DNA from: Candidatus Effluviviaceae Genus I sp.
GTDB lineage: Bacteria; Joyebacterota; Joyebacteria; Joyebacterales; Joyebacteraceae
Reading direction: 5' to 3'
Length of the DNA stretch: 64,000 nucleotides
Assembly: GCA_016867725.1 (NCBI GenBank)
Contig: VGIX01000002.1
Span: forward strand, 36,314 to 100,313
Both the position numbers and the translations under genes were made by a program. How positions within the stretch are numbered: position 1 is the first letter of the stretch; every line of letters starts with the position of its first letter. Below the pieces are notes generated by a model, which saw nothing but the letters and a program-made list of their open reading frames with translations, ran no database searches and was not told the origin of the DNA. Below are positions 1 to 64,000 of the stretch, in pieces.

Positions 1-1
1 C

Positions 2-823
2 GCCGACACGGTCGTCGTCGCCGCGAGCTACTCCGGGAACACCGAGGAGACGCTGGCCGCGTACCGTGACGCGCACGCGCGCGGGGCTCGCGTCCTCTGC
101 GTGACCACGGGGGGCGAGCTCGCCGCCCGCGCGGCGGACGACGGCCACGACGTCATCGCGATCCCGGGGGGCCTGCCGCCGAGGGCGGCGCTCGGGTACG
201 GCCTCGTTCCGTTGCTCGTTTCGCTCGCGCGTCTGGGGCTCTCGCCTGACCCCGGCGAGGACGTCGCCGACGCGGTGGCCGTCTGCCGCCGCTCGGTCGC
301 CGCGCACGGGGCGGCGGCGCCGGCCGCGAGGAACCCCGCGAAGGAGATCGCGGGGTGGCTTTGCGGGGGCCTGCCGGTGATCTACGGCACCACGCCGCGG
401 ACGGCGGCCGCGGCGAGCCGGTGGTGCGGCCAGCTCGCGGAGAACTCGAAGGTCGTCGCGCACCGCGCCGAGATCCCCGAGATGAACCACAACGAGATCG
501 TCGGCTGGAGCGGCGAGCGGCCGCTGTGCGGCTCGGCGCGCGTCGTGTTTCTGGGGGACCCCGGCGACCACCCGCGGAACGCGCTTCGGGCGGACTTCAC
601 GCGGCGCGAGGTCGAGGCCGCGGGCGCGGCCGCGCGCGTTGTCACCGCGGCGGGCGCGACGGCGCTGGGCAGGCTGATGTCGCTCGTCTCGCTGGGCGAC
701 TTCGTCAGCGTGTACCTGGCCGCGCTGGGGGGCGTGGACCCGACGCCCGTTGAGCCCATCGGCCGACTCAAGAGCGCTCTCGGCGAAGCCCCTGCGGAGC
801 CCAGCTCCGGGAGGATCTCATGA
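2..823 (+). CDS. Bifunctional phosphoglucose/phosphomannose isomerase (SIS domain), 5'-truncated by the window edge
   Basis: Frame-2 translation ADTVVVAASYSGNTEET...VIYGTTPRTAAAASRWCGQLAENSKVVAHRAEIPEMNHNEIVGWSG matches the PGI/PMI SIS family. The ORF runs from the window edge to 823. Its stop overlaps the next start (ATGA). Confidence 0.6.
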   Translation, partial: ADTVVVAASYSGNTEETLAAYRDAHARGARVLCVTTGGELAARAADDGHDVIAIPGGLPPRAALGYGLVPLLVSLARLGLSPDPGEDVADAVAVCRRSVAAHGAAAPAARNPAKEIAGWLCGGLPVIYGTTPRTAAAASRWCGQLAENSKVVAHRAEIPEMNHNEIVGWSGERPLCGSARVVFLGDPGDHPRNALRADFTRREVEAAGAAARVVTAAGATALGRLMSLVSLGDFVSVYLAALGGVDPTPVEPIGRLKSALGEAPAEPSSGRIS

Positions 824-1803
824 AGGTCATCATCCCTGTCGCCGGCATGGGCACGAGGCTGCGGCCCCACACGCACACGATGCCCAAGGCCCTGGTCCGG
901 GTCGCCGGCAAGCCCATTCTGGGGCACATCCTGGACGAGATCGTGCCGCTGGGCGTGCGCGAGGTCGTCCTGGTGACGGGCGCGATGGGGGAGCGCGTGC
1001 GGGACTACATGGCCGCGGCCTATCCGAATCTCACGCCGTGCTACGTGCATCAGGAGGAGACGCGGGGCATCGGGCACGCGATCTGGCTCACGCGGCACTG
1101 CGCGGACGACGGCCCGACGCTCATCGTTCTCGGCGACACGGTCGTGACGGCCGACTTCCACGGTCTGACCGGCGGGAGCGTCACGCGCATCGGCGTCAAG
1201 GAGGTCGCGAACCCGCAGCTCTTCGGCGTCGTCGAGGTGGACGGCGACCGCGTCGTGAGCCTCGTCGAGAAGCCGGACGTGCCGCCGAGCAACCTGGCCA
1301 TCGTCGGCCTCTACCACATCGCCAACACCGCGCTCCTCTTCGAGTGCCTGAGCGACCTGGTGGAGAAGGACATCCGGACCAAGGGGGAGTATCAGCTGAC
1401 CGACGCTCTCAAGATGATGCTCGAGCGAGGCGAGGAGATGAAGACGTTCCCCGTCGGCGGGTGGCACGACTGCGGACGCCCCGAGACGCTCCTTGAGACC
1501 AACAGGTTCCTGCTGGCCCGCTCGGCGGCGAACAGCGTGACCATCCCCGGGTCGATCGTCATACCGCCGGTCTCGATCGACCCGACGGCCGTCATCGAGC
1601 GGTCGGTCGTCGGTCCCTACGCGTCCATCGCGGCAGGCGCCGTCATCCGGGACTCCATCGTGCGCGACAGCATCCTCAACGCCGAGGCGAAGGTGGAGGG
1701 CAGCCTTCTCGACCGTTCGCTCATCGGCGAGCACGCCGTCGTGAGGGGTTACTTCCAGAGACTGAACGTGGGCGATTCGTCGGAGATCGAGATAGGCGGA
1801 TGA
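820..1803 (+). CDS. Sugar-1-phosphate nucleotidyltransferase (NTP-transferase N-domain plus left-handed beta-helix C-domain), likely mannose-1-P guanylyl- or glucose-1-P thymidylyltransferase
   Basis: N-terminus [34 protein letters not shown] carries the GxGTRL motif. The C-terminus has hexapeptide repeats ([37 protein letters not shown]). Coupled to the PMI gene by a 4-nt overlap. Confidence 0.65.
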
Positions 1804-3014
1804 CGGACGCCGCGCGGAGATCCGCGCGGGCCGCGGCCGCCGGAACGGAGGGTACGTTGGAGCGACACCTCTTCACATCCGAGTCGGTGACGGAGGGACA
1901 CCCGGACAAGGTCGCGGACCAGGTGTCCGACGCCGTGCTTGACGCGATCCTGGGGCAGGACCCGGTGGGCAGGGTGGCGTGCGAGGTGCTGGTGACGACC
2001 GGTCTCGCCTTCATCGCCGGCGAGATCTCGACGTCGGCGTACGCGGACATTCCGACCATCGTGCGCGACACGATCCGCGACATCGGCTACACGGATCCCA
2101 GGTGCGGCTTCGACTGGGAGACGTGCGCCGTGATCACGGCGATCGGCGAGCAGTCGCCCGACATCTGGAAGGGCGGGAGCGGCGAGCTGCAGCACGGGGT
2201 CAAGGAGGGCGGCGCCGGCGACCAGGGCATGATGATCGGCTACGCGACGGACGAGACGAAGGAGTACATGCCGCTGCCGATTCACCTCGCGCATCTCCTG
2301 GCGCGCCGTCTCGCGAAGGTGCGGAAGGACGGGGTTCTCGGCTACCTGAGGCCCGACGGCAAGACGCAGGTCACCGTGGAGTACGAGGACGGCAGGCCGG
2401 TGCGGGTCGACACGGTCGTCGTGTCGGCGCATCACAGCCCCGACGTCACGATGACGCAGATGGTCGACGACGTCCGCGCCCACGTGGTCGATCCCGTGTT
2501 GCCGAGGGAGCTCGTCGAGGGCGGCTTCATCCTCCACGTCAACCCGACAGGCCGCTTCGAGAAGGGCGGCCCGGCCGCCGACACGGGCCTTACCGGAAGG
2601 AAGATCATCGTGGACACGTACGGCGGCTACGCGAGCCACGGGGGCGGAGCGTTCTCCGGAAAGGACCCGACGAAGGTCGACAGGTCAGCGTGCTACGCGG
2701 CGCGCCACGTGGCGAAGAACATCGTTGCGGCGGGGCTTGCCCGGCGCTGCACGATCGAGCTGGCGTACGCCATCGGCGTGGCGGAGCCCGTCTCGATCAT
2801 GATCGACGGCCACGGGACGGGAGCGGTGAGCGACGCGGACCTCGTCGCGCTCGTGAGGAAGCGCTTCGATCTGAGGCCGCTCGAGATCATCAGGCGGCTC
2901 GATCTCCGTCGACCCATCTACCGCCGGACGGCGGCCTACGGCCACTTCGGGCGCGAGGAGCCGGACTTCACGTGGGAGCGACTCGACATGGTCGACGAGC
3001 TCAGGAGGGGATAG
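1800..3014 (+). CDS. metK: S-adenosylmethionine synthetase
   Basis: [28 protein letters not shown] is the MetK signature. Full-length conservation follows. The true start may be about 18 codons downstream (TTG or other) because the typical MetK N-terminus begins near [11 protein letters not shown]. Confidence 0.85.
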
Positions 3015-3022
3015 GAGAGACC

Positions 3023-4276
3023 ATGCCACACGACATAGCCGACGCAGGCCTGGCGCGGGCGGGCAGGGACCGCACGGAGTGGGCGGCGCAGAGCATGCCC
3101 GTCCTGAGGAGCATCGCCGAGCGCTTCGCGCGCGAGCGGCCGCTCGAGGGGCGGGTCATCGGCGCGTGCCTCCACGTGACGACCGAGACGGCGAACCTCG
3201 TCACGACCCTCGTCGCCGGCGGGGCTCGCGTCTCGCTCTGCGCGTCGAACCCGCTCTCGACGCAGGACGACGTCGCCGCGCATCTCGCCGAGGACCAGCG
3301 TGTCGCGGTCTACGCCGTGCGCGGCGAGGACCACGACCGCTACTACGCGCACATCCGGTCGGTCCTGGCGGCCGGCCCGAGCATCACGCTCGACGACGGC
3401 GCCGATCTCGTCTCGACCGTGCACGAGGAGAGGGCGGACGTCGGGGGCGACCTCCTGGGAAGCCTCGAGGAGACGACGACAGGCGTGATCCGCCTCAGGG
3501 CGATGGCGAAGGACGGGGCGCTCAGGGTCCCGGTGATCGCCGTCAACGACGCGAAGACGAAGCACATGTTCGACAATCGCTACGGCACCGGCCAGAGCAC
3601 GATCGACGGCATCCTCCGATCCACGAACGCGCTCCTGGCGGGCGCCACGTTCGTCGTCGCCGGGTACGGATGGTGCGGGCGAGGGCTCGCGCATCGGGCG
3701 CGCGGGCTCGGCGCGCAGGTCGTCGTGACCGAGGTGGATCCGCTCAAGGCGATCGAGGCGGTCATGGACGGGTTCCGGGTGATGCCGATGGACGACGCGG
3801 CCCCGCTCGGCGACGTCTTCGTGACCGTGACCGGCGACATCAGGGTGCTCACGGCGCGTCACTTCGAGAGGATGAAGGACGGCGCCGTCATCGCGAACTC
3901 CGGGCACTTCGACGTCGAGGTGGACAAGGACGCGCTCCGGGCGATGGCGGAACGGGTCGTCTCGCCGCGGCCGGGTGTCGAGACCTTCGTCGTCGGCGGC
4001 AGGCGCCTGAACCTGCTGGGCGACGGACGGCTGGTCAACCTCGCCTGCGCCGAGGGGCACCCCGCCACCGTGATGGACATGAGCTTCGCGAACCAGGCGC
4101 TCTGCTGCGAGTACCTCGCGACGCTCAAGCGCCGTCTGACGCCGGGGGTCTACGAGGTGCCCGAGGAGATCGACGGCGCGGTGGCAAAGCTCAAGCTGGC
4201 CGCCATGGGCATCTCGATCGACGCGCTCACGCCGGAGCAGGCGGAGTACCTCGCGTCCTGGAGGATCGGGACGTAG
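3023..4276 (+). CDS. ahcY: Adenosylhomocysteinase
   Basis: AhcY/SAHH family is conserved across the protein (GRVIGACLHVTTETANLVTTL, NAD-binding GYGWCGRG, final WRIGT). The ATG at 3023 is preceded by GGAGAGA. Confidence 0.85.
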   Translation: MPHDIADAGLARAGRDRTEWAAQSMPVLRSIAERFARERPLEGRVIGACLHVTTETANLVTTLVAGGARVSLCASNPLSTQDDVAAHLAEDQRVAVYAVRGEDHDRYYAHIRSVLAAGPSITLDDGADLVSTVHEERADVGGDLLGSLEETTTGVIRLRAMAKDGALRVPVIAVNDAKTKHMFDNRYGTGQSTIDGILRSTNALLAGATFVVAGYGWCGRGLAHRARGLGAQVVVTEVDPLKAIEAVMDGFRVMPMDDAAPLGDVFVTVTGDIRVLTARHFERMKDGAVIANSGHFDVEVDKDALRAMAERVVSPRPGVETFVVGGRRLNLLGDGRLVNLACAEGHPATVMDMSFANQALCCEYLATLKRRLTPGVYEVPEEIDGAVAKLKLAAMGISIDALTPEQAEYLASWRIGT

Positions 4277-4298
4277 GGACGCCGGACGGGCGGGGGCG

Positions 4299-5372
4299 CT
4301 ACTTCGGGGTCTTGACGAGGATCGCCACGCCGATGCCCGCGAAGAGGATGTTGGCCAGCCACGCGCCGAGAGCGGGGGGAAGCATCCCCTCGCGGCCGAG
4401 GACGTTGCCCACCTGAAGAACTCCGTAGTACACGAACGAGATGGCCAGCGCGGCTGCGAAGGCCAGCGCGAAGCCTCCGCGGCGGGCGCCCGCGGCCATG
4501 GGGGCGCCCAGAAGCGTCATGATGAGCGTGACGAAAGGGAACGAGAGCTTGAGAGCGAGCTGCACCGGGAGGTCGCCGGGGTGCACTCCGCTGACCCGGA
4601 GCCTCTCGATGTGCGCCTTGAGATCCGCGTAGCCAAGCTCTTCCGGCTTGAGTTGCCTCGTCGAGAGGTCGCGCGGCGCCGGGCCGTCCGCGGGGAGAAC
4701 GAGCGCCCCGAACACCGCCGTCGACTCCGCCTCGGCGCTGAAGCGCCTGAGCCGGACGTCGCGGAGGACCCAGCGCCCGTCCTCCCACGTGCCGGAGGCT
4801 GCGTCGAAGCGCGCGCACGGGCGGAGGTCCGTGTCGAACTGCTGGACCGTCACCTCTTCGAGCAGTCCCCTCCTCAGGTCGAACCGCTTCGCGAGCAGCG
4901 TCGAGCCGTCGGGCCACATGTAGATCACGTCCGATCGGAAGGCGCTCGACGGGCGCTTCCTGATGTGGTTCTCGTGGATCTCGATCCGCTGTCTCGTCGC
5001 GATGGGCACGACCGTCTCGGCCACCAACAGGCTGAGCGCTGAGAGCGTCGCGGCGAGCACGACCACGGGAAGGAAGGCCCGGTAGAGCGACAGGCCGGAG
5101 CCCTTCATTGCCGTGAGCTCGTTGGAGCGCGTGAGCGCCCCGAACGCGAGGAGCGTCGCGAGCAGCATGGCGACGGGCGCCGTGAGGACCATGATGTAGG
5201 GCGCGAAGTAGACGTAGTAGAGAAGAACCACCGTCGGCGGCGTGTTGTTGTCTATGAACGTGTGTGCGTGGTCGAAGAGGTCCACGAGGACGAAGATGCC
5301 GACGAACGCGGCGAACACGAGCGCCAGCGGCACGAGGGTGCGGCGCAGGATGTAGCCGTCGAGCGTGGTCAT
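4299..5372 (-). CDS. LptF/LptG-family LPS export permease (YjgP/YjgQ)
   Basis: N-terminus MTTLDGYILRRTLVPLALVFAAFVGIFVLVDLF and a 6-TM architecture with a periplasmic beta-jellyroll region are typical of LptF/G. Its start overlaps the upstream paralogue stop by 4 nt (ATGA). Confidence 0.75.
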   Translation of the reverse strand: MTTLDGYILRRTLVPLALVFAAFVGIFVLVDLFDHAHTFIDNNTPPTVVLLYYVYFAPYIMVLTAPVAMLLATLLAFGALTRSNELTAMKGSGLSLYRAFLPVVVLAATLSALSLLVAETVVPIATRQRIEIHENHIRKRPSSAFRSDVIYMWPDGSTLLAKRFDLRRGLLEEVTVQQFDTDLRPCARFDAASGTWEDGRWVLRDVRLRRFSAEAESTAVFGALVLPADGPAPRDLSTRQLKPEELGYADLKAHIERLRVSGVHPGDLPVQLALKLSFPFVTLIMTLLGAPMAAGARRGGFALAFAAALAISFVYYGVLQVGNVLGREGMLPPALGAWLANILFAGIGVAILVKTPK

Positions 5373-6727
5373 GCGGCGCTCCCGGCGCCGCGGCGGGCCC
5401 CCGTGGGAACTCTGAGGACGAAGTCGAGGACGTTGCCGACCAGGCGGATCCTCCACTCCAGCACCGTGAAGAGCGTCAGGAACACGCCGAGCCCGCCGAA
5501 GAGCACGTTCGGCGCCCACATGGCCCAGAAGGGGCTCACGAGCCCCCGATCGCCCAACTGCTCGCCTCCGATGAGGAACAGGTAGTAGATGAGGAAGAAG
5601 AGGATGCCGATGCCTGCGCCGATGCCGACGCCGCCGCGTCGCGCGCGGATGCCGATGGGGGCGCCGAGAAGCACGAACACGATGCACGCGACGGGGACGG
5701 ACAGCTTCTTGTGACACTCCACCTCGAGCTTGCGCGCCTTGCCCATTTCGCTCTGCACGGCCCTGAGCGCCGCCTGGGCGGCACGCGTGGCCTGCGCGCG
5801 CTGTCGCTCGATGTCCACGCGCGCCCGCTGCGTGCCTCCCGCGTCGGCCGCATCGAGAAGCGAGCCGACGTACGTCTCCAGTGAGAAGACGGCTCGCGTG
5901 CGCGCCGCATCGAGGTCCTTCTGGTGCGTCACGATCCTCTCGCGCAGCTCGGCGAGAGAGAGCTCTCGATCTCCGCGGCGGGCCTCTTCGCCTCTGACGA
6001 GTTCGGCGCTGGCGCCCTCCACGTTGATCACGTGCTTCGCGAATACCAGTCGGTTGTACCTCGTCGGATCCTCGCGATCGACGTTGTGGATCTCGCCGTC
6101 CCACAGCTCCAGAGTCAGCACGTCGCTGTCCGCGGAGGAAACAACGCGCCCGCGGGCGGCGACGATGATCTGTACGGGTTCTCCGCCCTCGAGCCTGTAC
6201 ATCCTGGCGCGGAAGATCTCGGAGGTTCGTGGATCGGCCCTGTCGACGATGATCGTGTAGCCCGCCGGAAGCTCCGTCAGCACGCCCGGCTGGATGGTGG
6301 CCAGCGGCCGCATCCGGTGGATGCTCACGAGGAGCGACTTGAGCCTGTGATTGGCCTCAGGAAGCGCGTGGTTCCCGAAGTGGAAGAGCCCCACGGCGAC
6401 CAGCGTCGCGGCAACGAGCACGGGCGTCATGAGCGTCAGGACGTGCACGCCGCTGGCCTTGGCGGCCGTGATCTCGTTGTCCTGCGCCAGGCGACCGAAG
6501 GTGGTCAGGACGGCGACCATGACGGCCATGGGCACGGCGAGGACGGTCATCCAGGCGAGGGAGAGCCCGAAGGCCTCGAGGACGGCCGGCCCCGGCACGC
6601 CCCTTCCGATGAAGAGCTGAAGGTAGTCCACGATGAAGTCCATGGAGAGAACGAAGTAGAAGATGGCAAGCCCCGCGGCGGCGGGGGCGATGTGCGAGCG
6701 CAGCACGTATCGCGTGAGAATGGTCAC
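5369..6727 (-). CDS. LptF/LptG-family LPS export permease (YjgP/YjgQ), second paralogue
   Basis: VTILTRYVLRSHIAPAAAGLAIFYFVLSMDFIVDYL is an LptF-like N-terminus. GTG start chosen at 6727. The C-terminus carries TM helices (GIGAGIGILFFLIYYLFLIGG). Tandem with the downstream paralogue. Confidence 0.7.
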   Translation of the reverse strand: MTILTRYVLRSHIAPAAAGLAIFYFVLSMDFIVDYLQLFIGRGVPGPAVLEAFGLSLAWMTVLAVPMAVMVAVLTTFGRLAQDNEITAAKASGVHVLTLMTPVLVAATLVAVGLFHFGNHALPEANHRLKSLLVSIHRMRPLATIQPGVLTELPAGYTIIVDRADPRTSEIFRARMYRLEGGEPVQIIVAARGRVVSSADSDVLTLELWDGEIHNVDREDPTRYNRLVFAKHVINVEGASAELVRGEEARRGDRELSLAELRERIVTHQKDLDAARTRAVFSLETYVGSLLDAADAGGTQRARVDIERQRAQATRAAQAALRAVQSEMGKARKLEVECHKKLSVPVACIVFVLLGAPIGIRARRGGVGIGAGIGILFFLIYYLFLIGGEQLGDRGLVSPFWAMWAPNVLFGGLGVFLTLFTVLEWRIRLVGNVLDFVLRVPTGARRGAGSAA

Positions 6728-6886
6728 GTCGCAGGCCCTGCCTGGAACAAGGGTGGAGTCGCTCGCGACCGCAGTGGAGCATCGGGCGCCGCAGATCGCT
6801 CTCCGCGTGACCCCGCCGACGCGCCCGGCGACCACAACTTCTACCACTCGGCCGCGACGACCGCAACAGGCTCGTCGGCGCTCGTC

Positions 6887-6915
6887 TTGACACACGCCGG
6901 ATGCCCTGATAGAGT
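6887..6915 (+). promoter_or_regulatory. Sigma70-type promoter for the giant OMP gene (TTGACA-N17-TAGAGT, TG-extended -10)
   Basis: cTTGACAcacgccggatgccctgaTAGAGTg with a 17-nt spacer and TG at -15/-14. Implies a roughly 180-nt 5' UTR before the ATG at 7103. Confidence 0.5.
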
Positions 6916-7102
6916 GCACCGTCGCGCGCGCGCGAGCGGACGGCGCGCCCACCTGTGCGGGTCGGGCGAGCCCGACGGTACGGGTCCACGCGGCCGTCGT
7001 GTGGCGCGGCGGCGCGAAACCGATCGTTCCTGCCACTCCGGCCGCGGTCCTCTTCATGGCCCGCCGGGTCCTCCTGGGTGCCCACGGAGACGGAGCAGAC
7101 AC

Positions 7103-10100
7103 ATGGGACTCAGGCGCGCCGTGACGCTGGTGCTGCTCGCGCTGTCGGCCGCCCTTGCGCCGCCGCGCGTGACGGCGCACGGCGAGGCCGCTGATCCGGA
7201 GCTCCCGGCAGCCCAGACGGCTGCGGTGGATAGCCTCTTCCTCCTGCCTCAAGAGCTTGACCAGGGTCCCTTCCTTCCAGCGGCTCCGGACACGGTGAGC
7301 GAGGCGCCTGCCGAGCCGGTGGAGACCTCCGTCCGGCCCGAGATGCGGCCCTGGGCGGGCAGGGGAGTCCCCGTCAAGGTGCCTTTCCAGTTCTTCAGAC
7401 CGTGGTCGGTGGGACCGGCTTCGATCCGACGAGGGCTTTCCCCCGGCTGGACGGCGCTTCCCTCGGCGGCCCCTTCGGGCGCTCCGTTCGAGCGGCGCCT
7501 CGCCGTTGACCTCGCAGGGCGCGCGGCCATCGTCACCCGCGCCGGAACCGCCGCGTCGTTCACGAGCTACGCGGCGCCGCTGCCGGAGTACGAGAGGGCG
7601 ATCCGCGGCGTGAGCGCGCGGGACGCGTGGGGGTCCACGGTCACCCGGAAGCTCAAGGAGCAGTCCGCCAGGTCGTCGCGCGGCCTTCTCGACATCGACA
7701 TCCCCATGCCGTTGCCCGAGCCCATCGTTCGCGCGATCGGCGCGGGCGCCAATCTCAAGGTCCGCGGAAGCGAACGCATCACGTTCGGCGGCAGGACGAG
7801 CTACCTCGTTGACGCGCTCGACCAGGAGTCGGGGCCTCCCTCGAAGTGGCCGCAGCTCGACATGCAGCAGCAGCTCACCGTGAACCTCGAAGGCACCATC
7901 GGAGACAAGATCCACGTCTACGTTGACCACAGGAGCGGTGGGACGTCCTACGGCACGGGCAAGGCGAACCAGATCCGCGTGCGGTACGAGGGCGAGGAGG
8001 ACGAGGTCCTTCAGACGATCGAGCTCGGGGAGGTGAACCTCTCCCTGCCCGGCGCCGAGTTCGTGAGCTACAGCGGGTCCCAGGAGGGTCTCTTCGGAGC
8101 GAAGATGACCGCGAAGCTGGGCAAGCTCGACGTCGTGGGCATTGCGAGCAAGGCGGAGGGCAAGTCCGCCGGCGCCAGCTTCGCGGGGACCTCCGAGGCC
8201 GACTCGCTGACGATCAAGGACATCGCCTACAAGGCCAGAACGTACTACGCCATCGACTCCGACGTGCTCAAGTACGCGAACGTGGGTCTGCGCAGCGTCC
8301 GCGTCTACGTGGACGACCGCAACGGCGCCAACGACCTGACCACCGGCGCGTCGCCGGGCCGCGCCTATCTGACGGCGCCGGCAGGCTCCGTCCCGCCGCC
8401 GACCGGACCGAGCCAGCGAGGCATGTTCGACGAGCTCGTCGAGCTGCAGGACTACCTCGTGGACTACGGAAGCGGCATCCTCGAGTTCCTGAGCCCGGTC
8501 AACGCGAACCACGTGCTCGCCGTGTCGTACGTCAGGCTGGACGGAGGCGCCGTCGGGGGACACGACGGCGACACGCTCAGGATCAAGCTCATCAAGAAGG
8601 ACGACCGCGTCGCCGGCACGCCGTGGGAGCCGGTGAGGCTCCACGAGCTCAAGAACGTCTACGACCTGGGCGCGACCAACATCCCCGAGGACGGGTTCGC
8701 GCTCGAGATCCGGAAGCGCACGCCGTCGGGGGAGATCCTCGACAACCAGGACGGCGTTCCGTACGTGCGGATCCTGGGGCTCGACACGCACGGCCCGGGC
8801 GGAGGCGGCGACCCCGACGGCGTCGTTGACCGCGAGTGGATCGACTTCGAGAAAGGGCATCTCTTCTTCCCCCACTTCACACCCTTCTGTCCCGAGTATG
8901 ACGCGACGGACTTCTACTACGCTCCGGGCGGCGGGCCGGATCCCATCTACACGGCGGACGAACTCGACCCGAAGAACTGCGCCGTCTACTCGCGGGAGGT
9001 CTTCCTGCCGGGCGACGACGTCTACTTCCTCGTCGTGAAGTACGACCGCCCGCGCACGACCTTCTACCTCGGGCAGATGAACATCATCGAGAACAGCGAG
9101 GTGGTCAGGCTCAACGGCGTGGCGCTCACCCGCGGCGTCGACTACACCATCTACTACCCGGCGGGCCAGCTCACGCTGCTATCCGAGGAGGCGAAGCAAC
9201 CCGACGCGAGGGTCACGGTCGACTTCGACTACCAGCCGTTCGGGATCGGCGGAGAGAAGACCCTGCTGGGCGTGCGCGGCTTGTACAACTGGAGCGAGAA
9301 CGTCAAGCTGGGCACGACGTGGATGTACCAGAGCAAGGGTGCGCCCGAGGACCGGCCGCGGCTGGGCGAGGAGCCGTCGAGGACGGTGCTCGGAGACGTC
9401 AACCTGACGGCGACGTTCGCGCCCGGCGTCCTCACGCGGATCGCGGACGCCGTCCCGCTCGTGAGCACGGACGCGCCGTCGAAGGTGACGGTCTCGGCCG
9501 AGGCCGCCGTGTGCGTGCCGGACCCCAACACCAAGGGGTTCGTCACGATCGACGACATGGAGGGCGTGAAGAACGTCAACATGCTCGGCGTGACCAGGCG
9601 GCTGTGGACGTGGGCGAGCGTTCCCGCCGCGACCGGCGTCGCCGCCGAAGACCGCATGCGCATCAGCTGGTACAACCCCGACCGCAAGGTGCGCGAGGGA
9701 GACCTGCACCCGGAGCTCACGGGACAGGAGGCCAACGACATCCGCACGGTCCTCGAGATCGACTACGACGCCGCGGCCCCGTCGTCCTCGTGGGCCGGCC
9801 TCATGCGCCTTCTCTCCAAGACGGGGATGGACTACTCGCGCGACGAGTTCATCGAGGTGTGGGTGCACGACAACGGGTACCGCGAGGGGAAGCTCCTCAT
9901 CGACCTGGGGACGGTGAGCGAGGACTTCTATCCGCTCCTCGCGCCGAACGGCACTCTGGACTCGGAGGACGTGGACCAGAACGGCTTCGACGCGAGCGAG
10001 GACACGGGGCTCGACCGCGTCGTCGGCGTGGACGGGCAGAACGTGCCCGGGGACGACGGCGATGACGACTACGAGTACACGTACGGAACCAGCGACTACT

Positions 10101-13100
10101 CGAAGATCAACGGGACGGAGCGGAACGAGCGGCTGGACACCGAGGACCTGAACGGGAACTGGTACCTGGACACCGAGAGCAGGTACTGGGAGATCGAGAT
10201 CGACCTGTCGGATCCCACGTACGTAGTGCAGGACAACGGCGACCTCGTGAGCGGCAACCACTGGCGGCTCTACCGGGTGCCGCTGGACAGGGCCGTCCCG
10301 GTGAACGGGATGGCCGACTGGGTTGCGGTGAAGTCGGCGCGCGTGTGGCTCACCGGGCTCAGGCAGGGCGGCCTCCCGCTCATGATCGGTTCCATGGACA
10401 TCGTGGGAAGCCAGTGGGAGGCCGACGGCATCCGGGACTCGACGGGTGCGGTCGTTCCCGAAGCCCAGATGGGGAACATGAGCTTCCGGGTCACCGCGAA
10501 GAACACCAAGGAGAACGCGGACTACTACCCGCCGTTCGCCGTCGAGATCAACGAGGAGACCGGGATCCCCGAGCGCGAGCAGTCGCTCGTTCTCCTCTAC
10601 GAGAACATCGAGTCCGGCTTCAGCGGCGCCGCGCGGAAGGTGTACTACTCCGACGATGACTACACGGGGTACGAGTCCCTTGAGCTGTTCGTCCACGGGA
10701 GCGCGGGGATCGACCCGGGATCGGTGTTCTTCGTCCGCATCGGCGCCGACACGGTCAACTACTACGAGTACAGCTTCGAGGTGAGCCCGGGGTGGCGGCA
10801 GCGGTTCGGCTCGCTCTCGAACAGCCTGATCGTGCCGCTGACCTCCTTCAGCGATCTCAAGCTCCCTCCGTTCGACACGGCGGACGCGGCTGAGGTCCTT
10901 GGAGACACGACCTCGGTGAAGCGCGAGACGTTCAGGCGGGTGGGGTGGCCGTCGCTGTCCAGGGTGCGCAGGCTCATGGTGGGGGTGCGGAACGCGTGGG
11001 CCGACTCGCTGAGCAGGGACGTGTCGGGCGAGATCTGGGTGGACGACATCAGGCTCACGAACGTCCGCAAGGAGATCGGCTTCGCGGAGCGCGCGACGGT
11101 CAACGTGAGGATGGCGGATCTCGCCGAGCTCAACGTCGACGCCCGCTTCGTGGATCGCGACTTCCATTCGATCAAGCAGACGAGGGGGAGCGGGCAGGAC
11201 AACGCGAGCTACAACGTCACCGGTACGGTGAACGCGGACCGCTTCGTGAGCGCACTCGGCATCGCGGTGCCGGTCAACGTCGTGTGGAGGCGTTCGGTGT
11301 CCCGTCCGCGCTTCTCGACCGGGTCCGACATCGTGTTGGGCGCGGAGGACAGCGACCGCGAGCGCACGGAGAGCGCGGAGCGCAGCGTCGCCGTGTCCTT
11401 CTCCAGGAAGCGGCAGTCGCCGGACTTCTGGACTCATCTCCTCATGGACGGTCTGTCGCTCCGTGCCTCGGCGGCCGCCACCGAGCGCCGGGCTCCGACG
11501 CGGATCGACACGACGGGGGCACTTCGCGGACGGTTGGCCTACCGGTACTCGCCTGAGCGGACGGGGATGACGCTCTATCGGAGCACGAAGCTCTTCCTCA
11601 AGCCCACGAGCTTCCGCTTCGGCGTCGAGTCGCAGGTGTCCAGGAGTCTGAGCTATGACGTCACGCGCTCGGGGTCGCAGACGCTCAGAGCCGACACGCA
11701 CGACAAGAAGCTCGACGCGGACGCGGGCGTTGACTTCCAGCTGCTCGACAACCTCTCCACGTCGCATTCCGTGACCGCGCGGCGCGATCTTGCCCTGCAG
11801 AGCCGGCCGTGGGCGGGCGTGAACATCGGGACGGAGACGCAGCGGCAGTACAGCAACAGCCTGAGCTTCAACCCGAAGTTCGGCGCCTGGCTTTCACCTC
11901 AATACAGCTTCAGCTCCACGTACACCGACAACCACGGACCGGAGGTCCAGCGCGCGGGAGACCCGTGGGGGGTCCACGACCTGCGCGCGCAGACGACCCA
12001 GCAGATCTCGGCCAGCTTCGACCTGAAGAAGATCTTCGGCGTCGGCGCGCCTCACCCGCCCCGCCCGGAGCCGGGAAGGGAGGCGGCCGGCCGCGGGGAG
12101 CGGGGCGGCCCTCCGAGGCCCGAAGGCGAGGAGCGACCGGACGAGGAGACCCCTCCGGAAGAGCCGGCTCCGGAGCAGCCGACTCCTGAGCAGAGGCAGG
12201 AAGAGGAAGCGGGGCCCGATCTGCGGAGACTCCTCGACCCCGTGCTGGCGTTCGTGCGCAACATGGACGCCATCGAGGGCAGGCACACGGTGCGGTGGAG
12301 CTCGCGATTCGACCGCGTGCCGCCGGACCGAGTGCCCGGGTGGCAGTATCGCCTGGGCCTCTTGCCCGGCGAGGGAGCGGATGACCGCACCGAGGAGCGG
12401 TCTCTCGACCTGGGGACCGGGGCGAAGCTCACGCAGGACATCCGTCTCAAGGCCGACTACAAGCGTTCCGTGACCGGGCGATGGTACAGGAACACCGTTG
12501 CCGACTCGGTGAACCTCCTGTCGGCGACCGAGGGTGTGACCCAGACCCGCAAGGCGACGCTGTCGTGGGGGGGCATCGAGAGGATCGGTCCGCTCAAGAC
12601 GGTGTTCACGACCGTTCGCGCGCGCAGCGGCGTCGAGTTCAAGTCATCGTACTCGGGGCCCGAAAACGAGCCGACGACGAGAGGCGATGGGCTCGCCCTT
12701 GCGCCGCTCGTCTCGATCGAGACCACGTTCAAGAACGGGCTTTCGGGGAACCTGTCGTGGGAGCGCAGGCGCTCGAGGAACTACAGCCTGCGCGGAGTCG
12801 GGTCCGTCACCGAGGACGAGGCGAGCTCCACAAGCCTCGCCCTCAAGTACCGGTTCTCCGCGCCGCAGGGTCTCAGGCTGCCGTTCTTCGGGGAGAAGCT
12901 GAAGTTCCAGAGCAATCTGGACTGCTCGCTCACGCTCAAGACGTCGGCGAGGGTGTCGCGGACGGCCATGGATGAGGCCGGGCTCGTGCTGGCGGCCCCG
13001 ACCTCCTCGGTCAAGGACTTCTCGATCGCCGGGGACGCGACCTACAGCTTCTCCAGGAGCGTGTCCGGGGGGCTTCAGATCACCTTCTCTCAGAGCCGCG

Positions 13101-13165
13101 ACGAGAAGCGCGATCAGACGCGGAGGACCATAGGGGTGCACCTGACGGCCGAGTTCAAGTTCTGA
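7103..13165 (+). CDS. Giant outer-membrane beta-barrel protein, SprA-like (candidate type IX secretion translocon), 2020 aa
   Basis: Cleavable signal peptide MGLRRAVTLVLLALSAALAPPRVTAHG. About 2000 aa with amphipathic beta-strand periodicity throughout. The C-terminus ends ...HLTAEFKF, an aromatic OMP beta-signal. The size matches the SprA/Sov family. The upstream 5924-7102 part of the track ORF is rejected because it overlaps lptF and the promoter. Confidence 0.5.
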   Translation: MGLRRAVTLVLLALSAALAPPRVTAHGEAADPELPAAQTAAVDSLFLLPQELDQGPFLPAAPDTVSEAPAEPVETSVRPEMRPWAGRGVPVKVPFQFFRPWSVGPASIRRGLSPGWTALPSAAPSGAPFERRLAVDLAGRAAIVTRAGTAASFTSYAAPLPEYERAIRGVSARDAWGSTVTRKLKEQSARSSRGLLDIDIPMPLPEPIVRAIGAGANLKVRGSERITFGGRTSYLVDALDQESGPPSKWPQLDMQQQLTVNLEGTIGDKIHVYVDHRSGGTSYGTGKANQIRVRYEGEEDEVLQTIELGEVNLSLPGAEFVSYSGSQEGLFGAKMTAKLGKLDVVGIASKAEGKSAGASFAGTSEADSLTIKDIAYKARTYYAIDSDVLKYANVGLRSVRVYVDDRNGANDLTTGASPGRAYLTAPAGSVPPPTGPSQRGMFDELVELQDYLVDYGSGILEFLSPVNANHVLAVSYVRLDGGAVGGHDGDTLRIKLIKKDDRVAGTPWEPVRLHELKNVYDLGATNIPEDGFALEIRKRTPSGEILDNQDGVPYVRILGLDTHGPGGGGDPDGVVDREWIDFEKGHLFFPHFTPFCPEYDATDFYYAPGGGPDPIYTADELDPKNCAVYSREVFLPGDDVYFLVVKYDRPRTTFYLGQMNIIENSEVVRLNGVALTRGVDYTIYYPAGQLTLLSEEAKQPDARVTVDFDYQPFGIGGEKTLLGVRGLYNWSENVKLGTTWMYQSKGAPEDRPRLGEEPSRTVLGDVNLTATFAPGVLTRIADAVPLVSTDAPSKVTVSAEAAVCVPDPNTKGFVTIDDMEGVKNVNMLGVTRRLWTWASVPAATGVAAEDRMRISWYNPDRKVREGDLHPELTGQEANDIRTVLEIDYDAAAPSSSWAGLMRLLSKTGMDYSRDEFIEVWVHDNGYREGKLLIDLGTVSEDFYPLLAPNGTLDSEDVDQNGFDASEDTGLDRVVGVDGQNVPGDDGDDDYEYTYGTSDYSKINGTERNERLDTEDLNGNWYLDTESRYWEIEIDLSDPTYVVQDNGDLVSGNHWRLYRVPLDRAVPVNGMADWVAVKSARVWLTGLRQGGLPLMIGSMDIVGSQWEADGIRDSTGAVVPEAQMGNMSFRVTAKNTKENADYYPPFAVEINEETGIPEREQSLVLLYENIESGFSGAARKVYYSDDDYTGYESLELFVHGSAGIDPGSVFFVRIGADTVNYYEYSFEVSPGWRQRFGSLSNSLIVPLTSFSDLKLPPFDTADAAEVLGDTTSVKRETFRRVGWPSLSRVRRLMVGVRNAWADSLSRDVSGEIWVDDIRLTNVRKEIGFAERATVNVRMADLAELNVDARFVDRDFHSIKQTRGSGQDNASYNVTGTVNADRFVSALGIAVPVNVVWRRSVSRPRFSTGSDIVLGAEDSDRERTESAERSVAVSFSRKRQSPDFWTHLLMDGLSLRASAAATERRAPTRIDTTGALRGRLAYRYSPERTGMTLYRSTKLFLKPTSFRFGVESQVSRSLSYDVTRSGSQTLRADTHDKKLDADAGVDFQLLDNLSTSHSVTARRDLALQSRPWAGVNIGTETQRQYSNSLSFNPKFGAWLSPQYSFSSTYTDNHGPEVQRAGDPWGVHDLRAQTTQQISASFDLKKIFGVGAPHPPRPEPGREAAGRGERGGPPRPEGEERPDEETPPEEPAPEQPTPEQRQEEEAGPDLRRLLDPVLAFVRNMDAIEGRHTVRWSSRFDRVPPDRVPGWQYRLGLLPGEGADDRTEERSLDLGTGAKLTQDIRLKADYKRSVTGRWYRNTVADSVNLLSATEGVTQTRKATLSWGGIERIGPLKTVFTTVRARSGVEFKSSYSGPENEPTTRGDGLALAPLVSIETTFKNGLSGNLSWERRRSRNYSLRGVGSVTEDEASSTSLALKYRFSAPQGLRLPFFGEKLKFQSNLDCSLTLKTSARVSRTAMDEAGLVLAAPTSSVKDFSIAGDATYSFSRSVSGGLQITFSQSRDEKRDQTRRTIGVHLTAEFKF

Positions 13166-14100
13166 TGCGGATGACCCGAGCACGCGAGACCCGGCGGCGT
13201 TGCGCGCGCCGAAGGCGCGGCGGCCGTCTGGTCGCCGTCGCGCTCGCGGCGGCGTGGGCGGCCACGCTGACGGGGTGCGGGCGGCCGCAGTTCGACGGGG
13301 AGCGCGCGTTCCGCTTCCTGGAGCGCCAGTGCGCGATGGGGCCGCGCGCGCCGGGCAGCGCCGGCCACGCTGAGGCGGAGCGCTGGCTCATCGAGACGCT
13401 CGAGGGGCTCGCCGACGAGGTGGCGGTCCAGCGGTTCACCGCCGTCTCCCGCGGGCGTGAGGTGGGTTTCGCGAACGTCATCGCGTCGTTCAGACCGGCG
13501 GCCCGGGAACGGGTCCTGTTCGCGACGCACTGGGACACGCGGCCGGTGGCAGACCTCGACCCGGACCCCGCGCGGCGGGGAACGCCGATCCCCGGGGCGA
13601 ACGACGGCGCCTCCGGAACGGCCGTGTTGCTGGAGCTCGCGACGCTCATGAGCGAACGGCCGCCGAAGGTCGGCGTCGATCTGGTGTTCTTCGACGGGGA
13701 GGACGGCGGAGGGGCCGGCGGGCTTGCGGGGTGGTGCCTCGGGTCGACGCACTACGCGGCCCGCCTCGGCGACTACTGCCCGCGCCTCGCGGTCGTCGTA
13801 GACATGGTCGGCGACGCGGACCTCTCCATTCCCGTGGAGCCCAACTCTCTGGCCGGCGCTCCCGAGGCGGTGGCGACCGTCTGGGCTGCGGCGCGGCGGG
13901 CCGGCTCCCTCGCCTTCGAGGACCGGCGGGGGCGGGCCATGTTCGACGACCACATCCCGCTCCTCAGGGCCGGGCTCCCGGCCGTGCTCGTCATCGATGC
14001 GGAGTACGAGTTCTGGCACACTCTCGCGGATACGCCGGACAAGTGCAGCCCGCGCAGCCTCACCGAGGTCGGGCGCGTGCTGGTCCGGCTGACCCACTAG
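13165..14100 (+). CDS. Glutaminyl-peptide cyclotransferase-like M28 zinc enzyme, lipoprotein
   Basis: Lipobox AATLTGCG. HWDTRPVAD, GANDGASGTAVLLELA, VFFDGEDGG, DDHIPLLRAGLPAVLVI and WHTLADTP align with the QC motifs FFDGEEAF, DDHIPFLRRGVPVLHLI and WHTMDDN. The start overlaps the SprA-like stop (TGATG). Confidence 0.75.
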   Translation: MRMTRARETRRRCARRRRGGRLVAVALAAAWAATLTGCGRPQFDGERAFRFLERQCAMGPRAPGSAGHAEAERWLIETLEGLADEVAVQRFTAVSRGREVGFANVIASFRPAARERVLFATHWDTRPVADLDPDPARRGTPIPGANDGASGTAVLLELATLMSERPPKVGVDLVFFDGEDGGGAGGLAGWCLGSTHYAARLGDYCPRLAVVVDMVGDADLSIPVEPNSLAGAPEAVATVWAAARRAGSLAFEDRRGRAMFDDHIPLLRAGLPAVLVIDAEYEFWHTLADTPDKCSPRSLTEVGRVLVRLTH

Positions 14101-14147
14101 CCTCTGAGCGGGCCCGCAGGGGGCCATGCGTCCTCCCAACTTTGCCC

Positions 14148-14176
14148 TTGCCGGAAACCGGCCCTCGTGCTAGCTT
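14148..14176 (+). promoter_or_regulatory. Promoter of the rimP-nusA-infB operon (TTGCCG-N17-TAGCTT, extended -10 TGcTAGCTT)
   Basis: TTGCCGgaaaccggccctcgtgcTAGCTTggtc. The decamer GTGCTAGCTT is also found upstream of rpsO. Confidence 0.45.
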
Positions 14177-14236
14177 GGTCGTCGGGAAGTGGGCGGGAGC
14201 CCACTTTCTCGGTATTGGGCCCCGGGGGGGAGAGCC

Positions 14237-14749
14237 ATGGCCAAGGACGAGGAGAGGCTCTTCGAGCTTGCCCGCGGCACCGTCGAGGGCATGGGGTACT
14301 GCCTCGTCGCCGTCGAGGACCGGCCCGAGCACGGCCGGCGGGTGCTGCGGTTCATCATCGACCACCCCCGTGGCATCGGGATCGAGGACTGCGCGGCGGT
14401 GAGCCGCGAGCTCGGCTACGTGCTCGACGGGGCGTCGGGCATCGACGAGCGGTACGCCCTGGAGGTAAGCTCGCCGGGAACCGACAGGGAGCTTCGGACC
14501 GAGCGGGAGTACCTGCACTTCGCCGGGCGGGAGGTCCGCATGGTCTTGCGCGAGCCTGTGGGCGGCAGGTCCGTCGTCCAGGGGACGATCGTCGGCGTGG
14601 GCCCCGACGGCGTGCGCGTGAGGCCGCGCGGGGAGGCCGAGGACGTCGTCGTGCCGCTCGGCGGCATTTCCCGCGCAAGGCTCGTCGGCGAGGAGAAACC
14701 GCGTCCCGAAGCGGTTCGGGACGCTCCATCACGAGGGTGCGGTTCATGA
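14237..14749 (+). CDS. rimP: Ribosome maturation factor RimP
   Basis: LEVSSPGTDRELRTEREY motif (DUF150). RBS GGGGGGAGAG lies before the ATG at 14237. Stop overlaps the nusA start (ATGA). Confidence 0.8.
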   Translation: MAKDEERLFELARGTVEGMGYCLVAVEDRPEHGRRVLRFIIDHPRGIGIEDCAAVSRELGYVLDGASGIDERYALEVSSPGTDRELRTEREYLHFAGREVRMVLREPVGGRSVVQGTIVGVGPDGVRVRPRGEAEDVVVPLGGISRARLVGEEKPRPEAVRDAPSRGCGS

Positions 14750-16248
14750 ACACGGGTGTCCTGGAGGCTCTGAGGAGGATGGCGAGGGAGAAGCAGCTGG
14801 ACCAGGCGCTTCTCATGGAGGCGCTCGAGGCCGGGCTTCTCTCGGCTGCGCGGAAGAAGTACGGGCTCGAGGCCGGTGTCGAGGTGGTCGTCGACGACAA
14901 ACACGACACGCTGGGGGTCTACCTCAAGAAGGCCGTCGTGGAAGAGACGGACGACGACGTCATGGAAATCGAGCTCGACGAAGCGCGCGAGATCGATCCG
15001 AGCGCCACGGTGGGGGACACCGTCAGGGTCGAGGTGCCCTTCGACGAGTTCGGGCGCAACGCCGTGCAGGCCGCCAAGCAGATCGTCGTGCAGCGCGTCC
15101 GCGAGGCGGAGCGCGAGCAGATCTACGACGAGTACCAGGACCGGATCGGCGAGATCGTGACCGGTGACGTGCAGCAGATCGAGCGAGGCGGGATCGTCGT
15201 GAACCTTGGGCGGACCGAGGCGCTGCTGCCGGCGAGGGAGCAGATCCGTCGGGAGCGATACCGCCAGGGAGACAGGGTGCGCGCCTACCTCCTGTCCGTG
15301 GAGAAGACGACCAAGGGGCCCCAGATCATCCTGTCGCGAACGCAGCCCAACTTCCTCAAGAAGCTCTTCCGGATGGAGGTGCCCGAGATCTACGACTCGG
15401 TCGTCGAGATCATGGCGATCGCGCGGGAGGCCGGCGGCCGCTCCAAGGTCGCCGTTGCGTCGCACGACGAGCGCGTCGATCCGGTCGGCGCGTGCGTCGG
15501 CGTCAAGGGCTCCCGGATCCAGACGATCGTCCGCGAGCTCTCCGGAGAGAAGATCGACATCGTGCCGTGGAGCTCCGACCCGTCCGTGCTCGTGTCGAGG
15601 GCCCTCAACCCGGCCAAGGTCTCGAAGGCCATCCTCAACGACGCGGAGCACTCCGTGCGCGTGATCGTGCCGGACGACCAGCTCTCTCTCGCGATCGGCA
15701 AGGGCGGGCAGAACGCTCGACTGGCCGCGAAGCTGACCGGGTGGAAGATCGACATCGTCGGCGAGACGGAGCATGCCAGGGACCTCGAGATCGGCCTCGC
15801 GCAGCGCGTCGGCGTTGGAGAGCTGCCCGGCGTGGGCCCCAAGTTGGCGGCGGCGCTCGCCGTGGCGGGCTATCGTTACGTCAGGGACCTGGACGGCGTG
15901 ACGACCGAGGACCTCCTCAAGGTGCCGGGTGTCGGCGAGAAGACCGCGGAGAAGATATCCATTTCGGTCGCCGCGGTCCTCGAGGTTCTCGAGGAGGAGA
16001 AGCAGGAGATGCTCCGCGAGATGGAGGAGCGTGCCCGCGCTGAGGCGATGCGCCGCGCTGAGGCTCAGGAGCCGCGCTACGACGCGGAGCCGTCGGAGCC
16101 GGGCGAGGCGGACGCCGAAGGGGAAGAGCCCGAGGAGGGCGCGGAGGAGGGCGACGACGCTGCGCCCGCCGACGCCAGCGACGAAGGCGCAGTGGAGCAG
16201 GGCGAAGCCGCCGCGACGGAGGGCGAAGCCCAGCCTGAGGAGCGGTAG
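14746..16248 (+). CDS. nusA: Transcription termination/antitermination factor NusA
   Basis: MNTGVLEALRRMAREKQLDQALLMEALEAGL. S1, KH (LAIGKGGQNARLAAKLTGWKIDI) and HhH regions are present. Acidic C-terminal tail. Confidence 0.9.
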   Translation: MNTGVLEALRRMAREKQLDQALLMEALEAGLLSAARKKYGLEAGVEVVVDDKHDTLGVYLKKAVVEETDDDVMEIELDEAREIDPSATVGDTVRVEVPFDEFGRNAVQAAKQIVVQRVREAEREQIYDEYQDRIGEIVTGDVQQIERGGIVVNLGRTEALLPAREQIRRERYRQGDRVRAYLLSVEKTTKGPQIILSRTQPNFLKKLFRMEVPEIYDSVVEIMAIAREAGGRSKVAVASHDERVDPVGACVGVKGSRIQTIVRELSGEKIDIVPWSSDPSVLVSRALNPAKVSKAILNDAEHSVRVIVPDDQLSLAIGKGGQNARLAAKLTGWKIDIVGETEHARDLEIGLAQRVGVGELPGVGPKLAAALAVAGYRYVRDLDGVTTEDLLKVPGVGEKTAEKISISVAAVLEVLEEEKQEMLREMEERARAEAMRRAEAQEPRYDAEPSEPGEADAEGEEPEEGAEEGDDAAPADASDEGAVEQGEAAATEGEAQPEER

Positions 16249-16291
16249 CGCACGCCGAGCGCCCGTTCGGGTCGAGCGATGGAGGTTGCGG

Positions 16292-18802
16292 GTGACGAAG
16301 AAGCGCATCTATCAGGTGGCCAAGGAGTTCCGCATCTCGAGCGAGGCCCTCGTCGGCATGCTCAAGAAGCTCGGCGTTGACGCGGCGAGCCACATGAACA
16401 CGATCGAGGACGACGAGATCGAGAGGGCCCGGGCCGAGTTCGAGAAGGAAAAGGAAGCGCTGAAGCGGGAGTACGCCAAGAAGCTCAAGCGGGCGGTGAA
16501 GGAGAAGGCGGCGGCCCCGGCTTCGGGCGCGGCGCGTGCGACGGCTCCGGCCCCGCCCCCCGGAGGAGCCAAGGAGCCTCCTGCCCATGAGCCCCCTCCC
16601 GCACGGACCCCGACGGCCACGGCGAAGTCTGCACCCACACCGGTCGTTCCCAGGTACGTCAAGCCGGTGCTCCCGGTCGGCGGCATCCCGGTCGTGAAGC
16701 GGATCGAACGACCGGCGGCCGCGCCCCGTGAGGGGGCGGCCGCGCAGCCGGCGGCGCCCGAGAAGAGGAAGGGGGCGCAACGCTCGGTGGAGCCTCCCCC
16801 CCCGGCCGGACCGGGGCCCGTGGGAGCGGACGCCCTGAGGGCGACGCTGGCGGCGCGCGAAGCGGCCGAGGCCCTCGCGAAGAAGAAGCGCCGCAGAAGA
16901 CCGCGGATCGACCAGAAGAGCGTCGAGGACACGGTGCGACGGACGCTCGCCGGGACGCTGGACCAGAGAGGGAGGCGAAGGCACAGGAGGGATCGCGACG
17001 AGGGAGAGGACGTCGAGGGGACCGTGGAGGAGAGGATCCCGATCCCAGAGTTCTCCTCGGTCGCGGAGTTCGCTGAGCGGCTCGGTGTTCCGGCGAACGA
17101 CGTCATCAAGAAGTGCATGGACCTGGGGCTTCTCGTCACGATCAACCAGAGGCTGGACGAAGACACGATCCTCCTGCTCGCCGACGAGTTCGACGCGGAC
17201 GTCGAGTTCATCCACGAGTACGGCGAGGACATCCTCGAGGACGCGCTCGAGAAGGCGGTCGTGGCGGCGGAGCTGGTGCCGCGCGCGCCCGTGGTGGCGG
17301 TGATGGGACACGTGGATCACGGCAAGACGCTGCTCCTCGACTACATCCGGCGGACGAACGTCGTGGCGGGCGAGGCCGGCGGCATCACGCAGCACATCGG
17401 CGCGTACGAGGTCTCGCACGGCGGAAAGGGCATCACGTTCCTCGACACGCCGGGTCATGAGGCCTTCACCGCCATGCGCGCGAGGGGCGCGCAGGTCACC
17501 GACGTCGTCGTGCTCGTCGTCGCCGCCACGGAGGGGGTGATGCCCCAGACGCTCGAGGCGATCGACCACGCGAAGGCCGCGGGCGTCCCCGTGATCGTGG
17601 CCGTCAACAAGATCGACCTCCCGGCGGCGAATCCCGACAAGGTCAAGACCGAGCTCGCCAACGCGGGGCTCACGGTGGAGGAGTGGGGCGGTGGCACGGT
17701 GGCGGTCGAGACGTCGGCGAAGAGCGGACTCGGAGTGGACAAGCTCCTGGACATGGTCGTGCTGCAGTCGGAGCTCCTCGAGCTTCGGTCCACGCCAGAT
17801 GGCCCGGCGCGAGGCGTCGTCATCGAGGTGGAGAAGGAGAGGGGGCGGGGCGTCGTCACGACCGTTCTCATCGAGGCGGGCACGCTCAGGGTGGGCGACC
17901 CGTTCGTCGTCGGGCTGGCCGACGGCAAGGTGCGGGCGCTGTACAGCGACCGCGGCGTCTCCCTGGAAACGGCGGGCCCGTCGACGCCCGTCCGGGTGTC
18001 CGGTCTCACGGGCGTCCCGCAGGCCGGCGACGTGCTGGCGGTCGTCTCGGACGAGCGCCTTGCCCGCGACATCAGCGCGAAGCGCCGCCAGCAGCAGTGG
18101 GAGCGGCAGACGCGATTCGAGCATCGGGTGACGCTGGAGGACCTCCACAAGCAGATCGCCGTCGGCGCCGTCAAGGAGCTGGGGATCATCATCAAGGGCG
18201 ACGTGGACGGCTCGGTGGGGGCGCTCGCGGACGCGCTCGAGAAGCTGTCGACGCCCGAGGTCAAGGTCGTCGTCATCCGCAAGGCGGTCGGCGCCGTCAC
18301 CGAGACGGACGTGCTGCTGGCCGCGGCGTCCAACGCGATCATCGTCGGGTTCCACATCAGCGCAGCGCCGCGGGTGAGGGAACTCGCGAAGCGCGAGCGC
18401 GTGGAGATCAGGCTCTACAAGGTGATCTACGAGGTGGTCGAGGACATCCGCGCGGCGATGGAGGGCCTCCTGGAGCCGGAGCGTCGCGAGGTTCCGGTCG
18501 GCAGGGCGGAGGTGCGCGAGGTCTTCCGCATCCCGAACAGAGGGCTCGTGGCCGGCTGCTACGTCCTCTCGGGATCGGTGAAGCGCGGGTCCCGAGCGCG
18601 CGTGATCCGTGACGAGATGGTGGTGTACGAGGGGACGATCGACTCGCTCAGGCGCTTCAAGGATGATGCGCGCGAGGTGCAGACCGGCTTCGAGTGCGGC
18701 ATCGGCATGGAGGGCCTCGGCGACGTGCAGGCGAACGACCTCATCGAGACCTACGACATCGAGGAGGTCGCTCGGAAGCTGAGCGCGGCGTCCGGGCGCT
18801 AG
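16292..18802 (+). CDS. infB: Translation initiation factor IF-2
   Basis: GTG at 16292 with GGAGG 7 nt upstream. N-terminus MTKKRIYQVAKEFRISSEAL. G-domain AVMGHVDHGKTLLLD...DTPGHEAF...NKID. Ala/Pro-rich linker. Confidence 0.9.
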   Translation: MTKKRIYQVAKEFRISSEALVGMLKKLGVDAASHMNTIEDDEIERARAEFEKEKEALKREYAKKLKRAVKEKAAAPASGAARATAPAPPPGGAKEPPAHEPPPARTPTATAKSAPTPVVPRYVKPVLPVGGIPVVKRIERPAAAPREGAAAQPAAPEKRKGAQRSVEPPPPAGPGPVGADALRATLAAREAAEALAKKKRRRRPRIDQKSVEDTVRRTLAGTLDQRGRRRHRRDRDEGEDVEGTVEERIPIPEFSSVAEFAERLGVPANDVIKKCMDLGLLVTINQRLDEDTILLLADEFDADVEFIHEYGEDILEDALEKAVVAAELVPRAPVVAVMGHVDHGKTLLLDYIRRTNVVAGEAGGITQHIGAYEVSHGGKGITFLDTPGHEAFTAMRARGAQVTDVVVLVVAATEGVMPQTLEAIDHAKAAGVPVIVAVNKIDLPAANPDKVKTELANAGLTVEEWGGGTVAVETSAKSGLGVDKLLDMVVLQSELLELRSTPDGPARGVVIEVEKERGRGVVTTVLIEAGTLRVGDPFVVGLADGKVRALYSDRGVSLETAGPSTPVRVSGLTGVPQAGDVLAVVSDERLARDISAKRRQQQWERQTRFEHRVTLEDLHKQIAVGAVKELGIIIKGDVDGSVGALADALEKLSTPEVKVVVIRKAVGAVTETDVLLAAASNAIIVGFHISAAPRVRELAKRERVEIRLYKVIYEVVEDIRAAMEGLLEPERREVPVGRAEVREVFRIPNRGLVAGCYVLSGSVKRGSRARVIRDEMVVYEGTIDSLRRFKDDAREVQTGFECGIGMEGLGDVQANDLIETYDIEEVARKLSAASGR

Positions 18803-18819
18803 CTGCGAGGGATCTCCCG

Positions 18820-19101
18820 ATGGTCGTGGGTGCGTTGAGACTGCGCCTCTTCATCGGGCAGAGCAACTCGCTCAAGGCCCGCCGGAGCGTCGTGCGGAGC
18901 CTGAAGGACAGGATCAGATCGCGCTTCAACGTCTCGGTCGCCGAGGTGGGCGAGCAGGACCTCTGGCAGAGCGCGGCGATCGGCATCGCGGCTGTTGCGG
19001 CCGACGGCCGCGTCGTCGACGAGGTCCTCGCGGGCGTCGCGAGGCTGGTGGAGTCCGATCCGCGGGTCGAGGTCATCGAGCGCGAGCAGCGCCTGGCGTA
19101 G
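18820..19101 (+). CDS. DUF503 family protein (YlxP-like) of the nusA-infB operon
   Basis: 93 aa, MVVGALRLRLFIGQSNSLKARRSVVRSLKDRIRSRFNVSVAEVGEQDLWQ, which is the typical DUF503 sequence and the typical position between infB and rbfA. Confidence 0.7.
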   Translation: MVVGALRLRLFIGQSNSLKARRSVVRSLKDRIRSRFNVSVAEVGEQDLWQSAAIGIAAVAADGRVVDEVLAGVARLVESDPRVEVIEREQRLA

Positions 19102-19132
19102 CGCGGCGCGGGACCACAGTGCGGAGCGGGTC

Positions 19133-19534
19133 ATGGACCGGAAGCGAGCCCTGCGCGCCGCCGAGGCGATCCAACGGGAGATGGGTGACGTCCTCTCCCG
19201 GAGGATGAGAGATCCGCGACTGGCCATGATGGTCACGGTGACCCGCGTGGATGTCTCCGAGGACCTGCGCTACGCGAAGATCTTCGTGAGCGTGCTAGGG
19301 AGTTCGACCGAGAAGGACCTCGCGCTGAAGGTGCTGCGACAGGCCCGCAGGTTCATCCGAGGCCACCTCGCCCGCTGCCTCGATCTCAGGGTCGCGCCGG
19401 AGATCACGTTCGGGCTCGACGAGTCCGCAGAGAACTACCTGCGCATCGACGGAGTCCTTAAGCAGATCCACGAGGAAGAGCGCGATCGAAGCTCGGACGC
19501 CCCGGACGGGGGCTCGGAGCGCGGGGCCGCGTGA
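19133..19534 (+). CDS. rbfA: Ribosome-binding factor A
   Basis: MDRKRALRAAEAIQREMGDVLSRRMRDPRLAMMVTVTRVDVSEDLRYAKIFVSVLG is the RbfA KH-like fold consensus. Confidence 0.85.
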   Translation: MDRKRALRAAEAIQREMGDVLSRRMRDPRLAMMVTVTRVDVSEDLRYAKIFVSVLGSSTEKDLALKVLRQARRFIRGHLARCLDLRVAPEITFGLDESAENYLRIDGVLKQIHEEERDRSSDAPDGGSERGAA

Positions 19535-19628
19535 CGGGGGGGGCGGCGCCGGGCGTTCTCTGCGCGTCGTCTCGCCGCGGGCGATCGTCCGCCGCGCGGC
19601 GCCGCCTTGCGCGCGCATCGGAGGCCGG

Positions 19629-20537
19629 GTGGACCGCGTGCTGGTGATCAGGAAGCCGCCGGGGCTGACGTCGCACGACGTCGTGGAGCGGATCAGGCGC
19701 TCGTCGCGGGAGCGCAGGGTGGGACACGCCGGAACGCTCGACCCCTCGGCCACGGGTCTTCTCCTCGTGCTCGTTGGCCGCGCGACACGGCTCGCGCAGT
19801 TCCTGGCCGATGCCGAGAAGGAGTACCGCGGGCACATGCTGCTCGGTCGGATCACGGACACGCAGGACCTGACGGGCCGCGTGCTCGAGGAGCGCCCATG
19901 CGACGGGGTGACCCGCGAGCGCGTGGAGCGGGCCTTCGAGGGGTTCACCGGGCACATCCAGCAGGTCCCGCCGATGGTCTCGGCGCTCAAGCACCAGGGG
20001 ACGCCGCTCTACGCGCTCGCCCGCAAGGGCATCACCGTCGAGCGGGCGCCGCGGTCGGTGCTCGTGAGACGTCTGGGGCTTCTTGCGTTCGATCCTCCGG
20101 ACGTTGAGTTCGAGGTCGTGTGCTCGAAGGGCACGTACGTGCGGACGCTTGCGGCCGACGTGGGCGAGGTTCTCGGCTGCGGCGCGTGTCTTGGGGAGCT
20201 CGAGCGGCGCCGGATCGGGCGGTTCACGATGGACGCCGCGCTGGCGCTGGGAGACGTCGAGGCCCTGGGAAGGGACGTGGCGGTCTTTGGATGCTCCATG
20301 TTCGACGCGCTGGCAGACCTGCCCTCGCTGACGGTCGACGGCAACGAGGCCGCGCTGCTCGCGACCGGAGGGAGCATCCGGGTGTCGCCGGAGAGGGTCC
20401 AGGCGGCGCCCGGGGGCCACGTCCGCGTCACGCGCAACGGCGCGGAGCTGCTTGCCGTCGGGCGCGTGGACGCCGCGCCGCACGGTGGGCCGGGGGATGC
20501 TGCGATCCACCCGATCCGCGTGTTCGAGGAGGTCTGA
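19629..20537 (+). CDS. truB: tRNA pseudouridine(55) synthase TruB
   Basis: GLTSHDVVERIRR...VGHAGTLDPSATGLLLVLVGRATRL contains the catalytic Asp motif HAGTLDP. PUA-like C-terminus. Confidence 0.9.
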   Translation: MDRVLVIRKPPGLTSHDVVERIRRSSRERRVGHAGTLDPSATGLLLVLVGRATRLAQFLADAEKEYRGHMLLGRITDTQDLTGRVLEERPCDGVTRERVERAFEGFTGHIQQVPPMVSALKHQGTPLYALARKGITVERAPRSVLVRRLGLLAFDPPDVEFEVVCSKGTYVRTLAADVGEVLGCGACLGELERRRIGRFTMDAALALGDVEALGRDVAVFGCSMFDALADLPSLTVDGNEAALLATGGSIRVSPERVQAAPGGHVRVTRNGAELLAVGRVDAAPHGGPGDAAIHPIRVFEEV

Positions 20538-20550
20538 GGGGGCGCTCCGC

Positions 20551-21486
20551 ATGCGAGTGGTCCGGTCGTTCGAGGAGCTGAACGCCGTCGTGCCGGGAGC
20601 GCTCTCGGCCACCGTCGGCAACTTCGACGGCTTCCACCTGGGGCACGCGGCTGTGGCGGCGGAGCTCCTCTCGGCGGCGCGGCGGCGCGGGACGCCGGCC
20701 GTCCTCGTGACCTTCGAGCCGCACCCGCTCACCGTGGTCGGCGCGCCGGGTGCGGCGTTCGTCCTCACCCCGTCTGAGGAGAAGGCCGGCCTGGTGGCAG
20801 AGGCGGAGCTCGACGCGATGGTGGTGCACCCGTTCGACGCGTCCGTGGCGGCGATGTCGGGGCGCGACTTCCTGTCGGCGCTCTCGCGCGGGCGGTTGGC
20901 GCACCTCGTGCTCGGGTACGACTTTCGGATGGGGAGCGGCCGGGCCTGCGACGTCGCCGGGTTGACCGCGATCACCGGAGAGATGGGGTGCACCCTTGAG
21001 GTCGTGGCGGCGGTCCGCCGCGACGGGGTTCCGATCTCGAGCTCGAGGGTCCGGGACGCGCTCTGGACGAAGCGCCCGGAGGAGGCCGCGGCGATGCTGG
21101 GCCGCCCGTACCGACTGAAGGGCCGTGTGGCGCGGGGGGAGGGCGTCGGGTCGGCCCTGGGCTTCCCGACGGCGAACCTCGAGCCGCCGTGCGAGAAGCT
21201 GGTCCCTCACGACGGGGTGTACCGCGCGCGCGTGCGCGACGAGCGGCGGGCGGGCGCGCTCCTGTACGTGGGGCGGAGGCCGACGCTCGGAACCGGAGAG
21301 CGGCGCATCGAGGTGCACGTGCCCGGCTGGGACGGCCTGCCCTATGGAGGTGAACTCGAGGTGGAGGTGCTGGCCTTCGTCCGTGAAGACAGGGCCTTCC
21401 GGAGCGCCGAGGAGCTGGCGAACCAGATCGCGAGAGACGTCGCTGAGAACCTGAAGGCCCCGGCAGGTTCGGCCGGGACCTCCTGA
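20551..21486 (+). CDS. ribF: Bifunctional riboflavin kinase/FMN adenylyltransferase
   Basis: ATVGNFDGFHLGHAAV is the FAD synthetase motif. C-terminal riboflavin kinase region (GRVARGEGVGSALGFPTANL). ATG at 20551. Confidence 0.85.
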   Translation: MRVVRSFEELNAVVPGALSATVGNFDGFHLGHAAVAAELLSAARRRGTPAVLVTFEPHPLTVVGAPGAAFVLTPSEEKAGLVAEAELDAMVVHPFDASVAAMSGRDFLSALSRGRLAHLVLGYDFRMGSGRACDVAGLTAITGEMGCTLEVVAAVRRDGVPISSSRVRDALWTKRPEEAAAMLGRPYRLKGRVARGEGVGSALGFPTANLEPPCEKLVPHDGVYRARVRDERRAGALLYVGRRPTLGTGERRIEVHVPGWDGLPYGGELEVEVLAFVREDRAFRSAEELANQIARDVAENLKAPAGSAGTS

Positions 21487-21505
21487 GCCGGCGCCGTTTT
21501 TGCCT

Positions 21506-21534
21506 TTGACAGGCCACGGGGCCTGTGCTAGCTT
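21506..21534 (+). promoter_or_regulatory. rpsO promoter (TTGACA-N17-TAGCTT, extended -10)
   Basis: ccTTTGACAggccacggggcctgtgcTAGCTTcgcc. A 55-nt leader to the GTG may carry the S15 autoregulatory structure. Confidence 0.5.
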
Positions 21535-21589
21535 CGCCACATTCGGAATGCGCATCGAGCGTGCGCGCGGCGAACGGAGGAATCGGACA

Positions 21590-21859
21590 GTGTCGCTCAC
21601 GAAGGAAAAGAAGAAGGAGATCGTCAAGCGTTTCGAGACGCACGCCGGTGACACGGGCTCGGCGGAGGTTCAGATCGCGCTTCTGACCGAGCGCATCGAG
21701 ACCCTCTCCAAGCACTTCGAGCTTCACAAGAAGGACAATCACTCGAGGCTCGGTCTGCTCAAGATGGTGGGCAAGAGGCGTCGGCTGCTGAACTACCTGA
21801 AGGACCAGAAGCCCGACGGCTACAAGCAGGTGTTGAAGGAACTGGGATTGCGCAGATAG
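21590..21859 (+). CDS. rpsO: 30S ribosomal protein S15
   Basis: 89 aa. SLTKEKKKEIVKRFETHAGDTGSAEVQIALLTERIETLSKHFELHKKDNHSRLGLLKMVGKRRRLLNYL. GTG start with GGAGG 9 nt upstream. Confidence 0.9.
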   Translation: MSLTKEKKKEIVKRFETHAGDTGSAEVQIALLTERIETLSKHFELHKKDNHSRLGLLKMVGKRRRLLNYLKDQKPDGYKQVLKELGLRR

Positions 21860-21940
21860 CGCCTGGCACAGTGCGGCGCGCGGTCTTGCTGGCCCTCCCG
21901 CGAGCAACCGGGAGGGCTTTCTTCTGAGAACCCGGGCGCC

Positions 21941-24175
21941 ATGGAGGAATGGATGCACAGACAGGTTGAGATGGAGTGGGCCGGACGACGGCTCAGCATG
22001 GAGACCGGCAGACTTGCCAAGCAGGCCCCGGGGTCGGTGCTGATCCGGTACGCCGACACGATGGTCCTGGCGACGGCGGCCTACACGAGGACGGACACGA
22101 ACAGGGACTTCCTGCCCCTGTCGGTGGAGTACAGGGAGAAGTTCTACGCCGCCGGGAAGATCCCGGGCGGCTTCTTCAAGCGTGAGGGCAGGCCGCAGAC
22201 GAAGGAAGTCCTGAGCTCGAGGCTCATTGACCGCCCGATCAGATCGCTTCTGCCGCAGCACCTCCGGCGCGAGGTGCAGATCATCGTCAACGTGCTCTCG
22301 GCCGACGGGGACAACGACTCCGACACGCTGGGGATGATCGCGGCGGGCGCGGCGCTCGAGCTCTCGGGGGTGCCCTTCGACGGCCCGCTGGGTGCGGTGC
22401 GGATCGGCCTCGTGGAGGGCCGCTTCATCGTGAACCCGACCTTCGCGGAGCTCGAAGGCAGCCGACTGAACCTCGTTGTCGCGGGCACCGAGGACGCGGT
22501 CGTGATGGTCGAGGGCGGCGCAAGCGAGATCTCGGAAGAGGAGATGCAGCGGGCGCTCGAGATCGCCGGCGGCGAGATCAGGAACGTGATCGGACTCGTC
22601 CGAAGACTGGTTCCGGAGGGCAGCGTCTCCCGTTTCGATCTGCCCGGTCTGCCCGGGCCCGGCGGGGCCGTGAAGGAGCTCGTGGAGGGTCTGCGCGAGC
22701 GCGTGCGTGCGTCCGTGAGAATCGCAGGGAAGCTCGAGCGAGGAGCGGCCCTGGACGCGATACGGGACGAGGCGCTCGCCGGAGCCGACGCGGCGACGCC
22801 GGAACAGGCGGGGGAGATCGTCGCGGCGCTGGCCGCGATCGAGAAGGAGGAGGTTCGCAGGCTCATCCTCGACGAGCGGCGGCGGGCCGACGGGCGCGGG
22901 CCGGACGACGTCAGGGCGATCACCATCGAGACCGGCGTGCTGCCACGGGCCCACGGGTCGGCGATCTTCACGCGAGGCGAGACGCAGGCGCTGGCCGTGA
23001 CGACGCTCGGCTCGAGCAGCGACGAGCAGAAGGTCGACGCGCTCGAGGGCGAGTCCTGGAAGAGCTACATGCTCCACTACAACTTCCCCCCGTTCTCGGT
23101 CGGCGAGGTCAAGCCGATCCGGAGCCCGGGGAGAAGGGAGATCGGCCATGGAGCGCTGGCGGAGCGCGCGCTCCAGGCGGTCATCCCGCCCGAGGAGGTG
23201 TTCCCCTACACGATCCGTCTCGTGTCGGACATCCTCGAGTCCAACGGTTCGTCGAGCATGGCGACGGTGTGCGCGGGATCGCTCGCGCTCATGGACGCCG
23301 GCGTGCCGATCAAGACGGCCGTCGCGGGCGTGGCGATGGGACTCGTGAAGGACGGCGACCGCTGGGTCACGCTGACGGACATTCTGGGGCTCGAGGACCA
23401 TCTGGGCGACATGGACTTCAAGGTCGCGGGAACGCGGCAGGGGATCACGGCGTTCCAGCTGGACTCGAAGATCGGCGCCATCCCCGCGGCCCTGCTCAGC
23501 GAGGCGCTGACGAACGCGCGACGCGCGAGACTCCACATCCTCGATGCGATGGACTCGTCGCTCGCGTCGGCGCGGCCGAATCTCTCGACGTACGCGCCCC
23601 GCATCGTGATGATCAGGGTGCCGCAGGACAAGATCGGTGAGGTCATCGGCCCAGGCGGCCGCGTGATCCGCAAGCTGCAGGAGCGCACCGGGACCACGAT
23701 CGACATCGACGACGAGGGCATCGTCAAGATCTCCGGTCCGTCCGACGACGGCGTGTTCGACGCGAGGCAGACGATCGAGCTCATGACGAAGGACCCGGTC
23801 GTGGGCGAGGAGTACGAGGGCGCGGTCAGGAGCATCACGGACTTCGGGGCGTTCGTGGAGTTCCTCCCCGGCCGCGACGGCCTGGTCCACATCTCGGAGC
23901 TCGAGCATCACCGCGTTCGCGCGGTCGAGGACGTCCTCAAGCTCGGGGAGACCGTGCGCGTGAAGGTCGTCGGCATCGACGACAACGGCAAGGTCCGGCT
24001 CTCCCGCAGGGCGCTGCTCCCGGTACCGAAGGAGCTGCCGCCCGGCGCGGAGCCGCATCGGAGCCGAGGCGACCAGGGCGGAGGCTCGGGTCGAGAGGGC
24101 GGAAGCTCGGGTGGGCGGCCGCACGGCCGCGACGGCCAGAGGCCGCGGCGACCGGGCGGCGGCCGGCGGCACTAG
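21941..24175 (+). CDS. pnp: Polynucleotide phosphorylase
   Basis: Two RNase PH domains, then KH and S1 (GEEYEGAVRSITDFGAFVEF). Gly/Arg-rich C-terminal tail. Confidence 0.9.
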   Translation: MEEWMHRQVEMEWAGRRLSMETGRLAKQAPGSVLIRYADTMVLATAAYTRTDTNRDFLPLSVEYREKFYAAGKIPGGFFKREGRPQTKEVLSSRLIDRPIRSLLPQHLRREVQIIVNVLSADGDNDSDTLGMIAAGAALELSGVPFDGPLGAVRIGLVEGRFIVNPTFAELEGSRLNLVVAGTEDAVVMVEGGASEISEEEMQRALEIAGGEIRNVIGLVRRLVPEGSVSRFDLPGLPGPGGAVKELVEGLRERVRASVRIAGKLERGAALDAIRDEALAGADAATPEQAGEIVAALAAIEKEEVRRLILDERRRADGRGPDDVRAITIETGVLPRAHGSAIFTRGETQALAVTTLGSSSDEQKVDALEGESWKSYMLHYNFPPFSVGEVKPIRSPGRREIGHGALAERALQAVIPPEEVFPYTIRLVSDILESNGSSSMATVCAGSLALMDAGVPIKTAVAGVAMGLVKDGDRWVTLTDILGLEDHLGDMDFKVAGTRQGITAFQLDSKIGAIPAALLSEALTNARRARLHILDAMDSSLASARPNLSTYAPRIVMIRVPQDKIGEVIGPGGRVIRKLQERTGTTIDIDDEGIVKISGPSDDGVFDARQTIELMTKDPVVGEEYEGAVRSITDFGAFVEFLPGRDGLVHISELEHHRVRAVEDVLKLGETVRVKVVGIDDNGKVRLSRRALLPVPKELPPGAEPHRSRGDQGGGSGREGGSSGGRPHGRDGQRPRRPGGGRRH

Positions 24176-24241
24176 CCGATGGCCGCGCGCCGATCCGAAC
24201 GCGCCAAGGCGCCCCGGCCGAGGGACGTGGCGCGCCGGCGT

Positions 24242-24736
24242 GTGCGGGTGCCGGTCGCGAGACTCGGACACGCCGCGGACATCCCAGTCCCGCAGTACAT
24301 GACCCCCGGGGCGTCGGGCGCGGACCTCTGCGCCGCGGTGCCCCGGCGGGTGACCATCAGGCCGGGCACGATCCGACTCATACCGACCGGTCTCGCCGTG
24401 GCTGTCCCGAGCGGCTACGAGGGCCAGGTGCGCGCCCGGAGCGGGCTGGCGCTCAGGCACGGCGTCATCGTGGCGAACGGACCTGGGACCGTGGACGCGG
24501 ATTACCGCGGCGAGGTCGGCGTCATCCTGGCCAACATCGGAGATCGGCCCTTCGCCGTCGAGCGGGGCGACCGGATCGCACAGCTGGTGATCGTGCCGGT
24601 CGTTCGCGCGTCATGGGTCGAACGCGCCGGGCTTGAGGCTACCGCGAGGGATGCCGGCGGGTTCGGACACACCGGTCGCGGCCGAAGCGGCCCGAGCCGT
24701 GACGGGGCGAAGAGACATGCCCGCAGAGCGCGCTGA
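24242..24736 (+). CDS. dut: dUTP diphosphatase
   Basis: PQYMTPGASGADLCA, ANGPGTVDADYRGEVGVILANIG and C-terminal motif V (GGFGHTGR). GTG start chosen at 24242. Confidence 0.8.
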   Translation: MRVPVARLGHAADIPVPQYMTPGASGADLCAAVPRRVTIRPGTIRLIPTGLAVAVPSGYEGQVRARSGLALRHGVIVANGPGTVDADYRGEVGVILANIGDRPFAVERGDRIAQLVIVPVVRASWVERAGLEATARDAGGFGHTGRGRSGPSRDGAKRHARRAR

Positions 24737-25724
24737 GCCCGCCTGGGCCGCCCGGGCGCTGGACCACATCTTCCTTGCGCGGCCTGCGGCGCTCGTTCCC
24801 CTGTGGGTCTTCTACTTCGGGGGCTTCGGGCTGGCGCGGGCCATGACGCCTGCGGGACCGCGAGGCGCTTCCCCGTTCGACCTGACGCCAGGCGCGCTCC
24901 TCGGCTTCCTCGCTCTTTCCGCCGCGCTTGCGGGCGGGTACCTCCTCAACCAGGTCAGCGACCGTCAGAGCGACCGGGCGAACAGGAAGCTCTTCCTGGT
25001 CTCCGACGGGCTTGTGCCCCTCTCGCACGTCTGGATTGAGCTCGGGGCGCTGTGGGCGCTCGCGGCGGTCGTGTCGCTGTGGCTCCCGTGGTCGTTCAGG
25101 GTCGCCGCGGCGCTGAGCATGCTTCTCGGCGTCACGTACTCGCTCCCGCCCGTCCACGCCAAGGCGAAGTTCCCGCTCGATCTCATCTGGAACGGGATCG
25201 GCTTCGGGGCGCTTGCGACGGCGGCGGGCTGGTCCGTGGCGCGGCCGCTCGGCATCGAGGTCGCCCGTCCCGCCCTCTGCTACGCCGTCGCCGTTGCGGG
25301 CATCATCGCCTCCACGACGATCCCGGACCGGGAGGGCGACGGCGCGTCCTCGCTGCGGACGACGGCCGTCGCTCTGGGAGAGCGCGGGGCCAGCGCGCTC
25401 GCGCTCGCGCTCGTGACGGTCGCGGCGGCCGTCGGGGTCGCGGCGCACGACGTGCCCGGGGCGGCGGGCGCGCTGCTCTCGACCCCGCTTCTCGTGCGCG
25501 CCCACCGCACGGGCGCGCGCCGCGACCGCGTGGCGGCGAACCAAGTCGCGGTCGCGGCGTTCGCCGTGGCGATGGTCGCGCGCTCCGCGTATCCGCTCGC
25601 GCTGCTGGTCGCCGCAGCGCTGGCCTCCCGCGCGTACTACCGTCGGCGGTTCGACGTCTCCTACCCGGGGCCCGGCCCGCGCGGAGGCAGCGGCGGCCAC
25701 GCGCTCGGGCGGCTTTGGCGTTGA
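24717..25724 (+). CDS. UbiA-superfamily membrane prenyltransferase
   Basis: Multi-TM protein with Asp-rich motif NQVSDRQSD (NxxxDxxxD) and a second motif DREGD. Overlaps the dut end by 20 nt. Substrate not assignable from sequence. Confidence 0.6.
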   Translation: MPAERAEPAWAARALDHIFLARPAALVPLWVFYFGGFGLARAMTPAGPRGASPFDLTPGALLGFLALSAALAGGYLLNQVSDRQSDRANRKLFLVSDGLVPLSHVWIELGALWALAAVVSLWLPWSFRVAAALSMLLGVTYSLPPVHAKAKFPLDLIWNGIGFGALATAAGWSVARPLGIEVARPALCYAVAVAGIIASTTIPDREGDGASSLRTTAVALGERGASALALALVTVAAAVGVAAHDVPGAAGALLSTPLLVRAHRTGARRDRVAANQVAVAAFAVAMVARSAYPLALLVAAALASRAYYRRRFDVSYPGPGPRGGSGGHALGRLWR

Positions 25725-25800
25725 CACGTCCGGCGCCGGCTTCCTATGCTCTCGCGGCAACGGACACCGCGTGCGGAGACGTTCGGGGCAAGGGACCAGG

Positions 25801-27549
25801 ATGGACAGAGACAGGCTGCTCACCTGGCTATCTCGGTTGATGTTCGTCGTCGCCGCGGTTGCGGCGATCTCCCTGCTGCTGGAGTACGGGTTCTACCTGA
25901 GCCCGGCGGCGCGGGAGGCTCTCCATGCCGTCGACCTCGCCGTGGTCGGCGTGTTCATCGCCGACGCCCTCTTGAGGTTCGCGCTCTCCAGGAAGAAGTT
26001 CTTCCACGTGAAGCTGCGGTGGCCGGCGCTGGCCATCGCGGCGCTCGTCGTGTCGCAGCTGGCCCTCGTCCGGCGCCTCATCGGCACCGAGTGGATGCCG
26101 GCCGTGCTGGAGGAGCAGGGCGTCTTCTCGCTGACGAAGGGCTACATCGTCGTCCTTCAGGTCTACCTCCTGCTCCTCATCGTCGGTCAGGCGGTCGCGG
26201 CGAATCGCAGGATCGCGTCGATGAGGGTCCGCCCGGCGAGGACCGTCATGCTGTCGTTCCTGCTCCTCATCGCCGTCGGGGCGCTGCTTCTCTCGACGCC
26301 GAAGGCGACGGTCCGGGGCATCGCGCCCCTCGACGCGGTCTTCAGCGCGACCTCGGCCATCTGCGTGACCGGGCTCGTGGTGGTCGACACGGGAACGGAG
26401 TTCACGCGGTTCGGACAGGCCATCCTGCTCACGCTCATCCAGATCGGAGGCCTGGGGCTCATCACGTTCGCTACGTTCTTCGCCGTCGCCATGAGACGGA
26501 CGCTGGGGCTGCGCGAGAGCCTGGCGGCGCGGGGCGCGCTCAGCTACGAGGGGCTGGGGCGGATGGGGCGCACTCTCGGGACGGTGATCGGCCTCACGGT
26601 CCTCCTCGAGGCCGTCGGCGCCGTGCTCCTGTTCGTTTCCACGCGCGGGGAGTTCGGAAGCCCGAGGGCGGCGCTGTGGACGTCGGTCTTCCACTCCATC
26701 TCGGCCTTCTGCAATGCCGGCTTCTCTCTGCACTCAACGAGCCTCGAGCGCTACGTCGGCAACGTGCCCGTGCTGCTCACGGTGACGACGCTCATCGTGC
26801 TCGGCGGGCTGGGCTTCCCGGTCATGATGAACGCGCTCGGCTACCGCGTGCTCGCGGAACACCCGTCCCGGTGCCGCTCGAGGTGGGGTGTTCACGCGCG
26901 GCTCGTGCTCCTCGTAACGGGGGTCCTCCTCGCGGTCGGAACGGTCGGGTTCTTCTTCCTTGAGCGGAACGGAGCGCTCGCCGGGAAGTCGCTGGGACAG
27001 CAGGTGCTGTCCTCGTACTTCGGATCCGTCACCGCGAGAACGGCGGGCTTCAACACGGTGCGGACGGCCTACCTGTCGCTGCCCACGCTCTTCCTGCTGA
27101 CCGCGCTCATGTTCATCGGCGGCTCGCCCGGAGGGACGGCCGGCGGCGTCAAGACGTCGACGACCGGCGTGGTGTTCGCCACGATCAGCGCGCTCTTCCG
27201 GGGCAAGAACCGCGTGGAGATCATGCGCCGTCGCATTCCCGACACGGTGGTCAACCAGGCGCTGGTGGTCGTGGCGGCGGCGATCCTGATCGTCACGGGC
27301 GGCACGTTCTTCCTGCTGGCGTCCGAGGGCGGAGCGCTGTCGGACGCGTTGTTCGAGGTGGTGTCGGCCTTCGGCACCGTCGGCCTCTCCACGGGGATGA
27401 CGCCGCTCCTGTCGCCTGGGTCGAAGGTCGTTCTTGCGCTCGTGATGCTCATCGGGCGCATCGGCCCGCTCACGCTCGCCCTTGCGGTCGGGCAGCGCGA
27501 GGCGCGCCAGTCCTACGATTACCCCGAGGAGACGGTGCTGGTCAGCTAG
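25801..27549 (+). CDS. trkH: TrkH/KtrB-family potassium transporter with an N-terminal 2-TM extension
   Basis: Repeated M-P-M pore motifs (ICVTGLVVVD, LIQIGGLGL, FCNAGFSL, GGSPGGTAGGVKTST). Alternative upstream GTG at 25771. Confidence 0.8.
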   Translation: MDRDRLLTWLSRLMFVVAAVAAISLLLEYGFYLSPAAREALHAVDLAVVGVFIADALLRFALSRKKFFHVKLRWPALAIAALVVSQLALVRRLIGTEWMPAVLEEQGVFSLTKGYIVVLQVYLLLLIVGQAVAANRRIASMRVRPARTVMLSFLLLIAVGALLLSTPKATVRGIAPLDAVFSATSAICVTGLVVVDTGTEFTRFGQAILLTLIQIGGLGLITFATFFAVAMRRTLGLRESLAARGALSYEGLGRMGRTLGTVIGLTVLLEAVGAVLLFVSTRGEFGSPRAALWTSVFHSISAFCNAGFSLHSTSLERYVGNVPVLLTVTTLIVLGGLGFPVMMNALGYRVLAEHPSRCRSRWGVHARLVLLVTGVLLAVGTVGFFFLERNGALAGKSLGQQVLSSYFGSVTARTAGFNTVRTAYLSLPTLFLLTALMFIGGSPGGTAGGVKTSTTGVVFATISALFRGKNRVEIMRRRIPDTVVNQALVVVAAAILIVTGGTFFLLASEGGALSDALFEVVSAFGTVGLSTGMTPLLSPGSKVVLALVMLIGRIGPLTLALAVGQREARQSYDYPEETVLVS

Positions 27550-27587
27550 CTCGGCGCGGCCGCTTGGTCGCGTCTGGGAGGTCCTGT

Positions 27588-28259
27588 ATGGGGAAGCGAT
27601 ACGCGGTCATCGGGCTGGGGCTCCTTGGCCGGACGGTGGCCAGAGAACTCGCCGAGCGCGGCGCCGAGGTGATCGCCGTGGACATGAACCAGCGGCTGGT
27701 CCAGTCCATCGCCGAGGAGGTCGCTGTCGCCGTGCGACTGGACTCCACGGACAGGGAAGCCCTCGCGGCGCAGGGCGTGAACCGGGTGGACGCGGCGATC
27801 GTGGCGATCGGGGAGAACTTCCAGGCGGCGGTCCTGACGACGGCGCTCCTCAAGGAGCTGGGCGTGCCGAGGGTGATCTCGCGGGCGGTCACCGAGGACG
27901 AGGCGAGGATCCTCAAGCTCGTGAAGGCGGACCAGGTGATCCTGGTCGAGGAGTGGGTGGCCCGCCGGCTGGCGCAGCAGGTGATGAGCCCCTCGCTCAC
28001 GGAGATCGTCGAGCTGTCGCCCGGCATGAGCCTCGGCAGGATCGAGACGACGGAGAGCATGTGGGGCAAGACGCTCGCGTCGCTGAGCTTCCGACAGCGC
28101 TACGGCCTCAACGTGATCTCGGTCATCAAGGCGAGCGACGTGCCGGAGTCGCTGTCGCAGCTGCCCGATCCGAAGGCGACCCTCGAGAAGGGGGACGTCC
28201 TTCTCGTGGACGGGCCGGAGGACGCCATCGAGAGATTCGCGGCGAGGAGTGACGATTGA
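27588..28259 (+). CDS. trkA: TrkA/KtrA RCK-domain K+ uptake regulatory subunit
   Basis: [32 protein letters not shown] Rossmann TrkA-N followed by TrkA-C. RBS GGGAGG. Confidence 0.8.
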
Positions 28260-28329
28260 GCTCGGGCCGGTCGGACATCCGGTCGGCGGATTGCCCGACG
28301 CGACAGAGCGAACACCGCGGGGAGCATCC

Positions 28330-29625
28330 ATGAAGCAGCGTTGCACCATCGAGACCATCGGGAAGCACGAGGGAACTGAGGTCACGCTCGAAGGGTGGCT
28401 CGTCGGAAGGCGATCGAGCGGGAAGGTGATGTTCCTCGAGTTCCGCGACGGGACGGGGTTTCTGCAGTGCGTCGCGAGCAGGGCGGAGGTGGGGGAGGAG
28501 ACGTTCGAGGCGCTCGGCCGTCTCACGGTGGAGTCCTCGCTGCGGGTGACCGGCGCGGTGCGGGCCGATCAGCGGGCGCCGGGGGGATTCGAGCTCTCCG
28601 TTCGCGCGGCGGACGTCGTCCAGGTGGCCGAGGAGTACCCCATCGGCAGAAAGGAGCACGGACCGGCCTTCCTCATGGACCACCGCCACCTGTGGATCAG
28701 GTCATCCGGTCAGTTCGCCGTGCTCCGCGTCCGCGCGACGGTCGTGCGCGCCATCAGGAACTACCTCGACTCCCGCGGATACGTCCAGATGGACTCGCCG
28801 CTGCTCACCCCCGCCGCGTGCGAGGGCACCTCGACGCTCTTCGAAACGAAGTACTTCGACGAGAGCGCGTACCTCTCTCAGAGCGGCCAGCTGTACAACG
28901 AGGCGACGGCCATGGCGTTCGGCCGCGTGTACTGCTTCGGGCCGTCGTTCCGCGCGGAGAAGAGCAAGACGAGGCGACACCTCATCGAGTTCTGGCAGGT
29001 GGAGCCGGAGGTGGCGTACGCGGACCTCGACGACATCATGGAGATCGAGGAGGAGCTGGTGTCCGAGGTCGTCGCGGAGGTGCTTCGAACGCGCGGGCGC
29101 GAGCTCGCGATCCTCGGGCGCGACCCGGCGCAGCTTCGAGGCGTGGAGCCGCCCTTCCCGCGCATCGCGTACTCGGAGGCGGTCGAACGCATCCGGAAGG
29201 GAGGCCTCGACATCGAGTGGGGCAGAGACCTCGGGGCGGAGCACGAGACGCTCCTCTCGAAGCAGTTCGACCGGCCCGTGCTCGTGCATCGCTACCCGCG
29301 CTGCATCAAGCCCTTCTACATGGAGGTCGATCCCGAGAACGCGGAGCTGTCGCTGTCCGTTGACATGCTGGCGCCCGAGGGCTACGGCGAGATCGTCGGC
29401 GGCGGGCAGCGGATGAGCGACCTCGCCACGCTCGAAGCGCGCATCGAGGAGGAGGGGCTTCCGCGCGCCGACTACGAGTGGTACCTCGACCTCAGGCGGT
29501 ACGGCTCCGTGCCGCACGCCGGCTTCGGTCTGGGCGTGGAGCGGACGGTGGCGTGGATCTGTGGGCTGGAGCACTGCCGCGAGGCCATCCCGTTCCCGAG
29601 GATGCTGTACCGGCTGCGGCCGTAG
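28330..29625 (+). CDS. asnS: Asparagine--tRNA ligase
   Basis: Class II aaRS, 431 aa, with an N-terminal OB anticodon domain ([29 protein letters not shown]). Motif 3 [27 protein letters not shown]. Confidence 0.8.
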
Positions 29626-29637
29626 AGGGTCGCGGCG

Positions 29638-31104
29638 TCAGCAGTCGAAATAGAGCCCGTACTCGCCCGGGTGCGGGTGCGATGCGATCGTCTCGATCTC
29701 CTCGCGCTTGAGCTCGATCCACGTTGCGGCGAACTCGTCGGCGAAGATCCCCCGCGTCGTGAGGAAGTCCGCGTCGCGCTCGAGCGCGTCGAGCGCCTCC
29801 TCGATCGTCGCCGGGAGGGGGACGATCCGGTTTCTCTCCTTCCGAGGGAGCTCGTGGACGTTCCGGTCGAAAGGACCGAACCCGTGCGCGGTCGGGTCCA
29901 CGCGCCGGTCGAGTCCGTCGAGCCCAGCCGCGAGCAGCGCCGCCATCATGAGATACGGATTGGCGGTCGCGTCCGGCGGCCGGTACTCGATCGTCTTCGC
30001 CTCCGGGCGCGTCGCGTAGCGGGGAACGCGGATGGCGGCGCTTCGGTTGCCCTCGGAGAAGAAGAGGTTCGTCGGAGCTTCGTATCCAGGCCGGAGCCGG
30101 CGATAGGAGTTCGTGCTCGGACTCACGATGGCCGAAAGGGCTCGGCCGTGGGAGAGGATGCCGCCCACGAAGTGCAGAGCGCTCTCGGAGAGCCCGGCGT
30201 AGCGGCCCTCGCCGTGGAACACCGGCGCTCCGGCCCGCATGAGCTTGACGTGCACGTGCAGCCCGCTGCCCGCCTCGGCAAGGAGAGGGCGAGGCATGAA
30301 GGTCGCTGCCAGACCCCACTCCGCCGCCGTGTTCCGGACGATGTGCTTGCCGAGCATGACGTGGTCGGCGGCCGGCACGAGCGGCTCGCCGATGAGCTCG
30401 ACCTCGAGCTGTCCGGGCGCGCCGTTCTCGTGGTGATGGTACTTGACCGGGATGCCGGCGTCCTGCAGCCGCGCGGCGACCTCGTTGCGGAACTCGAAGA
30501 AGCGGTCGCACGGCGGGGACGCGTGGTAACCGCCGCCGGCGCGGATCCTGTAGCCGAGCCCGTCGGACTCCGAGTCGGGGTCCGACCACCCGGCCTCGTC
30601 GGACCGCACGGAGAAGAACGAGCCGTTCCTGCGCTCGTCGTACGCGACGGAGGAGAACGCGTAGAACTCGAGCTCCGGGGCCCAGAGGCTCATGTCCGCG
30701 TGCCCGGACTCGGCGAGGGCGCGCTCGGCCCGAAGCGCCGTGAGCCTGGGGTCGAGGGGGAAGGGGGTCTTGAGCTGTGCCTCCGCGGCTGAGGACAACA
30801 CGGCCACGATGATGCGGCCGTCCCATTCCTCGGCCTGCGCCGTGAGGCGATCGGGGATGAGCACCATGTCGCCGCGCTCCACGCGCTTGAACCCCGACAC
30901 GCTCGAGCCGTCGAAACCCACCCCCGAGGCGAAGAGCGACTCGTCCACGCGGGTCACCGGCACCGTCACGTGGTGCCACCGTCCCGGCAAGTCGGCGAAC
31001 CGCACGTCGAGCGCGTCGGTCCCCGACGCCGCGAGCGCGGCGACGAACTCCGCGTCGCCTGCCGTCTTCCTGAGCTGCTCTGTGAGATCGCGAAGGCTCT
31101 TCAT
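29638..31104 (-). CDS. glnA: Glutamine synthetase
   Basis: 488 aa with GS catalytic motifs (GSGLHVHVKLM, NSYRRLRPGYEAP, RVPRYATRPEAKTIEYRPPDATANPYL). Confidence 0.85.
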   Translation of the reverse strand: MKSLRDLTEQLRKTAGDAEFVAALAASGTDALDVRFADLPGRWHHVTVPVTRVDESLFASGVGFDGSSVSGFKRVERGDMVLIPDRLTAQAEEWDGRIIVAVLSSAAEAQLKTPFPLDPRLTALRAERALAESGHADMSLWAPELEFYAFSSVAYDERRNGSFFSVRSDEAGWSDPDSESDGLGYRIRAGGGYHASPPCDRFFEFRNEVAARLQDAGIPVKYHHHENGAPGQLEVELIGEPLVPAADHVMLGKHIVRNTAAEWGLAATFMPRPLLAEAGSGLHVHVKLMRAGAPVFHGEGRYAGLSESALHFVGGILSHGRALSAIVSPSTNSYRRLRPGYEAPTNLFFSEGNRSAAIRVPRYATRPEAKTIEYRPPDATANPYLMMAALLAAGLDGLDRRVDPTAHGFGPFDRNVHELPRKERNRIVPLPATIEEALDALERDADFLTTRGIFADEFAATWIELKREEIETIASHPHPGEYGLYFDC

Positions 31105-31155
31105 GGTGTCTCCCGTGGGGTGGTGCCCATCCGCCGGGCACGTGCGCGCCGGCGT

Positions 31156-31530
31156 CTATGAGCCGCTCGTTCCGACGAGATAGACACCCACAGCAACGAC
31201 AATGGTCCCGAGGATCCTCTGGAGGCCCATGCTCTCGCCCCAGAGGTGCCACGACGCGACCGCGACCAGCACGTAGCCGACGCCCAGCAGGGGGTACGCG
31301 TAGCTGAGCTGTACCCTGGACAGGGCCGAGATCCAGAAGACGGCGCTCACCGCGTACAGCACCAGCCCCAGGAGCGTGAGCGGCGCGGTGAGCATGGGCA
31401 CTGCCGTCGAGAGCCCGAAGTACGCCTCTCGCCCGGCACGTGCCTGGTAGCTGAGAAGCGACTGCTTGATCGAGACCTGACCGCAGACGTTAAGCAGGAT
31501 GCTCACGGCCAGTATCCAGATGTGCGTCAT
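31156..31530 (-). CDS. Small EamA/SMR-like 4-TM membrane protein, ArnE/ArnF-like flippase subunit candidate
   Basis: 124 aa from MTHIWILAVSILL, with LSYAYPLLGVGYVLVAVASW. Sits immediately downstream of the GT2 and GT83-like genes. Confidence 0.55.
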   Translation of the reverse strand: MTHIWILAVSILLNVCGQVSIKQSLLSYQARAGREAYFGLSTAVPMLTAPLTLLGLVLYAVSAVFWISALSRVQLSYAYPLLGVGYVLVAVASWHLWGESMGLQRILGTIVVAVGVYLVGTSGS

Positions 31531-31561
31531 GCTCTTCCCCCGTCGTTCGCCCGGGCGCGCA

Positions 31562-32260
31562 TCACGAAGCAACGCGCCTGAACCTCAGCCTGAGCAGCGT
31601 CGCCACGGCCTCGAACCAGTGCTTCGCGCGTATCTTCTTGCCCTCGGAGGTCTTCCTCGGGTAGTAGCGGATCGGAACCTCCCGGATGCGAATGCCGCGG
31701 GCGGCCACCAGCGCAGTGACCTCCGGGCAGAACTCGAATCCCGTGCATCGGAGAGGCAGGCTCCTGAGCAGGCTGGTTCGGAACGCCTTGTAGCACGTGG
31801 GCTCGTCGGTGAGAGCCGTGCCGAAGAGGATGTTCGTGATCCAGGTGAGCGTCACGCCCCCCAGGAAGAAGCTCGGCGACGAGATGGGGTTGGTCTTGAG
31901 CAGTCGCCTCGATCCGTACACGACCGCAACCGCAGGATCCTCGAACTGGCGCACGATGAGCTCGTAGTCGTTCGGGTCGTACTCCAGGTCCGCGTCCTGG
32001 ATGATGGTGAGCTCGCCGGCGACGTGCTCAACGCCGGTCCGAATCGCTGCGCCCTTCCCTCGGTTGCGATCGTGCCACACCACCTTGACTCTCTGCCGCT
32101 TCCCAAGCGTCTCCAGCACACTTCTGGTTCCGTCGGTCGAGCCGTCATCCACGATGACAACCTCCGACACGACGGGGCTTGCCAGCACGCGGTCCACGAT
32201 CGCCCCGATGGTCCGAACCTCGTTGAACGTGGGGACGATGACACTCAGGTTCGCGCGCAC
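31562..32260 (-). CDS. Polyprenol-phosphate sugar glycosyltransferase (GT2, ArnC/DPM1-like)
   Basis: LSVIVPTFNEVRTIGAIVDRV...VIVDDGSTDGT...DADLEYDPND. GTG start at 32260 with GGAGGAGG 6 nt upstream. Overlaps the upstream gene by 16 nt. Confidence 0.75.
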   Translation of the reverse strand: MRANLSVIVPTFNEVRTIGAIVDRVLASPVVSEVVIVDDGSTDGTRSVLETLGKRQRVKVVWHDRNRGKGAAIRTGVEHVAGELTIIQDADLEYDPNDYELIVRQFEDPAVAVVYGSRRLLKTNPISSPSFFLGGVTLTWITNILFGTALTDEPTCYKAFRTSLLRSLPLRCTGFEFCPEVTALVAARGIRIREVPIRYYPRKTSEGKKIRAKHWFEAVATLLRLRFRRVAS

Positions 32261-33519
32261 CCGACACCTCCTCCAAACGCATTCTCGGCCCCCCCAGGCA
32301 GGGAGAACCACCGCGCCGCCCTGGGACTGACGCGCGATGCGATCCGGGCGAGCGCCACCGCGCAGAACACCATGAGAAGCCCGTCGAGCGGCAGGCGGTA
32401 GCGTACGTTCGTCGTGAACACCGGGTACACGAGCGTGAAGGTCACGAGGGTCGCGAGCAGCGGCGCGTAGCGGTTCCATCGCCGCCTCTCGAGCACGATG
32501 CCGACCAGCCCAAGCAGGAACATGGGACCGTACGACAAGATCGAGATCCACGCGCTGCGGTCGGTTGTGAAGCGGTTCTGCGTCTGGGGAGTGGGGTAGA
32601 ACCGGTAGAGGTTGGCCAGTTTGGCGAAGTACAGCCGGACGGCTCTTGCCGGATCCTGTTTCACGTACTCGAGACCGCGGGCGAGGTACATGCGATCGGC
32701 TCCGGCGTACCCGATCTCCCGCGGGAGACCTCGGAGGTCCTCCGGGATGCCAACCCTCGACTGCGAGGTCGCCGTCGCGTCGGGGCTGTTACCGTAGAGG
32801 AACTCCCGCCCCCCTCCGACGGAGATGGGGATGAACTCGCCGGTGACCATGTGATTGCGGACGGTCCACGGAAGGACGGTTGCCACGGCAAGGGCCAGCA
32901 CGAGAGCTGCGTGGAGCGCGCGCCGCTCACCCCGGAAGGTCCAGAGCACCGCGACAGGCACGAGCGTGACGGCGATGGAGCGACTGAGCGCAAGGAGCCC
33001 TAGAGCGCACCCCTGCGCCGCGCTCACGGGAAGCCTCGGCGCCTCGCGCGAGACGAGGGCAAGATACACGACGAGGAGCAGCAGGATGGTCGTCGTCTGT
33101 GTGTCGTAGAGAGCGCCGGCGTTGTAGACGTAGTACGGGTAAAGACAGGCTATCGTCGCGGCGACAAGGCCGACCTTGGACCCGCGCAGGCGTCGGGCGA
33201 TCAGGAAGACGAGGTACGGAATGAGCCCGCCGAGGAGCGCCTGGAACAGGTAGGCCGCCCTGTACGAGTGTCCTGCCAGAGCGTAGGGCACCACCATCAC
33301 GAAGGCCTGAAGCGGGCCCCTCAGGACCGCATCCCCCGCACGCTCCCCGGACACGATTCGCCAGGCGATCTCGTCGTAGTAGTGCGGGTCCGGCCAGTAC
33401 AGATCATCCTCGAGCGTCAGCACGAAGGCGACCCGCACGAGCACGGCGAGCGCGACGATCCCCAGGAGCACTGCTGGAACCCGTGCGCGGACGGTTCCAC
33501 ACCCCATGGACCTCAGCAT
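32245..33519 (-). CDS. Polytopic membrane glycosyltransferase (ArnT/PMT-like, GT83/GT39 fold)
   Basis: 424 aa, about 11 TM helices plus loops (YWPDPHYYDEIAWRIVSGE), in the arrangement typical of polyprenyl-phosphate-sugar-dependent transferases. First gene of the minus-strand run ending in glnA. Confidence 0.55.
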   Translation of the reverse strand: MLRSMGCGTVRARVPAVLLGIVALAVLVRVAFVLTLEDDLYWPDPHYYDEIAWRIVSGERAGDAVLRGPLQAFVMVVPYALAGHSYRAAYLFQALLGGLIPYLVFLIARRLRGSKVGLVAATIACLYPYYVYNAGALYDTQTTTILLLLVVYLALVSREAPRLPVSAAQGCALGLLALSRSIAVTLVPVAVLWTFRGERRALHAALVLALAVATVLPWTVRNHMVTGEFIPISVGGGREFLYGNSPDATATSQSRVGIPEDLRGLPREIGYAGADRMYLARGLEYVKQDPARAVRLYFAKLANLYRFYPTPQTQNRFTTDRSAWISILSYGPMFLLGLVGIVLERRRWNRYAPLLATLVTFTLVYPVFTTNVRYRLPLDGLLMVFCAVALARIASRVSPRAARWFSLPGGAENAFGGGVGCART

Positions 33520-33606
33520 GCTCGTAGTCTAGCGGTCAGCGCGACCGGCTGTCAAGCGAACGCGGGAGCGCTCGCGTCGCCCGCGCGGCGCAGGGGGAAA
33601 ACCGCC

Positions 33607-33636
33607 TTGACACTGCGCCGGCGCGCCGAGTACATT
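33607..33636 (+). promoter_or_regulatory. Promoter (TTGACA-N18-TACATT) for the cyclophilin gene
   Basis: ccTTGACActgcgccggcgcgccgagTACATTgaag. Confidence 0.4.
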
Positions 33637-33696
33637 GAAGAACCGAAATCGCAACGCGGCCGAAGGTCGCATGGAATCGTGAGCGTGGAGGGCACC

Positions 33697-34443
33697 ATGG
33701 GTTCGTGGATGAGGTGGTTGCCTGTCGTGGTGACATGCGCCGTGCTTCTGACGGCGGTGGCGGCGGGTTGCAGCGGGACGCCGTCCGAGAAGGGCGAGAC
33801 CGCCGCGCAGAGCGCGGCGAGCGAGGAGGCGGCGTCCATGACCGAGGCGATCGACCCTGGCGCGACCGAAGCGGTCGAAGAGGCGCCCGCCGGACCGACG
33901 GCAACGCTGACGTACATCGAGAACGGCGCGAGGAAGACCAGAGAGGTCGCCTACCTCGTCCCCGGACGGAAGATCGCCACGCTCGAGACGGCGAAGGGCG
34001 TCATCAGGATCGAGCTCTGGGAGGACAAGGCGCCGAACACGGTCGTCAACTTCGTCTCGCTTGCGAACGCCGGACGATACGACGGCGTGGGCTTTCACAG
34101 GGTGATCGACGGCTTCATGGCCCAGACGGGCGACGTCGAGCACAAGGGCGGATACGGCGGACCGGGCTACACGATCCCGGCGGAGTTCGACGCGAGGCTC
34201 AAGCATGTCCGCGGCGTGGTATCCATGGCGCGGTCCTCGGAGCCCGACTCCGCCGGCAGCCAGTTCTTCATCATGTTCGCCGCATCGCCCAACCTCGACG
34301 GGCAGTACACGGCCTTCGGACAGGTCATCGAGGGCATGGACGTCGTGGACGCGATCAAGAAGGGCGACCGGCAGAAGAACGGTACCGTCACGGAGCCCGA
34401 CAAGATCGTGAAGTTGCGCGTGACGACGGTCCCCGCACCGTAG
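33697..34443 (+). CDS. Cyclophilin-type peptidyl-prolyl cis-trans isomerase, lipoprotein
   Basis: Lipobox VAAGCSG. Cyclophilin core GVIRIELWEDKAPNTVVNFVSLANAGRYDGVGFHRVIDGFMAQTGD...SQFFIM. Confidence 0.85.
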   Translation: MGSWMRWLPVVVTCAVLLTAVAAGCSGTPSEKGETAAQSAASEEAASMTEAIDPGATEAVEEAPAGPTATLTYIENGARKTREVAYLVPGRKIATLETAKGVIRIELWEDKAPNTVVNFVSLANAGRYDGVGFHRVIDGFMAQTGDVEHKGGYGGPGYTIPAEFDARLKHVRGVVSMARSSEPDSAGSQFFIMFAASPNLDGQYTAFGQVIEGMDVVDAIKKGDRQKNGTVTEPDKIVKLRVTTVPAP

Positions 34444-34461
34444 TCGCCGGCCGCAGGAGGA

Positions 34462-35112
34462 GTGAGCGCGATGGGCGATGGGAAGCTCGCGACCGTGGCC
34501 GGCGTCGTGCTGGCGGCAGTGCTTGTGGTGTCCGTCGTGCCGCACGGGGCGCGCGCGCAGGACGCGCCGGGAGGCGCGGAGCAGGTTGCCGCGTCGATTG
34601 AGCGCCTTGCTGCCGAGGCAGCGGCGCGGCCCGACGACGTGAGCCTGAGGATCGAGCTGGGCAACCTCTACTACGAGACCGGGCTCCTGGACAAGGCGGT
34701 CGAGGAGTACCGCTCGGCGGTCGGGCTCGACTCGCTGCACGTGGGCGCGCGGCTCAATCTCGCGTCGGTGTACGTCGACCAGGGCAGCGCCGCGCAGGCG
34801 CTCCTGGAGCTTCAGAAGGCGCGTTCGATCGACCCGGCCAACCCGATGGTCTACACGAACCTGGGGAGCACGTACTACTGGCTCCAGCGCTACACGGAGG
34901 CCGTGGAGATGTACCTCGAAGCGCTCGCGCTCGATCCCGGGTGCGTGGAGGCGCACTTCAACCTGGGCGTCGCGTTCGCGGACGCCCAGATCTTCGACGA
35001 GGCGATCAGGGAGTGGGGCAAGGTCGTCGAGCTCGCGCCGGGAAGCCCGGTGGCCCGGACCTCAGCCGACAACATCCGCATGATCGAGGAGTTCCGCGCC
35101 GGAGGCCGCTGA
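34462..35112 (+). CDS. Secreted TPR-repeat protein
   Basis: Signal peptide followed by TPR repeats (LGNLYYETGLLDKAVEEYRSAVGLD...). Confidence 0.6.
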   Translation: MSAMGDGKLATVAGVVLAAVLVVSVVPHGARAQDAPGGAEQVAASIERLAAEAAARPDDVSLRIELGNLYYETGLLDKAVEEYRSAVGLDSLHVGARLNLASVYVDQGSAAQALLELQKARSIDPANPMVYTNLGSTYYWLQRYTEAVEMYLEALALDPGCVEAHFNLGVAFADAQIFDEAIREWGKVVELAPGSPVARTSADNIRMIEEFRAGGR

Positions 35113-35186
35113 CGGCGCACCGGCGGGGCACGCCAGCGGGCGGGTCTCGACCGTCGGCCTGACGCAAGAACAGGAGCGAGGAACCC

Positions 35187-36371
35187 ATGAGGACCATCCT
35201 GAGGCGGAGAGCGGCGCTCGCAGGGGCGCTCGTGGCGGCAGCGCTGCTGTCCGGCTGCATGGCGCCTATACCGTCCGGAGACGACGTCACAACGCCGACC
35301 GTCACGACCATCGGGGGCGGCACCGGGACCGCGGCGCCGCCGACCCAGCTCACCGAGGCGCAGAGGGCGGCGGCGAACGCTGCCGAGTTCTACCGCGTGC
35401 GAGAGATCGGCAAGGCGATCGAGAACTACGAGCGCGCGCTGAGTCTCGACCCGAAGCTCGTCGAGGCGTACCACGGGCTGGCCCACATCTACCTCGTGGA
35501 GACCCAGGAATTCGACAAGGCGCTCGGGCTCTACGAGCAGGCGCGGAGCGCCGCGCCGAACGACGCCTACACCAGGACCTCCCTCGCATACGCGTACTCC
35601 GTCGTCGGCAAGTACCAGGAGTCGGTGAACGAGTACGTAGAGGCGGCGAGGATGTCGCCGGACGACCAGGACGTCTTCCTGAATCTCGGCTACGTGTACG
35701 AGAAGATGCAGATGGACCTCGCGGCCCTCAACGCGTACCGGAGGGCGATCGAGCTTGCGCCGAGCGACACGAGGCCTGCGCAGGCGCTGGCGCAGATCTG
35801 CTACAGAGCCGAGCTGTACGACCAGGCCATCGCGGCCTTCGAGCGCGTCCATGAGCGCGGCTCCGCGAGCCAGTACGTCCTGTCCACGCTCGGCTACTGC
35901 TACATGAAGGTCGGGGTGTACGCGCGGGCGGAGAACCTGTTCCTGGCGGTGCTCCAGAAGAGCCCGGACGATCTCGCGGCTCGAGCGAATCTCGCCACGG
36001 CGTACAGGAGCATGGGCGACTACGGGAAGGCCGTGCAGCAGTACGAGGCCATCGTGCAGCGCAACCCGGGGGACGCAACGTATCTGAGCGCCCTCGCGGA
36101 CGCGTACAACGAAGGCGGTCAGTACGACCAGGCGATCGCCACGGCGCGGCGAATGGCGTCGGTCATGCCGGGGAGCGGCGCGCCGTACATCCCCTGGGCC
36201 AAGGCGCTCGAGAAGCAGGGGCAGTATCAGGCGGCGATCGAGCAGCTCGAGAAGGCGGTACGCGACCCGGAGTGGAGGGCATTCGCGCTGAAGGAGATCG
36301 AGCGGCAGAACACGCTCATCGAGATCGCCGAGCAGCGCAAGCTCCGCGGCATCTGGGACAAGGGCGAGTGA
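35187..36371 (+). CDS. TPR-repeat lipoprotein
   Basis: Lipobox LLSGC. At least seven TPR units (AEFYRVREIGKAIENYERALSLDP, etc.). Confidence 0.6.
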   Translation: MRTILRRRAALAGALVAAALLSGCMAPIPSGDDVTTPTVTTIGGGTGTAAPPTQLTEAQRAAANAAEFYRVREIGKAIENYERALSLDPKLVEAYHGLAHIYLVETQEFDKALGLYEQARSAAPNDAYTRTSLAYAYSVVGKYQESVNEYVEAARMSPDDQDVFLNLGYVYEKMQMDLAALNAYRRAIELAPSDTRPAQALAQICYRAELYDQAIAAFERVHERGSASQYVLSTLGYCYMKVGVYARAENLFLAVLQKSPDDLAARANLATAYRSMGDYGKAVQQYEAIVQRNPGDATYLSALADAYNEGGQYDQAIATARRMASVMPGSGAPYIPWAKALEKQGQYQAAIEQLEKAVRDPEWRAFALKEIERQNTLIEIAEQRKLRGIWDKGE

Positions 36372-36485
36372 CGATCGGGGACGGCGGGCGGAGGGCAGAC
36401 CTGCCGGGCCGGTTGCGAGCACAGCGAGATGCGGCCGGCCGCCTGCGGCCGGCCGCCGCTTCATGACCCTCCGGGGGAGTCGACG

Positions 36486-37652
36486 TTGAAGCGCGTGTAC
36501 ATGGACAACAACGCCACGACCGCGGTGGACGCGCGCGTCCTGGAAGCGATGCGGCCGTTCTTCTCGGAGCAGTACGGCAACCCATCGAGTCCCTACGGTC
36601 CGGCGCAGGCGGCGAGGGCGGCGGTCGACGCGGCCCGAGCGCCCGTGGCGCGGGCTCTCGGCTGTGGGGCCGAAGCCGTCGTCTTCACGAGCGGAGGCAC
36701 GGAGTCGGACAACCTCGCGATCAAGGGCGTCGTCTTCGCCCGTGGCGCAGGCTCGGCCCACGTCATCACGACGCGGATCGAACATCACGCTGTGCTCTCC
36801 TCGTGCGAGTACCTCGAGCGACGGTTCGGCACGCGCGTCACCTACCTGCCCGTGGACCGACACGGTTGGGTGAACCCCGATGATGTCGAGCGTGCGTGCG
36901 AGGAGGACACGGCGCTCATCAGCGTCATGTTCGCGAACAACGAGGTGGGGACGATCGAGCCGATCGCGGAGATCGGGCGGATCGCCCGGGCGCGAGGCAT
37001 ACCGTTCCACACGGATGCCGTGCAGGCTGTGGGGAAGGTGCCGGTCTCGGTCGACGAACTGGGCGTGGACCTGCTGTCTCTGTCCGGGCACAAGCTCTAC
37101 GGTCCGAAGGGCGTCGGCGCGCTGTACGTTCGGCCGGGCACGGTCATCGATCCCCTCTCTCACGGCGGAGGCCACGAGCGCGGCGCGCGCGCGGGCACGG
37201 AGAACGTACCCGGCATCGTGGGGCTGGGCGCGGCGCTGCGTCTGTGCCTGGACGAGATGGACACCGAGCGGAGGAGGCTCGCGGGTCTCGTGGGGCGCAT
37301 GGAGCGCCACATCGTCGAGCGCATCCCGGACGCCGTGCCGAACGGCAGGGCCGACCTCAGACTCCCCGGCACCCTGAACGTCTCCTTCCGCTACGTCGAG
37401 GGCGAGAGCGTCGTGCTGGAGCTCGATCTCGCGGGCATCGCGGCGTCGACGGGGTCCGCCTGCACGACCGAGTCGACGGCGCCGTCGCACGTGCTCACTG
37501 CGATGGGCGTGGAACCCAACTGCGCCCAGGGCTCCGTGCGCTTCAGTCTCGGGCGGCAGAACACGGACACCGATGTCGACCTGCTTCTCGACGTCCTGCC
37601 TTCGATCATCGCCCGTCTGCGGTCCATCTCGCCGCTGGCGCCGCCGCGCTGA
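36486..37652 (+). CDS. Cysteine desulfurase (IscS/NifS class V aminotransferase)
   Basis: YMDNNATT, TSGGTESDN and SLSGHKLYGPKGVGALYVR (PLP lysine). Catalytic Cys loop STGSACTTES. TTG at 36486 best fits the RBS GGGGGAG; ATG at 36501 is the alternative. Confidence 0.8.
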   Translation: MKRVYMDNNATTAVDARVLEAMRPFFSEQYGNPSSPYGPAQAARAAVDAARAPVARALGCGAEAVVFTSGGTESDNLAIKGVVFARGAGSAHVITTRIEHHAVLSSCEYLERRFGTRVTYLPVDRHGWVNPDDVERACEEDTALISVMFANNEVGTIEPIAEIGRIARARGIPFHTDAVQAVGKVPVSVDELGVDLLSLSGHKLYGPKGVGALYVRPGTVIDPLSHGGGHERGARAGTENVPGIVGLGAALRLCLDEMDTERRRLAGLVGRMERHIVERIPDAVPNGRADLRLPGTLNVSFRYVEGESVVLELDLAGIAASTGSACTTESTAPSHVLTAMGVEPNCAQGSVRFSLGRQNTDTDVDLLLDVLPSIIARLRSISPLAPPR

Positions 37653-37703
37653 CCGCCGCCGCGAGCGTCTTGGGGCGGGAGCCCCGAGCTGAGGAGACTC
37701 CGC

Positions 37704-38663
37704 ATGGTCTCGCGCGCCTCGCGCTTCGTTCTTGTCGCTCACGCGGCGCTCCTCTTCGTTGCGGCGGGAGCCTGGGCGCTGCAGGGCGGAGCTCAGGGCT
37801 GGGAGTCCGCGTCGCGCGGCCCCGTGACGGTGCTCTTCCGAGAGGCCGATCGCGCGGCCGCCGGCCGCCTTCTCGAGCTCGCCGCGCCGTCTCTCGAGCG
37901 CATGTGGACCGAGTTGGACAGCCGTGAGCGCGGAGCGGTCAGGATCGTGATCGCGGCGAGCGAGGAGGAGTTCGCGGGTCTCGAGGGAGGGTGGCCTCCG
38001 GACTGGGGCGTGGCGTGGGCGGATGCCGGCCGCTCGCTGGTCGTCATGAAGAGCCCGCGCATCGTCTCGTATCCTCTGCAGATCGAGAAGGTCGTGGTGC
38101 ACGAGCTCGCGCACGTGGTCGTCGGGAGAGAGCTTCAGCACATGAGCGTCCCCCGCTGGTTCGACGAGGGGATCGCAATGGCGCTGGCGGGGGAGTGGGA
38201 CGGCGACCGCCGCGCGCTTGCCGCGGCGGCCGTGGCGGGCAGGCTCATTCCGCTCTCGTCGCTCGACGCGGGATTCCCCGAGAGCGACCGTGACGCCAGG
38301 CTCGCGTACGCGATGAGCTACGAGGCCGTGCAGTATCTCCTGCGTGAGAGCGGCCTTGCGGGCGGACCGCAGCTCGTCCGCGCCGTGGCCTCGGCGCCCG
38401 ACTTCGAGACCGCCCTTCTCCGCGTGGCGGGGCGCGCGCCGGGGCAGTTCGATGTCGAGGTCGGCGGGCACGTCCGGCGGACCTTCGGGTGGACGGTCCT
38501 TCTGCAGAGCGTGAGCGCGGCCATGCTGCTCGGCGCGGTGGCGCTCGTGCTGGGCGCCGTCCGGCGGGCGAGGCGGGCACGCGCGAGACTTCGCGAGCTC
38601 GCCGCCGAGGAGGCCGAGCGCGCGCCACGGGGGCGGTCGCGCACGGGCTCGTCGTGGGCGTGA
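37704..38663 (+). CDS. Membrane-anchored HExxH metallopeptidase-like protein (peptidase MA-like)
   Basis: Signal peptide, VVHELAHVV then a WFDEGIAM Glu about 20 aa downstream (gluzincin pattern). C-terminal TM helix followed by an Arg-rich tail RRARRARARLRE. Confidence 0.5.
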   Translation: MVSRASRFVLVAHAALLFVAAGAWALQGGAQGWESASRGPVTVLFREADRAAAGRLLELAAPSLERMWTELDSRERGAVRIVIAASEEEFAGLEGGWPPDWGVAWADAGRSLVVMKSPRIVSYPLQIEKVVVHELAHVVVGRELQHMSVPRWFDEGIAMALAGEWDGDRRALAAAAVAGRLIPLSSLDAGFPESDRDARLAYAMSYEAVQYLLRESGLAGGPQLVRAVASAPDFETALLRVAGRAPGQFDVEVGGHVRRTFGWTVLLQSVSAAMLLGAVALVLGAVRRARRARARLRELAAEEAERAPRGRSRTGSSWA

Positions 38664-38686
38664 GCGAGCGCCGGGTGGATTGCCGT

Positions 38687-38714
38687 TTGACAGCTCTCAG
38701 CGGCGCTGCTATAC
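38687..38714 (+). promoter_or_regulatory. Promoter for tRNA cluster 1 (TTGACA-N16/17-TATACT)
   Basis: cgtTTGACAgctctcagcggcgctgcTATACTgcgctcc, with the tRNA starting about 10 nt downstream. Confidence 0.55.
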
Positions 38715-38724
38715 TGCGCTCCGC

Positions 38725-38813
38725 GGGAGGGCTAGACCTAACTGGTAAGGCGGCGGTCTTGAAAACCGCTGGGCTTTCGAGCCCGTGGGGGTTCGAGTCC
38801 CTCGCCCTCCGCC
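38725..38813 (+). tRNA. tRNA-Ser (anticodon TGA)
   Basis: Acceptor ggagggc/gccctcc + g + CCA. Anticodon loop cTTGAaa. Long variable arm. T-loop ggttcgagtcc. Confidence 0.75.
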
Positions 38814-38846
38814 AGAGGAAGCAAGCGATGGCAGGCCGTGAGCCCG

Positions 38847-38937
<91 letters not shown>

Positions 38938-38944
38938 CCGTTCA

Positions 38945-39021
38945 AGCGCCCATAGCTCAACTGGATAGAGCGTCTGGCTACGGACCAGAAGGCTGGGGGT
39001 TCGACTCCTCCTGGGCGTACC
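38945..39021 (+). tRNA. tRNA-Arg (anticodon ACG)
   Basis: gcgcccatagctcaactggatagagc. Loop ctACGga. gggggttcgactcc. Ends tgggcgtacca. Confidence 0.8.
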
Positions 39022-39293
39022 ACATGATGAGGGCTCCCTGTCTGCCGGCGGGGAGCCCTCGTCCTTTGTGGGTCGTGCGGGCCGCAACGCGGGGTCTGAT
39101 CGTGGATTCGCTGTCCCGCCTCTTGCGGACCGGCACGAGTTATGCATTGAGCATCCGCACGACCGTGTCACAGTGGCGTCCGGTCTCAAGGCCTGGGCGT
39201 CACGCGGGCCCCGGACGGCCGCCCGCTGACCGACCGATGCCGCCGGCGTGGAGCCTGCTCTCCCGGTGGGGAGCTCTCCGAAGGAGTGGCGGG

Positions 39294-40487
39294 ATGAAGA
39301 CGTGCAGACTGACGGTGCTCGTCGCGCTGACCGTCGGCGCGTGCGTGCTGTTCTCCGGCTGTTCGGGGGATGGCGGCGGCAAGTCGGCCGACCAGCTCTA
39401 CGACGAGGGCATGGGGTCGCTCGAGAGCGCGCTGAGCGGCGCGGACATGGACCAGGAACCCTGGAACTGGGGGGCGGACGTATCCGAGGCACACGAGCGC
39501 TTCGATGACGCGCTTGCGCAGAACCCGAACCACTGCGGCGCCAACCTCATGGCGGCGGCGACGCGGCTTCTCATGGTCGTCTCGAATCCGGAGCTTGGCG
39601 ACATCCTCGACACGCTCTTCCCCGAGGGCCCCAGGGCGTCCCGCGCTTCCGGCATCCTCTGGTATGCGAGGAAGCCGGACCTCCGAGGTCTCTACCAGCG
39701 GTTCTCGGACGGCGGCAGGCAGGACTTCCACTTCTCCCAGCTCCAGAACTACATCGAGCTGCAGGTGCTTCCCGCTCTCACGTACGCGGACCAGCGCCTC
39801 ACGAGATTCGAAGACATGAACTGCGCAATCTGGGTCCGTGTCGGTGAGGACTCCCTGGGACAGGACGTTCTCGCCGAGGTGGACGCGACCGACGCCTACT
39901 TCCTGCACACGGTGGTGGACGCGCTGCAGGCCGGGTGCAGCGTCGCCGTGTCGTACAACATCGACATCGACGACGGGCAGACACCGCAGTACCTGATCGA
40001 GTCGGACGCCGACTTCCTGACGCTGAGACGACCCGCGGCCATGGCGACAGCGTATGACGAACTCCTCGCGCTGGCCGCGCACCTGAGAGCGGCGTGCGAC
40101 GCGCTCGAGGCGGAGACCGACGATCAGAGCGACGATGTCTTCACGGAAACCGACGGCTACGTGCCGCTGGACGACATGTTCGGCGGCGGGGCCGTCGAGG
40201 AGATCCGGGACATCGCCGACGCCATCGAAGACGCGCTGGTCAGCGGGCTTGTGTTCAACCCCTCGGGAGACGGAGGGCCGGACATCGACGTGCTCATCAG
40301 CTTCGATGCGCTCTTCAACGATCCCATCGCCGATCTCAGGAACTACTTCCCGGCGCACTCGTGGCCCCAGCCGGATGAGATCGCGATCGACCGCCCCATC
40401 GACTTCCCGGATCCCGAGTTCCATGGGATCACCCCGGGCATGGACAACGCGGAATGGGAGCTGATCATCCAGTGGCTGGAGGAGTAG
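39294..40487 (+). CDS. Hypothetical acidic lipoprotein (no recognisable family)
   Basis: AAGGAG RBS 7 nt before the ATG. Signal plus lipobox LFSGCSG. 397 aa, Asp/Glu-rich (…IDIDDGQTPQYLIESDADFL…), ends WELIIQWLEE. Confidence 0.55.
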   Translation: MKTCRLTVLVALTVGACVLFSGCSGDGGGKSADQLYDEGMGSLESALSGADMDQEPWNWGADVSEAHERFDDALAQNPNHCGANLMAAATRLLMVVSNPELGDILDTLFPEGPRASRASGILWYARKPDLRGLYQRFSDGGRQDFHFSQLQNYIELQVLPALTYADQRLTRFEDMNCAIWVRVGEDSLGQDVLAEVDATDAYFLHTVVDALQAGCSVAVSYNIDIDDGQTPQYLIESDADFLTLRRPAAMATAYDELLALAAHLRAACDALEAETDDQSDDVFTETDGYVPLDDMFGGGAVEEIRDIADAIEDALVSGLVFNPSGDGGPDIDVLISFDALFNDPIADLRNYFPAHSWPQPDEIAIDRPIDFPDPEFHGITPGMDNAEWELIIQWLEE

Positions 40488-40647
40488 GGCGAGCCGGTTT
40501 CGGCGGCGGGGTCGCTTGGCGCACGGCGGGAAACGTCGCAGCGCGCCGTGAGGCCGGCGCGGGCATCATGAGATGCCCGCGCCGATGCGTCTCGCTCGTG
40601 GCGCAGGACGGCGCGCGCGGTCGGCCGCAGACGCCGGAGGAAGACGC

Positions 40648-41790
40648 GTGATCAGGATCATCCACACGTCGGACGTTCACCTCGGCGCGCCGCTCGGATG
40701 GCTGGGCCGCAGGGCCGCCGAACAGCGCGACGCGCTGAGGAAGGCGTGGACGGCCGTCGTCGACCGGACCCTGTCGGAGCGGGCGGATTGCCTCATCGTT
40801 GCCGGCGACCTCTTTGACTCGAACAGCCCGCCGGCGTCGGTCGTGCGCTTCGTTCTTAAGGAACTCGACAGGCTGGGCACCGCGTCCGCCACGGAGGTCG
40901 TGATCCTCCCCGGATCGCACGACTTCCTGAGCCTGGGGTCCGTCTACGGGAGCTACGAGCGCGAGTTCAGGCGCCTGCCGCACGTGCACGTCCTCGGGCT
41001 GGACGGGCGGTCGTGTGTCGTGCTCAGGAAGTCCGGCATGGCCGTCCACGGCAACCCGCCGCGCTCGAACCGCTCCTCGGAGCGGCAGCTCGCGCGGCTG
41101 CGGCCCCGGGACGACAGCCGGTGGAACGTCGCCGTCGCACACGGAACCGTCGAGGTCGTTCCGGGCGCGGCCGAGGACCATCCGATCGCTCTTGCGGACC
41201 TCTCCTCGATGGAGTGGTCCTATGTCGCGCTCGGCCACTGGCACTCGTGGCGCGAGATCGAGGGAACCACGGCGCCGGCGGTCTATCCGGGCGCGCCCGA
41301 GACGATCGCGGTCGATCAGGTCGGATCCGGGCACGCCGCGCTCGTCGTGCTCGATGAGACGGGCGTCACGACGTCGAGGCTGCGACTCGGCACGCGCTCG
41401 GTCGTCGAGGCGGAGGTCGACGTCACCGCGGCCCCGGACGCCGCGGAGGTGGCGACCCGCGTCCGCAGGGCCGTGCCGCCGGGCGCCGACACGATCGTCC
41501 GCCTTGACCTCACGGGTCTTCTGGATCTCGGCTCGGGGTTCGATGAGGCCGAGCTCGTCGAGGAACTCTCCTCGGACTACTTCCACGTGGCCCTGCGACA
41601 GCGCGCGTTCCGGGTCGCGAGCGACGAAGCCTGCTTGCGGGACCTCCCGGAGCGGTTCGTCATCGGCCGCTTCGCGCGCATCCTGAGCGAGCAGCTCGAG
41701 TCCGCAAAGAGCGAGGAGGAGCGGCAGGAGCTGGAGGACGCCCTCAAGCTGGGCGTGGCGCTGCTCCAGGGGAAGGACGTGATCGCGTGA
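40648..41790 (+). CDS. SbcD/Mre11-like calcineurin-family nuclease (metallophosphoesterase)
   Basis: IRIIHTSDVHLG, IVAGDLFD and ILPGSHD...GHWH motifs. GTG with GGAGG 7 nt upstream. Stop overlaps the next start. Confidence 0.75.
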   Translation: MIRIIHTSDVHLGAPLGWLGRRAAEQRDALRKAWTAVVDRTLSERADCLIVAGDLFDSNSPPASVVRFVLKELDRLGTASATEVVILPGSHDFLSLGSVYGSYEREFRRLPHVHVLGLDGRSCVVLRKSGMAVHGNPPRSNRSSERQLARLRPRDDSRWNVAVAHGTVEVVPGAAEDHPIALADLSSMEWSYVALGHWHSWREIEGTTAPAVYPGAPETIAVDQVGSGHAALVVLDETGVTTSRLRLGTRSVVEAEVDVTAAPDAAEVATRVRRAVPPGADTIVRLDLTGLLDLGSGFDEAELVEELSSDYFHVALRQRAFRVASDEACLRDLPERFVIGRFARILSEQLESAKSEEERQELEDALKLGVALLQGKDVIA

Positions 41791-43901
41791 GGATCCGCCG
41801 CATCAGGCTCGTGAACTTCAAGAGGTTCTCCGACCACGAGATCGTCCTCGATCCACGGCTCAACCTCATCGTCGGGCCCAACGAGTCGGGGAAGAGCACG
41901 GTGGTTGACGCCATCGGCACGGCGCTCTTCGGCGATGTCGCATCCAAGGCGCGCGCGGTGAAGGACCTTGAGCGGTGGGGCGCGTCCGGTGCGGTGAGGC
42001 TCGAGTTCGACTTCGATCACGGGACCGAGAGCTGGCGCCTGATCAAGGACTTCGGCGCGGGGCGCGTGGAGCTCACGCAGGCCGGCGACGACCGTCGCAT
42101 CAGCGATCGCGGCGAGGTGGACCGCCGCGTGCGCGAGATGATCGGGTTCGCGACGAGGGACGCGTTCGAGTCCGTCGCGGCAGTGCGACAGGGTGAGCTC
42201 GCCGCGCTCGAGGGACGGGCCGGGTCGGCGCGGCGGAGCGAGCTCGTGCCGATGATCGAACGGAAGATGACGAGCTCGAGCGGCGCCGTCGACGCGGCGC
42301 GCGTCCTCGAGCGGATCGACGGGGAGGTCGCGCGCATCAAGGTGGGCCTCGAGCGCCCGGCGAAGGTCCCCGGCCCCCTCCAGGCCCTCCGCGAGGAGCG
42401 GCACCGGCTGGCCAAGGAACGCGCGAAGCACGAGGCAGGCTGGGCCGACAACCTCCGCTCGCGCAACGAGCTGAACAGGCTGCGCGAGGAGCTCGAGGAC
42501 AACGAGCGGCACCTGTCTCAGATCGACGTAGCGCTCAAGCACGAGGAGAAGCGGCAGGACGACCTCTCGACGCTCGAGCGTGTCCGGAAGGCGCTCGATG
42601 AGAAGGAAGCGAAGATCGGCAGGATCCGCAAGCTCAAGGCGGACCTCGCGGCCGTCTGGGACCGGATTCCGGCGGGATCGAACGAGTATGAGCGGCTTGC
42701 ACGGGCTGCGAAGGCCGATCTGGACGCCGCCGAGCGGCGACTGGCGGACCTGAGCGACAGGGCGCCGTCGGGTCGACTGGGCTCGGTGGGCGGCCGCGCG
42801 GGGGTCGGGGCAGGGTCGGCCATCGTGACCGGCATCGTGCTCTTCCTCGCGGCGGTGTTCGGCGGCGATCTCAGGCTTCGCGTCCCCATGGCCGCCGCGG
42901 GCCTCGCGGCGACGCTCGTCGGCCTTCTCCTGTCGCGACGGGCGCTCCGGATGTGGGCGTTCGCGCGGGAGTTCGACAGGGCCACGTTCGAGCGAGAAAA
43001 GCGCGAGGCGCTGCTGGCGACAGCGCTCTCCAAAGTCGGGTGCTCAAGCTACGCGGACTTCGAGCGCGCGGCGGGAGCGCAGGAGCGCGACCGGCACAGC
43101 GCCGAGGTCTGGAACGCCATGCTCGCTGAGATCTGCGGTGGACAGGACCACGACGCGGTGGAGGAGATGCTCCAGAGGGAGGCGGCCTCGTTGTCGCGCC
43201 AGAAGCAGGAGCTTGAGGGTGGCGCAGGGACCGCTCCGACGGGAGGACCGCTCGCGCCCTCGGAGTACGCGAAGCTCCGCGCCGAACGCGAGCAGAGAAC
43301 CGAGAGGCTCAAGGCGCTCCGCGAGTCGATCCCGCGGCTCGAGGGCCAGCTCGAGCAGGCCGAGGCGGGCGAGACCATCCCGGACCTCGAGGCGAAGTTC
43401 GAAGACGTCGAGCGGGAGATCGAGCGGCTCGACCGCAGACTGCGCGTGCTCACCATCGCGCGCGAGGCTCTGGCAAGCGCCATCGCGAGCACGAACAAGG
43501 AGGCCGCCTCCGCCCTCGAGCCCCTGGTGAGCCGCGTGCTCGGGCGCGTCACGCTGGACCGCTACGAGGCCGCCCGAGTCGGGCATGACCTCGACGTGAG
43601 CGTCACGAACCCGGAGCGCCGCTCCGCGGGGCCCGCGACGCTGGGCGCCGGCGACCTCTCCGCCGGGACCGCCGATCAGCTGTACCTGGCCATCCGCTAC
43701 GCGCTCCTTGAGTTCCTCTCTACGGCTGAGGGCGCGCCCTTCGTCCTGGACGACGCGCTCGTCAACTGCGACCCCGAGCGTCGCGCCGCCGGCCTCTCCC
43801 TGCTGCGCGAGATCGCGAAGGAACGTCAGGTGATCCTCTTCTCGTGCGAGGATCGGGGACGTGAGGCCGCCGACCAGGTCGTGCTCCTTCCGGCGCTCTG
43901 A
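41787..43901 (+). CDS. SbcC/Rad50-like ABC ATPase with coiled coils and a central 2-TM hairpin (YhaN-like)
   Basis: Walker A GPNESGKST. C-terminal signature LSAGTADQ, Walker B FVLDDAL and H-loop. The centre has AGVGAGSAIVTGIVLFLAAVFGG and VPMAAAGLAATLVGLLLSRRAL instead of a CxxC hook. Confidence 0.7.
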   Translation: MRIRRIRLVNFKRFSDHEIVLDPRLNLIVGPNESGKSTVVDAIGTALFGDVASKARAVKDLERWGASGAVRLEFDFDHGTESWRLIKDFGAGRVELTQAGDDRRISDRGEVDRRVREMIGFATRDAFESVAAVRQGELAALEGRAGSARRSELVPMIERKMTSSSGAVDAARVLERIDGEVARIKVGLERPAKVPGPLQALREERHRLAKERAKHEAGWADNLRSRNELNRLREELEDNERHLSQIDVALKHEEKRQDDLSTLERVRKALDEKEAKIGRIRKLKADLAAVWDRIPAGSNEYERLARAAKADLDAAERRLADLSDRAPSGRLGSVGGRAGVGAGSAIVTGIVLFLAAVFGGDLRLRVPMAAAGLAATLVGLLLSRRALRMWAFAREFDRATFEREKREALLATALSKVGCSSYADFERAAGAQERDRHSAEVWNAMLAEICGGQDHDAVEEMLQREAASLSRQKQELEGGAGTAPTGGPLAPSEYAKLRAEREQRTERLKALRESIPRLEGQLEQAEAGETIPDLEAKFEDVEREIERLDRRLRVLTIAREALASAIASTNKEAASALEPLVSRVLGRVTLDRYEAARVGHDLDVSVTNPERRSAGPATLGAGDLSAGTADQLYLAIRYALLEFLSTAEGAPFVLDDALVNCDPERRAAGLSLLREIAKERQVILFSCEDRGREAADQVVLLPAL

Positions 43902-44127
43902 CGGTCCGAGCCTCGGCGACCGACTGAGCGACCGCTCACTTCTCACCAGATACGCCCCCCCCAAGGCCGGCCGGACCGCTCCCGTGGCATGGGACTTGCA
44001 TTTCACAGTGCCCTGAGCGACCGATGGCTAGAACGCTGATGGGGCACACCATGGAGGGGCGAGGCGCCGCCAGTCCCCCGGACAGGCGTCCGGGGACGGC
44101 TCGGAGTTCGCCACGCCGAACTGCATC

Positions 44128-46248
44128 ATGCACGAGACCAGGGTGACGGTGGGCGGCAACTGCATGACCGGGAACGACATTCCGGGCCGGTCGTGGTGGT
44201 TGGCCGCGGCGGTCGGGCTCACGATGCTCGCCATCGCGACGACGGGGATCACGCGGCTCGACTGGGGAGCCGTCGGGATCATGACCGCGCTGGGGCTCGG
44301 AACCGGCCTCTTCGCGTTCCCCATCGGCCGCGGCTCCTTCGTCTCGTTCAGCGCGGCCGTGTTCGTCGCGTCGCTGGCGCTCTTCGGGACATCGGTGGCA
44401 GTGTGGGTCGTCGCCGCCACGACCGTGATCCTCAACACGCTTGTCTTCCGCAGGAACCTGCGATCGGCGCTGGCCGACACGGGCGCGCAGGTCATCGCCG
44501 CCGCGGCGGCGGGACTCGCGTACCGGGCGATCGGAGGAAGGCTCGTGCCCACGAGCATGACCCTGCTGGACGCGGCCCGCTGTTTCGTCATGTTCGTCAC
44601 GTTCGGCGCCGTGGCTTCTACGATGCGCGCCATCGCCTCTGTCACCGTCCGGAACCCGCTGTGGGAGTACGCGCGGTGGATCGCCGGCCGCGGCGTGATC
44701 ATCGAACTGGCGATGCTCCCGCTCGCGCTCCTGCTCATCGCCTCGTACACGCCCGGCGAGCCCGCGACCTTCCCGCTGCTCGCCATCGTGCTCATGGTAT
44801 CGAGCGCGGCCGGCAAGGCGCTGTGGGATGCGCGCGAGGCGCTGCTGAAGCGCGTCGGCGAGCTCAAAGTGCTCAACGCGGCGGCGCGCGCGCTGTCCGA
44901 AGCCAGGCATCTTCCCGACGTGGCGACGACGCTGCGCGGGTACGCGGCTCAGCTGCTCGGAGCGCGGACGGTCGCGCTCTCGCTGCTCCACGAGACCACG
45001 GGCCAGGTCGAGTCGTTCGCGACGCCGGACGACGCCGCGCCAGCCGGGGGACCGCACTGCCCCTCCGCGGCGGAGGCCTGGGTCATGAGACACCGTCTGC
45101 CGCTCGTCACCGCGGATCCGGCGGCTCACTGCCCTGAGGAGTGGCTGCGTTCTCCGGAGAGCCGCCCGGCGACGGGAACGTGGCTCGGAGTGCCCCTGAT
45201 GAGGGGGGAGAAGCTGATCGGCGTGCTGTCCGTCCTCGGAAGCGGGCGCAGGTCGCTCTCGCAGCAGGATGCGGAGCTCCTGAGCGCTCTCGGCAATCAG
45301 GTGGCCCGAGTGGTCGACAACGTTCGTCTCTACGAGAGGCTCGAGGAGTCGCGCGCCGATCTCGAACGGTGGAACAGGACGCTCGAAACGAGGGTCGAGG
45401 AACGCACGCGCGAGCTCGACAGGGCGCTCGCCTCGCTCGAGGAGCTCAACGACGACCTCGAGCGGCGCGTCGAGGAGCGGACGAAGGAGCTTCAGGACAT
45501 CCAGGAGAAGGTCGTGCAGTCGGGTCGTCTCGCCGCGGTGGGGGAACTGGCGGCGGGCATCGCGCACGAGCTGAACAACCCGCTCGCCGGCATTCTCGGC
45601 TACTCGCAGTACGACCTCGAGCGCGTGATGGAGCGTCAGGACCAGGGGCTGTCGGCCGACGAGGCGCGGCACATCGCGACGCACATGCGACACATCGAGC
45701 GGGAGGCCCAGCGCTGCAAGCGCATCGTGGAGAACCTGCTCACGTTCTCGCGAGGGGCGAGGTCGGGCACGGCGACCCTGGATGTCAACGAGATCGTGGA
45801 GAGCACACTGGAGTGCACCGAGCGGCAGCTGGCCATGCGGGGCATTGAGGTCGACGTCGAACTCGATCGCGCGCTCCCGTGCATCGTGGGCGACCCACAG
45901 GGCCTTCAGCAGGTGTTCGCCAACATCGTCCTGAACGCCCGCAACGCCATGGCGAGCGGCGGCAGGCTCACGGTTCGGACATGGAAGACGGAGAGCGGGA
46001 GCGGCGCGGGGCAGGTTGCCGTCAGGTTCGAAGACACCGGCGACGGCATCACGAACGGTGATCTGATGCGGGTGTTCGAACCGTTCTACACGACCCGCGC
46101 AGACAAGGAAGGCGCCGGGCTCGGGCTGTCGGTGAGCTATGGCATCGTGCGCGAGCACGGCGGCGAGATCGACGTGGAGAGCGACAAGGGTCGCGGAGCG
46201 GCCTTCACGGTGCGTCTGCCCGTGAACACGGCCGGCCCGAGGGCCTGA
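44128..46248 (+). CDS. Sensor histidine kinase (polytopic N-terminal membrane domain, GAF, HisKA, HATPase_c)
   Basis: Six or more TM helices, GAF-like region, AAVGELAAGIAHELNNPL H-box, and N/G1/G2 boxes (LNARNAM, FEDTGDGI, GAGLGLS). The start may be the ATG at 44164. Confidence 0.8.
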   Translation: MHETRVTVGGNCMTGNDIPGRSWWLAAAVGLTMLAIATTGITRLDWGAVGIMTALGLGTGLFAFPIGRGSFVSFSAAVFVASLALFGTSVAVWVVAATTVILNTLVFRRNLRSALADTGAQVIAAAAAGLAYRAIGGRLVPTSMTLLDAARCFVMFVTFGAVASTMRAIASVTVRNPLWEYARWIAGRGVIIELAMLPLALLLIASYTPGEPATFPLLAIVLMVSSAAGKALWDAREALLKRVGELKVLNAAARALSEARHLPDVATTLRGYAAQLLGARTVALSLLHETTGQVESFATPDDAAPAGGPHCPSAAEAWVMRHRLPLVTADPAAHCPEEWLRSPESRPATGTWLGVPLMRGEKLIGVLSVLGSGRRSLSQQDAELLSALGNQVARVVDNVRLYERLEESRADLERWNRTLETRVEERTRELDRALASLEELNDDLERRVEERTKELQDIQEKVVQSGRLAAVGELAAGIAHELNNPLAGILGYSQYDLERVMERQDQGLSADEARHIATHMRHIEREAQRCKRIVENLLTFSRGARSGTATLDVNEIVESTLECTERQLAMRGIEVDVELDRALPCIVGDPQGLQQVFANIVLNARNAMASGGRLTVRTWKTESGSGAGQVAVRFEDTGDGITNGDLMRVFEPFYTTRADKEGAGLGLSVSYGIVREHGGEIDVESDKGRGAAFTVRLPVNTAGPRA

Positions 46249-46279
46249 GGCGAGGGCCGCAGCCGATCGGGGGAAACAC

Positions 46280-47248
46280 GTGCTGGCGCCGGGAGAGCTG
46301 GTGGGCAGGCCGGAGGGGGAGAAGACACCCCCTCCTCGCGTCCTGATCGTGGACGACGAGGAGATCATGCGCGAGTTCCTCAGGGAGGTGCTCGGGGACG
46401 ACGGCTATGCCATCGAGCTTGCCTGCTCCGGCCGCGAGGCCGTCGAGAAGATGTCCGCGTCACAGTACGATGTGGTCGTGACGGACATCGTGATGCCGGA
46501 GCTGGACGGGCTCGGCGTGGTCGCCGCCGCCAAGAAGCTGCCGTACGACGTCGACGTCATTGTGATGACCGGCTATGCGTCCATGGACACGGCCGTCGAA
46601 TCCATGAAGCTGGGCGCGCGCGACTACATCACCAAGCCGTTCAACATCGACCAGATCAGGATCATCGTGTCCAATGCGCTGGCCGAGCGCGAGCTCAAGC
46701 GGAAGGCCGCGGAAGGGGAGTTCTACAAGGAGCTCTCCCGGAAGGACGGGCTGACCGACCTCTACAACCACAGGTTCTTCCACCAGCTTCTCGAGACGGA
46801 GGTCGGACGGGCGGCGCGATACAACCGCGTCGTCAGCCTGCTCATGATCGACATCGACGACTTCAAGACGTACAACGACGCGCACGGACACCCGGCGGGC
46901 GATGCGGCGCTGCGCAGACTGGCCTACCTGCTCCGGCACTCGTCGCGGAACTGCGACTACGTGGCGCGATACGGAGGCGAGGAGTTCGCCATCATCGTAC
47001 CCGAGGTCGCTGCCGACGCCGCGCTTCGGATGGGCGAGCGCATCCGGAGCATCATCGAGTCCTCGGAGTTCGAGGGCGAGGACATCATGCCCGGCGGCCG
47101 TCTCACGATCAGCATCGGCGTCGCGACGTTTCCCTCGCATGCGCAGAGCCAGGACGATCTCCTGACGCACGCCGACCGCGCGCTGTACCAGGCGAAGACC
47201 GCCGGGAAGAACGCGGTCGTGCTCTACGGCGGTGAGAGCGTGAACTAG
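46280..47248 (+). CDS. Response regulator with receiver and GGDEF diguanylate cyclase domains
   Basis: RVLIVDDEEIMREF...VVTDIVMPELDG receiver. GGDEF motif RYGGEEFAII. Confidence 0.85.
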   Translation: MLAPGELVGRPEGEKTPPPRVLIVDDEEIMREFLREVLGDDGYAIELACSGREAVEKMSASQYDVVVTDIVMPELDGLGVVAAAKKLPYDVDVIVMTGYASMDTAVESMKLGARDYITKPFNIDQIRIIVSNALAERELKRKAAEGEFYKELSRKDGLTDLYNHRFFHQLLETEVGRAARYNRVVSLLMIDIDDFKTYNDAHGHPAGDAALRRLAYLLRHSSRNCDYVARYGGEEFAIIVPEVAADAALRMGERIRSIIESSEFEGEDIMPGGRLTISIGVATFPSHAQSQDDLLTHADRALYQAKTAGKNAVVLYGGESVN

Positions 47249-47417
47249 GGTCCCGCGGTCGACCGGGCGCGCGGGGTCGACGAGCGCGCTCTCGGCGGAG
47301 CGTTCCGCCGGGGGCGCGCTCGTCTGCTGTCGTGAGGGACGAGGCGGGAGCGGCCCGAGTCGTTGACACGACGCCCCCCCTCTGGTAGCGTGTTCCGCGC
47401 TGCGGTGGGGGAGGCCC

Positions 47418-47897
47418 GTGACGACGGCGCTCGACAGGCGGGACAGCGCGTTCATGGCGGTCGCCCTCGACGAGGCCCGAATGGCCCTCGACGAGGGCGA
47501 GGTTCCTGTGGGCGCCGTGGTGGTGCTTGGGGGGAGGGTCCTCGGCCGCGGGCACAACCAGGTCGAGGCGACGCGCGACCCCACCGCTCACGCGGAGATC
47601 ATCGCTCTCGGCGCGGCGTGCAGGGCCGTCGAGGTACCGCGCTTGACTGGGGCGACGCTCTACGCTACGATGGAGCCGTGCCCGATGTGCGCGGGGGCCA
47701 TCGTGCAGGCGCGGGTGGCGCGACTCGTGTACGCGTGCGCGGATCCCAGGGCGGGCTACTGCGGGTCGCTGGGCAACATCGCCGACGATCCGAGACTCAA
47801 CCACCGGGTCGCCGTGTCGTCGGGAGTGATGGCCGAGCAGGCCTCGGCGCTGCTCGCGGCGTTCTTCGAGGCTCTTCGGGCCCGGGGCAGAACGTAG
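47418..47897 (+). CDS. tadA: tRNA-specific adenosine deaminase
   Basis: CDA fold with HAEIIAL and TMEPCPMCAGAI zinc motifs. 159 aa. Confidence 0.85.
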   Translation: MTTALDRRDSAFMAVALDEARMALDEGEVPVGAVVVLGGRVLGRGHNQVEATRDPTAHAEIIALGAACRAVEVPRLTGATLYATMEPCPMCAGAIVQARVARLVYACADPRAGYCGSLGNIADDPRLNHRVAVSSGVMAEQASALLAAFFEALRARGRT

Positions 47898-47912
47898 CGT
47901 CGCCGGGGGACA

Positions 47913-48002
47913 GGTGGGGTGACGGAGTTGGTCGATCGTGGCGGTCTCGAAAACCGTTGTACCCTCTGGGTACCGTGGGTTCGAATCCCACCCCCACCGC
48001 CA
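47913..48002 (+). tRNA. tRNA-Ser (anticodon CGA)
   Basis: Acceptor ggtgggg/ccccacc + g + CCA. Loop ctCGAaa. Long variable arm. gggttcgaatccc. Begins 15 nt after the tadA stop. Confidence 0.75.
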
Positions 48003-48012
48003 GTCGAGACCC

Positions 48013-48104
<92 letters not shown>

Positions 48105-48134
48105 CCAGTCGACTCTGTAGGACCAAGGACCTGT

Positions 48135-48210
48135 GGGGATGTAGCTCAGCTGGGAGAGCGCTGCCTTCGCAAGGCAGAGGTCGGCGGTTCGATCCCGCTC
48201 ATCTCCACCA
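48135..48210 (+). tRNA. tRNA-Ala (anticodon CGC)
   Basis: ggggatgtagctcagctgggagagcg with the G3:U70 identity pair. Loop ttCGCaa. ggttcgatccc. catctccacca. Confidence 0.8.
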
Positions 48211-48216
48211 ACCCTT

Positions 48217-48246
48217 CGGGGCCCGCTCATGTCCGGAGCGGGCCCC
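48217..48246 (+). terminator. GC-rich hairpin after tRNA-Ala (processing or termination stem)
   Basis: ggggcccgctc-atgtccg-gagcgggcccc is a perfect 11-bp stem. No U-tract follows, so intrinsic termination is uncertain. Confidence 0.3.
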
Positions 48247-48274
48247 GCTGACGGTGAACCCATGTGAGCCGGCA

Positions 48275-48565
48275 CGCTAGACGGGGAGCTAGCGGTGCCC
48301 TGTGACCCGCAAGCCGCTTCAGCGGGGTCGAACACCCAACCGAGGCCCTGTCGCCTCCGGCCGCGGGCGCGGAGAAGTGGCGATGAAGGCCAGGTCCCGC
48401 GCAATCGAGTCCGGCGAACCCGGTCAGGGCCGGAAGGCAGCAGCCGTAAGCCGATCCCTCGATGTGCCGCGGGGGCGCTTGGCCGGAGCCAACTGGCCGT
48501 GACCGCACCGGAGACGGGGGTCGAGTCGGGCGCGTGCCGGCAGATGCTCCTTCACGAACACGGGG
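48275..48565 (+). ncRNA. ffs: Signal recognition particle RNA (large, Alu-domain-containing type), ends approximate
   Basis: Domain IV motif ccGGTCAGGgCCGGAAGGcAGCAGCC at 48422-48445, flanked by a pairing helix (cccgcgcaatcgag / ctcgatgtgccgcggg). Lies immediately upstream of dnaX-ybaB-recR, the classic ffs position. Overlapping small ORFs are rejected. Confidence 0.6.
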
Positions 48566-48577
48566 TATCCCGAAGCC

Positions 48578-50200
48578 ATGTCGTATCTCGTGCTGGCGAG
48601 GAAGTGGCGCCCTGAGACCTTCTCGCAGGTCGTGGGGCAGCGACACGTCGTCACGACCCTGTCGGCCGCCGTGCGCACCGACAGGATCGGGCACGCCTAC
48701 CTGTTCACAGGACCCCGGGGCGTGGGCAAGACCACGATCGCGAGGGTCCTCGCCAAGGCGCTCAACTGCGAGAAGGGCCCCACCGACGAGCCGTGTCTCG
48801 CCTGCGACTCGTGCCGCGAGATCGCATCGGGCAAGAGCCTCGACGTGATCGAGATCGACGGCGCGTCGAACCGGAAGATCGAGGACGCGCGGGGCATCCG
48901 AGAGACCGTGCAGTACGCGCCGCTCTCCGGCCGCAAGAAGGTGTACATCATCGACGAAGCGCACATGCTCACGCGCGAGGCGTTCAACGCGCTCCTCAAG
49001 ACGATCGAGGAGCCGCCGCCGCACGTGGTCTTCGTGCTCGCGACGACTGAGCCGTCGAAGATCCCCGACACGATCACCTCGCGCTGTCAACGGTTCGACT
49101 TCCACCGCGTGAGCGCCGCGGACATGGAGGCCCGCCTCAGGCACATCGCACAGGCCGAGGGCGTCCGCGTGAGCGACGGTGCGGTCAGGCTGCTTGCGGC
49201 CCGGGCCGACGGGAGCATGCGCGACGCGGAGAGCCTGTTCGACCAGCTGCTCGCGACCGGATCGGGCGACGTGGGCGCGGACGACGTGGCGGCCATTCTG
49301 GGGATCCCGCGCGTCGAGGTCTTCCGGTCGCTCTCCGACGCGATCGCGGCTCGCGACACGAGGGCGGCCCTCGGGGCGTTCACATCCGCGTTGGACGCCG
49401 GCTTCGACCCGAGGGACCTCATCGACGGCCTCGTGGAGCACCTGCGCGATCTCCTCGTGAGGACGGCGACCGGCGAGCCGGGTGCGCCGGATGTCGGAGA
49501 CGGTCCGGAGACGCCCGCGCGCGCCCTCACCGAGGACCAGCTCGTGAGGCTTCTCAGGATCGCGGCCGAGACGCAGGCGCAGGCGCGCTGGACCACCCAG
49601 CCGTCCCTCATGGTCGAGCTCGCCCTGGCGCGCATGGCGCGGCTGCCGAGAACGGTGGAGATCGAGGAGATCGTCCGCGCGCTTGCCGCGGCCTCGGGAG
49701 GTTCGGGGCACGCGGGAGGCGCCACGCCCCCAGGAGGAACTCCGGCGTCAGGCGACGCGGGCGCAGGGAGCGCCGGTCCGTCCCAGGGACGCGGTGGAAC
49801 GGCAGCGGCGGCGGGCCGTCCGGCCGCCCGAGGCGAGCAGTGGGCGCTCGTGGTCGAGCGCGTGAAGGCACGCAAGCCCGCGCTCGGCGCGTTTCTCACC
49901 GAAGCCGTGGCCTCGCCGCTGACGGACGGGCGGCTCGGCGTGCTCATTCCGAACGGGTCGAACTTCCATCGGCAGCAGCTTCAGGACCGGGCCAACATGA
50001 CGCTTCTCGAGCAGGCCGCGGGCGACGTCTACGGCAAGCCCGTGAAGCTCAGCCTCACGTTCGCGGAGGCCGCCAGGGCAGTGCCCGCGCCCGCCGCCGC
50101 GCCGCAGAGGCGCGAGGCGGGCGATGGCGAGGACCCGATGGTGCGCAAGGTGCTGGAGATGTTCGACGGCGAGATCACTGACACGCGCGCGGAGGAGTGA
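48578..50200 (+). CDS. dnaX: DNA polymerase III subunits gamma/tau
   Basis: ARKWRPETFSQVVGQRHV, GPRGVGKTT Walker A, zinc module CLACDSC, sensor motifs and a Pro/Gly-rich tau linker. Confidence 0.9.
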   Translation: MSYLVLARKWRPETFSQVVGQRHVVTTLSAAVRTDRIGHAYLFTGPRGVGKTTIARVLAKALNCEKGPTDEPCLACDSCREIASGKSLDVIEIDGASNRKIEDARGIRETVQYAPLSGRKKVYIIDEAHMLTREAFNALLKTIEEPPPHVVFVLATTEPSKIPDTITSRCQRFDFHRVSAADMEARLRHIAQAEGVRVSDGAVRLLAARADGSMRDAESLFDQLLATGSGDVGADDVAAILGIPRVEVFRSLSDAIAARDTRAALGAFTSALDAGFDPRDLIDGLVEHLRDLLVRTATGEPGAPDVGDGPETPARALTEDQLVRLLRIAAETQAQARWTTQPSLMVELALARMARLPRTVEIEEIVRALAAASGGSGHAGGATPPGGTPASGDAGAGSAGPSQGRGGTAAAAGRPAARGEQWALVVERVKARKPALGAFLTEAVASPLTDGRLGVLIPNGSNFHRQQLQDRANMTLLEQAAGDVYGKPVKLSLTFAEAARAVPAPAAAPQRREAGDGEDPMVRKVLEMFDGEITDTRAEE

Positions 50201-50206
50201 CGCTTC

Positions 50207-50515
50207 ATGGCCCCGGACCTGGGGAGGATCCTCAAGGAGGCGCAGAAGCTCGAGAAGCGCCTCGAGGAAGCCCGGAAGGCCCTCGAGACGATGACGGTCG
50301 AGGGGACCGCCGGCGGCGGGGCCGTGCGCGTCGTCATGAACGGCCACAAGGACGTCCGGAGCGTCAGCATCGAGCCGAGCGTCCTGGAGGGAGGGGACGC
50401 GGCCATGCTGGAGGACCTCCTCCTCTCCGCGTTCCGCGACGCGAAGCAGCGGTGCGACGACCTGATCGCCCGCGAGATGGGCAAGCTCGGCACGGCCGGA
50501 TTGCCGGGGCTGTGA
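50207..50515 (+). CDS. ybaB: Nucleoid-associated protein YbaB/EbfC
   Basis: 102 aa. ILKEAQKLEKRLEEARKALETMTVEGTAGGGAVRVVMNGHKDVRSVSIEP. Confidence 0.85.
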   Translation: MAPDLGRILKEAQKLEKRLEEARKALETMTVEGTAGGGAVRVVMNGHKDVRSVSIEPSVLEGGDAAMLEDLLLSAFRDAKQRCDDLIAREMGKLGTAGLPGL

Positions 50516-50548
50516 CGCCGGGCCCGCGCAGCGAGGGAACGCGCAGCC

Positions 50549-51148
50549 ATGACGGCATTCCCCCCATCGCTCGAACGCCTCGTGCAGCTGCTCTCCGGAC
50601 TTCCCGGCATCGGGAGGAAGTCCGCGACGCGCATCGCCCTCAGACTCGTCGGCTCCTCGGAACCGGAGTGCGCGGAACTCGCGCGGGCGATCGTGGCGGC
50701 GCGAGCGAACACGCGCCCGTGCTCGGCCTGCGGTTCGCTGACCGAGGACGACCCGTGCGCGATCTGCCGCGACGCTCGCCGTGACGGCGGCGTGCTGTGC
50801 GTCGTCGAGCGGGCGAGCGATGTGCTCGCCCTCGAGCGCACGGGGCGATTCCGGGGGCGCTACCACGTCCTCGGCGGGCTCCTGTCGCCGCTCGACGGCG
50901 TCGGGCCCGAGGACATACGCCTGACATCGCTTGTCGACCGCGCGAGGTCGGGCGACGTGAAGGAGGTCATCCTCGCGCTCAACCCGACGTCCGAGGGAGA
51001 GGCGACCTCTCTGTACGCCGCCAGGCTCCTCGCGAACCTCGGTGTCCGCGTGACGCGGATCGCGAGCGGACTCCCCGTCGGCGGCGACCTGGACCTGGCC
51101 GACGAGCTCACGCTGGGCGCCGCGCTCGACGAGCGACGGGACGTCTGA
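50549..51148 (+). CDS. recR: Recombination protein RecR
   Basis: HhH LPGIGRKSATRIA. Zinc finger CSACGSLTEDDPCAIC. Toprim VVERASDVLALE. Confidence 0.9.
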   Translation: MTAFPPSLERLVQLLSGLPGIGRKSATRIALRLVGSSEPECAELARAIVAARANTRPCSACGSLTEDDPCAICRDARRDGGVLCVVERASDVLALERTGRFRGRYHVLGGLLSPLDGVGPEDIRLTSLVDRARSGDVKEVILALNPTSEGEATSLYAARLLANLGVRVTRIASGLPVGGDLDLADELTLGAALDERRDV

Positions 51149-51186
51149 CGCCTGCGCACGGGCCCCGCCCGCCCCGGCCTTGCCCC

Positions 51187-51215
51187 TTGACCCTCCCGTC
51201 TCCCGATGCTATCTT
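51187..51215 (+). promoter_or_regulatory. Promoter for the porGDAB operon (TTGACC-N17-TATCTT)
   Basis: ccTTGACCctcccgtctcccgatgcTATCTTctc. A 58-nt leader ends in AAGGAGG. Confidence 0.45.
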
Positions 51216-51273
51216 CTCACGATGGTTTGCTTGCGGGCGGCGCGCCTCTGCGCCTCTCCTAAGGAGGGGGTTC

Positions 51274-51846
51274 ATGTCGCAGATGATGGAGATCCGGTGG
51301 CACGCGCGAGGCGGCCAGGGGGCGAAGACGGCATCGCTCCTGCTCGCCGAGGCGGCCGCCATGGAGGGGAAGTACAGCCAGGGGTTCCCGGACTACGGTC
51401 CGGAGCGCATGGGAGCCCCGATGAGGGGCTTCACTCGGATCAGTGACTCCCCAGTCAGGGTGCACTGCGCCATCAGCTCGCCGCAGATCGTGATCGTCCT
51501 TGACGACACGCTGCTCGGAGCCGTGGACGTCACGGCCGGCATGCCGAAGGACGGGACTCTCATCGTGAACACGCTCCGGCCGCCGGCCGAGGTGCGCAAG
51601 CGCGTCGGAAGCCGGCTGGGGAAGCTCTACACGGTCGACGCGACCGGCATCGCGATCGCCGAGATCGGGCGTCCGATCCCGAACTCGCCCATGCTCGGCG
51701 CCCTCGTCCGGGTGACGGGCCTTCTCAACCTGGACACGGTCCTCGACCAGATCAGGAAGAAGTTCTCGCATGGCTTCAGGCCCGAGGTTCTCGACGGCAA
51801 CGTCCGCGCCATTCGCCGGGCGCACGAGGAGGTGAGCGCCGAATGA
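51274..51846 (+). CDS. porG: Pyruvate/2-oxoacid:ferredoxin oxidoreductase gamma subunit
   Basis: MSQMMEIRWHARGGQGAKTASLLLAEAAAMEGKYSQGFPDYGPERMGAP. AAGGAGG RBS. Confidence 0.8.
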   Translation: MSQMMEIRWHARGGQGAKTASLLLAEAAAMEGKYSQGFPDYGPERMGAPMRGFTRISDSPVRVHCAISSPQIVIVLDDTLLGAVDVTAGMPKDGTLIVNTLRPPAEVRKRVGSRLGKLYTVDATGIAIAEIGRPIPNSPMLGALVRVTGLLNLDTVLDQIRKKFSHGFRPEVLDGNVRAIRRAHEEVSAE

Positions 51847-52142
51847 AGGAGAAGGCGTGGAGCGAGCTCGCTCACGGCTGCGTCGTGGACCGCGCGGGGA
51901 ACGCGCAGGAGTATGAGACGGGCTCCTGGCGGACGTACCGACCGACATGGAACGCCGAGACGTGCATTCAGTGCCTCCGTTGCTGGATCGCCTGCCCGGA
52001 CTCCTCCATCAGACTTGAGGACGGCAAGGTGGTCGGCATCGACTACGACCACTGCAAGGGATGCAAGATCTGCTGGTTCGAGTGTCCCACGGACCCGAAG
52101 GCGATCGAGGTGAAGCTCGAGACCGAGGTCGGCAAGGACTGA
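51843..52142 (+). CDS. porD: 2-oxoacid:ferredoxin oxidoreductase delta subunit (2x[4Fe-4S] ferredoxin)
   Basis: CIQCLRCWIACPD and CKGCKICWFECP cluster motifs. ATGA overlap with porG. Confidence 0.8.
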   Translation: MKEKAWSELAHGCVVDRAGNAQEYETGSWRTYRPTWNAETCIQCLRCWIACPDSSIRLEDGKVVGIDYDHCKGCKICWFECPTDPKAIEVKLETEVGKD

Positions 52143-52185
52143 GGCCGCGGACTCGGGCCTCCCGACGACGAAGGGAGATGGCGGA

Positions 52186-53367
52186 GTGGGCAAGAGAGTC
52201 ATCATGACCGGCAACGACGCCGGCGCCGAGGCGATGCGGCAGATCGACCCGGATGTGGTCGCCGCGTTCCCCATCACGCCCCAGACCGAACTCATGCACA
52301 AGTTCGCGGAGTTCGTGGCCGATGGAGACGTGAAGGCCGAGTTCGTTCTGGTGGAGTCGGAGCACAGCGCCATGAGCGCGTCCGTGGGCGCCGCGGCGGC
52401 GGGCGCGAGGGCCATGACGGCGACCTCCGCGTGCGGGCTCGCGCTCATGTGGGAGATCCTCTACGTCGCGGCCGGCACGCGGCTGCCGATCGTCATGCCC
52501 GTGATCAACCGGGCGCTCTCCGCGCCCATCAACATCCACTGCGACCACAGCGACACGATGGGGTGTCGGGACAGCGGGTGGATCCAGATCTTCTCGGAGG
52601 GCGCGCAGGAGGTGTACGACAACATCCTCCAGGCGATCCGGATCGCCGAGCACCCTGACGTGCTGCTCCCAGTGATGGTCACCTTCGACGGCTTCATCAT
52701 CAGCCACACGGCCGAGGTCCTCGAGATCCTCGATGACGCGGCGGCGCGCGGGTGGATCGGCGGCTACGTGCCGAGGAACCCGCTCCTCGACAGCGACAAG
52801 CCGATCACGTTCGGCGCGCTCGATCTGCAGGACTACTACTTTGAGCACAAGCGCCAGCAGATCGAGGCGATGTCGCACGTGTCGCGCGTGATCCGGGAGG
52901 TCGGCCTGGAGTACGGGAAGCTCTCCGGCCGCGCCTACGGTCTGTTCGAGGAGTACTCCATGGACGGCGCCGAGCTCGTCATCGTGGCGCTCGGCTCGAC
53001 GTGCGGGACGGCGAAGGTCGTGGTGGACGAGCTCAGAGGTCAGGGCAAGCCCGTCGGGCTCATCAAGGTCCGTTCGTTCCGGCCGTTCCCGGGCGCGGAG
53101 CTCAGCGCCGCACTCCGACACGCGAAGGCCGTCGCGGTCCTCGATCGCTCGGTCTCGTTCGGCGGCGACGGCGGGCCTCTCCACATCGAGGTTCGCTCGT
53201 CCCTCTTCGGAACCGACGTCACGCCTGGCCTCGTGGACTACATCTACGGCCTCGGCGGCAGGGACCTCTCGATGGAGCACGTCAAGCAGGTCTACGCCGA
53301 CCTCGAGACGGTCGCGAAGAAGGGCACGCCCAAGGACAACGTGCGGTTCCTGGGGCTCAGGGAATAG
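52186..53367 (+). CDS. porA: Pyruvate:ferredoxin oxidoreductase alpha subunit
   Basis: VIMTGNDAGAEAMRQIDPDVVAAFPITPQTELMHKF and the alpha-subunit fold throughout. Confidence 0.8.
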   Translation: MGKRVIMTGNDAGAEAMRQIDPDVVAAFPITPQTELMHKFAEFVADGDVKAEFVLVESEHSAMSASVGAAAAGARAMTATSACGLALMWEILYVAAGTRLPIVMPVINRALSAPINIHCDHSDTMGCRDSGWIQIFSEGAQEVYDNILQAIRIAEHPDVLLPVMVTFDGFIISHTAEVLEILDDAAARGWIGGYVPRNPLLDSDKPITFGALDLQDYYFEHKRQQIEAMSHVSRVIREVGLEYGKLSGRAYGLFEEYSMDGAELVIVALGSTCGTAKVVVDELRGQGKPVGLIKVRSFRPFPGAELSAALRHAKAVAVLDRSVSFGGDGGPLHIEVRSSLFGTDVTPGLVDYIYGLGGRDLSMEHVKQVYADLETVAKKGTPKDNVRFLGLRE

Positions 53368-53377
53368 GGGGAAGGGC

Positions 53378-54307
53378 ATGCCAGGTCTGAAGGAGCTTGC
53401 GAAGCGGGAGGAGCTGATGTCGGGGGGCCACCGCGCCTGCGCGGGGTGTCTTCCGATGACGGCGATGCGCCAGATCCTCCTGACGGCTGGGCGCGACACG
53501 GTGTGCGGGTGCGCGACGGGCTGCGTGGAGGTCGTCACGACGATCTTCCCCTACACGGCGTGGCGGACGCCGTTCATCCACAACGCGTTCGAGAACTCGG
53601 CGGCGACGATCAGCGGGGTGGAGGCGGCGTACCGGTCGCTCCAGAGACAGGGGAAGATCGACAAGGACATGCGGTTCATAGCGTTCGGCGGGGACGGCGG
53701 CACCTACGACATCGGACTGCAGTCCCTGTCCGGCGCGATGGAGCGCGGGCACCGCATGCTGTACGTCTGCTACGACAACGAGGCGTACATGAACACCGGC
53801 ATCCAGCGCTCAGGCGGCACGCCCAAGGGCACGCAGACCTCCACGACGCCGGCGGGCAAGGTCGTGCCCGGCAAGCAGCAGTACGCCAAGGCCCTCACCG
53901 AGATCATGATCGCCCACAACATCCCGTACGTCGCGCAGGCGACCCCGGGATTCCCCAAGGACCTCTCCGACAAGGTCGAGAAGGCTCTGTCGATCGACGG
54001 CCCGTCCTTCATGAACGTCCTCGCCCCGTGCCCCCGAGGCTGGCGGTACGAGATGGAGGAGTCGATGGAGATGGCGCGGCTGGCCGTGGACACCTGCTTC
54101 TGGCCGCTCTTTGAGGTCGAACACGGGAAGCTGCGCGTCACGCGGAAACCCAAGGAGAAGATCCCCGTCGTCGAGTGGCTCAAGAAGCAGGGGCGCTTCC
54201 GCCACCTCTTCAAGGAACAGAACAGGCACATCATCGACGAGCTGCAGAGGGACGTCGACCGGAACTGGGAGTGGCTTCTCAAGAGAGAGGAGCTCTCGCG
54301 GAGCTAG
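53378..54307 (+). CDS. porB: Pyruvate:ferredoxin oxidoreductase beta subunit (TPP-binding)
   Basis: CAGCLPMTAMRQIL...GCATGC...FGGDGGTYDIGLQSLSGA TPP motif GDGx. Confidence 0.8.
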   Translation: MPGLKELAKREELMSGGHRACAGCLPMTAMRQILLTAGRDTVCGCATGCVEVVTTIFPYTAWRTPFIHNAFENSAATISGVEAAYRSLQRQGKIDKDMRFIAFGGDGGTYDIGLQSLSGAMERGHRMLYVCYDNEAYMNTGIQRSGGTPKGTQTSTTPAGKVVPGKQQYAKALTEIMIAHNIPYVAQATPGFPKDLSDKVEKALSIDGPSFMNVLAPCPRGWRYEMEESMEMARLAVDTCFWPLFEVEHGKLRVTRKPKEKIPVVEWLKKQGRFRHLFKEQNRHIIDELQRDVDRNWEWLLKREELSRS

Positions 54308-54439
54308 GCGCGTCGGTCTGGGCAGTCTCCGCCGCGCGTTCCGCCCCCGTGCCTTCTGCGCGTTCCCCTGTGGCTGGTCGCAACGGTGACCGTTCGGACG
54401 CCGCGCGCCGTCGCGGCGCGCGGGCTGGGACGAGGCAGG

Positions 54440-54937
54440 ATGAAGCGAGCCGGCGCCCTGACCCTGGACCCGGTGGCCCGTCTTCTGGCCACGGGCTTCT
54501 TCCTCGGGTACTCGCCCGCGGCCCCGGGGACCGTCGGCGCGCTCGGGTTCGCCGCTCTGCTCTGGTTCCTTGTCCCGACCGGCGCTCCGGCCGCGGCGCC
54601 CGTCGGCCTCCTCGTCATGCTGCTCTCGGTCCTTGCGTTCCTCGCCCTGGCCATCTGGGCGGCGTCGGCCGCCGAACGCGCGTTCGGCCACGACAGCTCG
54701 AGGATCGTCGTGGACGAGTTCGCCGGCATGCTCGTAGCGGTCCTCTTCCTGCCGAAGTCGCTCACCGTGTACGGGGCCGCGTTCGTCCTGTTCCGCATCG
54801 CGGACATCCTGAAGCCGTTCCCCGGCAGGCGGGTGGAGAGCCTGCCCGGCGGGCTCGGCGTCGTGGCGGATGACGTCGTCGCCGGCCTCTACGCGAACGT
54901 CCTCGTCCGCCTCATGATGGCGGCGGGATCCTGGTGA
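54440..54937 (+). CDS. pgpA: Phosphatidylglycerophosphatase A
   Basis: LATGFFLGYSPAAPGTVGALGFAALLWFL and VDEFAGMLVAVLF are PgpA family motifs. Confidence 0.8.
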   Translation: MKRAGALTLDPVARLLATGFFLGYSPAAPGTVGALGFAALLWFLVPTGAPAAAPVGLLVMLLSVLAFLALAIWAASAAERAFGHDSSRIVVDEFAGMLVAVLFLPKSLTVYGAAFVLFRIADILKPFPGRRVESLPGGLGVVADDVVAGLYANVLVRLMMAAGSW

Positions 54938-54986
54938 GCGGAGACGTGCCGCGCGCCGGCACCCACGAACCCCGGGGAGCACATCG

Positions 54987-56231
54987 GTGACGGCAGAGAT
55001 CATCGTGGTGGGAAACGAACTCCTCGACGGGAGTCGCAGGGACGAGCACACGGCGTACCTCGCCGCGCAGATGGCCGCGGTCGGGGTGACCGTGGAGCGC
55101 TCGATCCTCGTTCCCGACGACCCCGCGATCATCGAGGCGACGATGCTGCGGGCGCTCGAGGCGGCGGACCTCGTGGTCACGACCGGCGGGCTGGGCGTGA
55201 CGAGCGACGACCTGACGAAGCAGGTCGCCGCCCGCGTCTGCGGCAGGAGGCTCGCGCTCGACGAGCGGGCCCTCTCGCGCGTGAGGGAGCGCTTCGAGGA
55301 GCGCGGCCTCGCCATGCCCGAGATCAACGTCTCGCAGGCGATGGTGCCGGAAGGAGCGCGCGTCATCGAGAATCGCCACGGAACGGCGCCGGGGCTTCTC
55401 ATCGAACACGGAGAGGCACTCCTCTTCCTGCTGCCCGGCGTGGGAACGGAGATGCGGGCCATGGTGGAGGGCTACGTCGTCCCGTTCCTCGAGGGGCGCG
55501 GCCTGCGGAGGTTGACCGAGGAGCGCCTGATCAGAACGACCGGGCTTTCCGAGTCCCGCGTCGCCGAGATCGTCGGACCGCTGGCGCGCAGGATCGCCCG
55601 AACGGAGATCGCCTATCTTCCCTCGCGGAGCGGAGTGGACCTCAAGGTCGTCTCGAGGATCGGCGCTACCGAGGACGCCGGGCGCGCCGCGGACGAGGCC
55701 GCCGAGAGGATCGCCGAGGCCCTGGGCCCGTTCGTCTACGCGCGCGGGCCCGAGGCGCTCGAGGAGATCGTCGGCTACCTGCTCTCGATGGCGCGACTGC
55801 GCCTTGCGGTCGCGGAGTCCTGCACCGCCGGGCGCATCGGATGGAGGATCACCCGCGTGCCGGGCAGCTCCGCGTACTTCGCCGGCGGCGTCATCGCGTA
55901 CTCCGACGACGTCAAGCGGCGCGCCCTCGGCGTCCGGGCCGAGACGCTGGCGTCCCACGGCGCGGTGTCCGAGGAGACCGCGCGCGAGATGGCGGCGGGA
56001 GCGTGCGCGGCGGCCGGAGCGGACGTGGGCCTCGCGGTGACCGGCATCGCCGGCCCGGACGGGGGCAGTTCCGAGAAGCCCGTGGGCCTCGTGCACATCG
56101 CCGTGGCGGGGCGCTTCGAGCGCGCGCAGCGTCACCTGTTCGCGGGCGGGCGGGACGCGGTCCGCGAGCAGGCGGCGCAGGCCGCGCTCGAGCTTCTCAG
56201 GCGCGCACTCCTCAACATCGAAGGGACGTGA
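54987..56231 (+). CDS. cinA: CinA-family protein (MoCF-binding domain plus C-terminal NMN deamidase PncC)
   Basis: MTAEIIVVGNELLDGSRRDEHTAYLA MocF N-terminus. CinA_C VAESCTAGRIGWRITRVPGSSAYFAGGVIAYSDDVK. Confidence 0.85.
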   Translation: MTAEIIVVGNELLDGSRRDEHTAYLAAQMAAVGVTVERSILVPDDPAIIEATMLRALEAADLVVTTGGLGVTSDDLTKQVAARVCGRRLALDERALSRVRERFEERGLAMPEINVSQAMVPEGARVIENRHGTAPGLLIEHGEALLFLLPGVGTEMRAMVEGYVVPFLEGRGLRRLTEERLIRTTGLSESRVAEIVGPLARRIARTEIAYLPSRSGVDLKVVSRIGATEDAGRAADEAAERIAEALGPFVYARGPEALEEIVGYLLSMARLRLAVAESCTAGRIGWRITRVPGSSAYFAGGVIAYSDDVKRRALGVRAETLASHGAVSEETAREMAAGACAAAGADVGLAVTGIAGPDGGSSEKPVGLVHIAVAGRFERAQRHLFAGGRDAVREQAAQAALELLRRALLNIEGT

Positions 56232-56827
56232 CGGTGGCGGTCCGCGCCTTCGTGGCTTTGGAGTTGTCCCCCCAGCTCAAAGCGGGCATACTGAGGGCCG
56301 CAGAGACCCTGGAGCGGCGCGGGGTGCGAGCGAGCTGGTCCCGCAGGGCCACGCTGCACCTCACGCTCAAGTTCATCGGGGACGTGGACGAGGCCGACCT
56401 GCCCGACGTGGTGGACGCCGTCGGGCGGGCCGCGTCGGGCAATCGGCGGTTCTCGTTCGTCGCGCGCGGCGCCGGGGCGTTCCCCTCGCCGCAGCGGCCT
56501 CGCGTCATCTGGATCGGCGTCGTCCCCTCCGACGCGCTCTTCGATCTCCAGGGCGACGTCGAGCGCGAGCTGGCCGCCGTCGGCGTGCCCCGCGAGGAGC
56601 GCCGCTGGAGCCCGCACATCACGGTCGGCCGCGTCCGCGACGCCCGGACGGCCGGCGACCTTGCCGGCGCGCTCGCGACGCTGCGCTGCCCGGAGGACAC
56701 CGTCGCGGTGGAAGAGGTGCTCCTGATGAGAAGCGTCCTGTCCCCTTCGGGCGCGATCCACGAGGCGATCGCGCGGTTTCCCCTCGCGACGGCCGGCCCG
56801 GACGGCCGCGCCGAACACAACGGCTGA
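56228..56827 (+). CDS. thpR: RNA 2',3'-cyclic phosphodiesterase (2H family, LigT/ThpR)
   Basis: Two HxT/SxK motifs, HLTLKFIG and HITVGRVRD. GTG overlaps the cinA stop. Confidence 0.8.
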   Translation: MTVAVRAFVALELSPQLKAGILRAAETLERRGVRASWSRRATLHLTLKFIGDVDEADLPDVVDAVGRAASGNRRFSFVARGAGAFPSPQRPRVIWIGVVPSDALFDLQGDVERELAAVGVPREERRWSPHITVGRVRDARTAGDLAGALATLRCPEDTVAVEEVLLMRSVLSPSGAIHEAIARFPLATAGPDGRAEHNG

Positions 56828-56851
56828 GCTCCCCTGACCTGGAGGAACACG

Positions 56852-57934
<1,083 letters not shown>

Positions 57935-58587
57935 GCCCCTGACGCGAGGCAGGCGGGCGCGGGAGGGGCGCGTCACCGCGATCCGCCGGGAGCCGGGCGA
58001 ACCGCCCCGCGTCGCCGTCTTCATCGACGGCGCGCGGGTGTTCACGCTGCCGGAGTCGGCCCTTGAGACCATGGGCCTGTCGGTCGGCGCGACGTTCGGC
58101 GGCGGCGAGCCCGTCGAGGAGGGAAGGGCGTCCGACCTCGTCGGCGCACGGGAGGCGGCCCTCCGTCTTCTCTCGGTCCGGGCGAGGACGCGCAGCGAGC
58201 TCGCGCAGCGCCTGACCCGGAAGGGGCACGCCGCCGCCGTCGTCGCCCGGGTGATCGATGGACTCGCAGCGGCCGGGCTCGTCGACGACCGCGCGTTCGC
58301 CGAGTTGTGGGCGGACGAGCGGATGAGGCGACGGCCGGTGGGCAGACGCCGCCTGTCTCAGGAGCTGCGGCTCAAGGGTGTCCCGCCGCGCGTGGCCGAC
58401 GAGGTCGTGGACCGGGCGTTCGGGGAGCATCCGGAGCGCGCGCTCGCGCTGCGCGCCGCCCGGTCCTGGGCCCGCCGGTCGGCCGCCGGGGCGCGGGAGC
58501 GGGAGCGCCTGTTCGCGATGCTCGTGCGGCGGGGGTTCGCGAGGTCGACGGCCATTGAGGTCGTCCGCGAGGTGATGGGAGAGCGGG

Positions 58588-61269
58588 ATGAGTGACCGCA
58601 TGTCAGCGACGCAGCTCCGGGACGCCTTCATCCGGTTCTTCAAGGACCGAGGCCACGAGACCGTCCCGAGCGCGCCGCTCATCCCGAAGGACGACCCGAC
58701 GCTCCTCTTCACCTCGGCCGGCATGGTCCCCTTCAAGCCCCACTACCTTGCCGAGCGCCCCCCGTACAGGCGGGCGGTCTCCGTGCAGCGCTGCCTGCGG
58801 CTGTCGGACCTCGATGAGGTCGGTCACACGCCCTACCACGCCACGTTCTTCGAGATGCTCGGGAACTTCTCGTTCGGCGACTACTTCAAGCGCGAAGCCA
58901 TCGAGTGGGCGTGGGAGTTCCTCACGGAGGTCGTGCGGCTTCCGGAGCATCTCCTCTGGGTCACCGTGCACGCCGACGACGAGGCCGCCGCGGAGCTGTG
59001 GAAGACCGCGGTCGGCTTCCCGGCCGAGCGCATCGTCCTCCTGGGCGACAAGGACAACTTCTGGGGTCCGGCGGGCGATTCCGGACCGTGCGGCCCCTGC
59101 TCCGAGATCCACTACGACATGGGGCCCGAGCTCGGCTGCGGCCGCCCGGACTGCAGGCCCGGCTGCGACTGCAGGCGCTACTTCGAGGTCTGGAACCTGG
59201 TCTTCCCGCAGTACCTCCAGCGGAAGGACGGGACGCGCGTTCCCCTCGCGCGGCCCGGCATCGACACCGGGAGCGGGCTCGAGCGCCTCGCCTCCGTGGT
59301 CCAGGGCGTCGGGAGCATCTTTGAGACCGACATTCTCCGACCGGTGGTCGATGCGGTGCGGGACGAGGTCGAGAACGCGGGCGGCGCGCGCCCGAGCGGC
59401 CCGGTCGGCACGGAGCTCGCGGTTGTCGCCGACCACGCGCGCGCCGCGACGTTTGCGATCGCGGAGGGCATCCTGCCGTCGAACGAGGCGCACGGGTACG
59501 TGGTCAGGCGGCTCGTGCGCCGGGCCGTGCGCCGCGGGCTCTCGCTCGGGATCAAGGGGCCGTTCGTGTACCGCGTGGGCGGCGTCGTGGTCGAAACGAT
59601 GAAGGGCGCCCATCCGCATCTGGCGGCCAAGCGTGAGCACATCGCGCTCGTCCTGAAGTCGGAGGAGGAGCGGTTCGACGCGACCATCGCGCAGGGCACG
59701 GCGGTGTTCGAGGAGATCGCCGAGTCGGTGAGGGGGTCGGGGGCGACGACGATCCCCGGCGAGCGGGCGTTCGCGCTGTACGACACGTACGGGTTCCCGC
59801 TGGACCTCACGGAGGAGATGGCGCGCGAGCGCGGGCTGTCCGTGGACACGGCCGGCGCGGCGGCCGCGATGAAGGCGCAGAAGGAGCGGGCGCGGCGGGC
59901 ATCGGCGTTCGCCGGCGCGGCCGGAGAGCGGGCGGCGTGGCGCGGCGCGAGCCGTCCGGGAACCGACTCGGTGTTCGTCGGCGGGGACCTCGGCGCGTCC
60001 GTCGGACCCGAGGCAGAGGAGGCCGTGGGGCCGCTGCTGTCGGATCCGGTGGAGACCGAGGTCGTGGCCGTTCGGGCGGGGCGGACGCCGGGGGACACGG
60101 AGTTCGTGGTGACGCGCACGCCGTTCTACGCGGAGGCAGGCGGGCAGGTGTCGGACGCGGGGCGCGTCGAGGCCGCGGGGGCCGCGGCAGACGTCGTGAA
60201 CGTCTCCCTCGAGGACGGCCGCGCGGTGCACGTCGCGCGAGGCCTCGCGGCTGACTTCGGTGGCGCGTCCGTGCGCCTCCGGGTGGACCTCGCGAGGCGC
60301 CGGAGGACCGAGAAGAACCACACGGCGACGCACCTCCTGCAGGCCGCCCTCCGCCGAACGCTCGGCGACCACGTGCACCAGTCGGGCTCCTGGGTTGGGC
60401 CCGACCGCCTGCGTTTCGACTTCACGCACTTCTCGGCGCTCACCGAGACGGAGACCGCGCTCGTTGAGGACACGGTGAACGCATGGATCAGGAGCGACCT
60501 GGCGGTGCGTCCCGAGGAGACAGCGATCGACGACGCGCTGAGTCGTGGGGCGATGGCCCTCTTCGGCGAGAAGTACGGCGAGCGGGTGCGCTGCGTGTCG
60601 GTCGGCGGTGTGAGCCTCGAGCTGTGCGGCGGGACCCACGTCAGGCGAACCGGCGAGATCGGCTCGTTCTCTGTCATCTCGGAGACGAGCGTGGCATCCG
60701 GCGTCCGGAGGATCGAGGCGGTCACCGGGGTCGAGGCGGTCCGCCGCGCCCGGCTGCTGGCGGCCTCGGGCAAGCGGGTCGCCGAGGCCCTGCGGACGAC
60801 ACCGGATGCGGCGGCGGCGCGCGCCGAGGAGCTCATTGCCGAGATCGCGTCGCTCAGGAAGGACGCCGCCCGCGCGCGGCTGCGGGCGTCTGGCGAGGGG
60901 ATGGCGTCCATCGCGGGGGGCGCGCGCGACGTGGCGGGGGTGCGGGTTGTCGCGGCCCGCGTCGATGCCGCGGACGTCCCTTCGCTTCGCGAGCAGGCGG
61001 ACCGCCTCCGCGACGCTCTGGGGAGCGGCGTGGGCGTGCTCGGCGCGGAGATCGACGGGACCGCCGTGGTCATCGCGGTCGTGAGCGACGACCTCGCGGA
61101 CGCGAAGCGGCTTGCGGCCGGCGACGTGGTCCGTGAGGCGGCCGCGCTCATGGGCGGGCGAGGCGGGGGCAAGCCCCGGCTCGCGCAGGCCGGCGGCGGC
61201 GACCCGGCGAAGCTCGGCGGGGCGCTGGAGTCGGTGTACCAGGTGGTGGAGCGCCTCCTTGGGCGCTAG
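58588..61269 (+). CDS. alaS: Alanine--tRNA ligase
   Basis: FKDRGHETVPSAPLIPKDDPTLLFTSAGMVPFKP. Editing-domain HxxxH/CxxxH (TATHLLQAAL...LELCGGTHV). C-Ala domain. The ATG at 58588 overlaps the recX stop; the ATG at 58600 is the alternative. Confidence 0.9.
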   Translation: MSDRMSATQLRDAFIRFFKDRGHETVPSAPLIPKDDPTLLFTSAGMVPFKPHYLAERPPYRRAVSVQRCLRLSDLDEVGHTPYHATFFEMLGNFSFGDYFKREAIEWAWEFLTEVVRLPEHLLWVTVHADDEAAAELWKTAVGFPAERIVLLGDKDNFWGPAGDSGPCGPCSEIHYDMGPELGCGRPDCRPGCDCRRYFEVWNLVFPQYLQRKDGTRVPLARPGIDTGSGLERLASVVQGVGSIFETDILRPVVDAVRDEVENAGGARPSGPVGTELAVVADHARAATFAIAEGILPSNEAHGYVVRRLVRRAVRRGLSLGIKGPFVYRVGGVVVETMKGAHPHLAAKREHIALVLKSEEERFDATIAQGTAVFEEIAESVRGSGATTIPGERAFALYDTYGFPLDLTEEMARERGLSVDTAGAAAAMKAQKERARRASAFAGAAGERAAWRGASRPGTDSVFVGGDLGASVGPEAEEAVGPLLSDPVETEVVAVRAGRTPGDTEFVVTRTPFYAEAGGQVSDAGRVEAAGAAADVVNVSLEDGRAVHVARGLAADFGGASVRLRVDLARRRRTEKNHTATHLLQAALRRTLGDHVHQSGSWVGPDRLRFDFTHFSALTETETALVEDTVNAWIRSDLAVRPEETAIDDALSRGAMALFGEKYGERVRCVSVGGVSLELCGGTHVRRTGEIGSFSVISETSVASGVRRIEAVTGVEAVRRARLLAASGKRVAEALRTTPDAAAARAEELIAEIASLRKDAARARLRASGEGMASIAGGARDVAGVRVVAARVDAADVPSLREQADRLRDALGSGVGVLGAEIDGTAVVIAVVSDDLADAKRLAAGDVVREAAALMGGRGGGKPRLAQAGGGDPAKLGGALESVYQVVERLLGR

Positions 61270-61297
61270 GCCCGACGCGGGGCCGCGGAGGGACTGC

Positions 61298-62092
61298 ATG
61301 GCCGGCGGGGGAGCGGTGTGGGGGCGCCTCATGCGCGGGATCGAGACGCTGGGCGCGCTCTATCTCGTCCTCCTGGATCCCGACGGCCGCGCTCCGGAGA
61401 ACAGCGCGCGCCTCGCCGCGAGCGCGGAGGCCGCGGGAGCCGATGCCGTCCTCGTGGGCGGAAGCCTGTCGCTTCGCGGACGCGTCGCCGAGTGCGTCCG
61501 CGCGGTGAAGGGTCGCGTCGGCATCCCCGTGATCATCTTCCCCGGGAACGCCGGCTTCGTGGTCCCGGACGCCGACGCCATCCTGTTCCTGTCGCTCGTG
61601 AGCGGGCGGAACCCGGAGCTTCTCATCGGCGAGCACGTGCGGTCGGCGCCGGCGATCCGCGAACTGGGGATCGAGCCCATCCCGACGGCGTACCTCCTCG
61701 TGGAGAGCGGCTCGACGACGTCGGTGGAGTTCATGAGCGGCACGCGCCCGCTTCCGAGGACCAAGCCCGACATCGCGATGGCGCACGCTCTGGCCGCCCA
61801 GTACCTCGGCATGCGCCTCGCCTTCTTCGACGCCGGGAGCGGAGCCCGCGATCCCGTGCCGGCGGAGATCGTGGCGGCGGTGTCGTCCTTCGTGGACATC
61901 CCGGTCATGGTCGGCGGAGGCATCCGGTCGCCCGAAACGGCCGTGGAGCTCGTGCGCGCGGGCGCGAGGCTCGTCGTCACGGGAGACGTCATCGAGCGCA
62001 CCGGCGACGTCTCGCTGCTGGAGGCCTTCGCGGCCGCGGTGCACGGCGCTGGGCGCCGGGCCGGCGGCGCGACGTTGCGGGAGGAGGGGTAG
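61298..62092 (+). CDS. GGGP synthase/PcrB-family prenyl-glyceryl-phosphate synthase (TIM barrel)
   Basis: LDPD, IPVIIFPGN, DAILFLSLVSGRNPE, PTAYLLVESGSTTS, LAFFDAGSG, IPVMVGGGIRS and VVTGDVIE match PcrB/GGGPS conserved blocks. GGAGGG RBS before the ATG at 61298; ATG at 61331 (MRGIETL) is the alternative. Confidence 0.75.
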   Translation: MAGGGAVWGRLMRGIETLGALYLVLLDPDGRAPENSARLAASAEAAGADAVLVGGSLSLRGRVAECVRAVKGRVGIPVIIFPGNAGFVVPDADAILFLSLVSGRNPELLIGEHVRSAPAIRELGIEPIPTAYLLVESGSTTSVEFMSGTRPLPRTKPDIAMAHALAAQYLGMRLAFFDAGSGARDPVPAEIVAAVSSFVDIPVMVGGGIRSPETAVELVRAGARLVVTGDVIERTGDVSLLEAFAAAVHGAGRRAGGATLREEG

Positions 62093-62096
62093 CCAC

Positions 62097-63161
62097 ATCC
62101 GAGCACTGGTCCTTTCGGGAGGGCGCGGCACGCGTCTGAGGCCGATCACGCACACGAGCGCCAAGCAGCTCGTGCCCATCGCCAACAAGCCCATTCTCTT
62201 CTACGGCCTCGAGGCCATCCGGGACGCCGGCATCGTCGACGTCGGCATCGTGGTGGGCGAGACACACCGCGACATCGAGGCGGCGGTGGGCGACGGGGCG
62301 CGGTTCGGACTGCGCGTCACATACATCAGGCAGGAAGCCCCCCTCGGCCTCGCGCACGCGGTCAAGATCTCCCGCGACTACCTTCGCGACGAGCCCTTCG
62401 TCATGTATCTCGGCGACAACCTCATCAAGGGCGGCATCGCCGCCTTCGTCGAGGAGTTCGGCCGGTTTTGCCCGAACGCGCAGATCCTGCTCGCGCGCGT
62501 GCGGAACCCGCAGGAGTTCGGCGTCGCCGAGCTGTCGGGCGAGCGCGTCGTCCGGCTTGAGGAGAAGCCGGCCCATCCGAGGTCCGACCTCGCGCTCGTC
62601 GGCGTGTACATGTTCGACGCGACCGTCTTCGACGCCGTGGACCGTCTGAAGCCGTCCAGGCGCAACGAGCTCGAGATCACGGACGCCATCCAGGGCCTCG
62701 TGGACGCGGGGCGCTCCGTGCGGGCGCACGAGGTGACCGGATGGTGGAAGGACACGGGGAAGCTCGACGACATCCTCGAGGCCAACCGCATGATCCTCGA
62801 GGGAGCGGCGCCGGACGTGCGCGGCCTTGTGAACGCGGCCTCGCGGATCGACGGCAGCGTTGTGGTCGAGGAGGGCGCGGTCGTGGAGGACAGCGTGCTC
62901 CGTGGCCCCCTCATCGTGGGGCAGCGCTCGAGGATCGTGCGTTCGTACATCGGGCCCTTCACCTCGATCTACCACGACGTCGTCGTCGAGAGTTCGGAGA
63001 TCGAGCACAGCATCGTGCTCGAGAACTGCAGGATCGTGAACCTGAGGCAGCGCATCGAGCGGAGCCTCATCGGCAAGGACGTGGAGATCGTGAAGTGCGC
63101 GAGCATGCCGAAGGCGTATCGCTTCATGGTGGGGGACGCCAGCCGCATCGAGGTGCCGTGA
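62097..63161 (+). CDS. rmlA: Glucose-1-phosphate thymidylyltransferase, long form with C-terminal LbH; apparent non-canonical start
   Basis: The essential N-terminal motif IRALVLSGGRGTRLRPITHTSAKQLVPIANKPIL starts at 62097. That is 25 codons upstream of the first canonical start (GTG at 62172) in this frame. GGGAGGAGGGG sits 7 nt before ATC at 62097. Confidence 0.65.
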   Translation: MRALVLSGGRGTRLRPITHTSAKQLVPIANKPILFYGLEAIRDAGIVDVGIVVGETHRDIEAAVGDGARFGLRVTYIRQEAPLGLAHAVKISRDYLRDEPFVMYLGDNLIKGGIAAFVEEFGRFCPNAQILLARVRNPQEFGVAELSGERVVRLEEKPAHPRSDLALVGVYMFDATVFDAVDRLKPSRRNELEITDAIQGLVDAGRSVRAHEVTGWWKDTGKLDDILEANRMILEGAAPDVRGLVNAASRIDGSVVVEEGAVVEDSVLRGPLIVGQRSRIVRSYIGPFTSIYHDVVVESSEIEHSIVLENCRIVNLRQRIERSLIGKDVEIVKCASMPKAYRFMVGDASRIEVP

Positions 63162-63186
63162 CGCGCGCGCCGCAGGGGGGAAGACC

Positions 63187-64000
63187 GTGAGGCGCGTTCT
63201 CGTCACGGGCGCCGCGGGCATGCTCGGGTCGGAGCTGGTGCGGACGCTCGCCGCCACCTCCGACGTCGTCGCGGCCGACCTGGCGGACTTCGACATCGCG
63301 GACCCCGAGGCGACGCGGGCGGCCGTCCTCTCCGCGGCACCGGACGTCGTCGTGAACTGCGCGGCGTACACCGACGTCGACGGCGCCGAGAAGGACAGGG
63401 AGAGGGCTTTCGCCGTCAACGCCGCAGGCGCGGGGAACGTGGCCCGCGCGGCGGCAGGGGTCGGCGCCGCGGTCGTCCACGTGAGCACGGACTACGTGTT
63501 CGACGGCGCAAACGCCGCTCCGTACCGGGAGGAGGACGCGCCAGGCCCCGTCAACGCGTACGGGGAGTCCAAGCTGGCCGGGGAGCGGGAGGTGGCCGAG
63601 GCCGGCGGCCGGGCCCTCATCGCGCGGACGGCGTGGCTCTACGGGCGCGGAGGCCGCAACTTCGTCGAGACGGTCCTCACGCTCGCGAGGCGCGGGGGAC
63701 CGCTTCGGATCGTGAACGACCAGGTGGGCCCCCCGACGAGCGCGCGCGACCTCTCGGTCATCATCGCCGAGCTGATCCCGACGGGGGCGACCGGCGTCGT
63801 GCACGCCACGAACTCGGGCAGCTGCTCGTGGTACGAGTTCGCGCGGGCGATTCTCGCGGCGGCCGGCGTCCGGGGTGTCGATGTGCGTCCCATCCGGACG
63901 GCGGAGCTGCCGCGCCCGGCGGCGCGGCCCTCGTACTCGGTCCTGTCGCTCGATCGTCTTGTCTCCCTGACCGGCTGGCTCCCGAGGTCATGGGAAGAGG
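63187..64000 (+). CDS. rmlD: dTDP-4-dehydrorhamnose reductase, 3'-truncated by the window edge
   Basis: VRRVLVTGAAGMLGSELV Rossmann, VVNCAAYTDVDGAEKDRERAFAVN and YGESKLAGE (YxxxK) motifs. GTG at 63187. Runs off the window end. Confidence 0.75.
   Translation, partial: MRRVLVTGAAGMLGSELVRTLAATSDVVAADLADFDIADPEATRAAVLSAAPDVVVNCAAYTDVDGAEKDRERAFAVNAAGAGNVARAAAGVGAAVVHVSTDYVFDGANAAPYREEDAPGPVNAYGESKLAGEREVAEAGGRALIARTAWLYGRGGRNFVETVLTLARRGGPLRIVNDQVGPPTSARDLSVIIAELIPTGATGVVHATNSGSCSWYEFARAILAAAGVRGVDVRPIRTAELPRPAARPSYSVLSLDRLVSLTGWLPRSWEE

What the first reader, a model, noticed from the sequence alone, without database searches (positions are those of the whole stretch)
7103..14100. Giant SprA-like outer-membrane beta-barrel gene with its stop overlapping the start of a glutaminyl-cyclase lipoprotein gene
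Sequence: a 2020-aa secreted protein with a signal peptide, beta-strand periodicity throughout and the terminal AEFKF beta-signal overlaps the start of an M28-family protein by TGATG. The second protein's motifs match eukaryotic and bacterial glutaminyl cyclases (FFDGED, DDHIPLLRAGLPAVLVI, WHTLAD) and it carries an LTGC lipobox. Established knowledge: in Porphyromonas the lipoprotein glutaminyl cyclase PG2157 pyroglutamylates the new N-termini of type IX secretion cargo, and SprA/Sov is the type IX translocon. The two are not known to be encoded together. Inference: a direct translocon and cargo-maturation operon would be a new genetic linkage, in a lineage that does not look like a classical Bacteroidetes (sigma70 -35/-10 promoters, 70% GC).
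Basis: partly seen in the sequence, partly recalled or inferred. Interest (0 to 1): 0.7.

Follow-up and report, generated by a model that had tools for sequence, protein, structure and literature searches.

The report
Conserved SprA translocon and glutaminyl cyclase operon
A candidate-phylum bacterium (Ca. Eisenbacteria) encodes the giant type IX secretion pore SprA directly fused, stop-to-start, to a lipoprotein glutaminyl cyclase. Both are ordinary members of known families, but this gene pair recurs in many related phyla outside the classical Bacteroidetes and I found no paper describing it.

Summary
A 2020-aa ORF (7103-13165, +) is a true SprA/Sov homologue: it scores 529 bits on TIGR04189 (cutoff 200), its family profile aligns end to end with the solved F. 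johnsoniae SprA, and a model of its C-terminal 1200 aa hits only SprA structures strongly. Its TGA shares one base with the ATG of a 311-aa lipoprotein (13165-14100). That protein is a PgQC-type type II glutaminyl cyclase by sequence, fold and catalytic and QC-specific residues.

The pairing is not peculiar to this genome. In 36 of 72 informative loci from one-genome-per-species contigs, a SprA gene ends immediately upstream of the QC gene on the same strand. These loci cover Eisenbacteria, Gemmatimonadota, Ignavibacteria, Marinimicrobia, Zixibacteria, KSB1 and Calditrichaeota. The spacing is usually between a 4-nt overlap and about 25 nt. The pair was absent in all Bacteroidota loci checked, the phylum of the experimental models used for both proteins.

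I found no paper describing the linkage. The Q-rule paper noted only a phylogenetic coincidence between T9SS and Q-rule species. No other T9SS gene lies in the window or its roughly 10-kb flanks. QC is a general modifier of signal-peptidase-I substrates, not a cargo-specific one. Verdict: known proteins in a real, ancient and seemingly undescribed operon, of moderate interest.

The parts
6887..6915 (+). Sigma-70-like promoter candidate (TTGACA-17-TAGAGT, extended TG) in the 375-bp lptF/sprA divergent intergenic region, 188 nt upstream of the sprA ATG
   Evidence: 1 site found against 0.2 expected. This is a consensus match only; function is not shown.
7103..13165 (+). sprA/sov: 2020-aa T9SS outer-membrane translocon homologue, stop codon included
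   Evidence: TIGR04189, 529 bits (cutoff 200), E = 2.4e-158. PF14349 SprA_N. PDB 6h3i SprA, E = 5e-35; family profile colinear with 6h3i_A residues 48-2401. Foldseek top four hits are all SprA. JGI gene call has the same start.
7103..7177 (+). SprA Sec/SPI signal peptide (aa 1-25, MGLRRAVTLVLLALSAALAPPRVTA, predicted cleavage before HGE)
   Evidence: read from the sequence. The cleavage site is inferred from the -3/-1 rule.
9929..10141 (+). Asp-rich DxDxDG-like segment of SprA (aa 943-1013), predicted disordered or flexible
   Evidence: AF2 pLDDT below 50.
10103..12031 (+). Best-conserved SprA core (aa 1001-1643 match TIGR04189 positions 1074-1818; the Pfam SprA_N match is aa 1006-1405)
12044..12226 (+). 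Pro/Glu-rich low-complexity insert in SprA (aa 1648-1708)
   Evidence: pLDDT below 50.
13148..13162 (+). C-terminal AEFKF, an OMP beta-signal-like terminus ending in Phe
   Evidence: The role as a BAM signal is inferred.
13163..13167 (+). TGATG: the sprA stop overlaps the QC start by one base. An alternative ATG lies at 13171.
   Evidence: The same 1-nt overlap occurs in L001, L055 and L083. A 4-nt ATGA overlap occurs in L039, L074, L077, L078 and L079.
13165..14100 (+). Type II (PgQC-like) glutaminyl cyclase lipoprotein of the M28 family, 311 aa
   Evidence: PgQC 6qql E = 4e-46, F. ruber QC 7d1b E = 4e-47. PF04389. AF2 pLDDT 89, and the top 50 Foldseek hits are all QC family (46 named QC; 4 older BT_2548/BDI_3547/bvu_1317 entries that PMC7948796 proposes reannotating as QCs), with TM-scores normalised to the target of 0.82-0.90 for the nearest bacterial QCs.
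13267..13278 (+). Lipobox LTGC (Cys38 is the lipidated residue)
   Evidence: Cys38 is at least 90% conserved in 22 homologues.
13603..14019 (+). QC active-site span. Zn ligands are D147 (13603-13605), D180 (13702-13704) and H285 (14017-14019). It also holds the general base E179, D213, D262, and the QC-type residues G148, W190 and W284.
   Evidence: alignment to PgQC, read with the PgQC residues D149/D183/H299, G150, W193 and W298 from PMC7948796. All except W190 are invariant in alignment A1.
4299..6727 (-). Divergent lptG (4299-5372) and lptF (5369-6727), LPS-export permease genes. They form a conserved neighbour of sprA in many lineages.
   Evidence: Conservation is shown.
14189..18802 (+). 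Downstream rimP-nusA-infB operon (continuing with rbfA-truB-ribF-rpsO-pnp to 24175). It follows a non-coding gap of 88-136 nt after the QC stop.
   Evidence: The same neighbours occur in L001, L004, L012, L028, L045, L061, L083 and L084.

Best explanation
Gene identities (shown). The locus is a two-gene unit in a Ca. Eisenbacteria genome. [quoted passage not shown]

Expression (inferred). The two genes are probably co-transcribed from a sigma-70-type promoter upstream of sprA. The shared stop/start suggests translational coupling.

Mechanism (inferred from characterised homologues). Sec exports pre-proteins, and signal peptidase I exposes a new N-terminus. Where that residue is Gln, the membrane-tethered QC cyclises it to pyroglutamate, which caps periplasmic, outer-membrane and secreted proteins against aminopeptidases. 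SprA then passes proteins bearing a C-terminal sorting domain across the outer membrane. Placing QC behind sprA co-expresses the N-terminal capping enzyme with the secretion pore.

Evolution (shown). The pairing is an old, vertically inherited arrangement. It is shared by Eisenbacteria, Gemmatimonadota, Ignavibacteria, Marinimicrobia, Zixibacteria, KSB1 and Calditrichaeota. It is broken in Bacteroidia and Rhodothermales.

Limit. QC acts as a general SPI-substrate enzyme here, not as a cargo-specific one.
For: SprA identity:
- TIGR04189 equivalog at 529 bits against a cutoff of 200, plus Pfam SprA_N.
- The family profile aligns in a single stretch to F. johnsoniae SprA residues 48-2401, 1200 bits.
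- An AF2 model of aa 821-2020 (pLDDT 79) consists of long beta-strands. Its top four Foldseek hits are SprA translocon structures at E = 1e-42 to 1e-52. The next hit is at 6e-6.

QC identity:
- The best PDB sequence matches are bacterial QCs at E = 1e-43 to 1e-47. Aminopeptidases score 1e-8 to 1e-11.
- The AF2 model has pLDDT 89. All top 50 Foldseek hits are QC family (46 named QC; four are older BT_2548/BDI_3547/bvu_1317 entries that PMC7948796 proposes reannotating as QCs).
- D147, E179, D180, D213, D262, W284, H285 and the QC-type G148 are invariant in 22 homologues. They map onto PgQC D149, E182, D183, W298, H299 and G150 (PMC7948796).
- The lipobox Cys is conserved.

Coupling:
- The stop and start overlap by 1 nt.
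- No convincing terminator lies between the genes; the single weak terminator-like match in this interval lies inside the QC coding sequence (13667-13682), and the four matches found are not clearly above the 2.0 expected.
- One promoter-like site lies upstream of sprA.

Conservation:
- SprA ends directly upstream of QC in 36 of 72 loci that have at least 1 kb of upstream sequence.
- The spacing is mostly between -4 and +25 nt.
- From the SprA side, 2 of 6 sampled homologues have QC directly downstream. Both carry the full lptGF|sprA-QC-rimP-nusA-infB block.
- SprA and QC pairwise identities correlate, with Mantel r = 0.84 and 0 of 2000 permutations reaching it.

Substrate plausibility: in 35 Eisenbacteria-like SprA orthologues, the first polar residue after the signal-peptide core is Gln in 16. 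Gemmatimonadota and KSB1 SprAs show A|Q sites.
Against: - No other T9SS component or CTD-bearing cargo lies in the 64-kb window or its roughly 10-kb flanks. T9SS function in this organism is therefore not shown.
- This SprA and its three closest orthologues lack Gln at the predicted cleavage site.
- The same QC subfamily occurs without an adjacent SprA in Poribacteria, Armatimonadota and Acidobacteria, and in some Gemmatimonadota where sprA is missing from the conserved position (L067: lptFG, TonB-dependent receptor, QC). QC therefore does not depend on SprA.
- Published P. gingivalis data argue against pyroglutamate controlling T9SS targeting (PMC5837995).
- Co-transcription, enzyme activity and membrane location are all inferred.
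Confidence: 0.75

Rival explanations
1. Dedicated accessory. The QC lipoprotein is a specific, co-evolved T9SS factor in non-Bacteroidia lineages. Pyroglutamylation of SprA, other T9SS parts or cargo would be needed for translocon biogenesis or secretion, possibly through physical association. The operon would reflect that dependence rather than mere co-expression.
For: - Tight stop/start coupling is conserved across at least 7 phylum-level lineages.
- sprA-QC is the most persistent pair within the wider block. It survives where lptFG or rimP-nusA are absent.
- About half of SprA orthologues themselves expose Gln.
- T9SS components and cargo have among the highest Q-values in P. gingivalis, at 86% (PMC10653852).
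- A 'striking phylogenetic coincidence' between T9SS and the Q-rule was noted in PMC5837995.
Against: - QC persists without an adjacent sprA, and in phyla not known to have a T9SS (Fimbriiglobus and Acidobacteriales QC structures).
- Mutating the +1 Gln of RgpB and Kgp did not block secretion (PMC5837995).
- The window's SprA has His at +1.
- PgQC is reported at the inner membrane, far from SprA (PMC7948796).
Confidence: 0.15
2. Neutral synteny. The adjacency is inherited gene order inside a conserved housekeeping block (lptFG, sprA, QC, rimP-nusA-infB) and has no functional meaning beyond shared ancestry.
For: - The flanking genes are unrelated housekeeping operons that are also conserved in several lineages.
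- The Mantel correlation is expected for any two vertically inherited genes.
- The pair has been lost repeatedly, apparently without loss of either gene family.
Against: Gene order rarely survives across phylum-level divergence without selection. Here the pair keeps the same strand, the same order and near-zero spacing while its neighbours change. Overlapping stop/start codons recur independently as TGATG and ATGA forms.
Confidence: 0.2
3. Mis-assigned functions. The M28 protein is an ordinary di-zinc aminopeptidase, and/or the large barrel is not a T9SS pore in this lineage (for example a TamB/AsmA-like or other transport protein).
For: - Pfam and NCBIfam give only generic matches (Pfam M28 family; sub-cutoff NCBIfam peptidase hits), and NCBI names the protein 'M28 family peptidase'.
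- The metal ligands are shared between QCs and aminopeptidases.
- No partner T9SS genes were seen locally.
Against: - QC-discriminating residues are present: Gly after the bridging Asp, Trp before the His ligand, and Asp in place of the Glu ligand (PMC7948796).
- All top 50 fold hits are QC family, including older entries since proposed for reannotation as QCs.
- SprA matches the equivalog-level model well above its cutoff and aligns end to end with the solved translocon.
- No TamB/AsmA-like hit appeared.
Confidence: 0.05

Closest known systems
SprA (Flavobacterium johnsoniae Fjoh_1653; PDB 6H3I, 8GL8) and Sov (Porphyromonas gingivalis PG0809), the T9SS outer-membrane translocon
   Same: Same family by the equivalog HMM. 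The family profile is colinear over the whole length of the solved protein. It has a Sec signal peptide, a C-terminal aromatic terminus, long beta-strands, and Foldseek top hits to SprA.
   Different: It is about 380-480 aa shorter (2020 aa against 2403 for the solved chain; the Sov comparison is from memory). Identity to Bacteroidota SprAs is only about 20-25%. It carries a Pro/Glu-rich insert and an Asp-rich segment. Its genomic context is lptFG|sprA-QC, whereas the Bacteroidia-type loci sampled have ruvA-sprA.
PgQC (P. gingivalis PG_2157/PGN_0202; PDB 6QQL), TfQC and BtQC: bacterial type II glutaminyl cyclases
   Same: About 35% identity. It shares the same fold (TM-score normalised to the target 0.85-0.90), the single-zinc triad Asp/Asp/His, the general base Glu, the QC-type Gly and Trp residues, and an N-terminal lipobox (PMC7948796).
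   Different: The loop before the Trp-His motif is shorter (alignment). The gene is translationally coupled to sprA, whereas PgQC heads an operon with PG_2158 and hemG (PMC10653852). Activity and membrane location are untested.
The Bacteroidetes Q-rule (SPI exposes Gln, QC makes pGlu; Bochtler et al. 2018, Szczesniak et al. 2023)
   Same: The same enzyme family is present. Many SprA orthologues in the paired lineages have A|Q-type cleavage sites. Ignavibacterium album, from a class that carries the pair, had the highest reported Q-value outside Bacteroidetes and Chlorobi, 77% (PMC5837995).
   Different: The Q-rule was described as specific to Bacteroidetes. Whether Eisenbacteria follow it genome-wide is untested. 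My heuristic test was uninformative, and this window's SprA does not follow the rule.

Membership tests
SprA/Sov T9SS translocon (TIGR04189 / PF14349) | Scores above the curated cutoff of the equivalog HMM TIGR04189 and of Pfam SprA_N | tested here: met
   529.2 bits against 200; 84.5 bits against 27.
SprA/Sov T9SS translocon (TIGR04189 / PF14349) | Full-length colinearity with the structurally solved translocon | tested here: met
   the family profile (positions 87-1962) aligns in one stretch to 6h3i_A residues 48-2401, 1200 bits; the single sequence gives E = 5e-35.
SprA/Sov T9SS translocon (TIGR04189 / PF14349) | Giant (36-strand) outer-membrane beta-barrel | tested here: inconclusive
   Only aa 821-2020 could be modelled because of the 1200-aa limit. 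That model has pLDDT 79 and more than 25 long strands. Its Foldseek top four hits are SprA at E = 1e-42 to 1e-52, but TM is only 0.48. Strand count and barrel closure were not determined.
SprA/Sov T9SS translocon (TIGR04189 / PF14349) | Sec signal peptide and an OMP-type C-terminal aromatic residue | tested here: met
   N-terminal MGLRRAVTLVLLALSAALAPPRVTA and C-terminal AEFKF.
SprA/Sov T9SS translocon (TIGR04189 / PF14349) | Co-occurrence with the other core T9SS genes (GldK/L/M/N or PorK/L/M/N, PorV, PorU, SprE/T) and with CTD cargo | not testable with these tools
   None were found in the 64-kb window or its roughly 10-kb flanks.
Bacterial type II glutaminyl cyclase (PgQC-like, M28 fold) | Closest sequence and fold relatives are characterised QCs rather than aminopeptidases | tested here: met
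   QCs at 1e-43 to 1e-47 against aminopeptidases at 1e-8 to 1e-11; the top 50 Foldseek hits are all QC family (46 named QC; four older BT_2548/BDI_3547/bvu_1317 entries proposed for reannotation as QCs in PMC7948796), with TM-scores normalised to the target of up to 0.90.
Bacterial type II glutaminyl cyclase (PgQC-like, M28 fold) | Zn triad Asp-Asp-His (PgQC D149/D183/H299) and the general base Glu (E182) | tested here: met
   D147, D180, H285 and E179 align with these residues and are invariant in 22 homologues. The residue numbers come from PMC7948796.
Bacterial type II glutaminyl cyclase (PgQC-like, M28 fold) | Residues that separate QCs from aminopeptidases: Gly (not Asn/Asp) after the bridging Asp, Trp (not Tyr) before the His ligand, and the Trp193 equivalent | tested here: met
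   G148 and W284 are invariant. W190 is present here and is aromatic (Trp, Phe or Tyr) in all 22 aligned homologues (PMC7948796).
Bacterial type II glutaminyl cyclase (PgQC-like, M28 fold) | N-terminal lipoprotein anchor | tested here: met
   Lipobox LTGC. Cys38 is at least 90% conserved. Which membrane carries the anchor is not testable.
Bacterial type II glutaminyl cyclase (PgQC-like, M28 fold) | Gln-cyclising activity with a single zinc | not testable with these tools
   This requires an enzyme assay and metal analysis.
Q-rule organism (most SPI substrates start with Gln) | High genome-wide fraction of Gln at +1 of SPI sites | tested here: inconclusive
   The heuristic signal-peptide scan over the loci failed its positive control, giving only 20% for Bacteroidota. 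Family-level data: Gln is the first polar residue in 16 of 35 Eisenbacteria-like SprAs. In the window, 1 of about 3 SPI substrates starts with Gln.

The most novel reading that the evidence does not exclude
[quoted passage not shown] QC would be needed for the stability or biogenesis of SprA, other T9SS parts or cargo. On this reading the Bacteroidetes Q-rule is a later genome-wide expansion of what began as a T9SS-linked modification.
Probability: 0.15. Interest if true: 0.7.

Novelty: new member of a known kind. Interest (0 to 1): 0.42.

Why it matters
T9SS and the QC/Q-rule system have both been studied almost only in Bacteroidota, where their genes are unlinked. A possible connection was raised there from phylogenetic co-occurrence and then set aside.

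A translationally coupled sprA-QC pair conserved across at least seven other phylum-level lineages is independent genomic-context evidence that the two are co-regulated. It extends PgQC-type cyclases, and probably Gln-first signal-peptide cleavage, well beyond Bacteroidetes. It also suggests looking for this pair in cultured members of Gemmatimonadota, Ignavibacteria and Calditrichota, where the link could be tested.

QC is a drug target in P. gingivalis, so its ancestral role is of some practical interest. The proteins themselves are ordinary members of known families.

Tried and rejected
1. Heuristic signal-peptide and Q(+1) scan of all 80 loci plus the window. It was uninformative: the positive control (Bacteroidota) reached only 20%, and many calls were TM segments or lipoproteins. 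I dropped it in favour of reading SprA N-termini directly.

2. Search for other T9SS genes by Pfam annotation of about 50 window genes and by extending both window ends by about 10 kb. Only housekeeping genes turned up.

3. Literature searches for an already-described sprA-QC linkage or for a T9SS in Eisenbacteria. Nothing was found. Only open-access full text was searched.

4. Attempt to find a cultured Gemmatimonadota carrier through a homologue search with the L079 QC. The top 120 hits were all metagenomic or MAG sequences.

5. Test of whether the window's cyclophilin lipoprotein (33697-34443) is the PPI subunit of the SprA complex. It gave generic cyclophilin hits only, and no T9SS PPI chain was among the 60 matches listed.

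6. Rfam and tRNA scans. Nothing lies within 6.6-14.3 kb.

7. The TamB/AsmA-like alternative for the large protein is rejected.

8. QC tied to rimP-nusA rather than to sprA is rejected. rimP follows QC only in a subset of the SprA-positive loci, and never without SprA.


Full report
**What is at the coordinates.** The window has about 70% GC throughout. A stop-to-stop ORF runs 5924-13165 on the + strand. Codon-position GC and the translation show that the real gene begins at ATG 7103. The in-frame stretch upstream is the antisense shadow of lptF. An independent JGI gene call on an identical contig starts at the same ATG and gives 2020 aa.

The protein begins with a typical Sec signal peptide, MGLRRAVTLVLLALSAALAPPRVTA|HG. 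It ends in ...LTAEFKF. The DNA at the junction reads ttcTGATGcggATGacc. The sprA stop (13163-13165) therefore shares its last base with an ATG at 13165. A second ATG at 13171 is the start NCBI chose for the identical protein P0001 (309 aa).

The downstream ORF (13165-14100) encodes 311 aa. It has a strongly basic N-terminus, a hydrophobic core and the lipobox LTGC.

**Identity of the large protein.** It scores 529 bits on TIGR04189, 'T9SS outer membrane translocon Sov/SprA', an equivalog model with a cutoff of 200. It also matches Pfam SprA_N and the solved F. johnsoniae SprA (6h3i, E = 5e-35).

A profile built from 37 homologues plus the window fragment aligns in one stretch to 6h3i_A residues 48-2401 at 1200 bits. 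The family is therefore colinear with the translocon over its whole length.

The protein exceeds the 1200-aa modelling limit, so I modelled aa 821-2020 (pLDDT 79). Apart from two low-confidence inserts, the model consists of long beta-strands. The inserts are an Asp-rich segment at aa 943-1013 and a Pro/Glu-rich segment at aa 1648-1708.

Foldseek returned four SprA translocon structures at E = 1e-42 to 1e-52. The next hit was at 6e-6. The number of strands and barrel closure were not established.

**Identity of the second protein.** Pfam sees only the generic M28 family. The best PDB sequence matches, however, are the characterised bacterial type II glutaminyl cyclases: Fimbriiglobus ruber QC 7d1b, PgQC 6qql/7cje, BtQC 4fuu, PdQC 3tc8 and TfQC 6qro. 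They score E = 1e-43 to 1e-47, followed by animal QCs. Aminopeptidases appear only at 1e-8 to 1e-11.

An AF2 model (pLDDT 89) gave QC-family structures as all top 50 Foldseek hits (four under older aminopeptidase/exopeptidase names). TM-scores normalised to the target were 0.82-0.90 for the bacterial enzymes.

I read the alignment against the residues described for PgQC in PMC7948796. The zinc ligands D149, D183 and H299 correspond to D147, D180 and H285. The general base corresponds to E179.

The features that separate QCs from di-zinc aminopeptidases are also present. These are Gly after the bridging Asp (G148), Trp before the His ligand (W284), Asp replacing the Glu ligand, and the Trp193 equivalent (W190). 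D147, G148, E179, D180, D213, D262, W284 and H285 are invariant in 22 homologues. The lipobox Cys is at least 90% conserved. Activity, metal content and which membrane carries the anchor are inferred.

**Host and surroundings.** P0001 is annotated 'M28 family peptidase [Candidatus Eisenbacteria bacterium]' on a 169,723-bp contig. Close SprA orthologues are named 'cell surface protein SprA [Candidatus Eisenbacteria bacterium]'. NCBI taxonomy lists this phylum among the candidate phyla.

The gene order is:
- metK, ahcY on the + strand;
- lptG and lptF on the - strand;
- a 375-bp gap holding the only sigma-70-like site in the region (TTGACA-17-TAGAGT);
- sprA and QC on the + strand;
- a gap of 88-136 nt;
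- rimP-nusA-infB-rbfA-truB-ribF-rpsO-pnp.

The rest of the window and about 10 kb beyond each end hold housekeeping genes only. I saw no other T9SS component and no CTD cargo.

**Is the linkage special to this genome?** No. I scanned one-genome-per-species contigs with an alignment of QC homologues and kept 80 loci from very diverse lineages. I searched them by tblastn with the window proteins and with a SprA HMM built from 24 of the loci.

Of 72 loci with at least 1 kb upstream of QC, 36 have a SprA ORF that ends immediately upstream on the same strand:
- Eisenbacteria: L045, L061, and probably L001;
- Gemmatimonadota: six loci;
- Ignavibacteria: five loci;
- Marinimicrobia: seven loci;
- Zixibacteria: three loci;
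- KSB1 and Zhuqueibacter: three loci;
- Calditrichaeota: one locus;
- one locus labelled Cytophagia;
- eight unclassified MAGs.

The distance from the SprA stop to the nearest QC start codon is mostly between -4 and +25 nt. A 4-nt ATGA overlap occurs in four Gemmatimonadota loci and one Zixibacteria locus. The same 1-nt overlap as in the window occurs in L001, L055 and L083.

The pair was absent in all eight Bacteroidota loci with enough sequence. It was also absent in Cloacimonadota, Fibrobacteres, Kryptonia, Poribacteria, Armatimonadota and an acidobacterium, and in a few Ignavibacteria and Gemmatimonadota. In those loci the gene upstream of QC is unrelated: a TonB-dependent receptor, ribonucleotide reductase, UvrB, a radical-SAM protein, an S13 peptidase or SecA.

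I also sampled from the SprA side. Two distant homologues (31-32% identity) carry the complete lptG-lptF | sprA-QC-rimP-nusA-infB block. A Rhodothermales locus, a Chitinophagaceae locus and another Bacteroidia-type locus lack QC, and the latter two have ruvA-sprA instead. One further lineage has lptFG|sprA followed by pilus genes.

Within the Eisenbacteria-like set, 19 SprA/QC pairs share an identical longest-contig length. SprA and QC pairwise identities over 23 paired loci correlate, with Mantel r = 0.84 and 0 of 2000 permutations reaching it. That fits joint vertical inheritance, although any two vertically inherited genes would behave this way.

sprA-QC is the most persistent element of the block. 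lptFG accompanies it in at least 14 loci. rimP-nusA accompanies it in fewer, and never without SprA.

**What is known.** PgQC (PG_2157) is an essential inner-membrane lipoprotein. It converts the N-terminal Gln of about 77% of P. gingivalis signal-peptidase-I substrates to pyroglutamate, presumably to protect them from aminopeptidases. T9SS parts and cargo are among the richest classes, at 86%. The gene heads an operon with PG_2158 and hemG (PMC10653852; PMC5837995).

Bochtler et al. described a 'striking phylogenetic coincidence' between T9SS and high Q-values. [quoted passage not shown] The exception was a continuum of Q-values elsewhere, reaching 77% in Ignavibacterium album.

T9SS genes are now thought to occur in several other FCB phyla (PMC11285876). 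No paper I could search mentions sprA-QC adjacency or a T9SS in Eisenbacteria.

**How it most likely works.**
- Shown: the gene identities, the overlap, and the conservation of the pair.
- Inferred: co-transcription from the upstream promoter, with translational coupling.
- Inferred: QC is tethered to a membrane facing the periplasm, where it caps Gln N-termini exposed by signal peptidase I.
- Inferred: SprA exports CTD-bearing proteins.

Co-expression would ensure that exported proteins are capped whenever the pore is made. SprA itself is a plausible substrate in many carriers. In 35 Eisenbacteria-like orthologues, the first polar residue after the signal-peptide core is Gln in 16 and Asp in 14. 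Gemmatimonadota, KSB1 and several other SprAs show A|Q sites. This window's SprA and its three nearest relatives do not.

QC persists without an adjacent SprA, and in phyla not known to have a T9SS. I therefore regard it as a general enzyme that is co-regulated with the pore, not a dedicated T9SS subunit. I give the dedicated-accessory reading 0.15 and purely neutral synteny 0.2.

**Verdict.** Both proteins are new members of well-known families in a little-studied phylum, and annotation pipelines already name close homologues correctly. What is new is the recognition that sprA and a PgQC-type cyclase form an ancient, tightly coupled gene pair across many phyla outside Bacteroidia. That gives modest but real support to a link between T9SS and pyroglutamylation and makes it testable.

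The main gaps are three. The rest of the T9SS in this genome is unshown. The genome-wide Q-rule in these phyla is untested, since my heuristic test failed its positive control. There is no experimental evidence for activity or co-transcription.

Noticed in passing
window 4299-6727 (-); L001, L004, L005, L012, L032, L034, L037, L045, L061, L063, L068, L074, L077, L079, L083-L085: The LPS-export permease genes lptG-lptF sit divergently upstream of sprA in at least 14 of the sprA-QC loci and in three further SprA loci. The conserved block is therefore larger than the pair. Whether this reflects a link between LPS export and T9SS (cargo is anchored to A-LPS in P. gingivalis) or just old gene order is open.
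   Followed up: partly
L067:4500-10950; L057 and L064 upstream of QC; L056:6978-9527: Some Gemmatimonadota keep QC but not sprA at this position. L067 has lptFG, then a TonB-dependent receptor, then QC. L057 and L064 have ribonucleotide reductase upstream. In one unclassified MAG (L056), secA lies immediately upstream of QC.
   Followed up: partly
window 9929-10141 and 12044-12226: SprA carries an Asp-rich DxDxDG-like segment (aa 943-1013, possibly calcium-binding) and a Pro/Glu-rich low-complexity insert (aa 1648-1708). Both were modelled with pLDDT below 50.
   Followed up: no
P0121-P0157 N-termini: Eisenbacteria-like SprA orthologues split almost evenly at the first polar residue after the signal-peptide core: Gln in 16 and Asp in 14. 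This Q/D dichotomy hints that only part of the phylum uses Gln-first processing for this protein.
   Followed up: partly
L012:3418-10278 and L061:3989-9897: SprA is split into two overlapping ORFs by a frameshift in these two MAGs. The cause could be an assembly error or a pseudogene, and I did not resolve it.
   Followed up: no
window 38726-39022 and 47913-48537: There are two tRNA clusters (Ser-Ser-Arg and Ser-Ser-Ala). A full-length 'large' bacterial SRP RNA (170 bits) lies just upstream of dnaX-ybaB-recR.
   Followed up: no
window 33697-34443 (+): A cyclophilin-type peptidyl-prolyl isomerase carries a lipoprotein signal (…LLTAVAAGC) and an acidic linker of about 90 aa. It was checked against the PDB because the SprA complex contains a PPI subunit, but it gave only generic cyclophilin matches.
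   Followed up: yes
L034 (CAZCJL010000014.1, labelled 'uncultured Cytophagia bacterium'): This locus carries the non-Bacteroidia arrangement lptFG|sprA-QC. Its SprA is much closer to the KSB1/Ignavibacteria type than to Bacteroidia SprAs, so the taxonomic label may be wrong.
   Followed up: no

Follow-up and report, generated by a model that had tools for sequence, protein, structure and literature searches.

Canonical SbcCD and Mre11-Rad50 complexes combine a nuclease of the Mre11 fold with a Rad50-type ABC ATPase whose apex carries a CxxC zinc hook. The YhaO/YhaN (SbcF/SbcE) pair of Bacillus subtilis is a less studied relative, in which an SbcD-like gene lies immediately 5' of the gene for an SMC-like ATPase. 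SbcE is devoid of CxxC, and its central domain was described in 2009 as hydrophobic, insoluble and conserved in all homologues, being completely insoluble when isolated (PMC2811018). Two-hybrid assays show an interaction of SbcE with SbcF, and SbcE affects double-strand-break repair as well as transformation, the B. subtilis mutant showing repair phenotypes (PMC2811018). In competent cells, SbcE accumulates at the cell poles; SbcE-YFP appears as foci, some of them mobile, with no membrane rim, and the central domain was never termed transmembrane (PMC2811018). Membrane anchoring of the family is undiscussed in the searchable literature, where the feature figures solely as a 'hydrophobic, insoluble central domain'.

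Here, a related gene pair is described from the window, i.e. the whole analysed stretch of 64,000 nucleotides (Table 1). We consider it probable that the pair encodes a core-genome DNA-end processing complex of the YhaO/YhaN type, Mre11-Rad50-like and membrane-tethered, with a predicted hairpin in place of the hook.

Table 1. Features of the locus and its surroundings, in positions of the window
Feature	Position	Strand	Remarks
tRNA cluster Ser-Ser-Arg	38726-39022		
Lipoprotein gene 5' of the nuclease gene	39294-40487		encodes MKTCRLTVLVALTVGACVLFSGC
Shine-Dalgarno GGAGGA	40636..40641	+	read from sequence; 6 nt upstream of nuclease GTG
Mre11/SbcD-fold nuclease gene (YhaO/SbcF-type)	40648..41790	+	380 aa, GTG start
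Phosphoesterase motif I, D9-V-H11	40672..40680	+	nearly invariant, 44 homologues
Motif II, G53-D54-L-F-D57	40804..40818	+	sequence and homologue alignment
Motif III, G89-S90-H91-D92	40912..40923	+	Ser replaces usual metal-binding Asn
Motif IV, His165	41140..41142	+	sequence and homologue alignment
Motif V, G196-H197-W-H199	41233..41244	+	from sequence
Nuclease C-terminal helix-loop-helix, residues 338-373	41659..41766	+	AF2 helices 338-351, 356-373
GTGA start/stop overlap, translational coupling	41787..41790	+	ATPase GTG overlaps nuclease TGA
YhaN/SbcE-type Rad50-like ABC ATPase gene	41787..43901	+	704 aa, GTG start
Walker A, GPNESGKST, residues 30-38	41874..41900	+	G30, N32, E33, G35, K36, S37 invariant
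Predicted transmembrane helix 1 (TM1), residues 337-358, RAGVGAGSAIVTGIVLFLAAVF	42795..42860	+	KD peak 2.29; AF2 helix 334-358
Loop between helices, residues 359-365, GGDLRLR	42861..42881	+	predicted extracytoplasmic; topology inferred
Predicted transmembrane helix 2 (TM2), residues 366-383, VPMAAAGLAATLVGLLLS	42882..42935	+	KD peak 1.82; conserved R384-R385 directly after
ABC signature, LSAGTADQ, residues 624-631	43656..43679	+	family form LS.GT.(D/E)Q.Y, common to Firmicute YhaN-type proteins
Walker B, FVLDD, residues 652-656	43740..43754	+	Asp at catalytic-Glu position
FSCE at H-loop position, residues 685-688	43839..43850	+	no His; C687, E688 at least 90% conserved in clade
tRNA cluster Ser-Ser-Ala	47913-48210		

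Gene arrangement and family membership

The first-pass annotation had claimed an Mre11-like nuclease gene translationally coupled to the gene of a Rad50-like 704-aa ABC ATPase. The GTGA overlap, Walker A, LSAGTADQ and Walker B were all verified in the sequence, and the identity of both partners is borne out by Pfam, NCBIfam and PDB matches, with which AF2 and Foldseek agree. Homologues of both the nuclease and the ATPase number in the hundreds, and the 4-nt overlap recurs in loci L001-L006 and in numerous loci from other phyla; thus, the gene pair is not a chance arrangement. The order of the genes is no distinction from canonical SbcCD, since sbcD also precedes sbcC in E. coli.

The ATPase belongs to the YhaN/SbcE family because its profile matches that of 14 Bacillales/Lactobacillales YhaN-type proteins in hhalign with 100% probability (E 3.2e-51, 677 columns), the hydrophobic centre of the one falling on the hydrophobic centre of the other. 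Viridibacillus and Psychrobacillus proteins served in this comparison as Bacillales proxies for YhaN of B. subtilis 168. Moreover, the ATPase matches PF13514 (AAA_27) with 45.1 bits against a cut-off of 22, covering only profile positions 1-58 of 206. With these two matches, the likeness to Bacillus YhaO/YhaN, put forward in the first-pass annotation, proves to be real homology. PF13514 is also precomputed for all close ATPase homologues, and four homologues bear the JGI name 'uncharacterized protein YhaN'. BLASTP aligns the ATPase with a Limosilactobacillus protein in the C-terminal head (8e-18) and the N-terminal head (2e-11); this relative matches PF13514 at full length and resides in a PBP/PrsA/EcsAB neighbourhood.

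The locus shares with B. subtilis SbcE/SbcF the gene order and a hydrophobic centre without CxxC, the latter being likewise present in proteins of Viridibacillus, Psychrobacillus, Paenibacillus and Lactobacillaceae. Common to the type are also the signature LS.GT.(D/E)QLY, the Asp-Asp Walker B and, as seen via the Bacillales/Lactobacillales members, profile homology over the full length including the hairpin. However, the ATPase is about 260 aa shorter than the Bacillales forms (704 aa vs 904-966 aa) and therefore has shorter arms. It carries FSCE at the H-loop where the Bacillales YhaN type has FTCH, and motif III of the partner nuclease reads GSHD instead of GNHD. Furthermore, the phylum and the neighbourhood are different, yhaM/prsA-type neighbours being absent here.

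Canonical SbcCD and Mre11-Rad50 resemble the pair in the Rad50-type ABC head, the Mre11 fold, the adjacent and coupled genes, and the helix-loop-helix at the nuclease C-terminus. In contrast to them, the ATPase described here has a hydrophobic hairpin at the apex without a zinc hook, and lacks both the catalytic Glu and the H-loop His. It scores far under the SbcC/Rad50 cut-offs (28.3 vs 478.5 for TIGR00618 sbcc, 96.5 vs 700 for NF003034, and 17 vs 454 for TIGR00606). Judged by sequence comparison, the pair is a member of the already known, poorly studied YhaO/YhaN (SbcF/SbcE) family and not SbcCD. For this locus, the outcome is mainly a corrected annotation, SbcF/SbcE-type instead of SbcCD, and core genome instead of island. 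The family is very large, with 4,847 cluster representatives at E<=1e-30 in the representative library, and its members come from over ten phyla, CPR lineages among them.

Nuclease active site and ATPase head

An NCBI MAG protein named 'DNA repair exonuclease' matches the nuclease along its entire length with 100% identity. The nuclease scores 52.4 bits against Pfam Metallophos and 77.6 bits against TIGR00619 sbcd, whose cut-off is 77.65. The AF2 model (pLDDT 91.3) shows the Mre11/SbcD fold, comprising phosphodiesterase and capping domains plus a helix-loop-helix at the C-terminus, and the top-50 PDB matches in Foldseek are all Mre11/SbcD (E down to 1e-15, TM 0.6-0.7). V338, G340, R344, A365, and G369 of the helix-loop-helix are conserved in the homologue alignment; by analogy with the Rad50-binding domain of Mre11, this element is probably the ATPase-binding domain.

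Four of the five phosphoesterase motifs (DxH, GDxxD, GNHD/E, H, and GHxH) are intact, the exception being motif III. This motif varies with lineage and reads GSHD across Eisenbacteria, GTHD in Actinomycetota, Ignavibacteria and Zixibacteria, and GNHD in Firmicutes, CPR and Armatimonadota relatives. From the sequence, the Ser suggests an altered second metal site. In one subclade, motif V is additionally without its second His and motif II without its last Asp. The nuclease active sites of the Zixibacteria/Ignavibacteria loci L027, L028 and L030 are fully degenerate, yet these loci keep the gene pair and the hairpin.

The ATPase matches AAA_23, SMC_N and AAA_27 in Pfam, and its best match in a PDB profile search is Rad50 (3aux, 5e-28). 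In its AF2 model (pLDDT 83.8), long helices connect the parts of a split ABC head of the Rad50 type, and the best Foldseek match is again Rad50 (7zr1, 7zr1_D; 1.2e-17), JetC and LmuB structures being among the weaker ones. Walker A, Q-loop, signature motif and D-loop are invariant in the aligned homologues. ABC ATPases usually carry a catalytic Glu at the second acidic position of Walker B; in this family, Walker B is DD in 128 of 138 representatives and DE in 8. Taken with the absent H-loop His, the Asp-Asp motif suggests slow ATP turnover, i.e. a long-lived clamp and no fast motor.

The same residues raise the alternative that the membrane-anchored pair is mainly a non-nucleolytic tether or sensor holding DNA at the membrane, with catalysis reduced or lost. 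Catalysis could be weak or absent, given the Ser of motif III, the Asp of Walker B and an H-loop position without His, and the further losses in the subclade and in the three degenerate loci point in the same direction. We nevertheless regard this reading as improbable. Of the seven canonical metal/catalytic positions, six are preserved and hardly vary among 44 homologues (listed residues D9, H11, D54, H91, H165, H197, and H199), the four motifs of the ATPase head named above do not vary, and the family, Bacillales relatives included, normally has Asp-Asp in Walker B. Additionally, the repair phenotypes of the B. subtilis mutant (PMC2811018) argue against a mere tether.

The hairpin at the apex and its predicted working

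The hook position had been claimed to hold a pair of hydrophobic helices without CxxC, and the hydropathy peaks, the AF2 helices and the conservation in homologues confirm it. Kyte-Doolittle (KD) 19-aa peaks lie at residues 340 (2.29) and 364 (1.82) of 704, which places the helix pair at the exact midpoint of the ATPase; AF2 builds helices 334-358 and 362-417 with a 3-residue turn between them. The arms are unequal, about 130 aa ascending and about 200 aa descending. A motif scan of the whole ATPase, which has four Cys in total, detected no CxxC. Among the 120 first-search hits, CxxC occurs only in P0018, outside its hydrophobic hairpin, and a central CxxC is found in 1 of 138 representatives. 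Every close ATPase homologue has the central KD peak, and the hairpin is hydrophobic in 45/45 aligned relatives and in 135/138 further cluster representatives. An apolar helix pair, each helix of about 20 residues with a loop of about 7, is conserved family-wide at the place of the hook.

Sequence identity is lowest in the hairpin (0.40 vs 0.67-0.68 in the heads). TM1 has zero Asp/Glu in 45/45 homologues, and TM2 contains on average 0.04 Asp/Glu and 0.02 Lys/Arg per sequence. The loop (mean length 7.4 aa) carries 0.9 Lys/Arg vs 7.6 in the two flanks, where R384 is nearly invariant. In all 45 sequences, the two windows with the most favourable insertion energy fall in the centre; on a crude scale, TM1 inserts at about -0.2 kcal/mol, and TM2 alone is only marginally hydrophobic (about +3.3 kcal/mol in the ATPase, mean +2.5).

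This marginal energy of TM2 would suit a hairpin that does not span the membrane and instead either packs as a hinge-like four-helix bundle, making a soluble buried core for dimerisation, or dips into one leaflet only, the complex being cytoplasmic or only peripherally attached. A pLDDT of only 54-78 in the hairpin and the appearance of SbcE-YFP as foci, some moving, and not as a membrane stain (PMC2811018) would also fit. Such an arrangement is unlikely in our view. The two segments, of 22 and 18 residues, have a mean KD of 1.8-2.0 with charged residues essentially absent in 45 sequences, and their hydrophobicity is strictly kept despite poor sequence conservation, whereas soluble buried cores are normally conserved in sequence and have polar positions. 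Moreover, Lys and Arg are enriched at both cytoplasmic flanks, the same pattern recurs in 135 of 138 representatives, and the insolubility of the isolated SbcE central domain (PMC2811018) also speaks against such an arrangement.

A clostridial sister group (about 805 aa; L041, L060, L062, L084, L086, and others) likewise has a coupled Mre11-like gene, with GNHD. Its Walker B/D-loop LDDCLV.LDP.R and its QVIFTTC resemble LDDALVNCDPERR and QVILFSCE of the ATPase. Unlike the latter, however, the group has no hydrophobic peak at its centre (maximum KD 0.3-1.3), and its apex is a polar, beta-like segment.

In the membrane-tethered reading that we prefer, the two helices would cross the membrane as a hairpin whose ends both lie in the cytoplasm, and the tip of the coiled coil would therefore be fixed in the inner membrane. 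The ATPase-nuclease head would reach some 20 nm into the cytoplasm. Packing of two hairpins in the bilayer would probably provide the apex dimerisation that is the job of zinc in Rad50/SbcC, and the nuclease dimer may dock at the base of the coiled coil via its C-terminal helices. ATP-driven engagement of the heads would clamp DNA ends near the membrane, which the nuclease would trim. Judging from the homologous SbcE/SbcF of B. subtilis, the complex probably processes the ends of double-strand breaks or of incoming DNA near the envelope. A farther-reaching version appears rather unlikely: the hairpin would be a true functional replacement of the zinc hook, dimerised in the bilayer and making an inner-membrane-fixed DNA-clamping ring, and the system, so far unrecognised, would couple to the membrane either DNA ends or DNA in transit through the envelope during uptake, conjugation or phage injection, acting in some lineages as a tether and not as a nuclease.

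The predicted transmembrane hairpin at the apex is the rule in this very large Rad50-like family (135/138 further best hits). Such a natural swap of hook for membrane anchor offers a route to asking what the Rad50 apex is for, and it raises the question of whether DNA ends are processed at the bacterial envelope.

Genomic neighbourhood

The first-pass annotation had also taken the segment between the tRNA clusters for a possible accessory island, with an 'orphan' lipoprotein gene and perhaps a defence-type function. The flanking tRNA genes agree with horizontal acquisition of the segment as an accessory or anti-phage island, with the pair as its defence effector, as do the PADLOC matches of the ATPase to LmuB, MAD3, JetC, PtuA and GajA and the adjoining lipoprotein gene, which is clade-restricted and slightly poorer in GC (0.667). 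This explanation is very improbable and already contradicted. In 9/9 Candidatus Eisenbacteria relatives examined (ATPase identity 43-82%), the pair is flanked by an unchanged set of six tRNAs and housekeeping genes, with GlnA, PPIase, Aminotran_5 and Peptidase_MA conserved upstream, and a GAF kinase, a GGDEF regulator, a deaminase, DnaX, YbaB and RecR downstream. GC is flat, 0.694 within the segment vs 0.695-0.711 outside. Integrase, transposase and other mobility genes are absent, and att-like repeats were not found, the only long direct repeats being those that complete tRNA-Ser genes share in their 3' halves. The pair is vertically inherited core genome of the Candidatus Eisenbacteria bacterium, neither accessory nor part of a defence island; because of this conservation in the core genome of relatives, the island and defence idea is refuted. 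Thus, from the suggestion of a membrane-tethered DNA-end processing or defence-type function, the predicted end processing remains the best reading, whereas the defence and island part fails on core-genome synteny.

The PADLOC matches of the ATPase are limited to residues 1-50 or the generic head, and the nuclease has a single weak match (E 7e-4); partner genes of the LmuA/C, JetABD, PtuB or GajB type were not found among the neighbours. SMC-type defence ATPases (Lamassu LmuB, Wadjet JetC, MADS MAD3, Septu PtuA, and Gabija GajA) do share the P-loop/SMC head, and we know of no apex transmembrane hairpin in them. The lipoprotein gene, present in part of the clade only and no constant partner of the pair, is not an orphan, as its orthologues in relatives have 61% and 46% identity.

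The nuclease–ATPase pair and its family

The nuclease and ATPase genes are translationally coupled (see the table below), and their products have the folds and motifs of Mre11 and Rad50, respectively. The first-pass annotation had read the pair in this way, and it was correct in its coordinates and in what it said of the sequence, namely the nuclease, the ATPase, the GTGA overlap, Walker A and B, the signature, the tRNAs, and the lipoprotein. Its observation is thus confirmed, and its interpretation is partly supported.

Features of the locus (residue numbers refer to the ATPase)
Feature	Position	Strand	Remark
Six tRNA genes in two clusters	38726-39022; 47913-48210		Flank the region of the pair
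Lipoprotein gene, LFSGC lipobox	39294-40487	+	Upstream of the pair; 397 aa
Shine-Dalgarno GGAGGA	6 nt upstream of nuclease GTG start	+	Sequence
Nuclease gene, GTG start	40648-41790	+	ORF listing, translation
ATPase gene, GTG start	41787-43901	+	Start overlaps nuclease stop as GTGA
Walker A GPNESGKST	Residues 30-38	+	Translation
Signature LSAGTADQ	Residues 624-631	+	Translation
Walker B FVLDD	Residues 652-656	+	Translation

The nuclease matches Pfam Metallophos and scores 77.6 bits on TIGR00619 (sbcd), just below the cut-off of 77.65; its closest solved sequence relatives are T. maritima Mre11 and E. coli SbcD. The AlphaFold2 model built from 44 homologues has a pLDDT of 91.3, and its best 50 PDB structural matches are all Mre11 or SbcD, over 360-410 columns. 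The model terminates in helices 338-351 and 356-373, which bear the most conserved C-terminal residues and, by analogy with Mre11, probably form the ATPase-binding domain. A longer reading frame from ATG 40573 was rejected, as this codon lies inside a 13-bp GC hairpin, the homologues begin with MxRIIHT, and the NCBI product is the 380-aa form.

The ATPase matches AAA_23, SMC_N, and AAA_27 (PF13514) in Pfam and scores far under every curated SbcC, Rad50, SMC, and RecF cut-off. Against the PDB, archaeal Rad50 heads are the best matches of the family profile (3aux, 5e-28), and the AlphaFold2 model (pLDDT 83.8) finds its best structural match in Chaetomium Rad50 (1e-17). No second SMC-like or Mre11-like gene was found within the window.

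Both active sites have peculiarities. Motif III of the nuclease reads GSHD in all Eisenbacteria examined, GTHD in relatives from Actinomycetota, Ignavibacteria, and Zixibacteria, and canonical GNHD in the remaining relatives; the other catalytic positions of the window nuclease are intact. The Walker B Asp is followed by a second Asp in 128 of the 138 representatives and by Glu in 8, and the H-loop position reads FSCE, with FTCH in Bacillales relatives. Because of these features of motif III, Walker B, and the H-loop in the clade, an altered second metal site in the nuclease and slow ATP turnover by the ATPase are suggested. Additionally, motif V has lost its second His in one Eisenbacteria subclade (motifs GDLFH and GH(L/Q)(R/S)S). 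At three loci from Zixibacteria/Ignavibacteria (L027, L028, and L030), the nuclease active site is fully degenerate, with both the pair and the hairpin retained; the record of degenerate sites, which also names the relatives' loci L003, L009, L017, and L021, includes GRND, GNGD, or GMCD at motif III, ANG at motif IV, and GGNYS or CGNDN at motif V.

When one genome was scanned for each species, coupled pairs with a central hydrophobic peak in the ATPase appeared in many lineages, namely Eisenbacteria, Actinomycetota, Ignavibacteria, Zixibacteria, Dojkabacteria, Saccharibacteria, Desulfuromonadales, Armatimonadota, some Clostridia, and Limosilactobacillus. PF13514 matches the Limosilactobacillus protein at full length (72.5 bits; positions 1-202 of 206), and the gene has a PBP gene on one side and prsA-ecsA-ecsB on the other, a setting which we take to resemble the yha region of the B. 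subtilis map. Homologues of this protein occur in Viridibacillus (966 aa), Psychrobacillus (904 aa), and Paenibacillus. Moreover, the Eisenbacteria profile aligned with 14 Bacillales/Lactobacillales proteins with a probability of 100% (E 3.2e-51, 677 columns), hydrophobic centre on hydrophobic centre, which bears out the resemblance to YhaO/YhaN proposed in the first-pass annotation. These YhaN-type proteins likewise have two central hydrophobic helices, an LS.GT.EQLY signature, and an Asp-Asp Walker B; NCBIfam holds no YhaN-specific model. In the only experimental paper on the family, SbcE (YhaN) of B. subtilis was described as devoid of CxxC, with a central domain that is hydrophobic and insoluble, and as collecting at the poles of competent cells, its SbcD-like neighbour YhaO/SbcF interacted with it in two-hybrid assays, and the mutants were double-strand-break sensitive and mildly transformation-deficient (PMC2811018). 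On the basis of the profile homology, the shared hairpin and motifs, and this description, the window pair is assigned from sequence to the SbcE/SbcF family, in a compact 704-aa form compared via Bacillales/Lactobacillales proxies.

In a sister group from Clostridia (about 805 aa; loci L041, L051, L053, L056, L060, L062, L064, L066, L075, L076, L084, and L086), the Walker B/D-loop and 'FTTC' motifs recur and the partner nuclease carries GNHD. These proteins lack the central hydrophobic segment, their apex being polar with an 'ANGY(I/V)(K/R)(I/L)E'-like motif.

The hydrophobic hairpin at the coiled-coil apex

A conserved apolar hairpin (residues 337-358 and 366-383) occupies the coiled-coil apex of the ATPase, where SbcC has its zinc hook. 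The two highest Kyte-Doolittle peaks of the protein are adjacent (2.29 at residue 340 and 1.82 at 364 of 704) and fall exactly at the chain midpoint, and its four Cys residues form no CxxC; the hydrophobic helices claimed for the place of the hook are therefore real. The central peak is present in all close homologues, roughly 70 proteins of 693-755 aa with 39-82% identity, and most of the distant PF13514 proteins (726-1100 aa) share it, in every case close to the chain midpoint. An exhaustive search of 1.84 billion cluster representatives with a profile gave 59,758 matches at E<=1e-3, of which 4,847 reached E<=1e-30; among the best matches not already collected, 135 of 138 have the peak. Judged from sequence, nearly all members of this very large Rad50-like family thus have a predicted transmembrane hairpin at the apex.

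Across 45 aligned sequences, conservation is lowest in the hairpin (majority fraction 0.40 vs 0.67-0.68 in the heads), yet its composition is strictly constrained. Helix 1 (22 aa) is free of Asp and Glu throughout the alignment, helix 2 (18 aa) has on average 0.04 acidic and 0.02 basic residues, and the loop has a mean length of 7.4 residues. Lys and Arg number 7.6 in the two flanks, which are predicted to be cytoplasmic, as against 0.9 in the loop, and an Arg directly after helix 2 is almost invariant. When biological-hydrophobicity values are summed crudely, without regard to position, the two best insertion windows are central in 45/45 sequences and average -0.2 and +2.5 kcal/mol, compared with +8.9 for the third-best window. 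The AlphaFold2 confidence in the hairpin is only 54-78. The sequence pattern is that of transmembrane helices, unlike that of a conserved soluble hinge or hook, and the ATPase is predicted to be anchored in the membrane, which is likely.

Under such anchoring, the hairpin would cross the inner membrane and have its two ends on the cytoplasmic side, and two hairpins would associate within the bilayer, substituting for zinc-hook dimerisation. The ATPase head would hang about 20 nm beneath the membrane, a length estimated from the model's ascending helix (197-324), with the nuclease dimer docked via its C-terminal helices. ATP-engaged heads might then act as a clamp that holds DNA ends close to the envelope while they are trimmed; the odds that DNA-end processing is the role of the pair are about even.

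A literature search on YhaN/SbcE/SbcF, COG4717/PF13514, and membrane-anchored Rad50-like proteins returned nothing beyond the 2009 paper. The searchable literature is without a treatment of the apex hairpin as a membrane anchor. The family-wide point has some specialist interest; the window itself contributes little beyond it.

The arms of the model are unequal, with ascending helices 197-324 (about 130 aa) and a descending arm 386-588 (about 200 aa), longer by 60-70 residues and broken at 418-421, 451-454, 481-490, and 527-530 (model m13b5f2d5ac2e). A conserved element, SKVGCSSYADFERA (residues ~415-428, window 43029-43070), lies about 35 residues past the second hydrophobic helix on a helix break of the model; it has an invariant G418, often followed by Cys, and then an acidic/aromatic 'D/E-F' pair, and recurs in distant representatives (for example, AGCDGADRF and IGCRGADEFF).

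Genomic setting of the pair

The position of the pair between two tRNA clusters had suggested an accessory island, possibly with a defence function. The same gene order is found on contigs with homologues at 82, 50, 48, and 44% identity: a tRNA-synt_2-family gene, glnA, PPIase, TPR protein, hypothetical, Aminotran_5, Peptidase_MA_2, and three tRNAs; then nuclease, ATPase, GAF histidine kinase, response regulator-GGDEF, and deaminase; and finally three tRNAs, dnaX, ybaB, and recR. ARAGORN found the identical six tRNAs (Ser-tga, Ser-gct, Arg-acg; then Ser-cga, Ser-gga, Ala-cgc) in 9/9 relatives tested. Such core conservation is what the first-pass annotation itself had named as refuting an island. 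Furthermore, GC is 0.694 within the inter-tRNA segment vs 0.695-0.711 outside, no integrase was found at the locus, and its only long direct repeats are the common 3' halves of complete tRNA-Ser genes. PADLOC matches to LmuB, MAD3, JetC, PtuA, and GajA cover only the P-loop or generic head, and no partner genes of these systems are present. The island and defence readings are rejected on gene order, tRNA content, base composition, repeats, and PADLOC matches. The pair is an added member of a known family that has hardly been studied, and it lies in an ordinary part of the core genome.

The 3' 33 nt of tRNA-Ser(gct) (38905-38937) and tRNA-Ser(gga) (48071-48103), 9.1 kb apart, are 100% identical and could be mistaken for an att duplication, which they are not, because each is part of a complete tRNA gene that all relatives retain.

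The variable parts between the clusters are the lipoprotein gene and a CHAT-peptidase/ECF-sigma/anti-sigma cassette. The lipoprotein, with an invariant lipobox Gly-Cys and a slightly lower GC (0.667), has no match in Pfam, NCBIfam, or PADLOC; its orthologues in the relatives' loci L001 and L002 are 61% and 46% identical. The gene is a clade-restricted insertion adjoining the tRNA cluster, because it is absent from L003, L004, L015, and L016; these retain the pair, and the lipoprotein was therefore rejected as a third subunit. Between its stop and the nuclease start lies a perfect 13-bp GC-rich hairpin (CGGCGCGGGCATC / GATGCCCGCGCCG, 4-nt loop, 40555-40584), whose stem is conserved in L001 and, with a compensatory change, in L017. 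No T-run follows it, and it is probably a terminator of the lipoprotein gene or a 5'-UTR element.

The cassette (CHAT/Peptidase_C25, ECF sigma, and putative anti-sigma) lies between the ATPase and GAF kinase genes in most relatives (~12200-15200 in L002-L005) and is absent from L001 and the window (43902-44127). Downstream, 44128-47248 encodes a 706-aa GAF histidine kinase with several membrane passes and a 322-aa diguanylate cyclase of response-regulator-GGDEF type, with ORFs about 30 nt apart in the window (46248/46280) and synteny kept across Eisenbacteria.

Follow-up and report, generated by a model that had tools for sequence, protein, structure and literature searches.

A probable group IIb GGGPS from an Eisenbacteria-like host and a UbiA-superfamily prenyltransferase of a separate subfamily

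Any bacterial geranylgeranylglyceryl phosphate synthase (GGGPS) bears on the 'lipid divide', the question of whether ether lipids of the archaeal type, or mixed membranes, are made by any living bacterium. Homologues of GGGPS and DGGGPS are widespread in FCB phyla (PMC6431249, PMC7852524). The DNA analyzed here, a stretch of 64,000 nucleotides referred to as the window, carries on its forward strand a gene for a PcrB/GGGPS-family protein (61298..62092) and another for a UbiA-superfamily prenyltransferase (24717..25724). An initial annotation had read the former as an archaeal-type enzyme of the GGGPS/PcrB family, of the sort that some FCB-group bacteria carry, and had proposed that the latter could catalyze a DGGGPS-like second prenylation. 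The locus thereby raises two questions: which kind of enzyme the putative GGGPS is, and whether the two genes belong to one pathway.

The GGGPS gene codes for a protein of 264 amino acids. Its ATG start codon is located 29 nt past the stop codon of alaS, and a Shine-Dalgarno-like GGAGG is seen in the sequence 6 nt upstream of the ATG (61287..61291, forward strand). Scans for terminators and promoters around the gene yielded no signal above chance. The product matched the Pfam family PcrB (PF01884) with 141.6 bits (E = 3.4e-41, cut-off 23.9) and exceeded the cut-offs of the NCBIfam models NF003198 (277 bits, cut-off 247), TIGR01769, the GGGP equivalog (206 bits, cut-off 161.55), and TIGR01768 (184 bits, cut-off 113), bearing out the presence of a PcrB/GGGPS protein at this position.

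Among solved structures, the highest scores were obtained with archaeal group IIa enzymes (4mm1 from Methanothermobacter thermautotrophicus, Mt, 184 bits; 6jo3 and 6nke from Thermoplasma, 174 and 171 bits), which are approximately 41–43% identical to the window protein, and with the biochemically characterized group IIb enzyme of Flavobacterium johnsoniae (FjGGGPS, 4jej; 167 bits, approximately 42% identity). The group I structure 2f6u gave 39.6 bits, and the PcrB structures 1viz, 3vzx and 4nae gave 27–30 bits. NCBIfam models of group I type also remained far under their cut-offs (NF003199, 47 bits, cut-off 169). We further constructed neighbor-joining trees, a distance method, in which M. thermautotrophicus and T. 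acidophilum were the only two archaeal references and TACK sequences were absent. In these trees, the bacterial GGGPS including 4jej were split from the two archaeal proteins with 100% bootstrap support, while the window protein clustered with the Eisenbacteria loci L013, L014, and L019 (98–99%). Judged by its sequence, the protein is a group II enzyme of the bacterial IIb clade and not a Firmicutes PcrB. The kind of enzyme assigned by the initial annotation was thus confirmed by group II scores and tree; a placement within the heptaprenyl-specific PcrB of Firmicutes, which had been named as the opposing outcome, was not found (27–40 as compared to 167–184 bits).

The conserved residues point in the same direction. 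Across 21 aligned GGGPS homologues, including MtGGGPS, the motifs G180-S181-G182, G206-G207-G208, and T228-G229 are invariant, and D27-P28 is conserved in the window protein. The GSG, GGG, and TG loops are phosphate-binding and correspond to the standard loops beta-alpha 6, 7, and 8 of the TIM-barrel GGGPS, which hold the glycerol phosphate (PMC9385802). The glutamate on strand beta-6 of the Mt enzyme (YLEAGSG) is replaced by aspartate (FFDAGSG), a change common to many bacterial homologues. V88 aligns to the limiter V86 of the Mt enzyme, which corresponds to I90 in the Fj enzyme; a small aliphatic residue at this place on helix alpha-3' is associated with a C20 donor (PMC9385802), from which we infer a C20 donor for the window enzyme as well. 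F145 aligns to the anchor residue W141 of Mt, a position occupied by phenylalanine or tyrosine among bacterial homologues. As an aromatic residue (or histidine) at this anchor on helix alpha-5' marks the hexameric type of group II (PMC9385802), the presence of F145 suggests that the enzyme is probably a hexamer, in contrast to the dimeric FjGGGPS, which has an arginine at this position.

Taken together, the window protein shares with the group IIb enzymes of F. johnsoniae, Chitinophaga pinensis, and Ca. Cloacimonetes (Villanueva et al. 2020) the Pfam and NCBIfam families, the position in the bacterial clade, the phosphate loops, the small aliphatic limiter, and an FCB-group host (PMC9385802, PMC7852524); its identity to Cloacimonadota enzymes amounts to 47–49%. 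With archaeal group IIa enzymes it shares the fold blocks, the limiter position, and the aromatic anchor, but it branches apart from them in the tree and lies in a bacterial gene context (alaS, recA, rml genes). A heptaprenyl-specific enzyme of the PcrB type (group Ib), as in Bacillales, would be of the same superfamily and Pfam family (PF01884), would likewise be bacterial, and is described as making an ether-linked prenylglyceryl phosphate, as by analogy the window enzyme may do. However, Bacillales PcrB belongs to the other group and has its chain-length determinant elsewhere in the protein (PMC9385802). The low scores of PcrB structures and group I-type models, together with the valine at the group II limiter position, effectively refute a PcrB-type function, which we regard as very improbable.

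The gene is embedded in a bacterial neighborhood. Upstream lies alaS (58588..61269, forward strand), encoding an alanyl-tRNA synthetase with the Pfam domains tRNA-synt_2c, tRNA_SAD, and DHHA1. Downstream, on the same strand, follow rmlA_long (62172..63161), which encodes a long-form glucose-1-phosphate thymidylyltransferase (TIGR01208, 419 bits, cut-off 320), and rmlD (63187..64000), encoding a dTDP-4-dehydrorhamnose reductase and truncated by the end of the window (Pfam RmlD_sub_bind, 324 bits; TIGR01214, 338 bits for the full gene in locus L001). The position of rmlA_long is kept within Eisenbacteria, as it occupies the same place in L013, L014, L019, L032, L078, and L174. The conserved gene string also includes pgpA (54440..54937, forward strand; L001 3143–3640 plus an offset of 51297), which would encode phosphatidylglycerophosphatase A, a bacterial head-group enzyme. 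It is recognized by Pfam PgpA, scored 82 bits against NF008288, under the cut-off of 226, and is mentioned for context only.

Related GGGPS loci were collected by a genome scan with peptide patterns drawn from bacterial sequences, and the best 80 were kept; that all of these are bacterial is partly due to the origin of the patterns. In 47 of the 80 loci, alaS is located directly upstream of the GGGPS gene, and this arrangement occurs in Eisenbacteria, Ignavibacteria, Zixibacteria, Latescibacterota, Gemmatimonadota, Bacteroidota, Fibrobacterota, KSB1, and GN15. Such adjacency over many FCB-related phyla indicates that the gene was vertically inherited. Compared to genome GCA_043815815.1, GGGPS is 68% identical, AlaS 60%, PNPase 69%, and RecA 85%, so that the value for GGGPS falls within the range of AlaS and PNPase. 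The third-position GC of the gene (0.92) resembles that of its neighbors, indicating that it is native to this genome of 70% GC. In addition, the identical 264-aa product with the same neighbors was predicted on 15 contigs from several samples (JGI gene callers). That the gene arose through faulty assembly or binning, or was recently acquired from an archaeon, would draw solely on the archaeal flavor of the family; it is contradicted by the alaS–GGGPS synteny, the third-position GC, the recurrence on 15 contigs, and the 100% bootstrap split from the two archaeal references, and is extremely improbable. Synteny and composition rule out archaeal contamination, a chimera, or recent horizontal transfer. 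The data support an old, vertical inheritance of the gene. In L032, a more distant locus of Eisenbacteria, and in the related locus L078, a gene for geranylgeranyl reductase (GGR; TIGR02032, 189 bits, cut-off 158.8) is inserted between alaS and GGGPS, which connects GGGPS in this phylum with the chemistry of isoprenoid lipids.

The UbiA-superfamily prenyltransferase (335 aa; PF01040, 66.6 bits, cut-off 34.2) is the only one encoded in the window. Its aspartate motifs, N78-x3-D82-x3-D86 and D204-x3-D208, consist of five residues that are all invariant in its family; in this respect, the initial annotation had described the open reading frame correctly. None of the NCBIfam models was matched at its cut-off, BchG being the best with 50 bits (cut-off 212). 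A grouping with MenA, UbiA, or CyoE, which had been named as counter-evidence to a DGGGPS-like role, was not seen: the MenA model NF004751 gave 19.5 bits (cut-off 264), and ubiA and cyoE models were not matched at E ≤ 0.01. The DGGGPS models did not recognize the protein either. It scored 19 bits with NF009521 (cut-off 296) and 32.5 bits with NF009523, whereas the DGGGPS-type proteins encoded next to GGGPS in Cloacimonadota and Poribacteria, named geranylgeranylglycerol-phosphate geranylgeranyltransferase at NCBI, scored 201–224 bits with NF009521 and 201–237 bits over both models. A profile built from these DGGGPS-type proteins matched nothing in the window, although E values up to 10 were admitted; the top 120 matches listed for such a profile all resemble proteins of Poribacteria or Cloacimonadota, and every named one is from these phyla. 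Profile-profile alignment of the two groups resulted in an identity of 18% at an hhalign probability of 97%.

These differences extend to the motifs. The window UbiA displays the signatures NQxxDxESDRxNxKLF, YSxPP, and DxxGD and a unique C-terminal tail, RxYYxxRFxxxYP, while the DGGGPS-type motifs NDxxDxxIDxxNKPxRPxPSG and KDxEDxEGD are absent from it. Its third motif reads T-x2-D-x3-D instead of the DxxDxxxD of DGGGPS, the first aspartate being replaced by threonine; residue roles for this comparison were taken from the Mj enzyme (PMC9385802). With DGGGPS-type UbiA proteins (M. jannaschii 6m31; Cloacimonadota, Poribacteria) it has the superfamily fold and two Asp-rich motifs in common, but it differs in signatures, tail, and conserved neighbors. 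As assigned by scores and motifs, it is a member of a separate, uncharacterized UbiA subfamily, here called A1-type. The subfamily is fairly widespread: its profile retrieved no fewer than 353 clusters (clustered at 50% identity; E ≤ 1e-30), with named members in Eisenbacteria, WOR-3, and Poribacteria. The nearest solved structures were AfUbiA of Archaeoglobus fulgidus (4tq3, 67 bits) and chlorophyll synthase (9sau, 59 bits), followed by MjDGGGPS (37 bits). The first two share with the window UbiA the YSxPPxxK motif and the DxxxD second Asp motif, but their scores are far under the 200–390 bits reached within the family. AfUbiA itself, to our knowledge, has no known natural substrate, and the photosynthesis context of chlorophyll synthase was not seen in the host of the window UbiA.

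The genomic context of the two genes was compared as well. The window UbiA is located 36 kb from GGGPS, within the order pnp–dut–UbiA–trkH that is kept in Eisenbacteria. The distance of 36–38 kb across Eisenbacteria, with UbiA between dut and trkH, reflects large-scale synteny among housekeeping genes. We scanned for loci of A1-type UbiA with an alignment of 10 sequences and tallied the neighbors over 27 clades: a TPR protein was found in 8 clades, a NodB-type deacetylase in 7, GGR and a DGGGPS-type gene in 2 each, and GGGPS (within 10 kb) in 1, which also has a separate DGGGPS-type gene. The usual company of the A1-type subfamily is envelope genes, not GGGPS. In Poribacteria, one gene string contains A1-type UbiA and, adjacent to it, a distinct gene of DGGGPS type, along with GGR and GGGPS; as both types are retained, the A1-type protein is not the DGGGPS there. 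In locus L107, GGR is located directly upstream of A1-type UbiA. The window UbiA is not orthologous to DGGGPS, and the second-step role proposed for it is not supported, in view of the model scores (19 as compared to 201–224 bits), the profile identity of 18%, and the coexistence of both types in Poribacteria. A second UbiA homologue was identified 3.2 kb downstream of GGGPS, past the end of the window (L001 14002–14889). It was rejected as a DGGGPS candidate, being of the decaprenyl-phosphate phosphoribosyltransferase type (NF008977, 250 bits, cut-off 234), with prs nearby.

The remaining genes of the pathway were searched for in approximately 80 kb, comprising the window and approximately 8 kb on either side. 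Neither G1PDH (egsA/araM), CarS, GGR, a DGGGPS-type protein, nor a GGPP synthase was found in this region. For this reason, the substrates that GGGPS would use and the pathway that would follow it are assumptions. In this respect the locus differs from archaeal group IIa systems, as G1PDH, CarS, and DGGGPS are not nearby, and from that of Cloacimonadota, where a DGGGPS gene is adjacent. We consider it likely that the window encodes a group IIb GGGPS with a C20 first-step role and that the window UbiA is not its partner. The protein would be a functional, vertically inherited enzyme of an Eisenbacteria-like bacterium, a soluble TIM-barrel prenyltransferase that would take a C20 geranylgeranyl group from GGPP and attach it to glycerol phosphate at the C3 hydroxyl. 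The first ether bond would be formed in this step, and GGGP would be the product. G1P would be the preferred acceptor by analogy with characterized relatives; GGGP formation from GGPP and G1P has been described for the relatives from F. johnsoniae and Cloacimonetes (PMC7852524, PMC9385802). Substrates, chain length, and oligomeric state, along with what becomes of GGGP, are inferred. If a second prenylation occurs, the likeliest enzyme would be a UbiA of DGGGPS type whose gene lies in another part of the genome, following the pattern of other FCB-related phyla.

The fate of GGGP can be envisioned in two other ways. GGGPS may act alone, yielding a mono-ether prenylglyceryl phosphate that is subsequently modified, like the product of B. 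subtilis PcrB, and that would serve as a minor lipid or anchor rather than as a membrane diether. The precedent of PcrB (PMC9385802) is consistent with such a role, as are the housekeeping and sugar-nucleotide genes surrounding the gene and the finding that 71 of the 80 best related loci have no second-step enzyme close to GGGPS; moreover, what GGGPS does in Bacteroidetes and in most FCB phyla is not yet known (PMC6431249). However, in many FCB phyla DGGGPS homologues are reported to accompany GGGPS (PMC6431249, PMC7852524), GGR adjoins GGGPS in Poribacteria and, within Eisenbacteria, in the more distant locus L032, and Cloacimonetes GGGPS and DGGGPS gave rise to unsaturated PG-archaeol in E. 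coli (PMC7852524). We regard this possibility as rather unlikely.

Alternatively, GGGPS and the window UbiA may act in sequence, the product being an archaeol-type core of digeranylgeranylglyceryl phosphate. In Eisenbacteria, the A1-type protein would then be a non-orthologous replacement of DGGGPS. Its Asp-rich motifs are intact, its nearest solved relatives fall into the AfUbiA/chlorophyll synthase/DGGGPS sector of the superfamily, and A1-type UbiA shares a contig with GGGPS in at least three related genomes. The gene string in Poribacteria, the position of GGR in L107, and the lack of a DGGGPS-type gene in the host sequence within the window and approximately 8 kb on either side would also fit. 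Against this stand the scores and motifs described above, the retention of both types in Poribacteria, the single clade out of 27 with GGGPS within 10 kb, and a distance explained by the synteny around dut and trkH, and a sequential action of the two enzymes appears improbable. There is a small chance that the window UbiA is a novel enzyme in the isoprenoid-lipid or envelope metabolism of bacteria, acting either as a third prenyltransferase next to DGGGPS-type protein, GGR, and GGGPS, for which the Poribacteria string would speak, or, in Eisenbacteria, in place of DGGGPS.

The host was suspected to belong to the FCB group, and this was supported by the RecA, PNPase, and AlaS identities and by a gene for the T9SS protein SprA in the host sequence, which place it in the FCB-affiliated Candidatus Eisenbacteria. 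Thus, the initial annotation stood with regard to the kind of GGGPS and the lineage, but not with regard to the window UbiA as DGGGPS-like partner. A search of the literature for Eisenbacteria or Poribacteria in connection with GGGPS or ether lipids returned nothing specific. Eisenbacteria are absent from published lists of GGGPS carriers, while the kind of enzyme is already known. The locus shows no pathway and presents no new lipid biology. As the proposed second enzyme is a UbiA of a different kind and other pathway genes are not visible, its value lies in a corrected annotation and in pointing to an unstudied UbiA subfamily. If A1-type UbiA did replace DGGGPS, this would enable Eisenbacteria to build diether lipids. 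The GGGPS locus adds Eisenbacteria to the FCB-related lineages that possess the predicted first enzyme of ether-lipid synthesis.

The GGGPS gene (window 61298-62092, + strand) is an open reading frame of 264 aa with an ATG start, preceded by a GGAGG motif at 61287-61291 (+) and located 29 nt past the stop codon of alaS, in a window with a GC content of 69.8% and nearly all genes on the + strand. The JGI gene callers predicted the identical protein, with constant neighbours, on 15 contigs that stem from several samples within a single metagenome series. In agreement with the initial annotation, the product belongs to the PcrB/GGGPS family, scoring 141.6 bits against Pfam PcrB (cut-off 23.9), 277 bits against NCBIfam NF003198 (cut-off 247) and 206 bits against TIGR01769 'GGGP' (cut-off 161.55); it also exceeded the cut-off of TIGR01768. 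The protein had further been proposed to be of the archaeal type rather than a heptaprenylglyceryl phosphate synthase (PcrB), and comparison with all solved structures bore this out. Scores were 184 bits to the GGGPS of Methanothermobacter thermautotrophicus (4mm1, group IIa), 174 and 171 bits to those of Thermoplasma (6jo3 and 6nke, group IIa) and 167 bits to that of Flavobacterium johnsoniae (4jej, group IIb), compared to 39.6 bits to A. fulgidus GGGPS (2f6u, group Ia). Bacillales PcrB (group Ib) reached only 27-30 bits, and a heptaprenyl PcrB identity was therefore ruled out. The D27-P28 motif is kept and the phosphate-binding loops are in place (G180-S181-G182, G206-G207-G208 and T228-G229). 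V88 aligns with the limiter V86 of the M. thermautotrophicus enzyme and F145 with its hexamer anchor W141, a position that is occupied by Arg in the dimeric F. johnsoniae enzyme (residue roles according to the review PMC9385802). The gene encodes a GGGPS of group IIb that is native and conserved and whose substrate-binding residues are intact.

The closest named proteins, at 68-69% identity, are from Candidatus Eisenbacteria MAGs. When genomes were scanned at one per GTDB species, the 80 best loci were all bacterial, an outcome partly built in by search patterns drawn from bacterial sequences; they belong to Eisenbacteria, Latescibacterota, Gemmatimonadota, Poribacteria, Zixibacteria, Ignavibacteria, Bacteroidota, Cloacimonadota, Marinimicrobia, KSB1, Calditrichota and Fibrobacterota. 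In neighbour-joining trees, which are distance-based and include two archaeal references only, the protein grouped with those of loci L013, L014 and L019 (98-99% bootstrap), and all bacterial GGGPS including that of F. johnsoniae stood apart from the M. thermautotrophicus and Thermoplasma acidophilum enzymes (100%). The GGGPS from a Synechococcus sp. UW140 MAG (L039), also with alaS upstream, clustered tightly with Bacteroidota and Ignavibacteriales sequences; the contig is probably mis-binned and its GGGPS not cyanobacterial.

The alaS-GGGPS pair of the window (58588-62092), with alaS immediately preceding GGGPS, recurs at 47 of the 80 best loci of the genome scan (L013-L092, each with GGGPS placed at about 10001). 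This deep syntenic pair, of which we found no earlier description in the GGGPS literature searched, spans Eisenbacteria, Ignavibacteria, Zixibacteria, Latescibacterota, Gemmatimonadota, Bacteroidota, Fibrobacterota, KSB1 and GN15. Together with a tree that roughly tracks phyla, the adjacency argues for vertical inheritance of GGGPS from an early FCB ancestor, as proposed by Villanueva et al. (PMC7852524). The alaS synteny, the tree and a third-position GC of 0.92, the same as in neighbouring genes, exclude contamination, a chimera or recent archaeal transfer.

Identity to the Eisenbacteria MAG GCA_043815815.1 is 85% for RecA, 69% for PNPase, 60% for AlaS and 68% for GGGPS, and both organisms have the gene string POR-pgpA-cinA-ligT-recA-recX-alaS-GGGPS-rmlA(long)-rmlD-gmhA-udk-UbiA2-ispE-spoVG-prs. 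Within the same string, the sister Eisenbacteria genome L174 (2427-3531) carries pgsA, encoding a CDP-alcohol phosphatidyltransferase, directly upstream of pgpA; the window has pgpA only at this position (about 54300-54937). The suggested membership in the FCB group fits with an open reading frame at 5885-13165 (+, 2427 codons stop to stop) with an SprA_N domain of type IX secretion. It follows a 2.9-kb stretch after metK (3014-5885) containing long open reading frames without Pfam match; a further 574-aa frame at 38763-40487 (+) has coding-like codon bias and no Pfam match.

The UbiA-superfamily protein noted at 24717-25724 (+, 335 aa) was confirmed as such by a Pfam UbiA score of 66.6 bits (cut-off 34.2) and by both Asp motifs, N78-x3-D82-x3-D86 and D204-x3-D208. 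No NCBIfam model reached its cut-off, the scores being 50 bits for BchG (TIGR01476, cut-off 212), 41 for PRK12875 (NF009516, 205), 19.5 for MenA (NF004751, 264) and 19 for DGGGPS (NF009521, 296). Among solved structures the nearest were AfUbiA at 67 bits and chlorophyll synthase at 59 bits; MjDGGGPS scored 37 bits. A profile of this family, here termed A1-type, matched 353 clusters formed at 50% identity (E <= 1e-30); with the exception of one truncated sequence, the best 150 matches all extend to the conserved C-terminal tail. Named members occur in Eisenbacteria, WOR-3 and Poribacteria and are named no more finely than 'UbiA family prenyltransferase'.

The initial annotation had considered this protein as a DGGGPS-like second prenylation enzyme. 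As bacterial DGGGPS references we used the UbiA genes that immediately precede GGGPS at five loci of Cloacimonadota, an arrangement validated in E. coli by Villanueva et al. (PMC7852524). The resulting profile matched proteins beside GGGPS in Poribacteria (150-165 bits, intact copies) and had no match in the window at a threshold as loose as E <= 10. Among the closest database relatives of the DGGGPS-type proteins, all named matches but two carry the name geranylgeranylglycerol-phosphate geranylgeranyltransferase. NCBIfam DGGGPS models gave 201-237 bits for DGGGPS-type proteins versus 19-39 bits for A1-type proteins, and profile-profile comparison gave 18% identity (E = 6e-11). The motifs differ as well: NQxxDxESDRxNxKLF, YSxPP, TTIPDxxGD and a C-terminal RxYYxxRFxxxYP tail in the A1 type, NDxxDxxIDxxNKPxRPxPSG and KDxEDxEGD in the DGGGPS type. 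The two are different families of one superfamily. Both coexist in Candidatus Poribacteria (L079 4708-10687 from lpxD to GGGPS; also L067, L054 and L047), in the order bamA-skp-lpxD-deacetylase-UbiA(A1)-UbiA(DGGGPS-type)-SpoU-GGR-GGGPS-hrcA, so that the A1-type protein is not the DGGGPS there. Taken together, a role of the window UbiA as DGGGPS partner of GGGPS is not supported. GGGPS-DGGGPS co-localisation in bacteria has seemed restricted to Cloacimonetes (PMC7852524); the Poribacteria string looks like a second, fuller case.

Among the window genes and about 8 kb on each side, Pfam and NCBIfam models detected no G1P dehydrogenase, CarS, GGR, DGGGPS-type UbiA or polyprenyl synthase; a G1P source is not in view in most FCB genomes either (PMC6431249, PMC7852524). 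A second UbiA (UbiA2; L001 14002-14889, equivalent to about 65299-66186) lies 3.2 kb downstream of GGGPS, beyond the window end. It is of the decaprenyl-phosphate phosphoribosyltransferase type (NF008977, 250 bits, cut-off 234) and lies near prs, with udk and ispE as flanking genes, as in Eisenbacteria L174, L013 and L019. GGR occurs between alaS and GGGPS in Eisenbacteria L032 (8734-10732) and the related L078 (8486-10442) (TIGR02032, 189 bits, cut-off 158.8), and is absent from this position in the window's own clade. By analogy to characterised relatives (PMC9385802, PMC7852524), GGGPS, probably a hexamer, would condense GGPP with glycerol phosphate, preferably G1P, to GGGP. Following the argument published for Cloacimonetes, the likeliest onward route would involve a DGGGPS-type enzyme encoded elsewhere and then bacterial CdsA, PgsA and PgpA; alternatively, the end product may be a mono-ether, as it is for PcrB.

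In Eisenbacteria, the gene order truB-ribF-rpsO-pnp-dut-UbiA-trkH-trkA-asnS/aspS-glnA is kept at 51% UbiA identity. UbiA and GGGPS are 36-38 kb apart in both genomes compared, and their shared presence in 64 kb is therefore a matter of synteny across the genome and not of a functional cluster. We surveyed the neighbours of A1-type genes at 91 loci, which fall into 27 clades when grouped at 55% identity. In 8 clades the next gene downstream, usually overlapping, encodes a TPR protein of about 320 aa, and in 7 a NodB-type deacetylase (PF01522) gene immediately precedes UbiA; examples are L011 7162-9898, L012 7292-8942, L118 1-2120 and 30 other metagenome loci. GGR and DGGGPS-type UbiA were each neighbours in 2/27 clades and GGGPS in one, Poribacteria, whose gene string gives a weak hint of some link between the A1 type and isoprenoid lipid genes. 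A separate trio of adjacent window genes at 31156-33507 (-), coding for a small EamA-like protein of 124 aa, a 232-aa glycosyltransferase of family GT2 and a 420-aa GT-C glycosyltransferase that is PMT_2/ArnT-like, resembles an Arn-type set of polyprenyl-phosphate-sugar synthase, flippase and transferase.

GGGPS and DGGGPS homologues have been reported in all 12 FCB phyla surveyed by Coleman et al. (PMC6431249), and many FCB and related phyla are listed by Villanueva et al. (PMC7852524). Eisenbacteria are not named in either study, nor with GGGPS elsewhere in the literature searched, and the window GGGPS thus adds to a known kind. Of the elements described, the A1-type UbiA subfamily alone has some potential to be novel. 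Its TPR/deacetylase pairs often lie beside lpxD, bamA, skp, uppS or cdsA, which suggests a function in envelope lipids.
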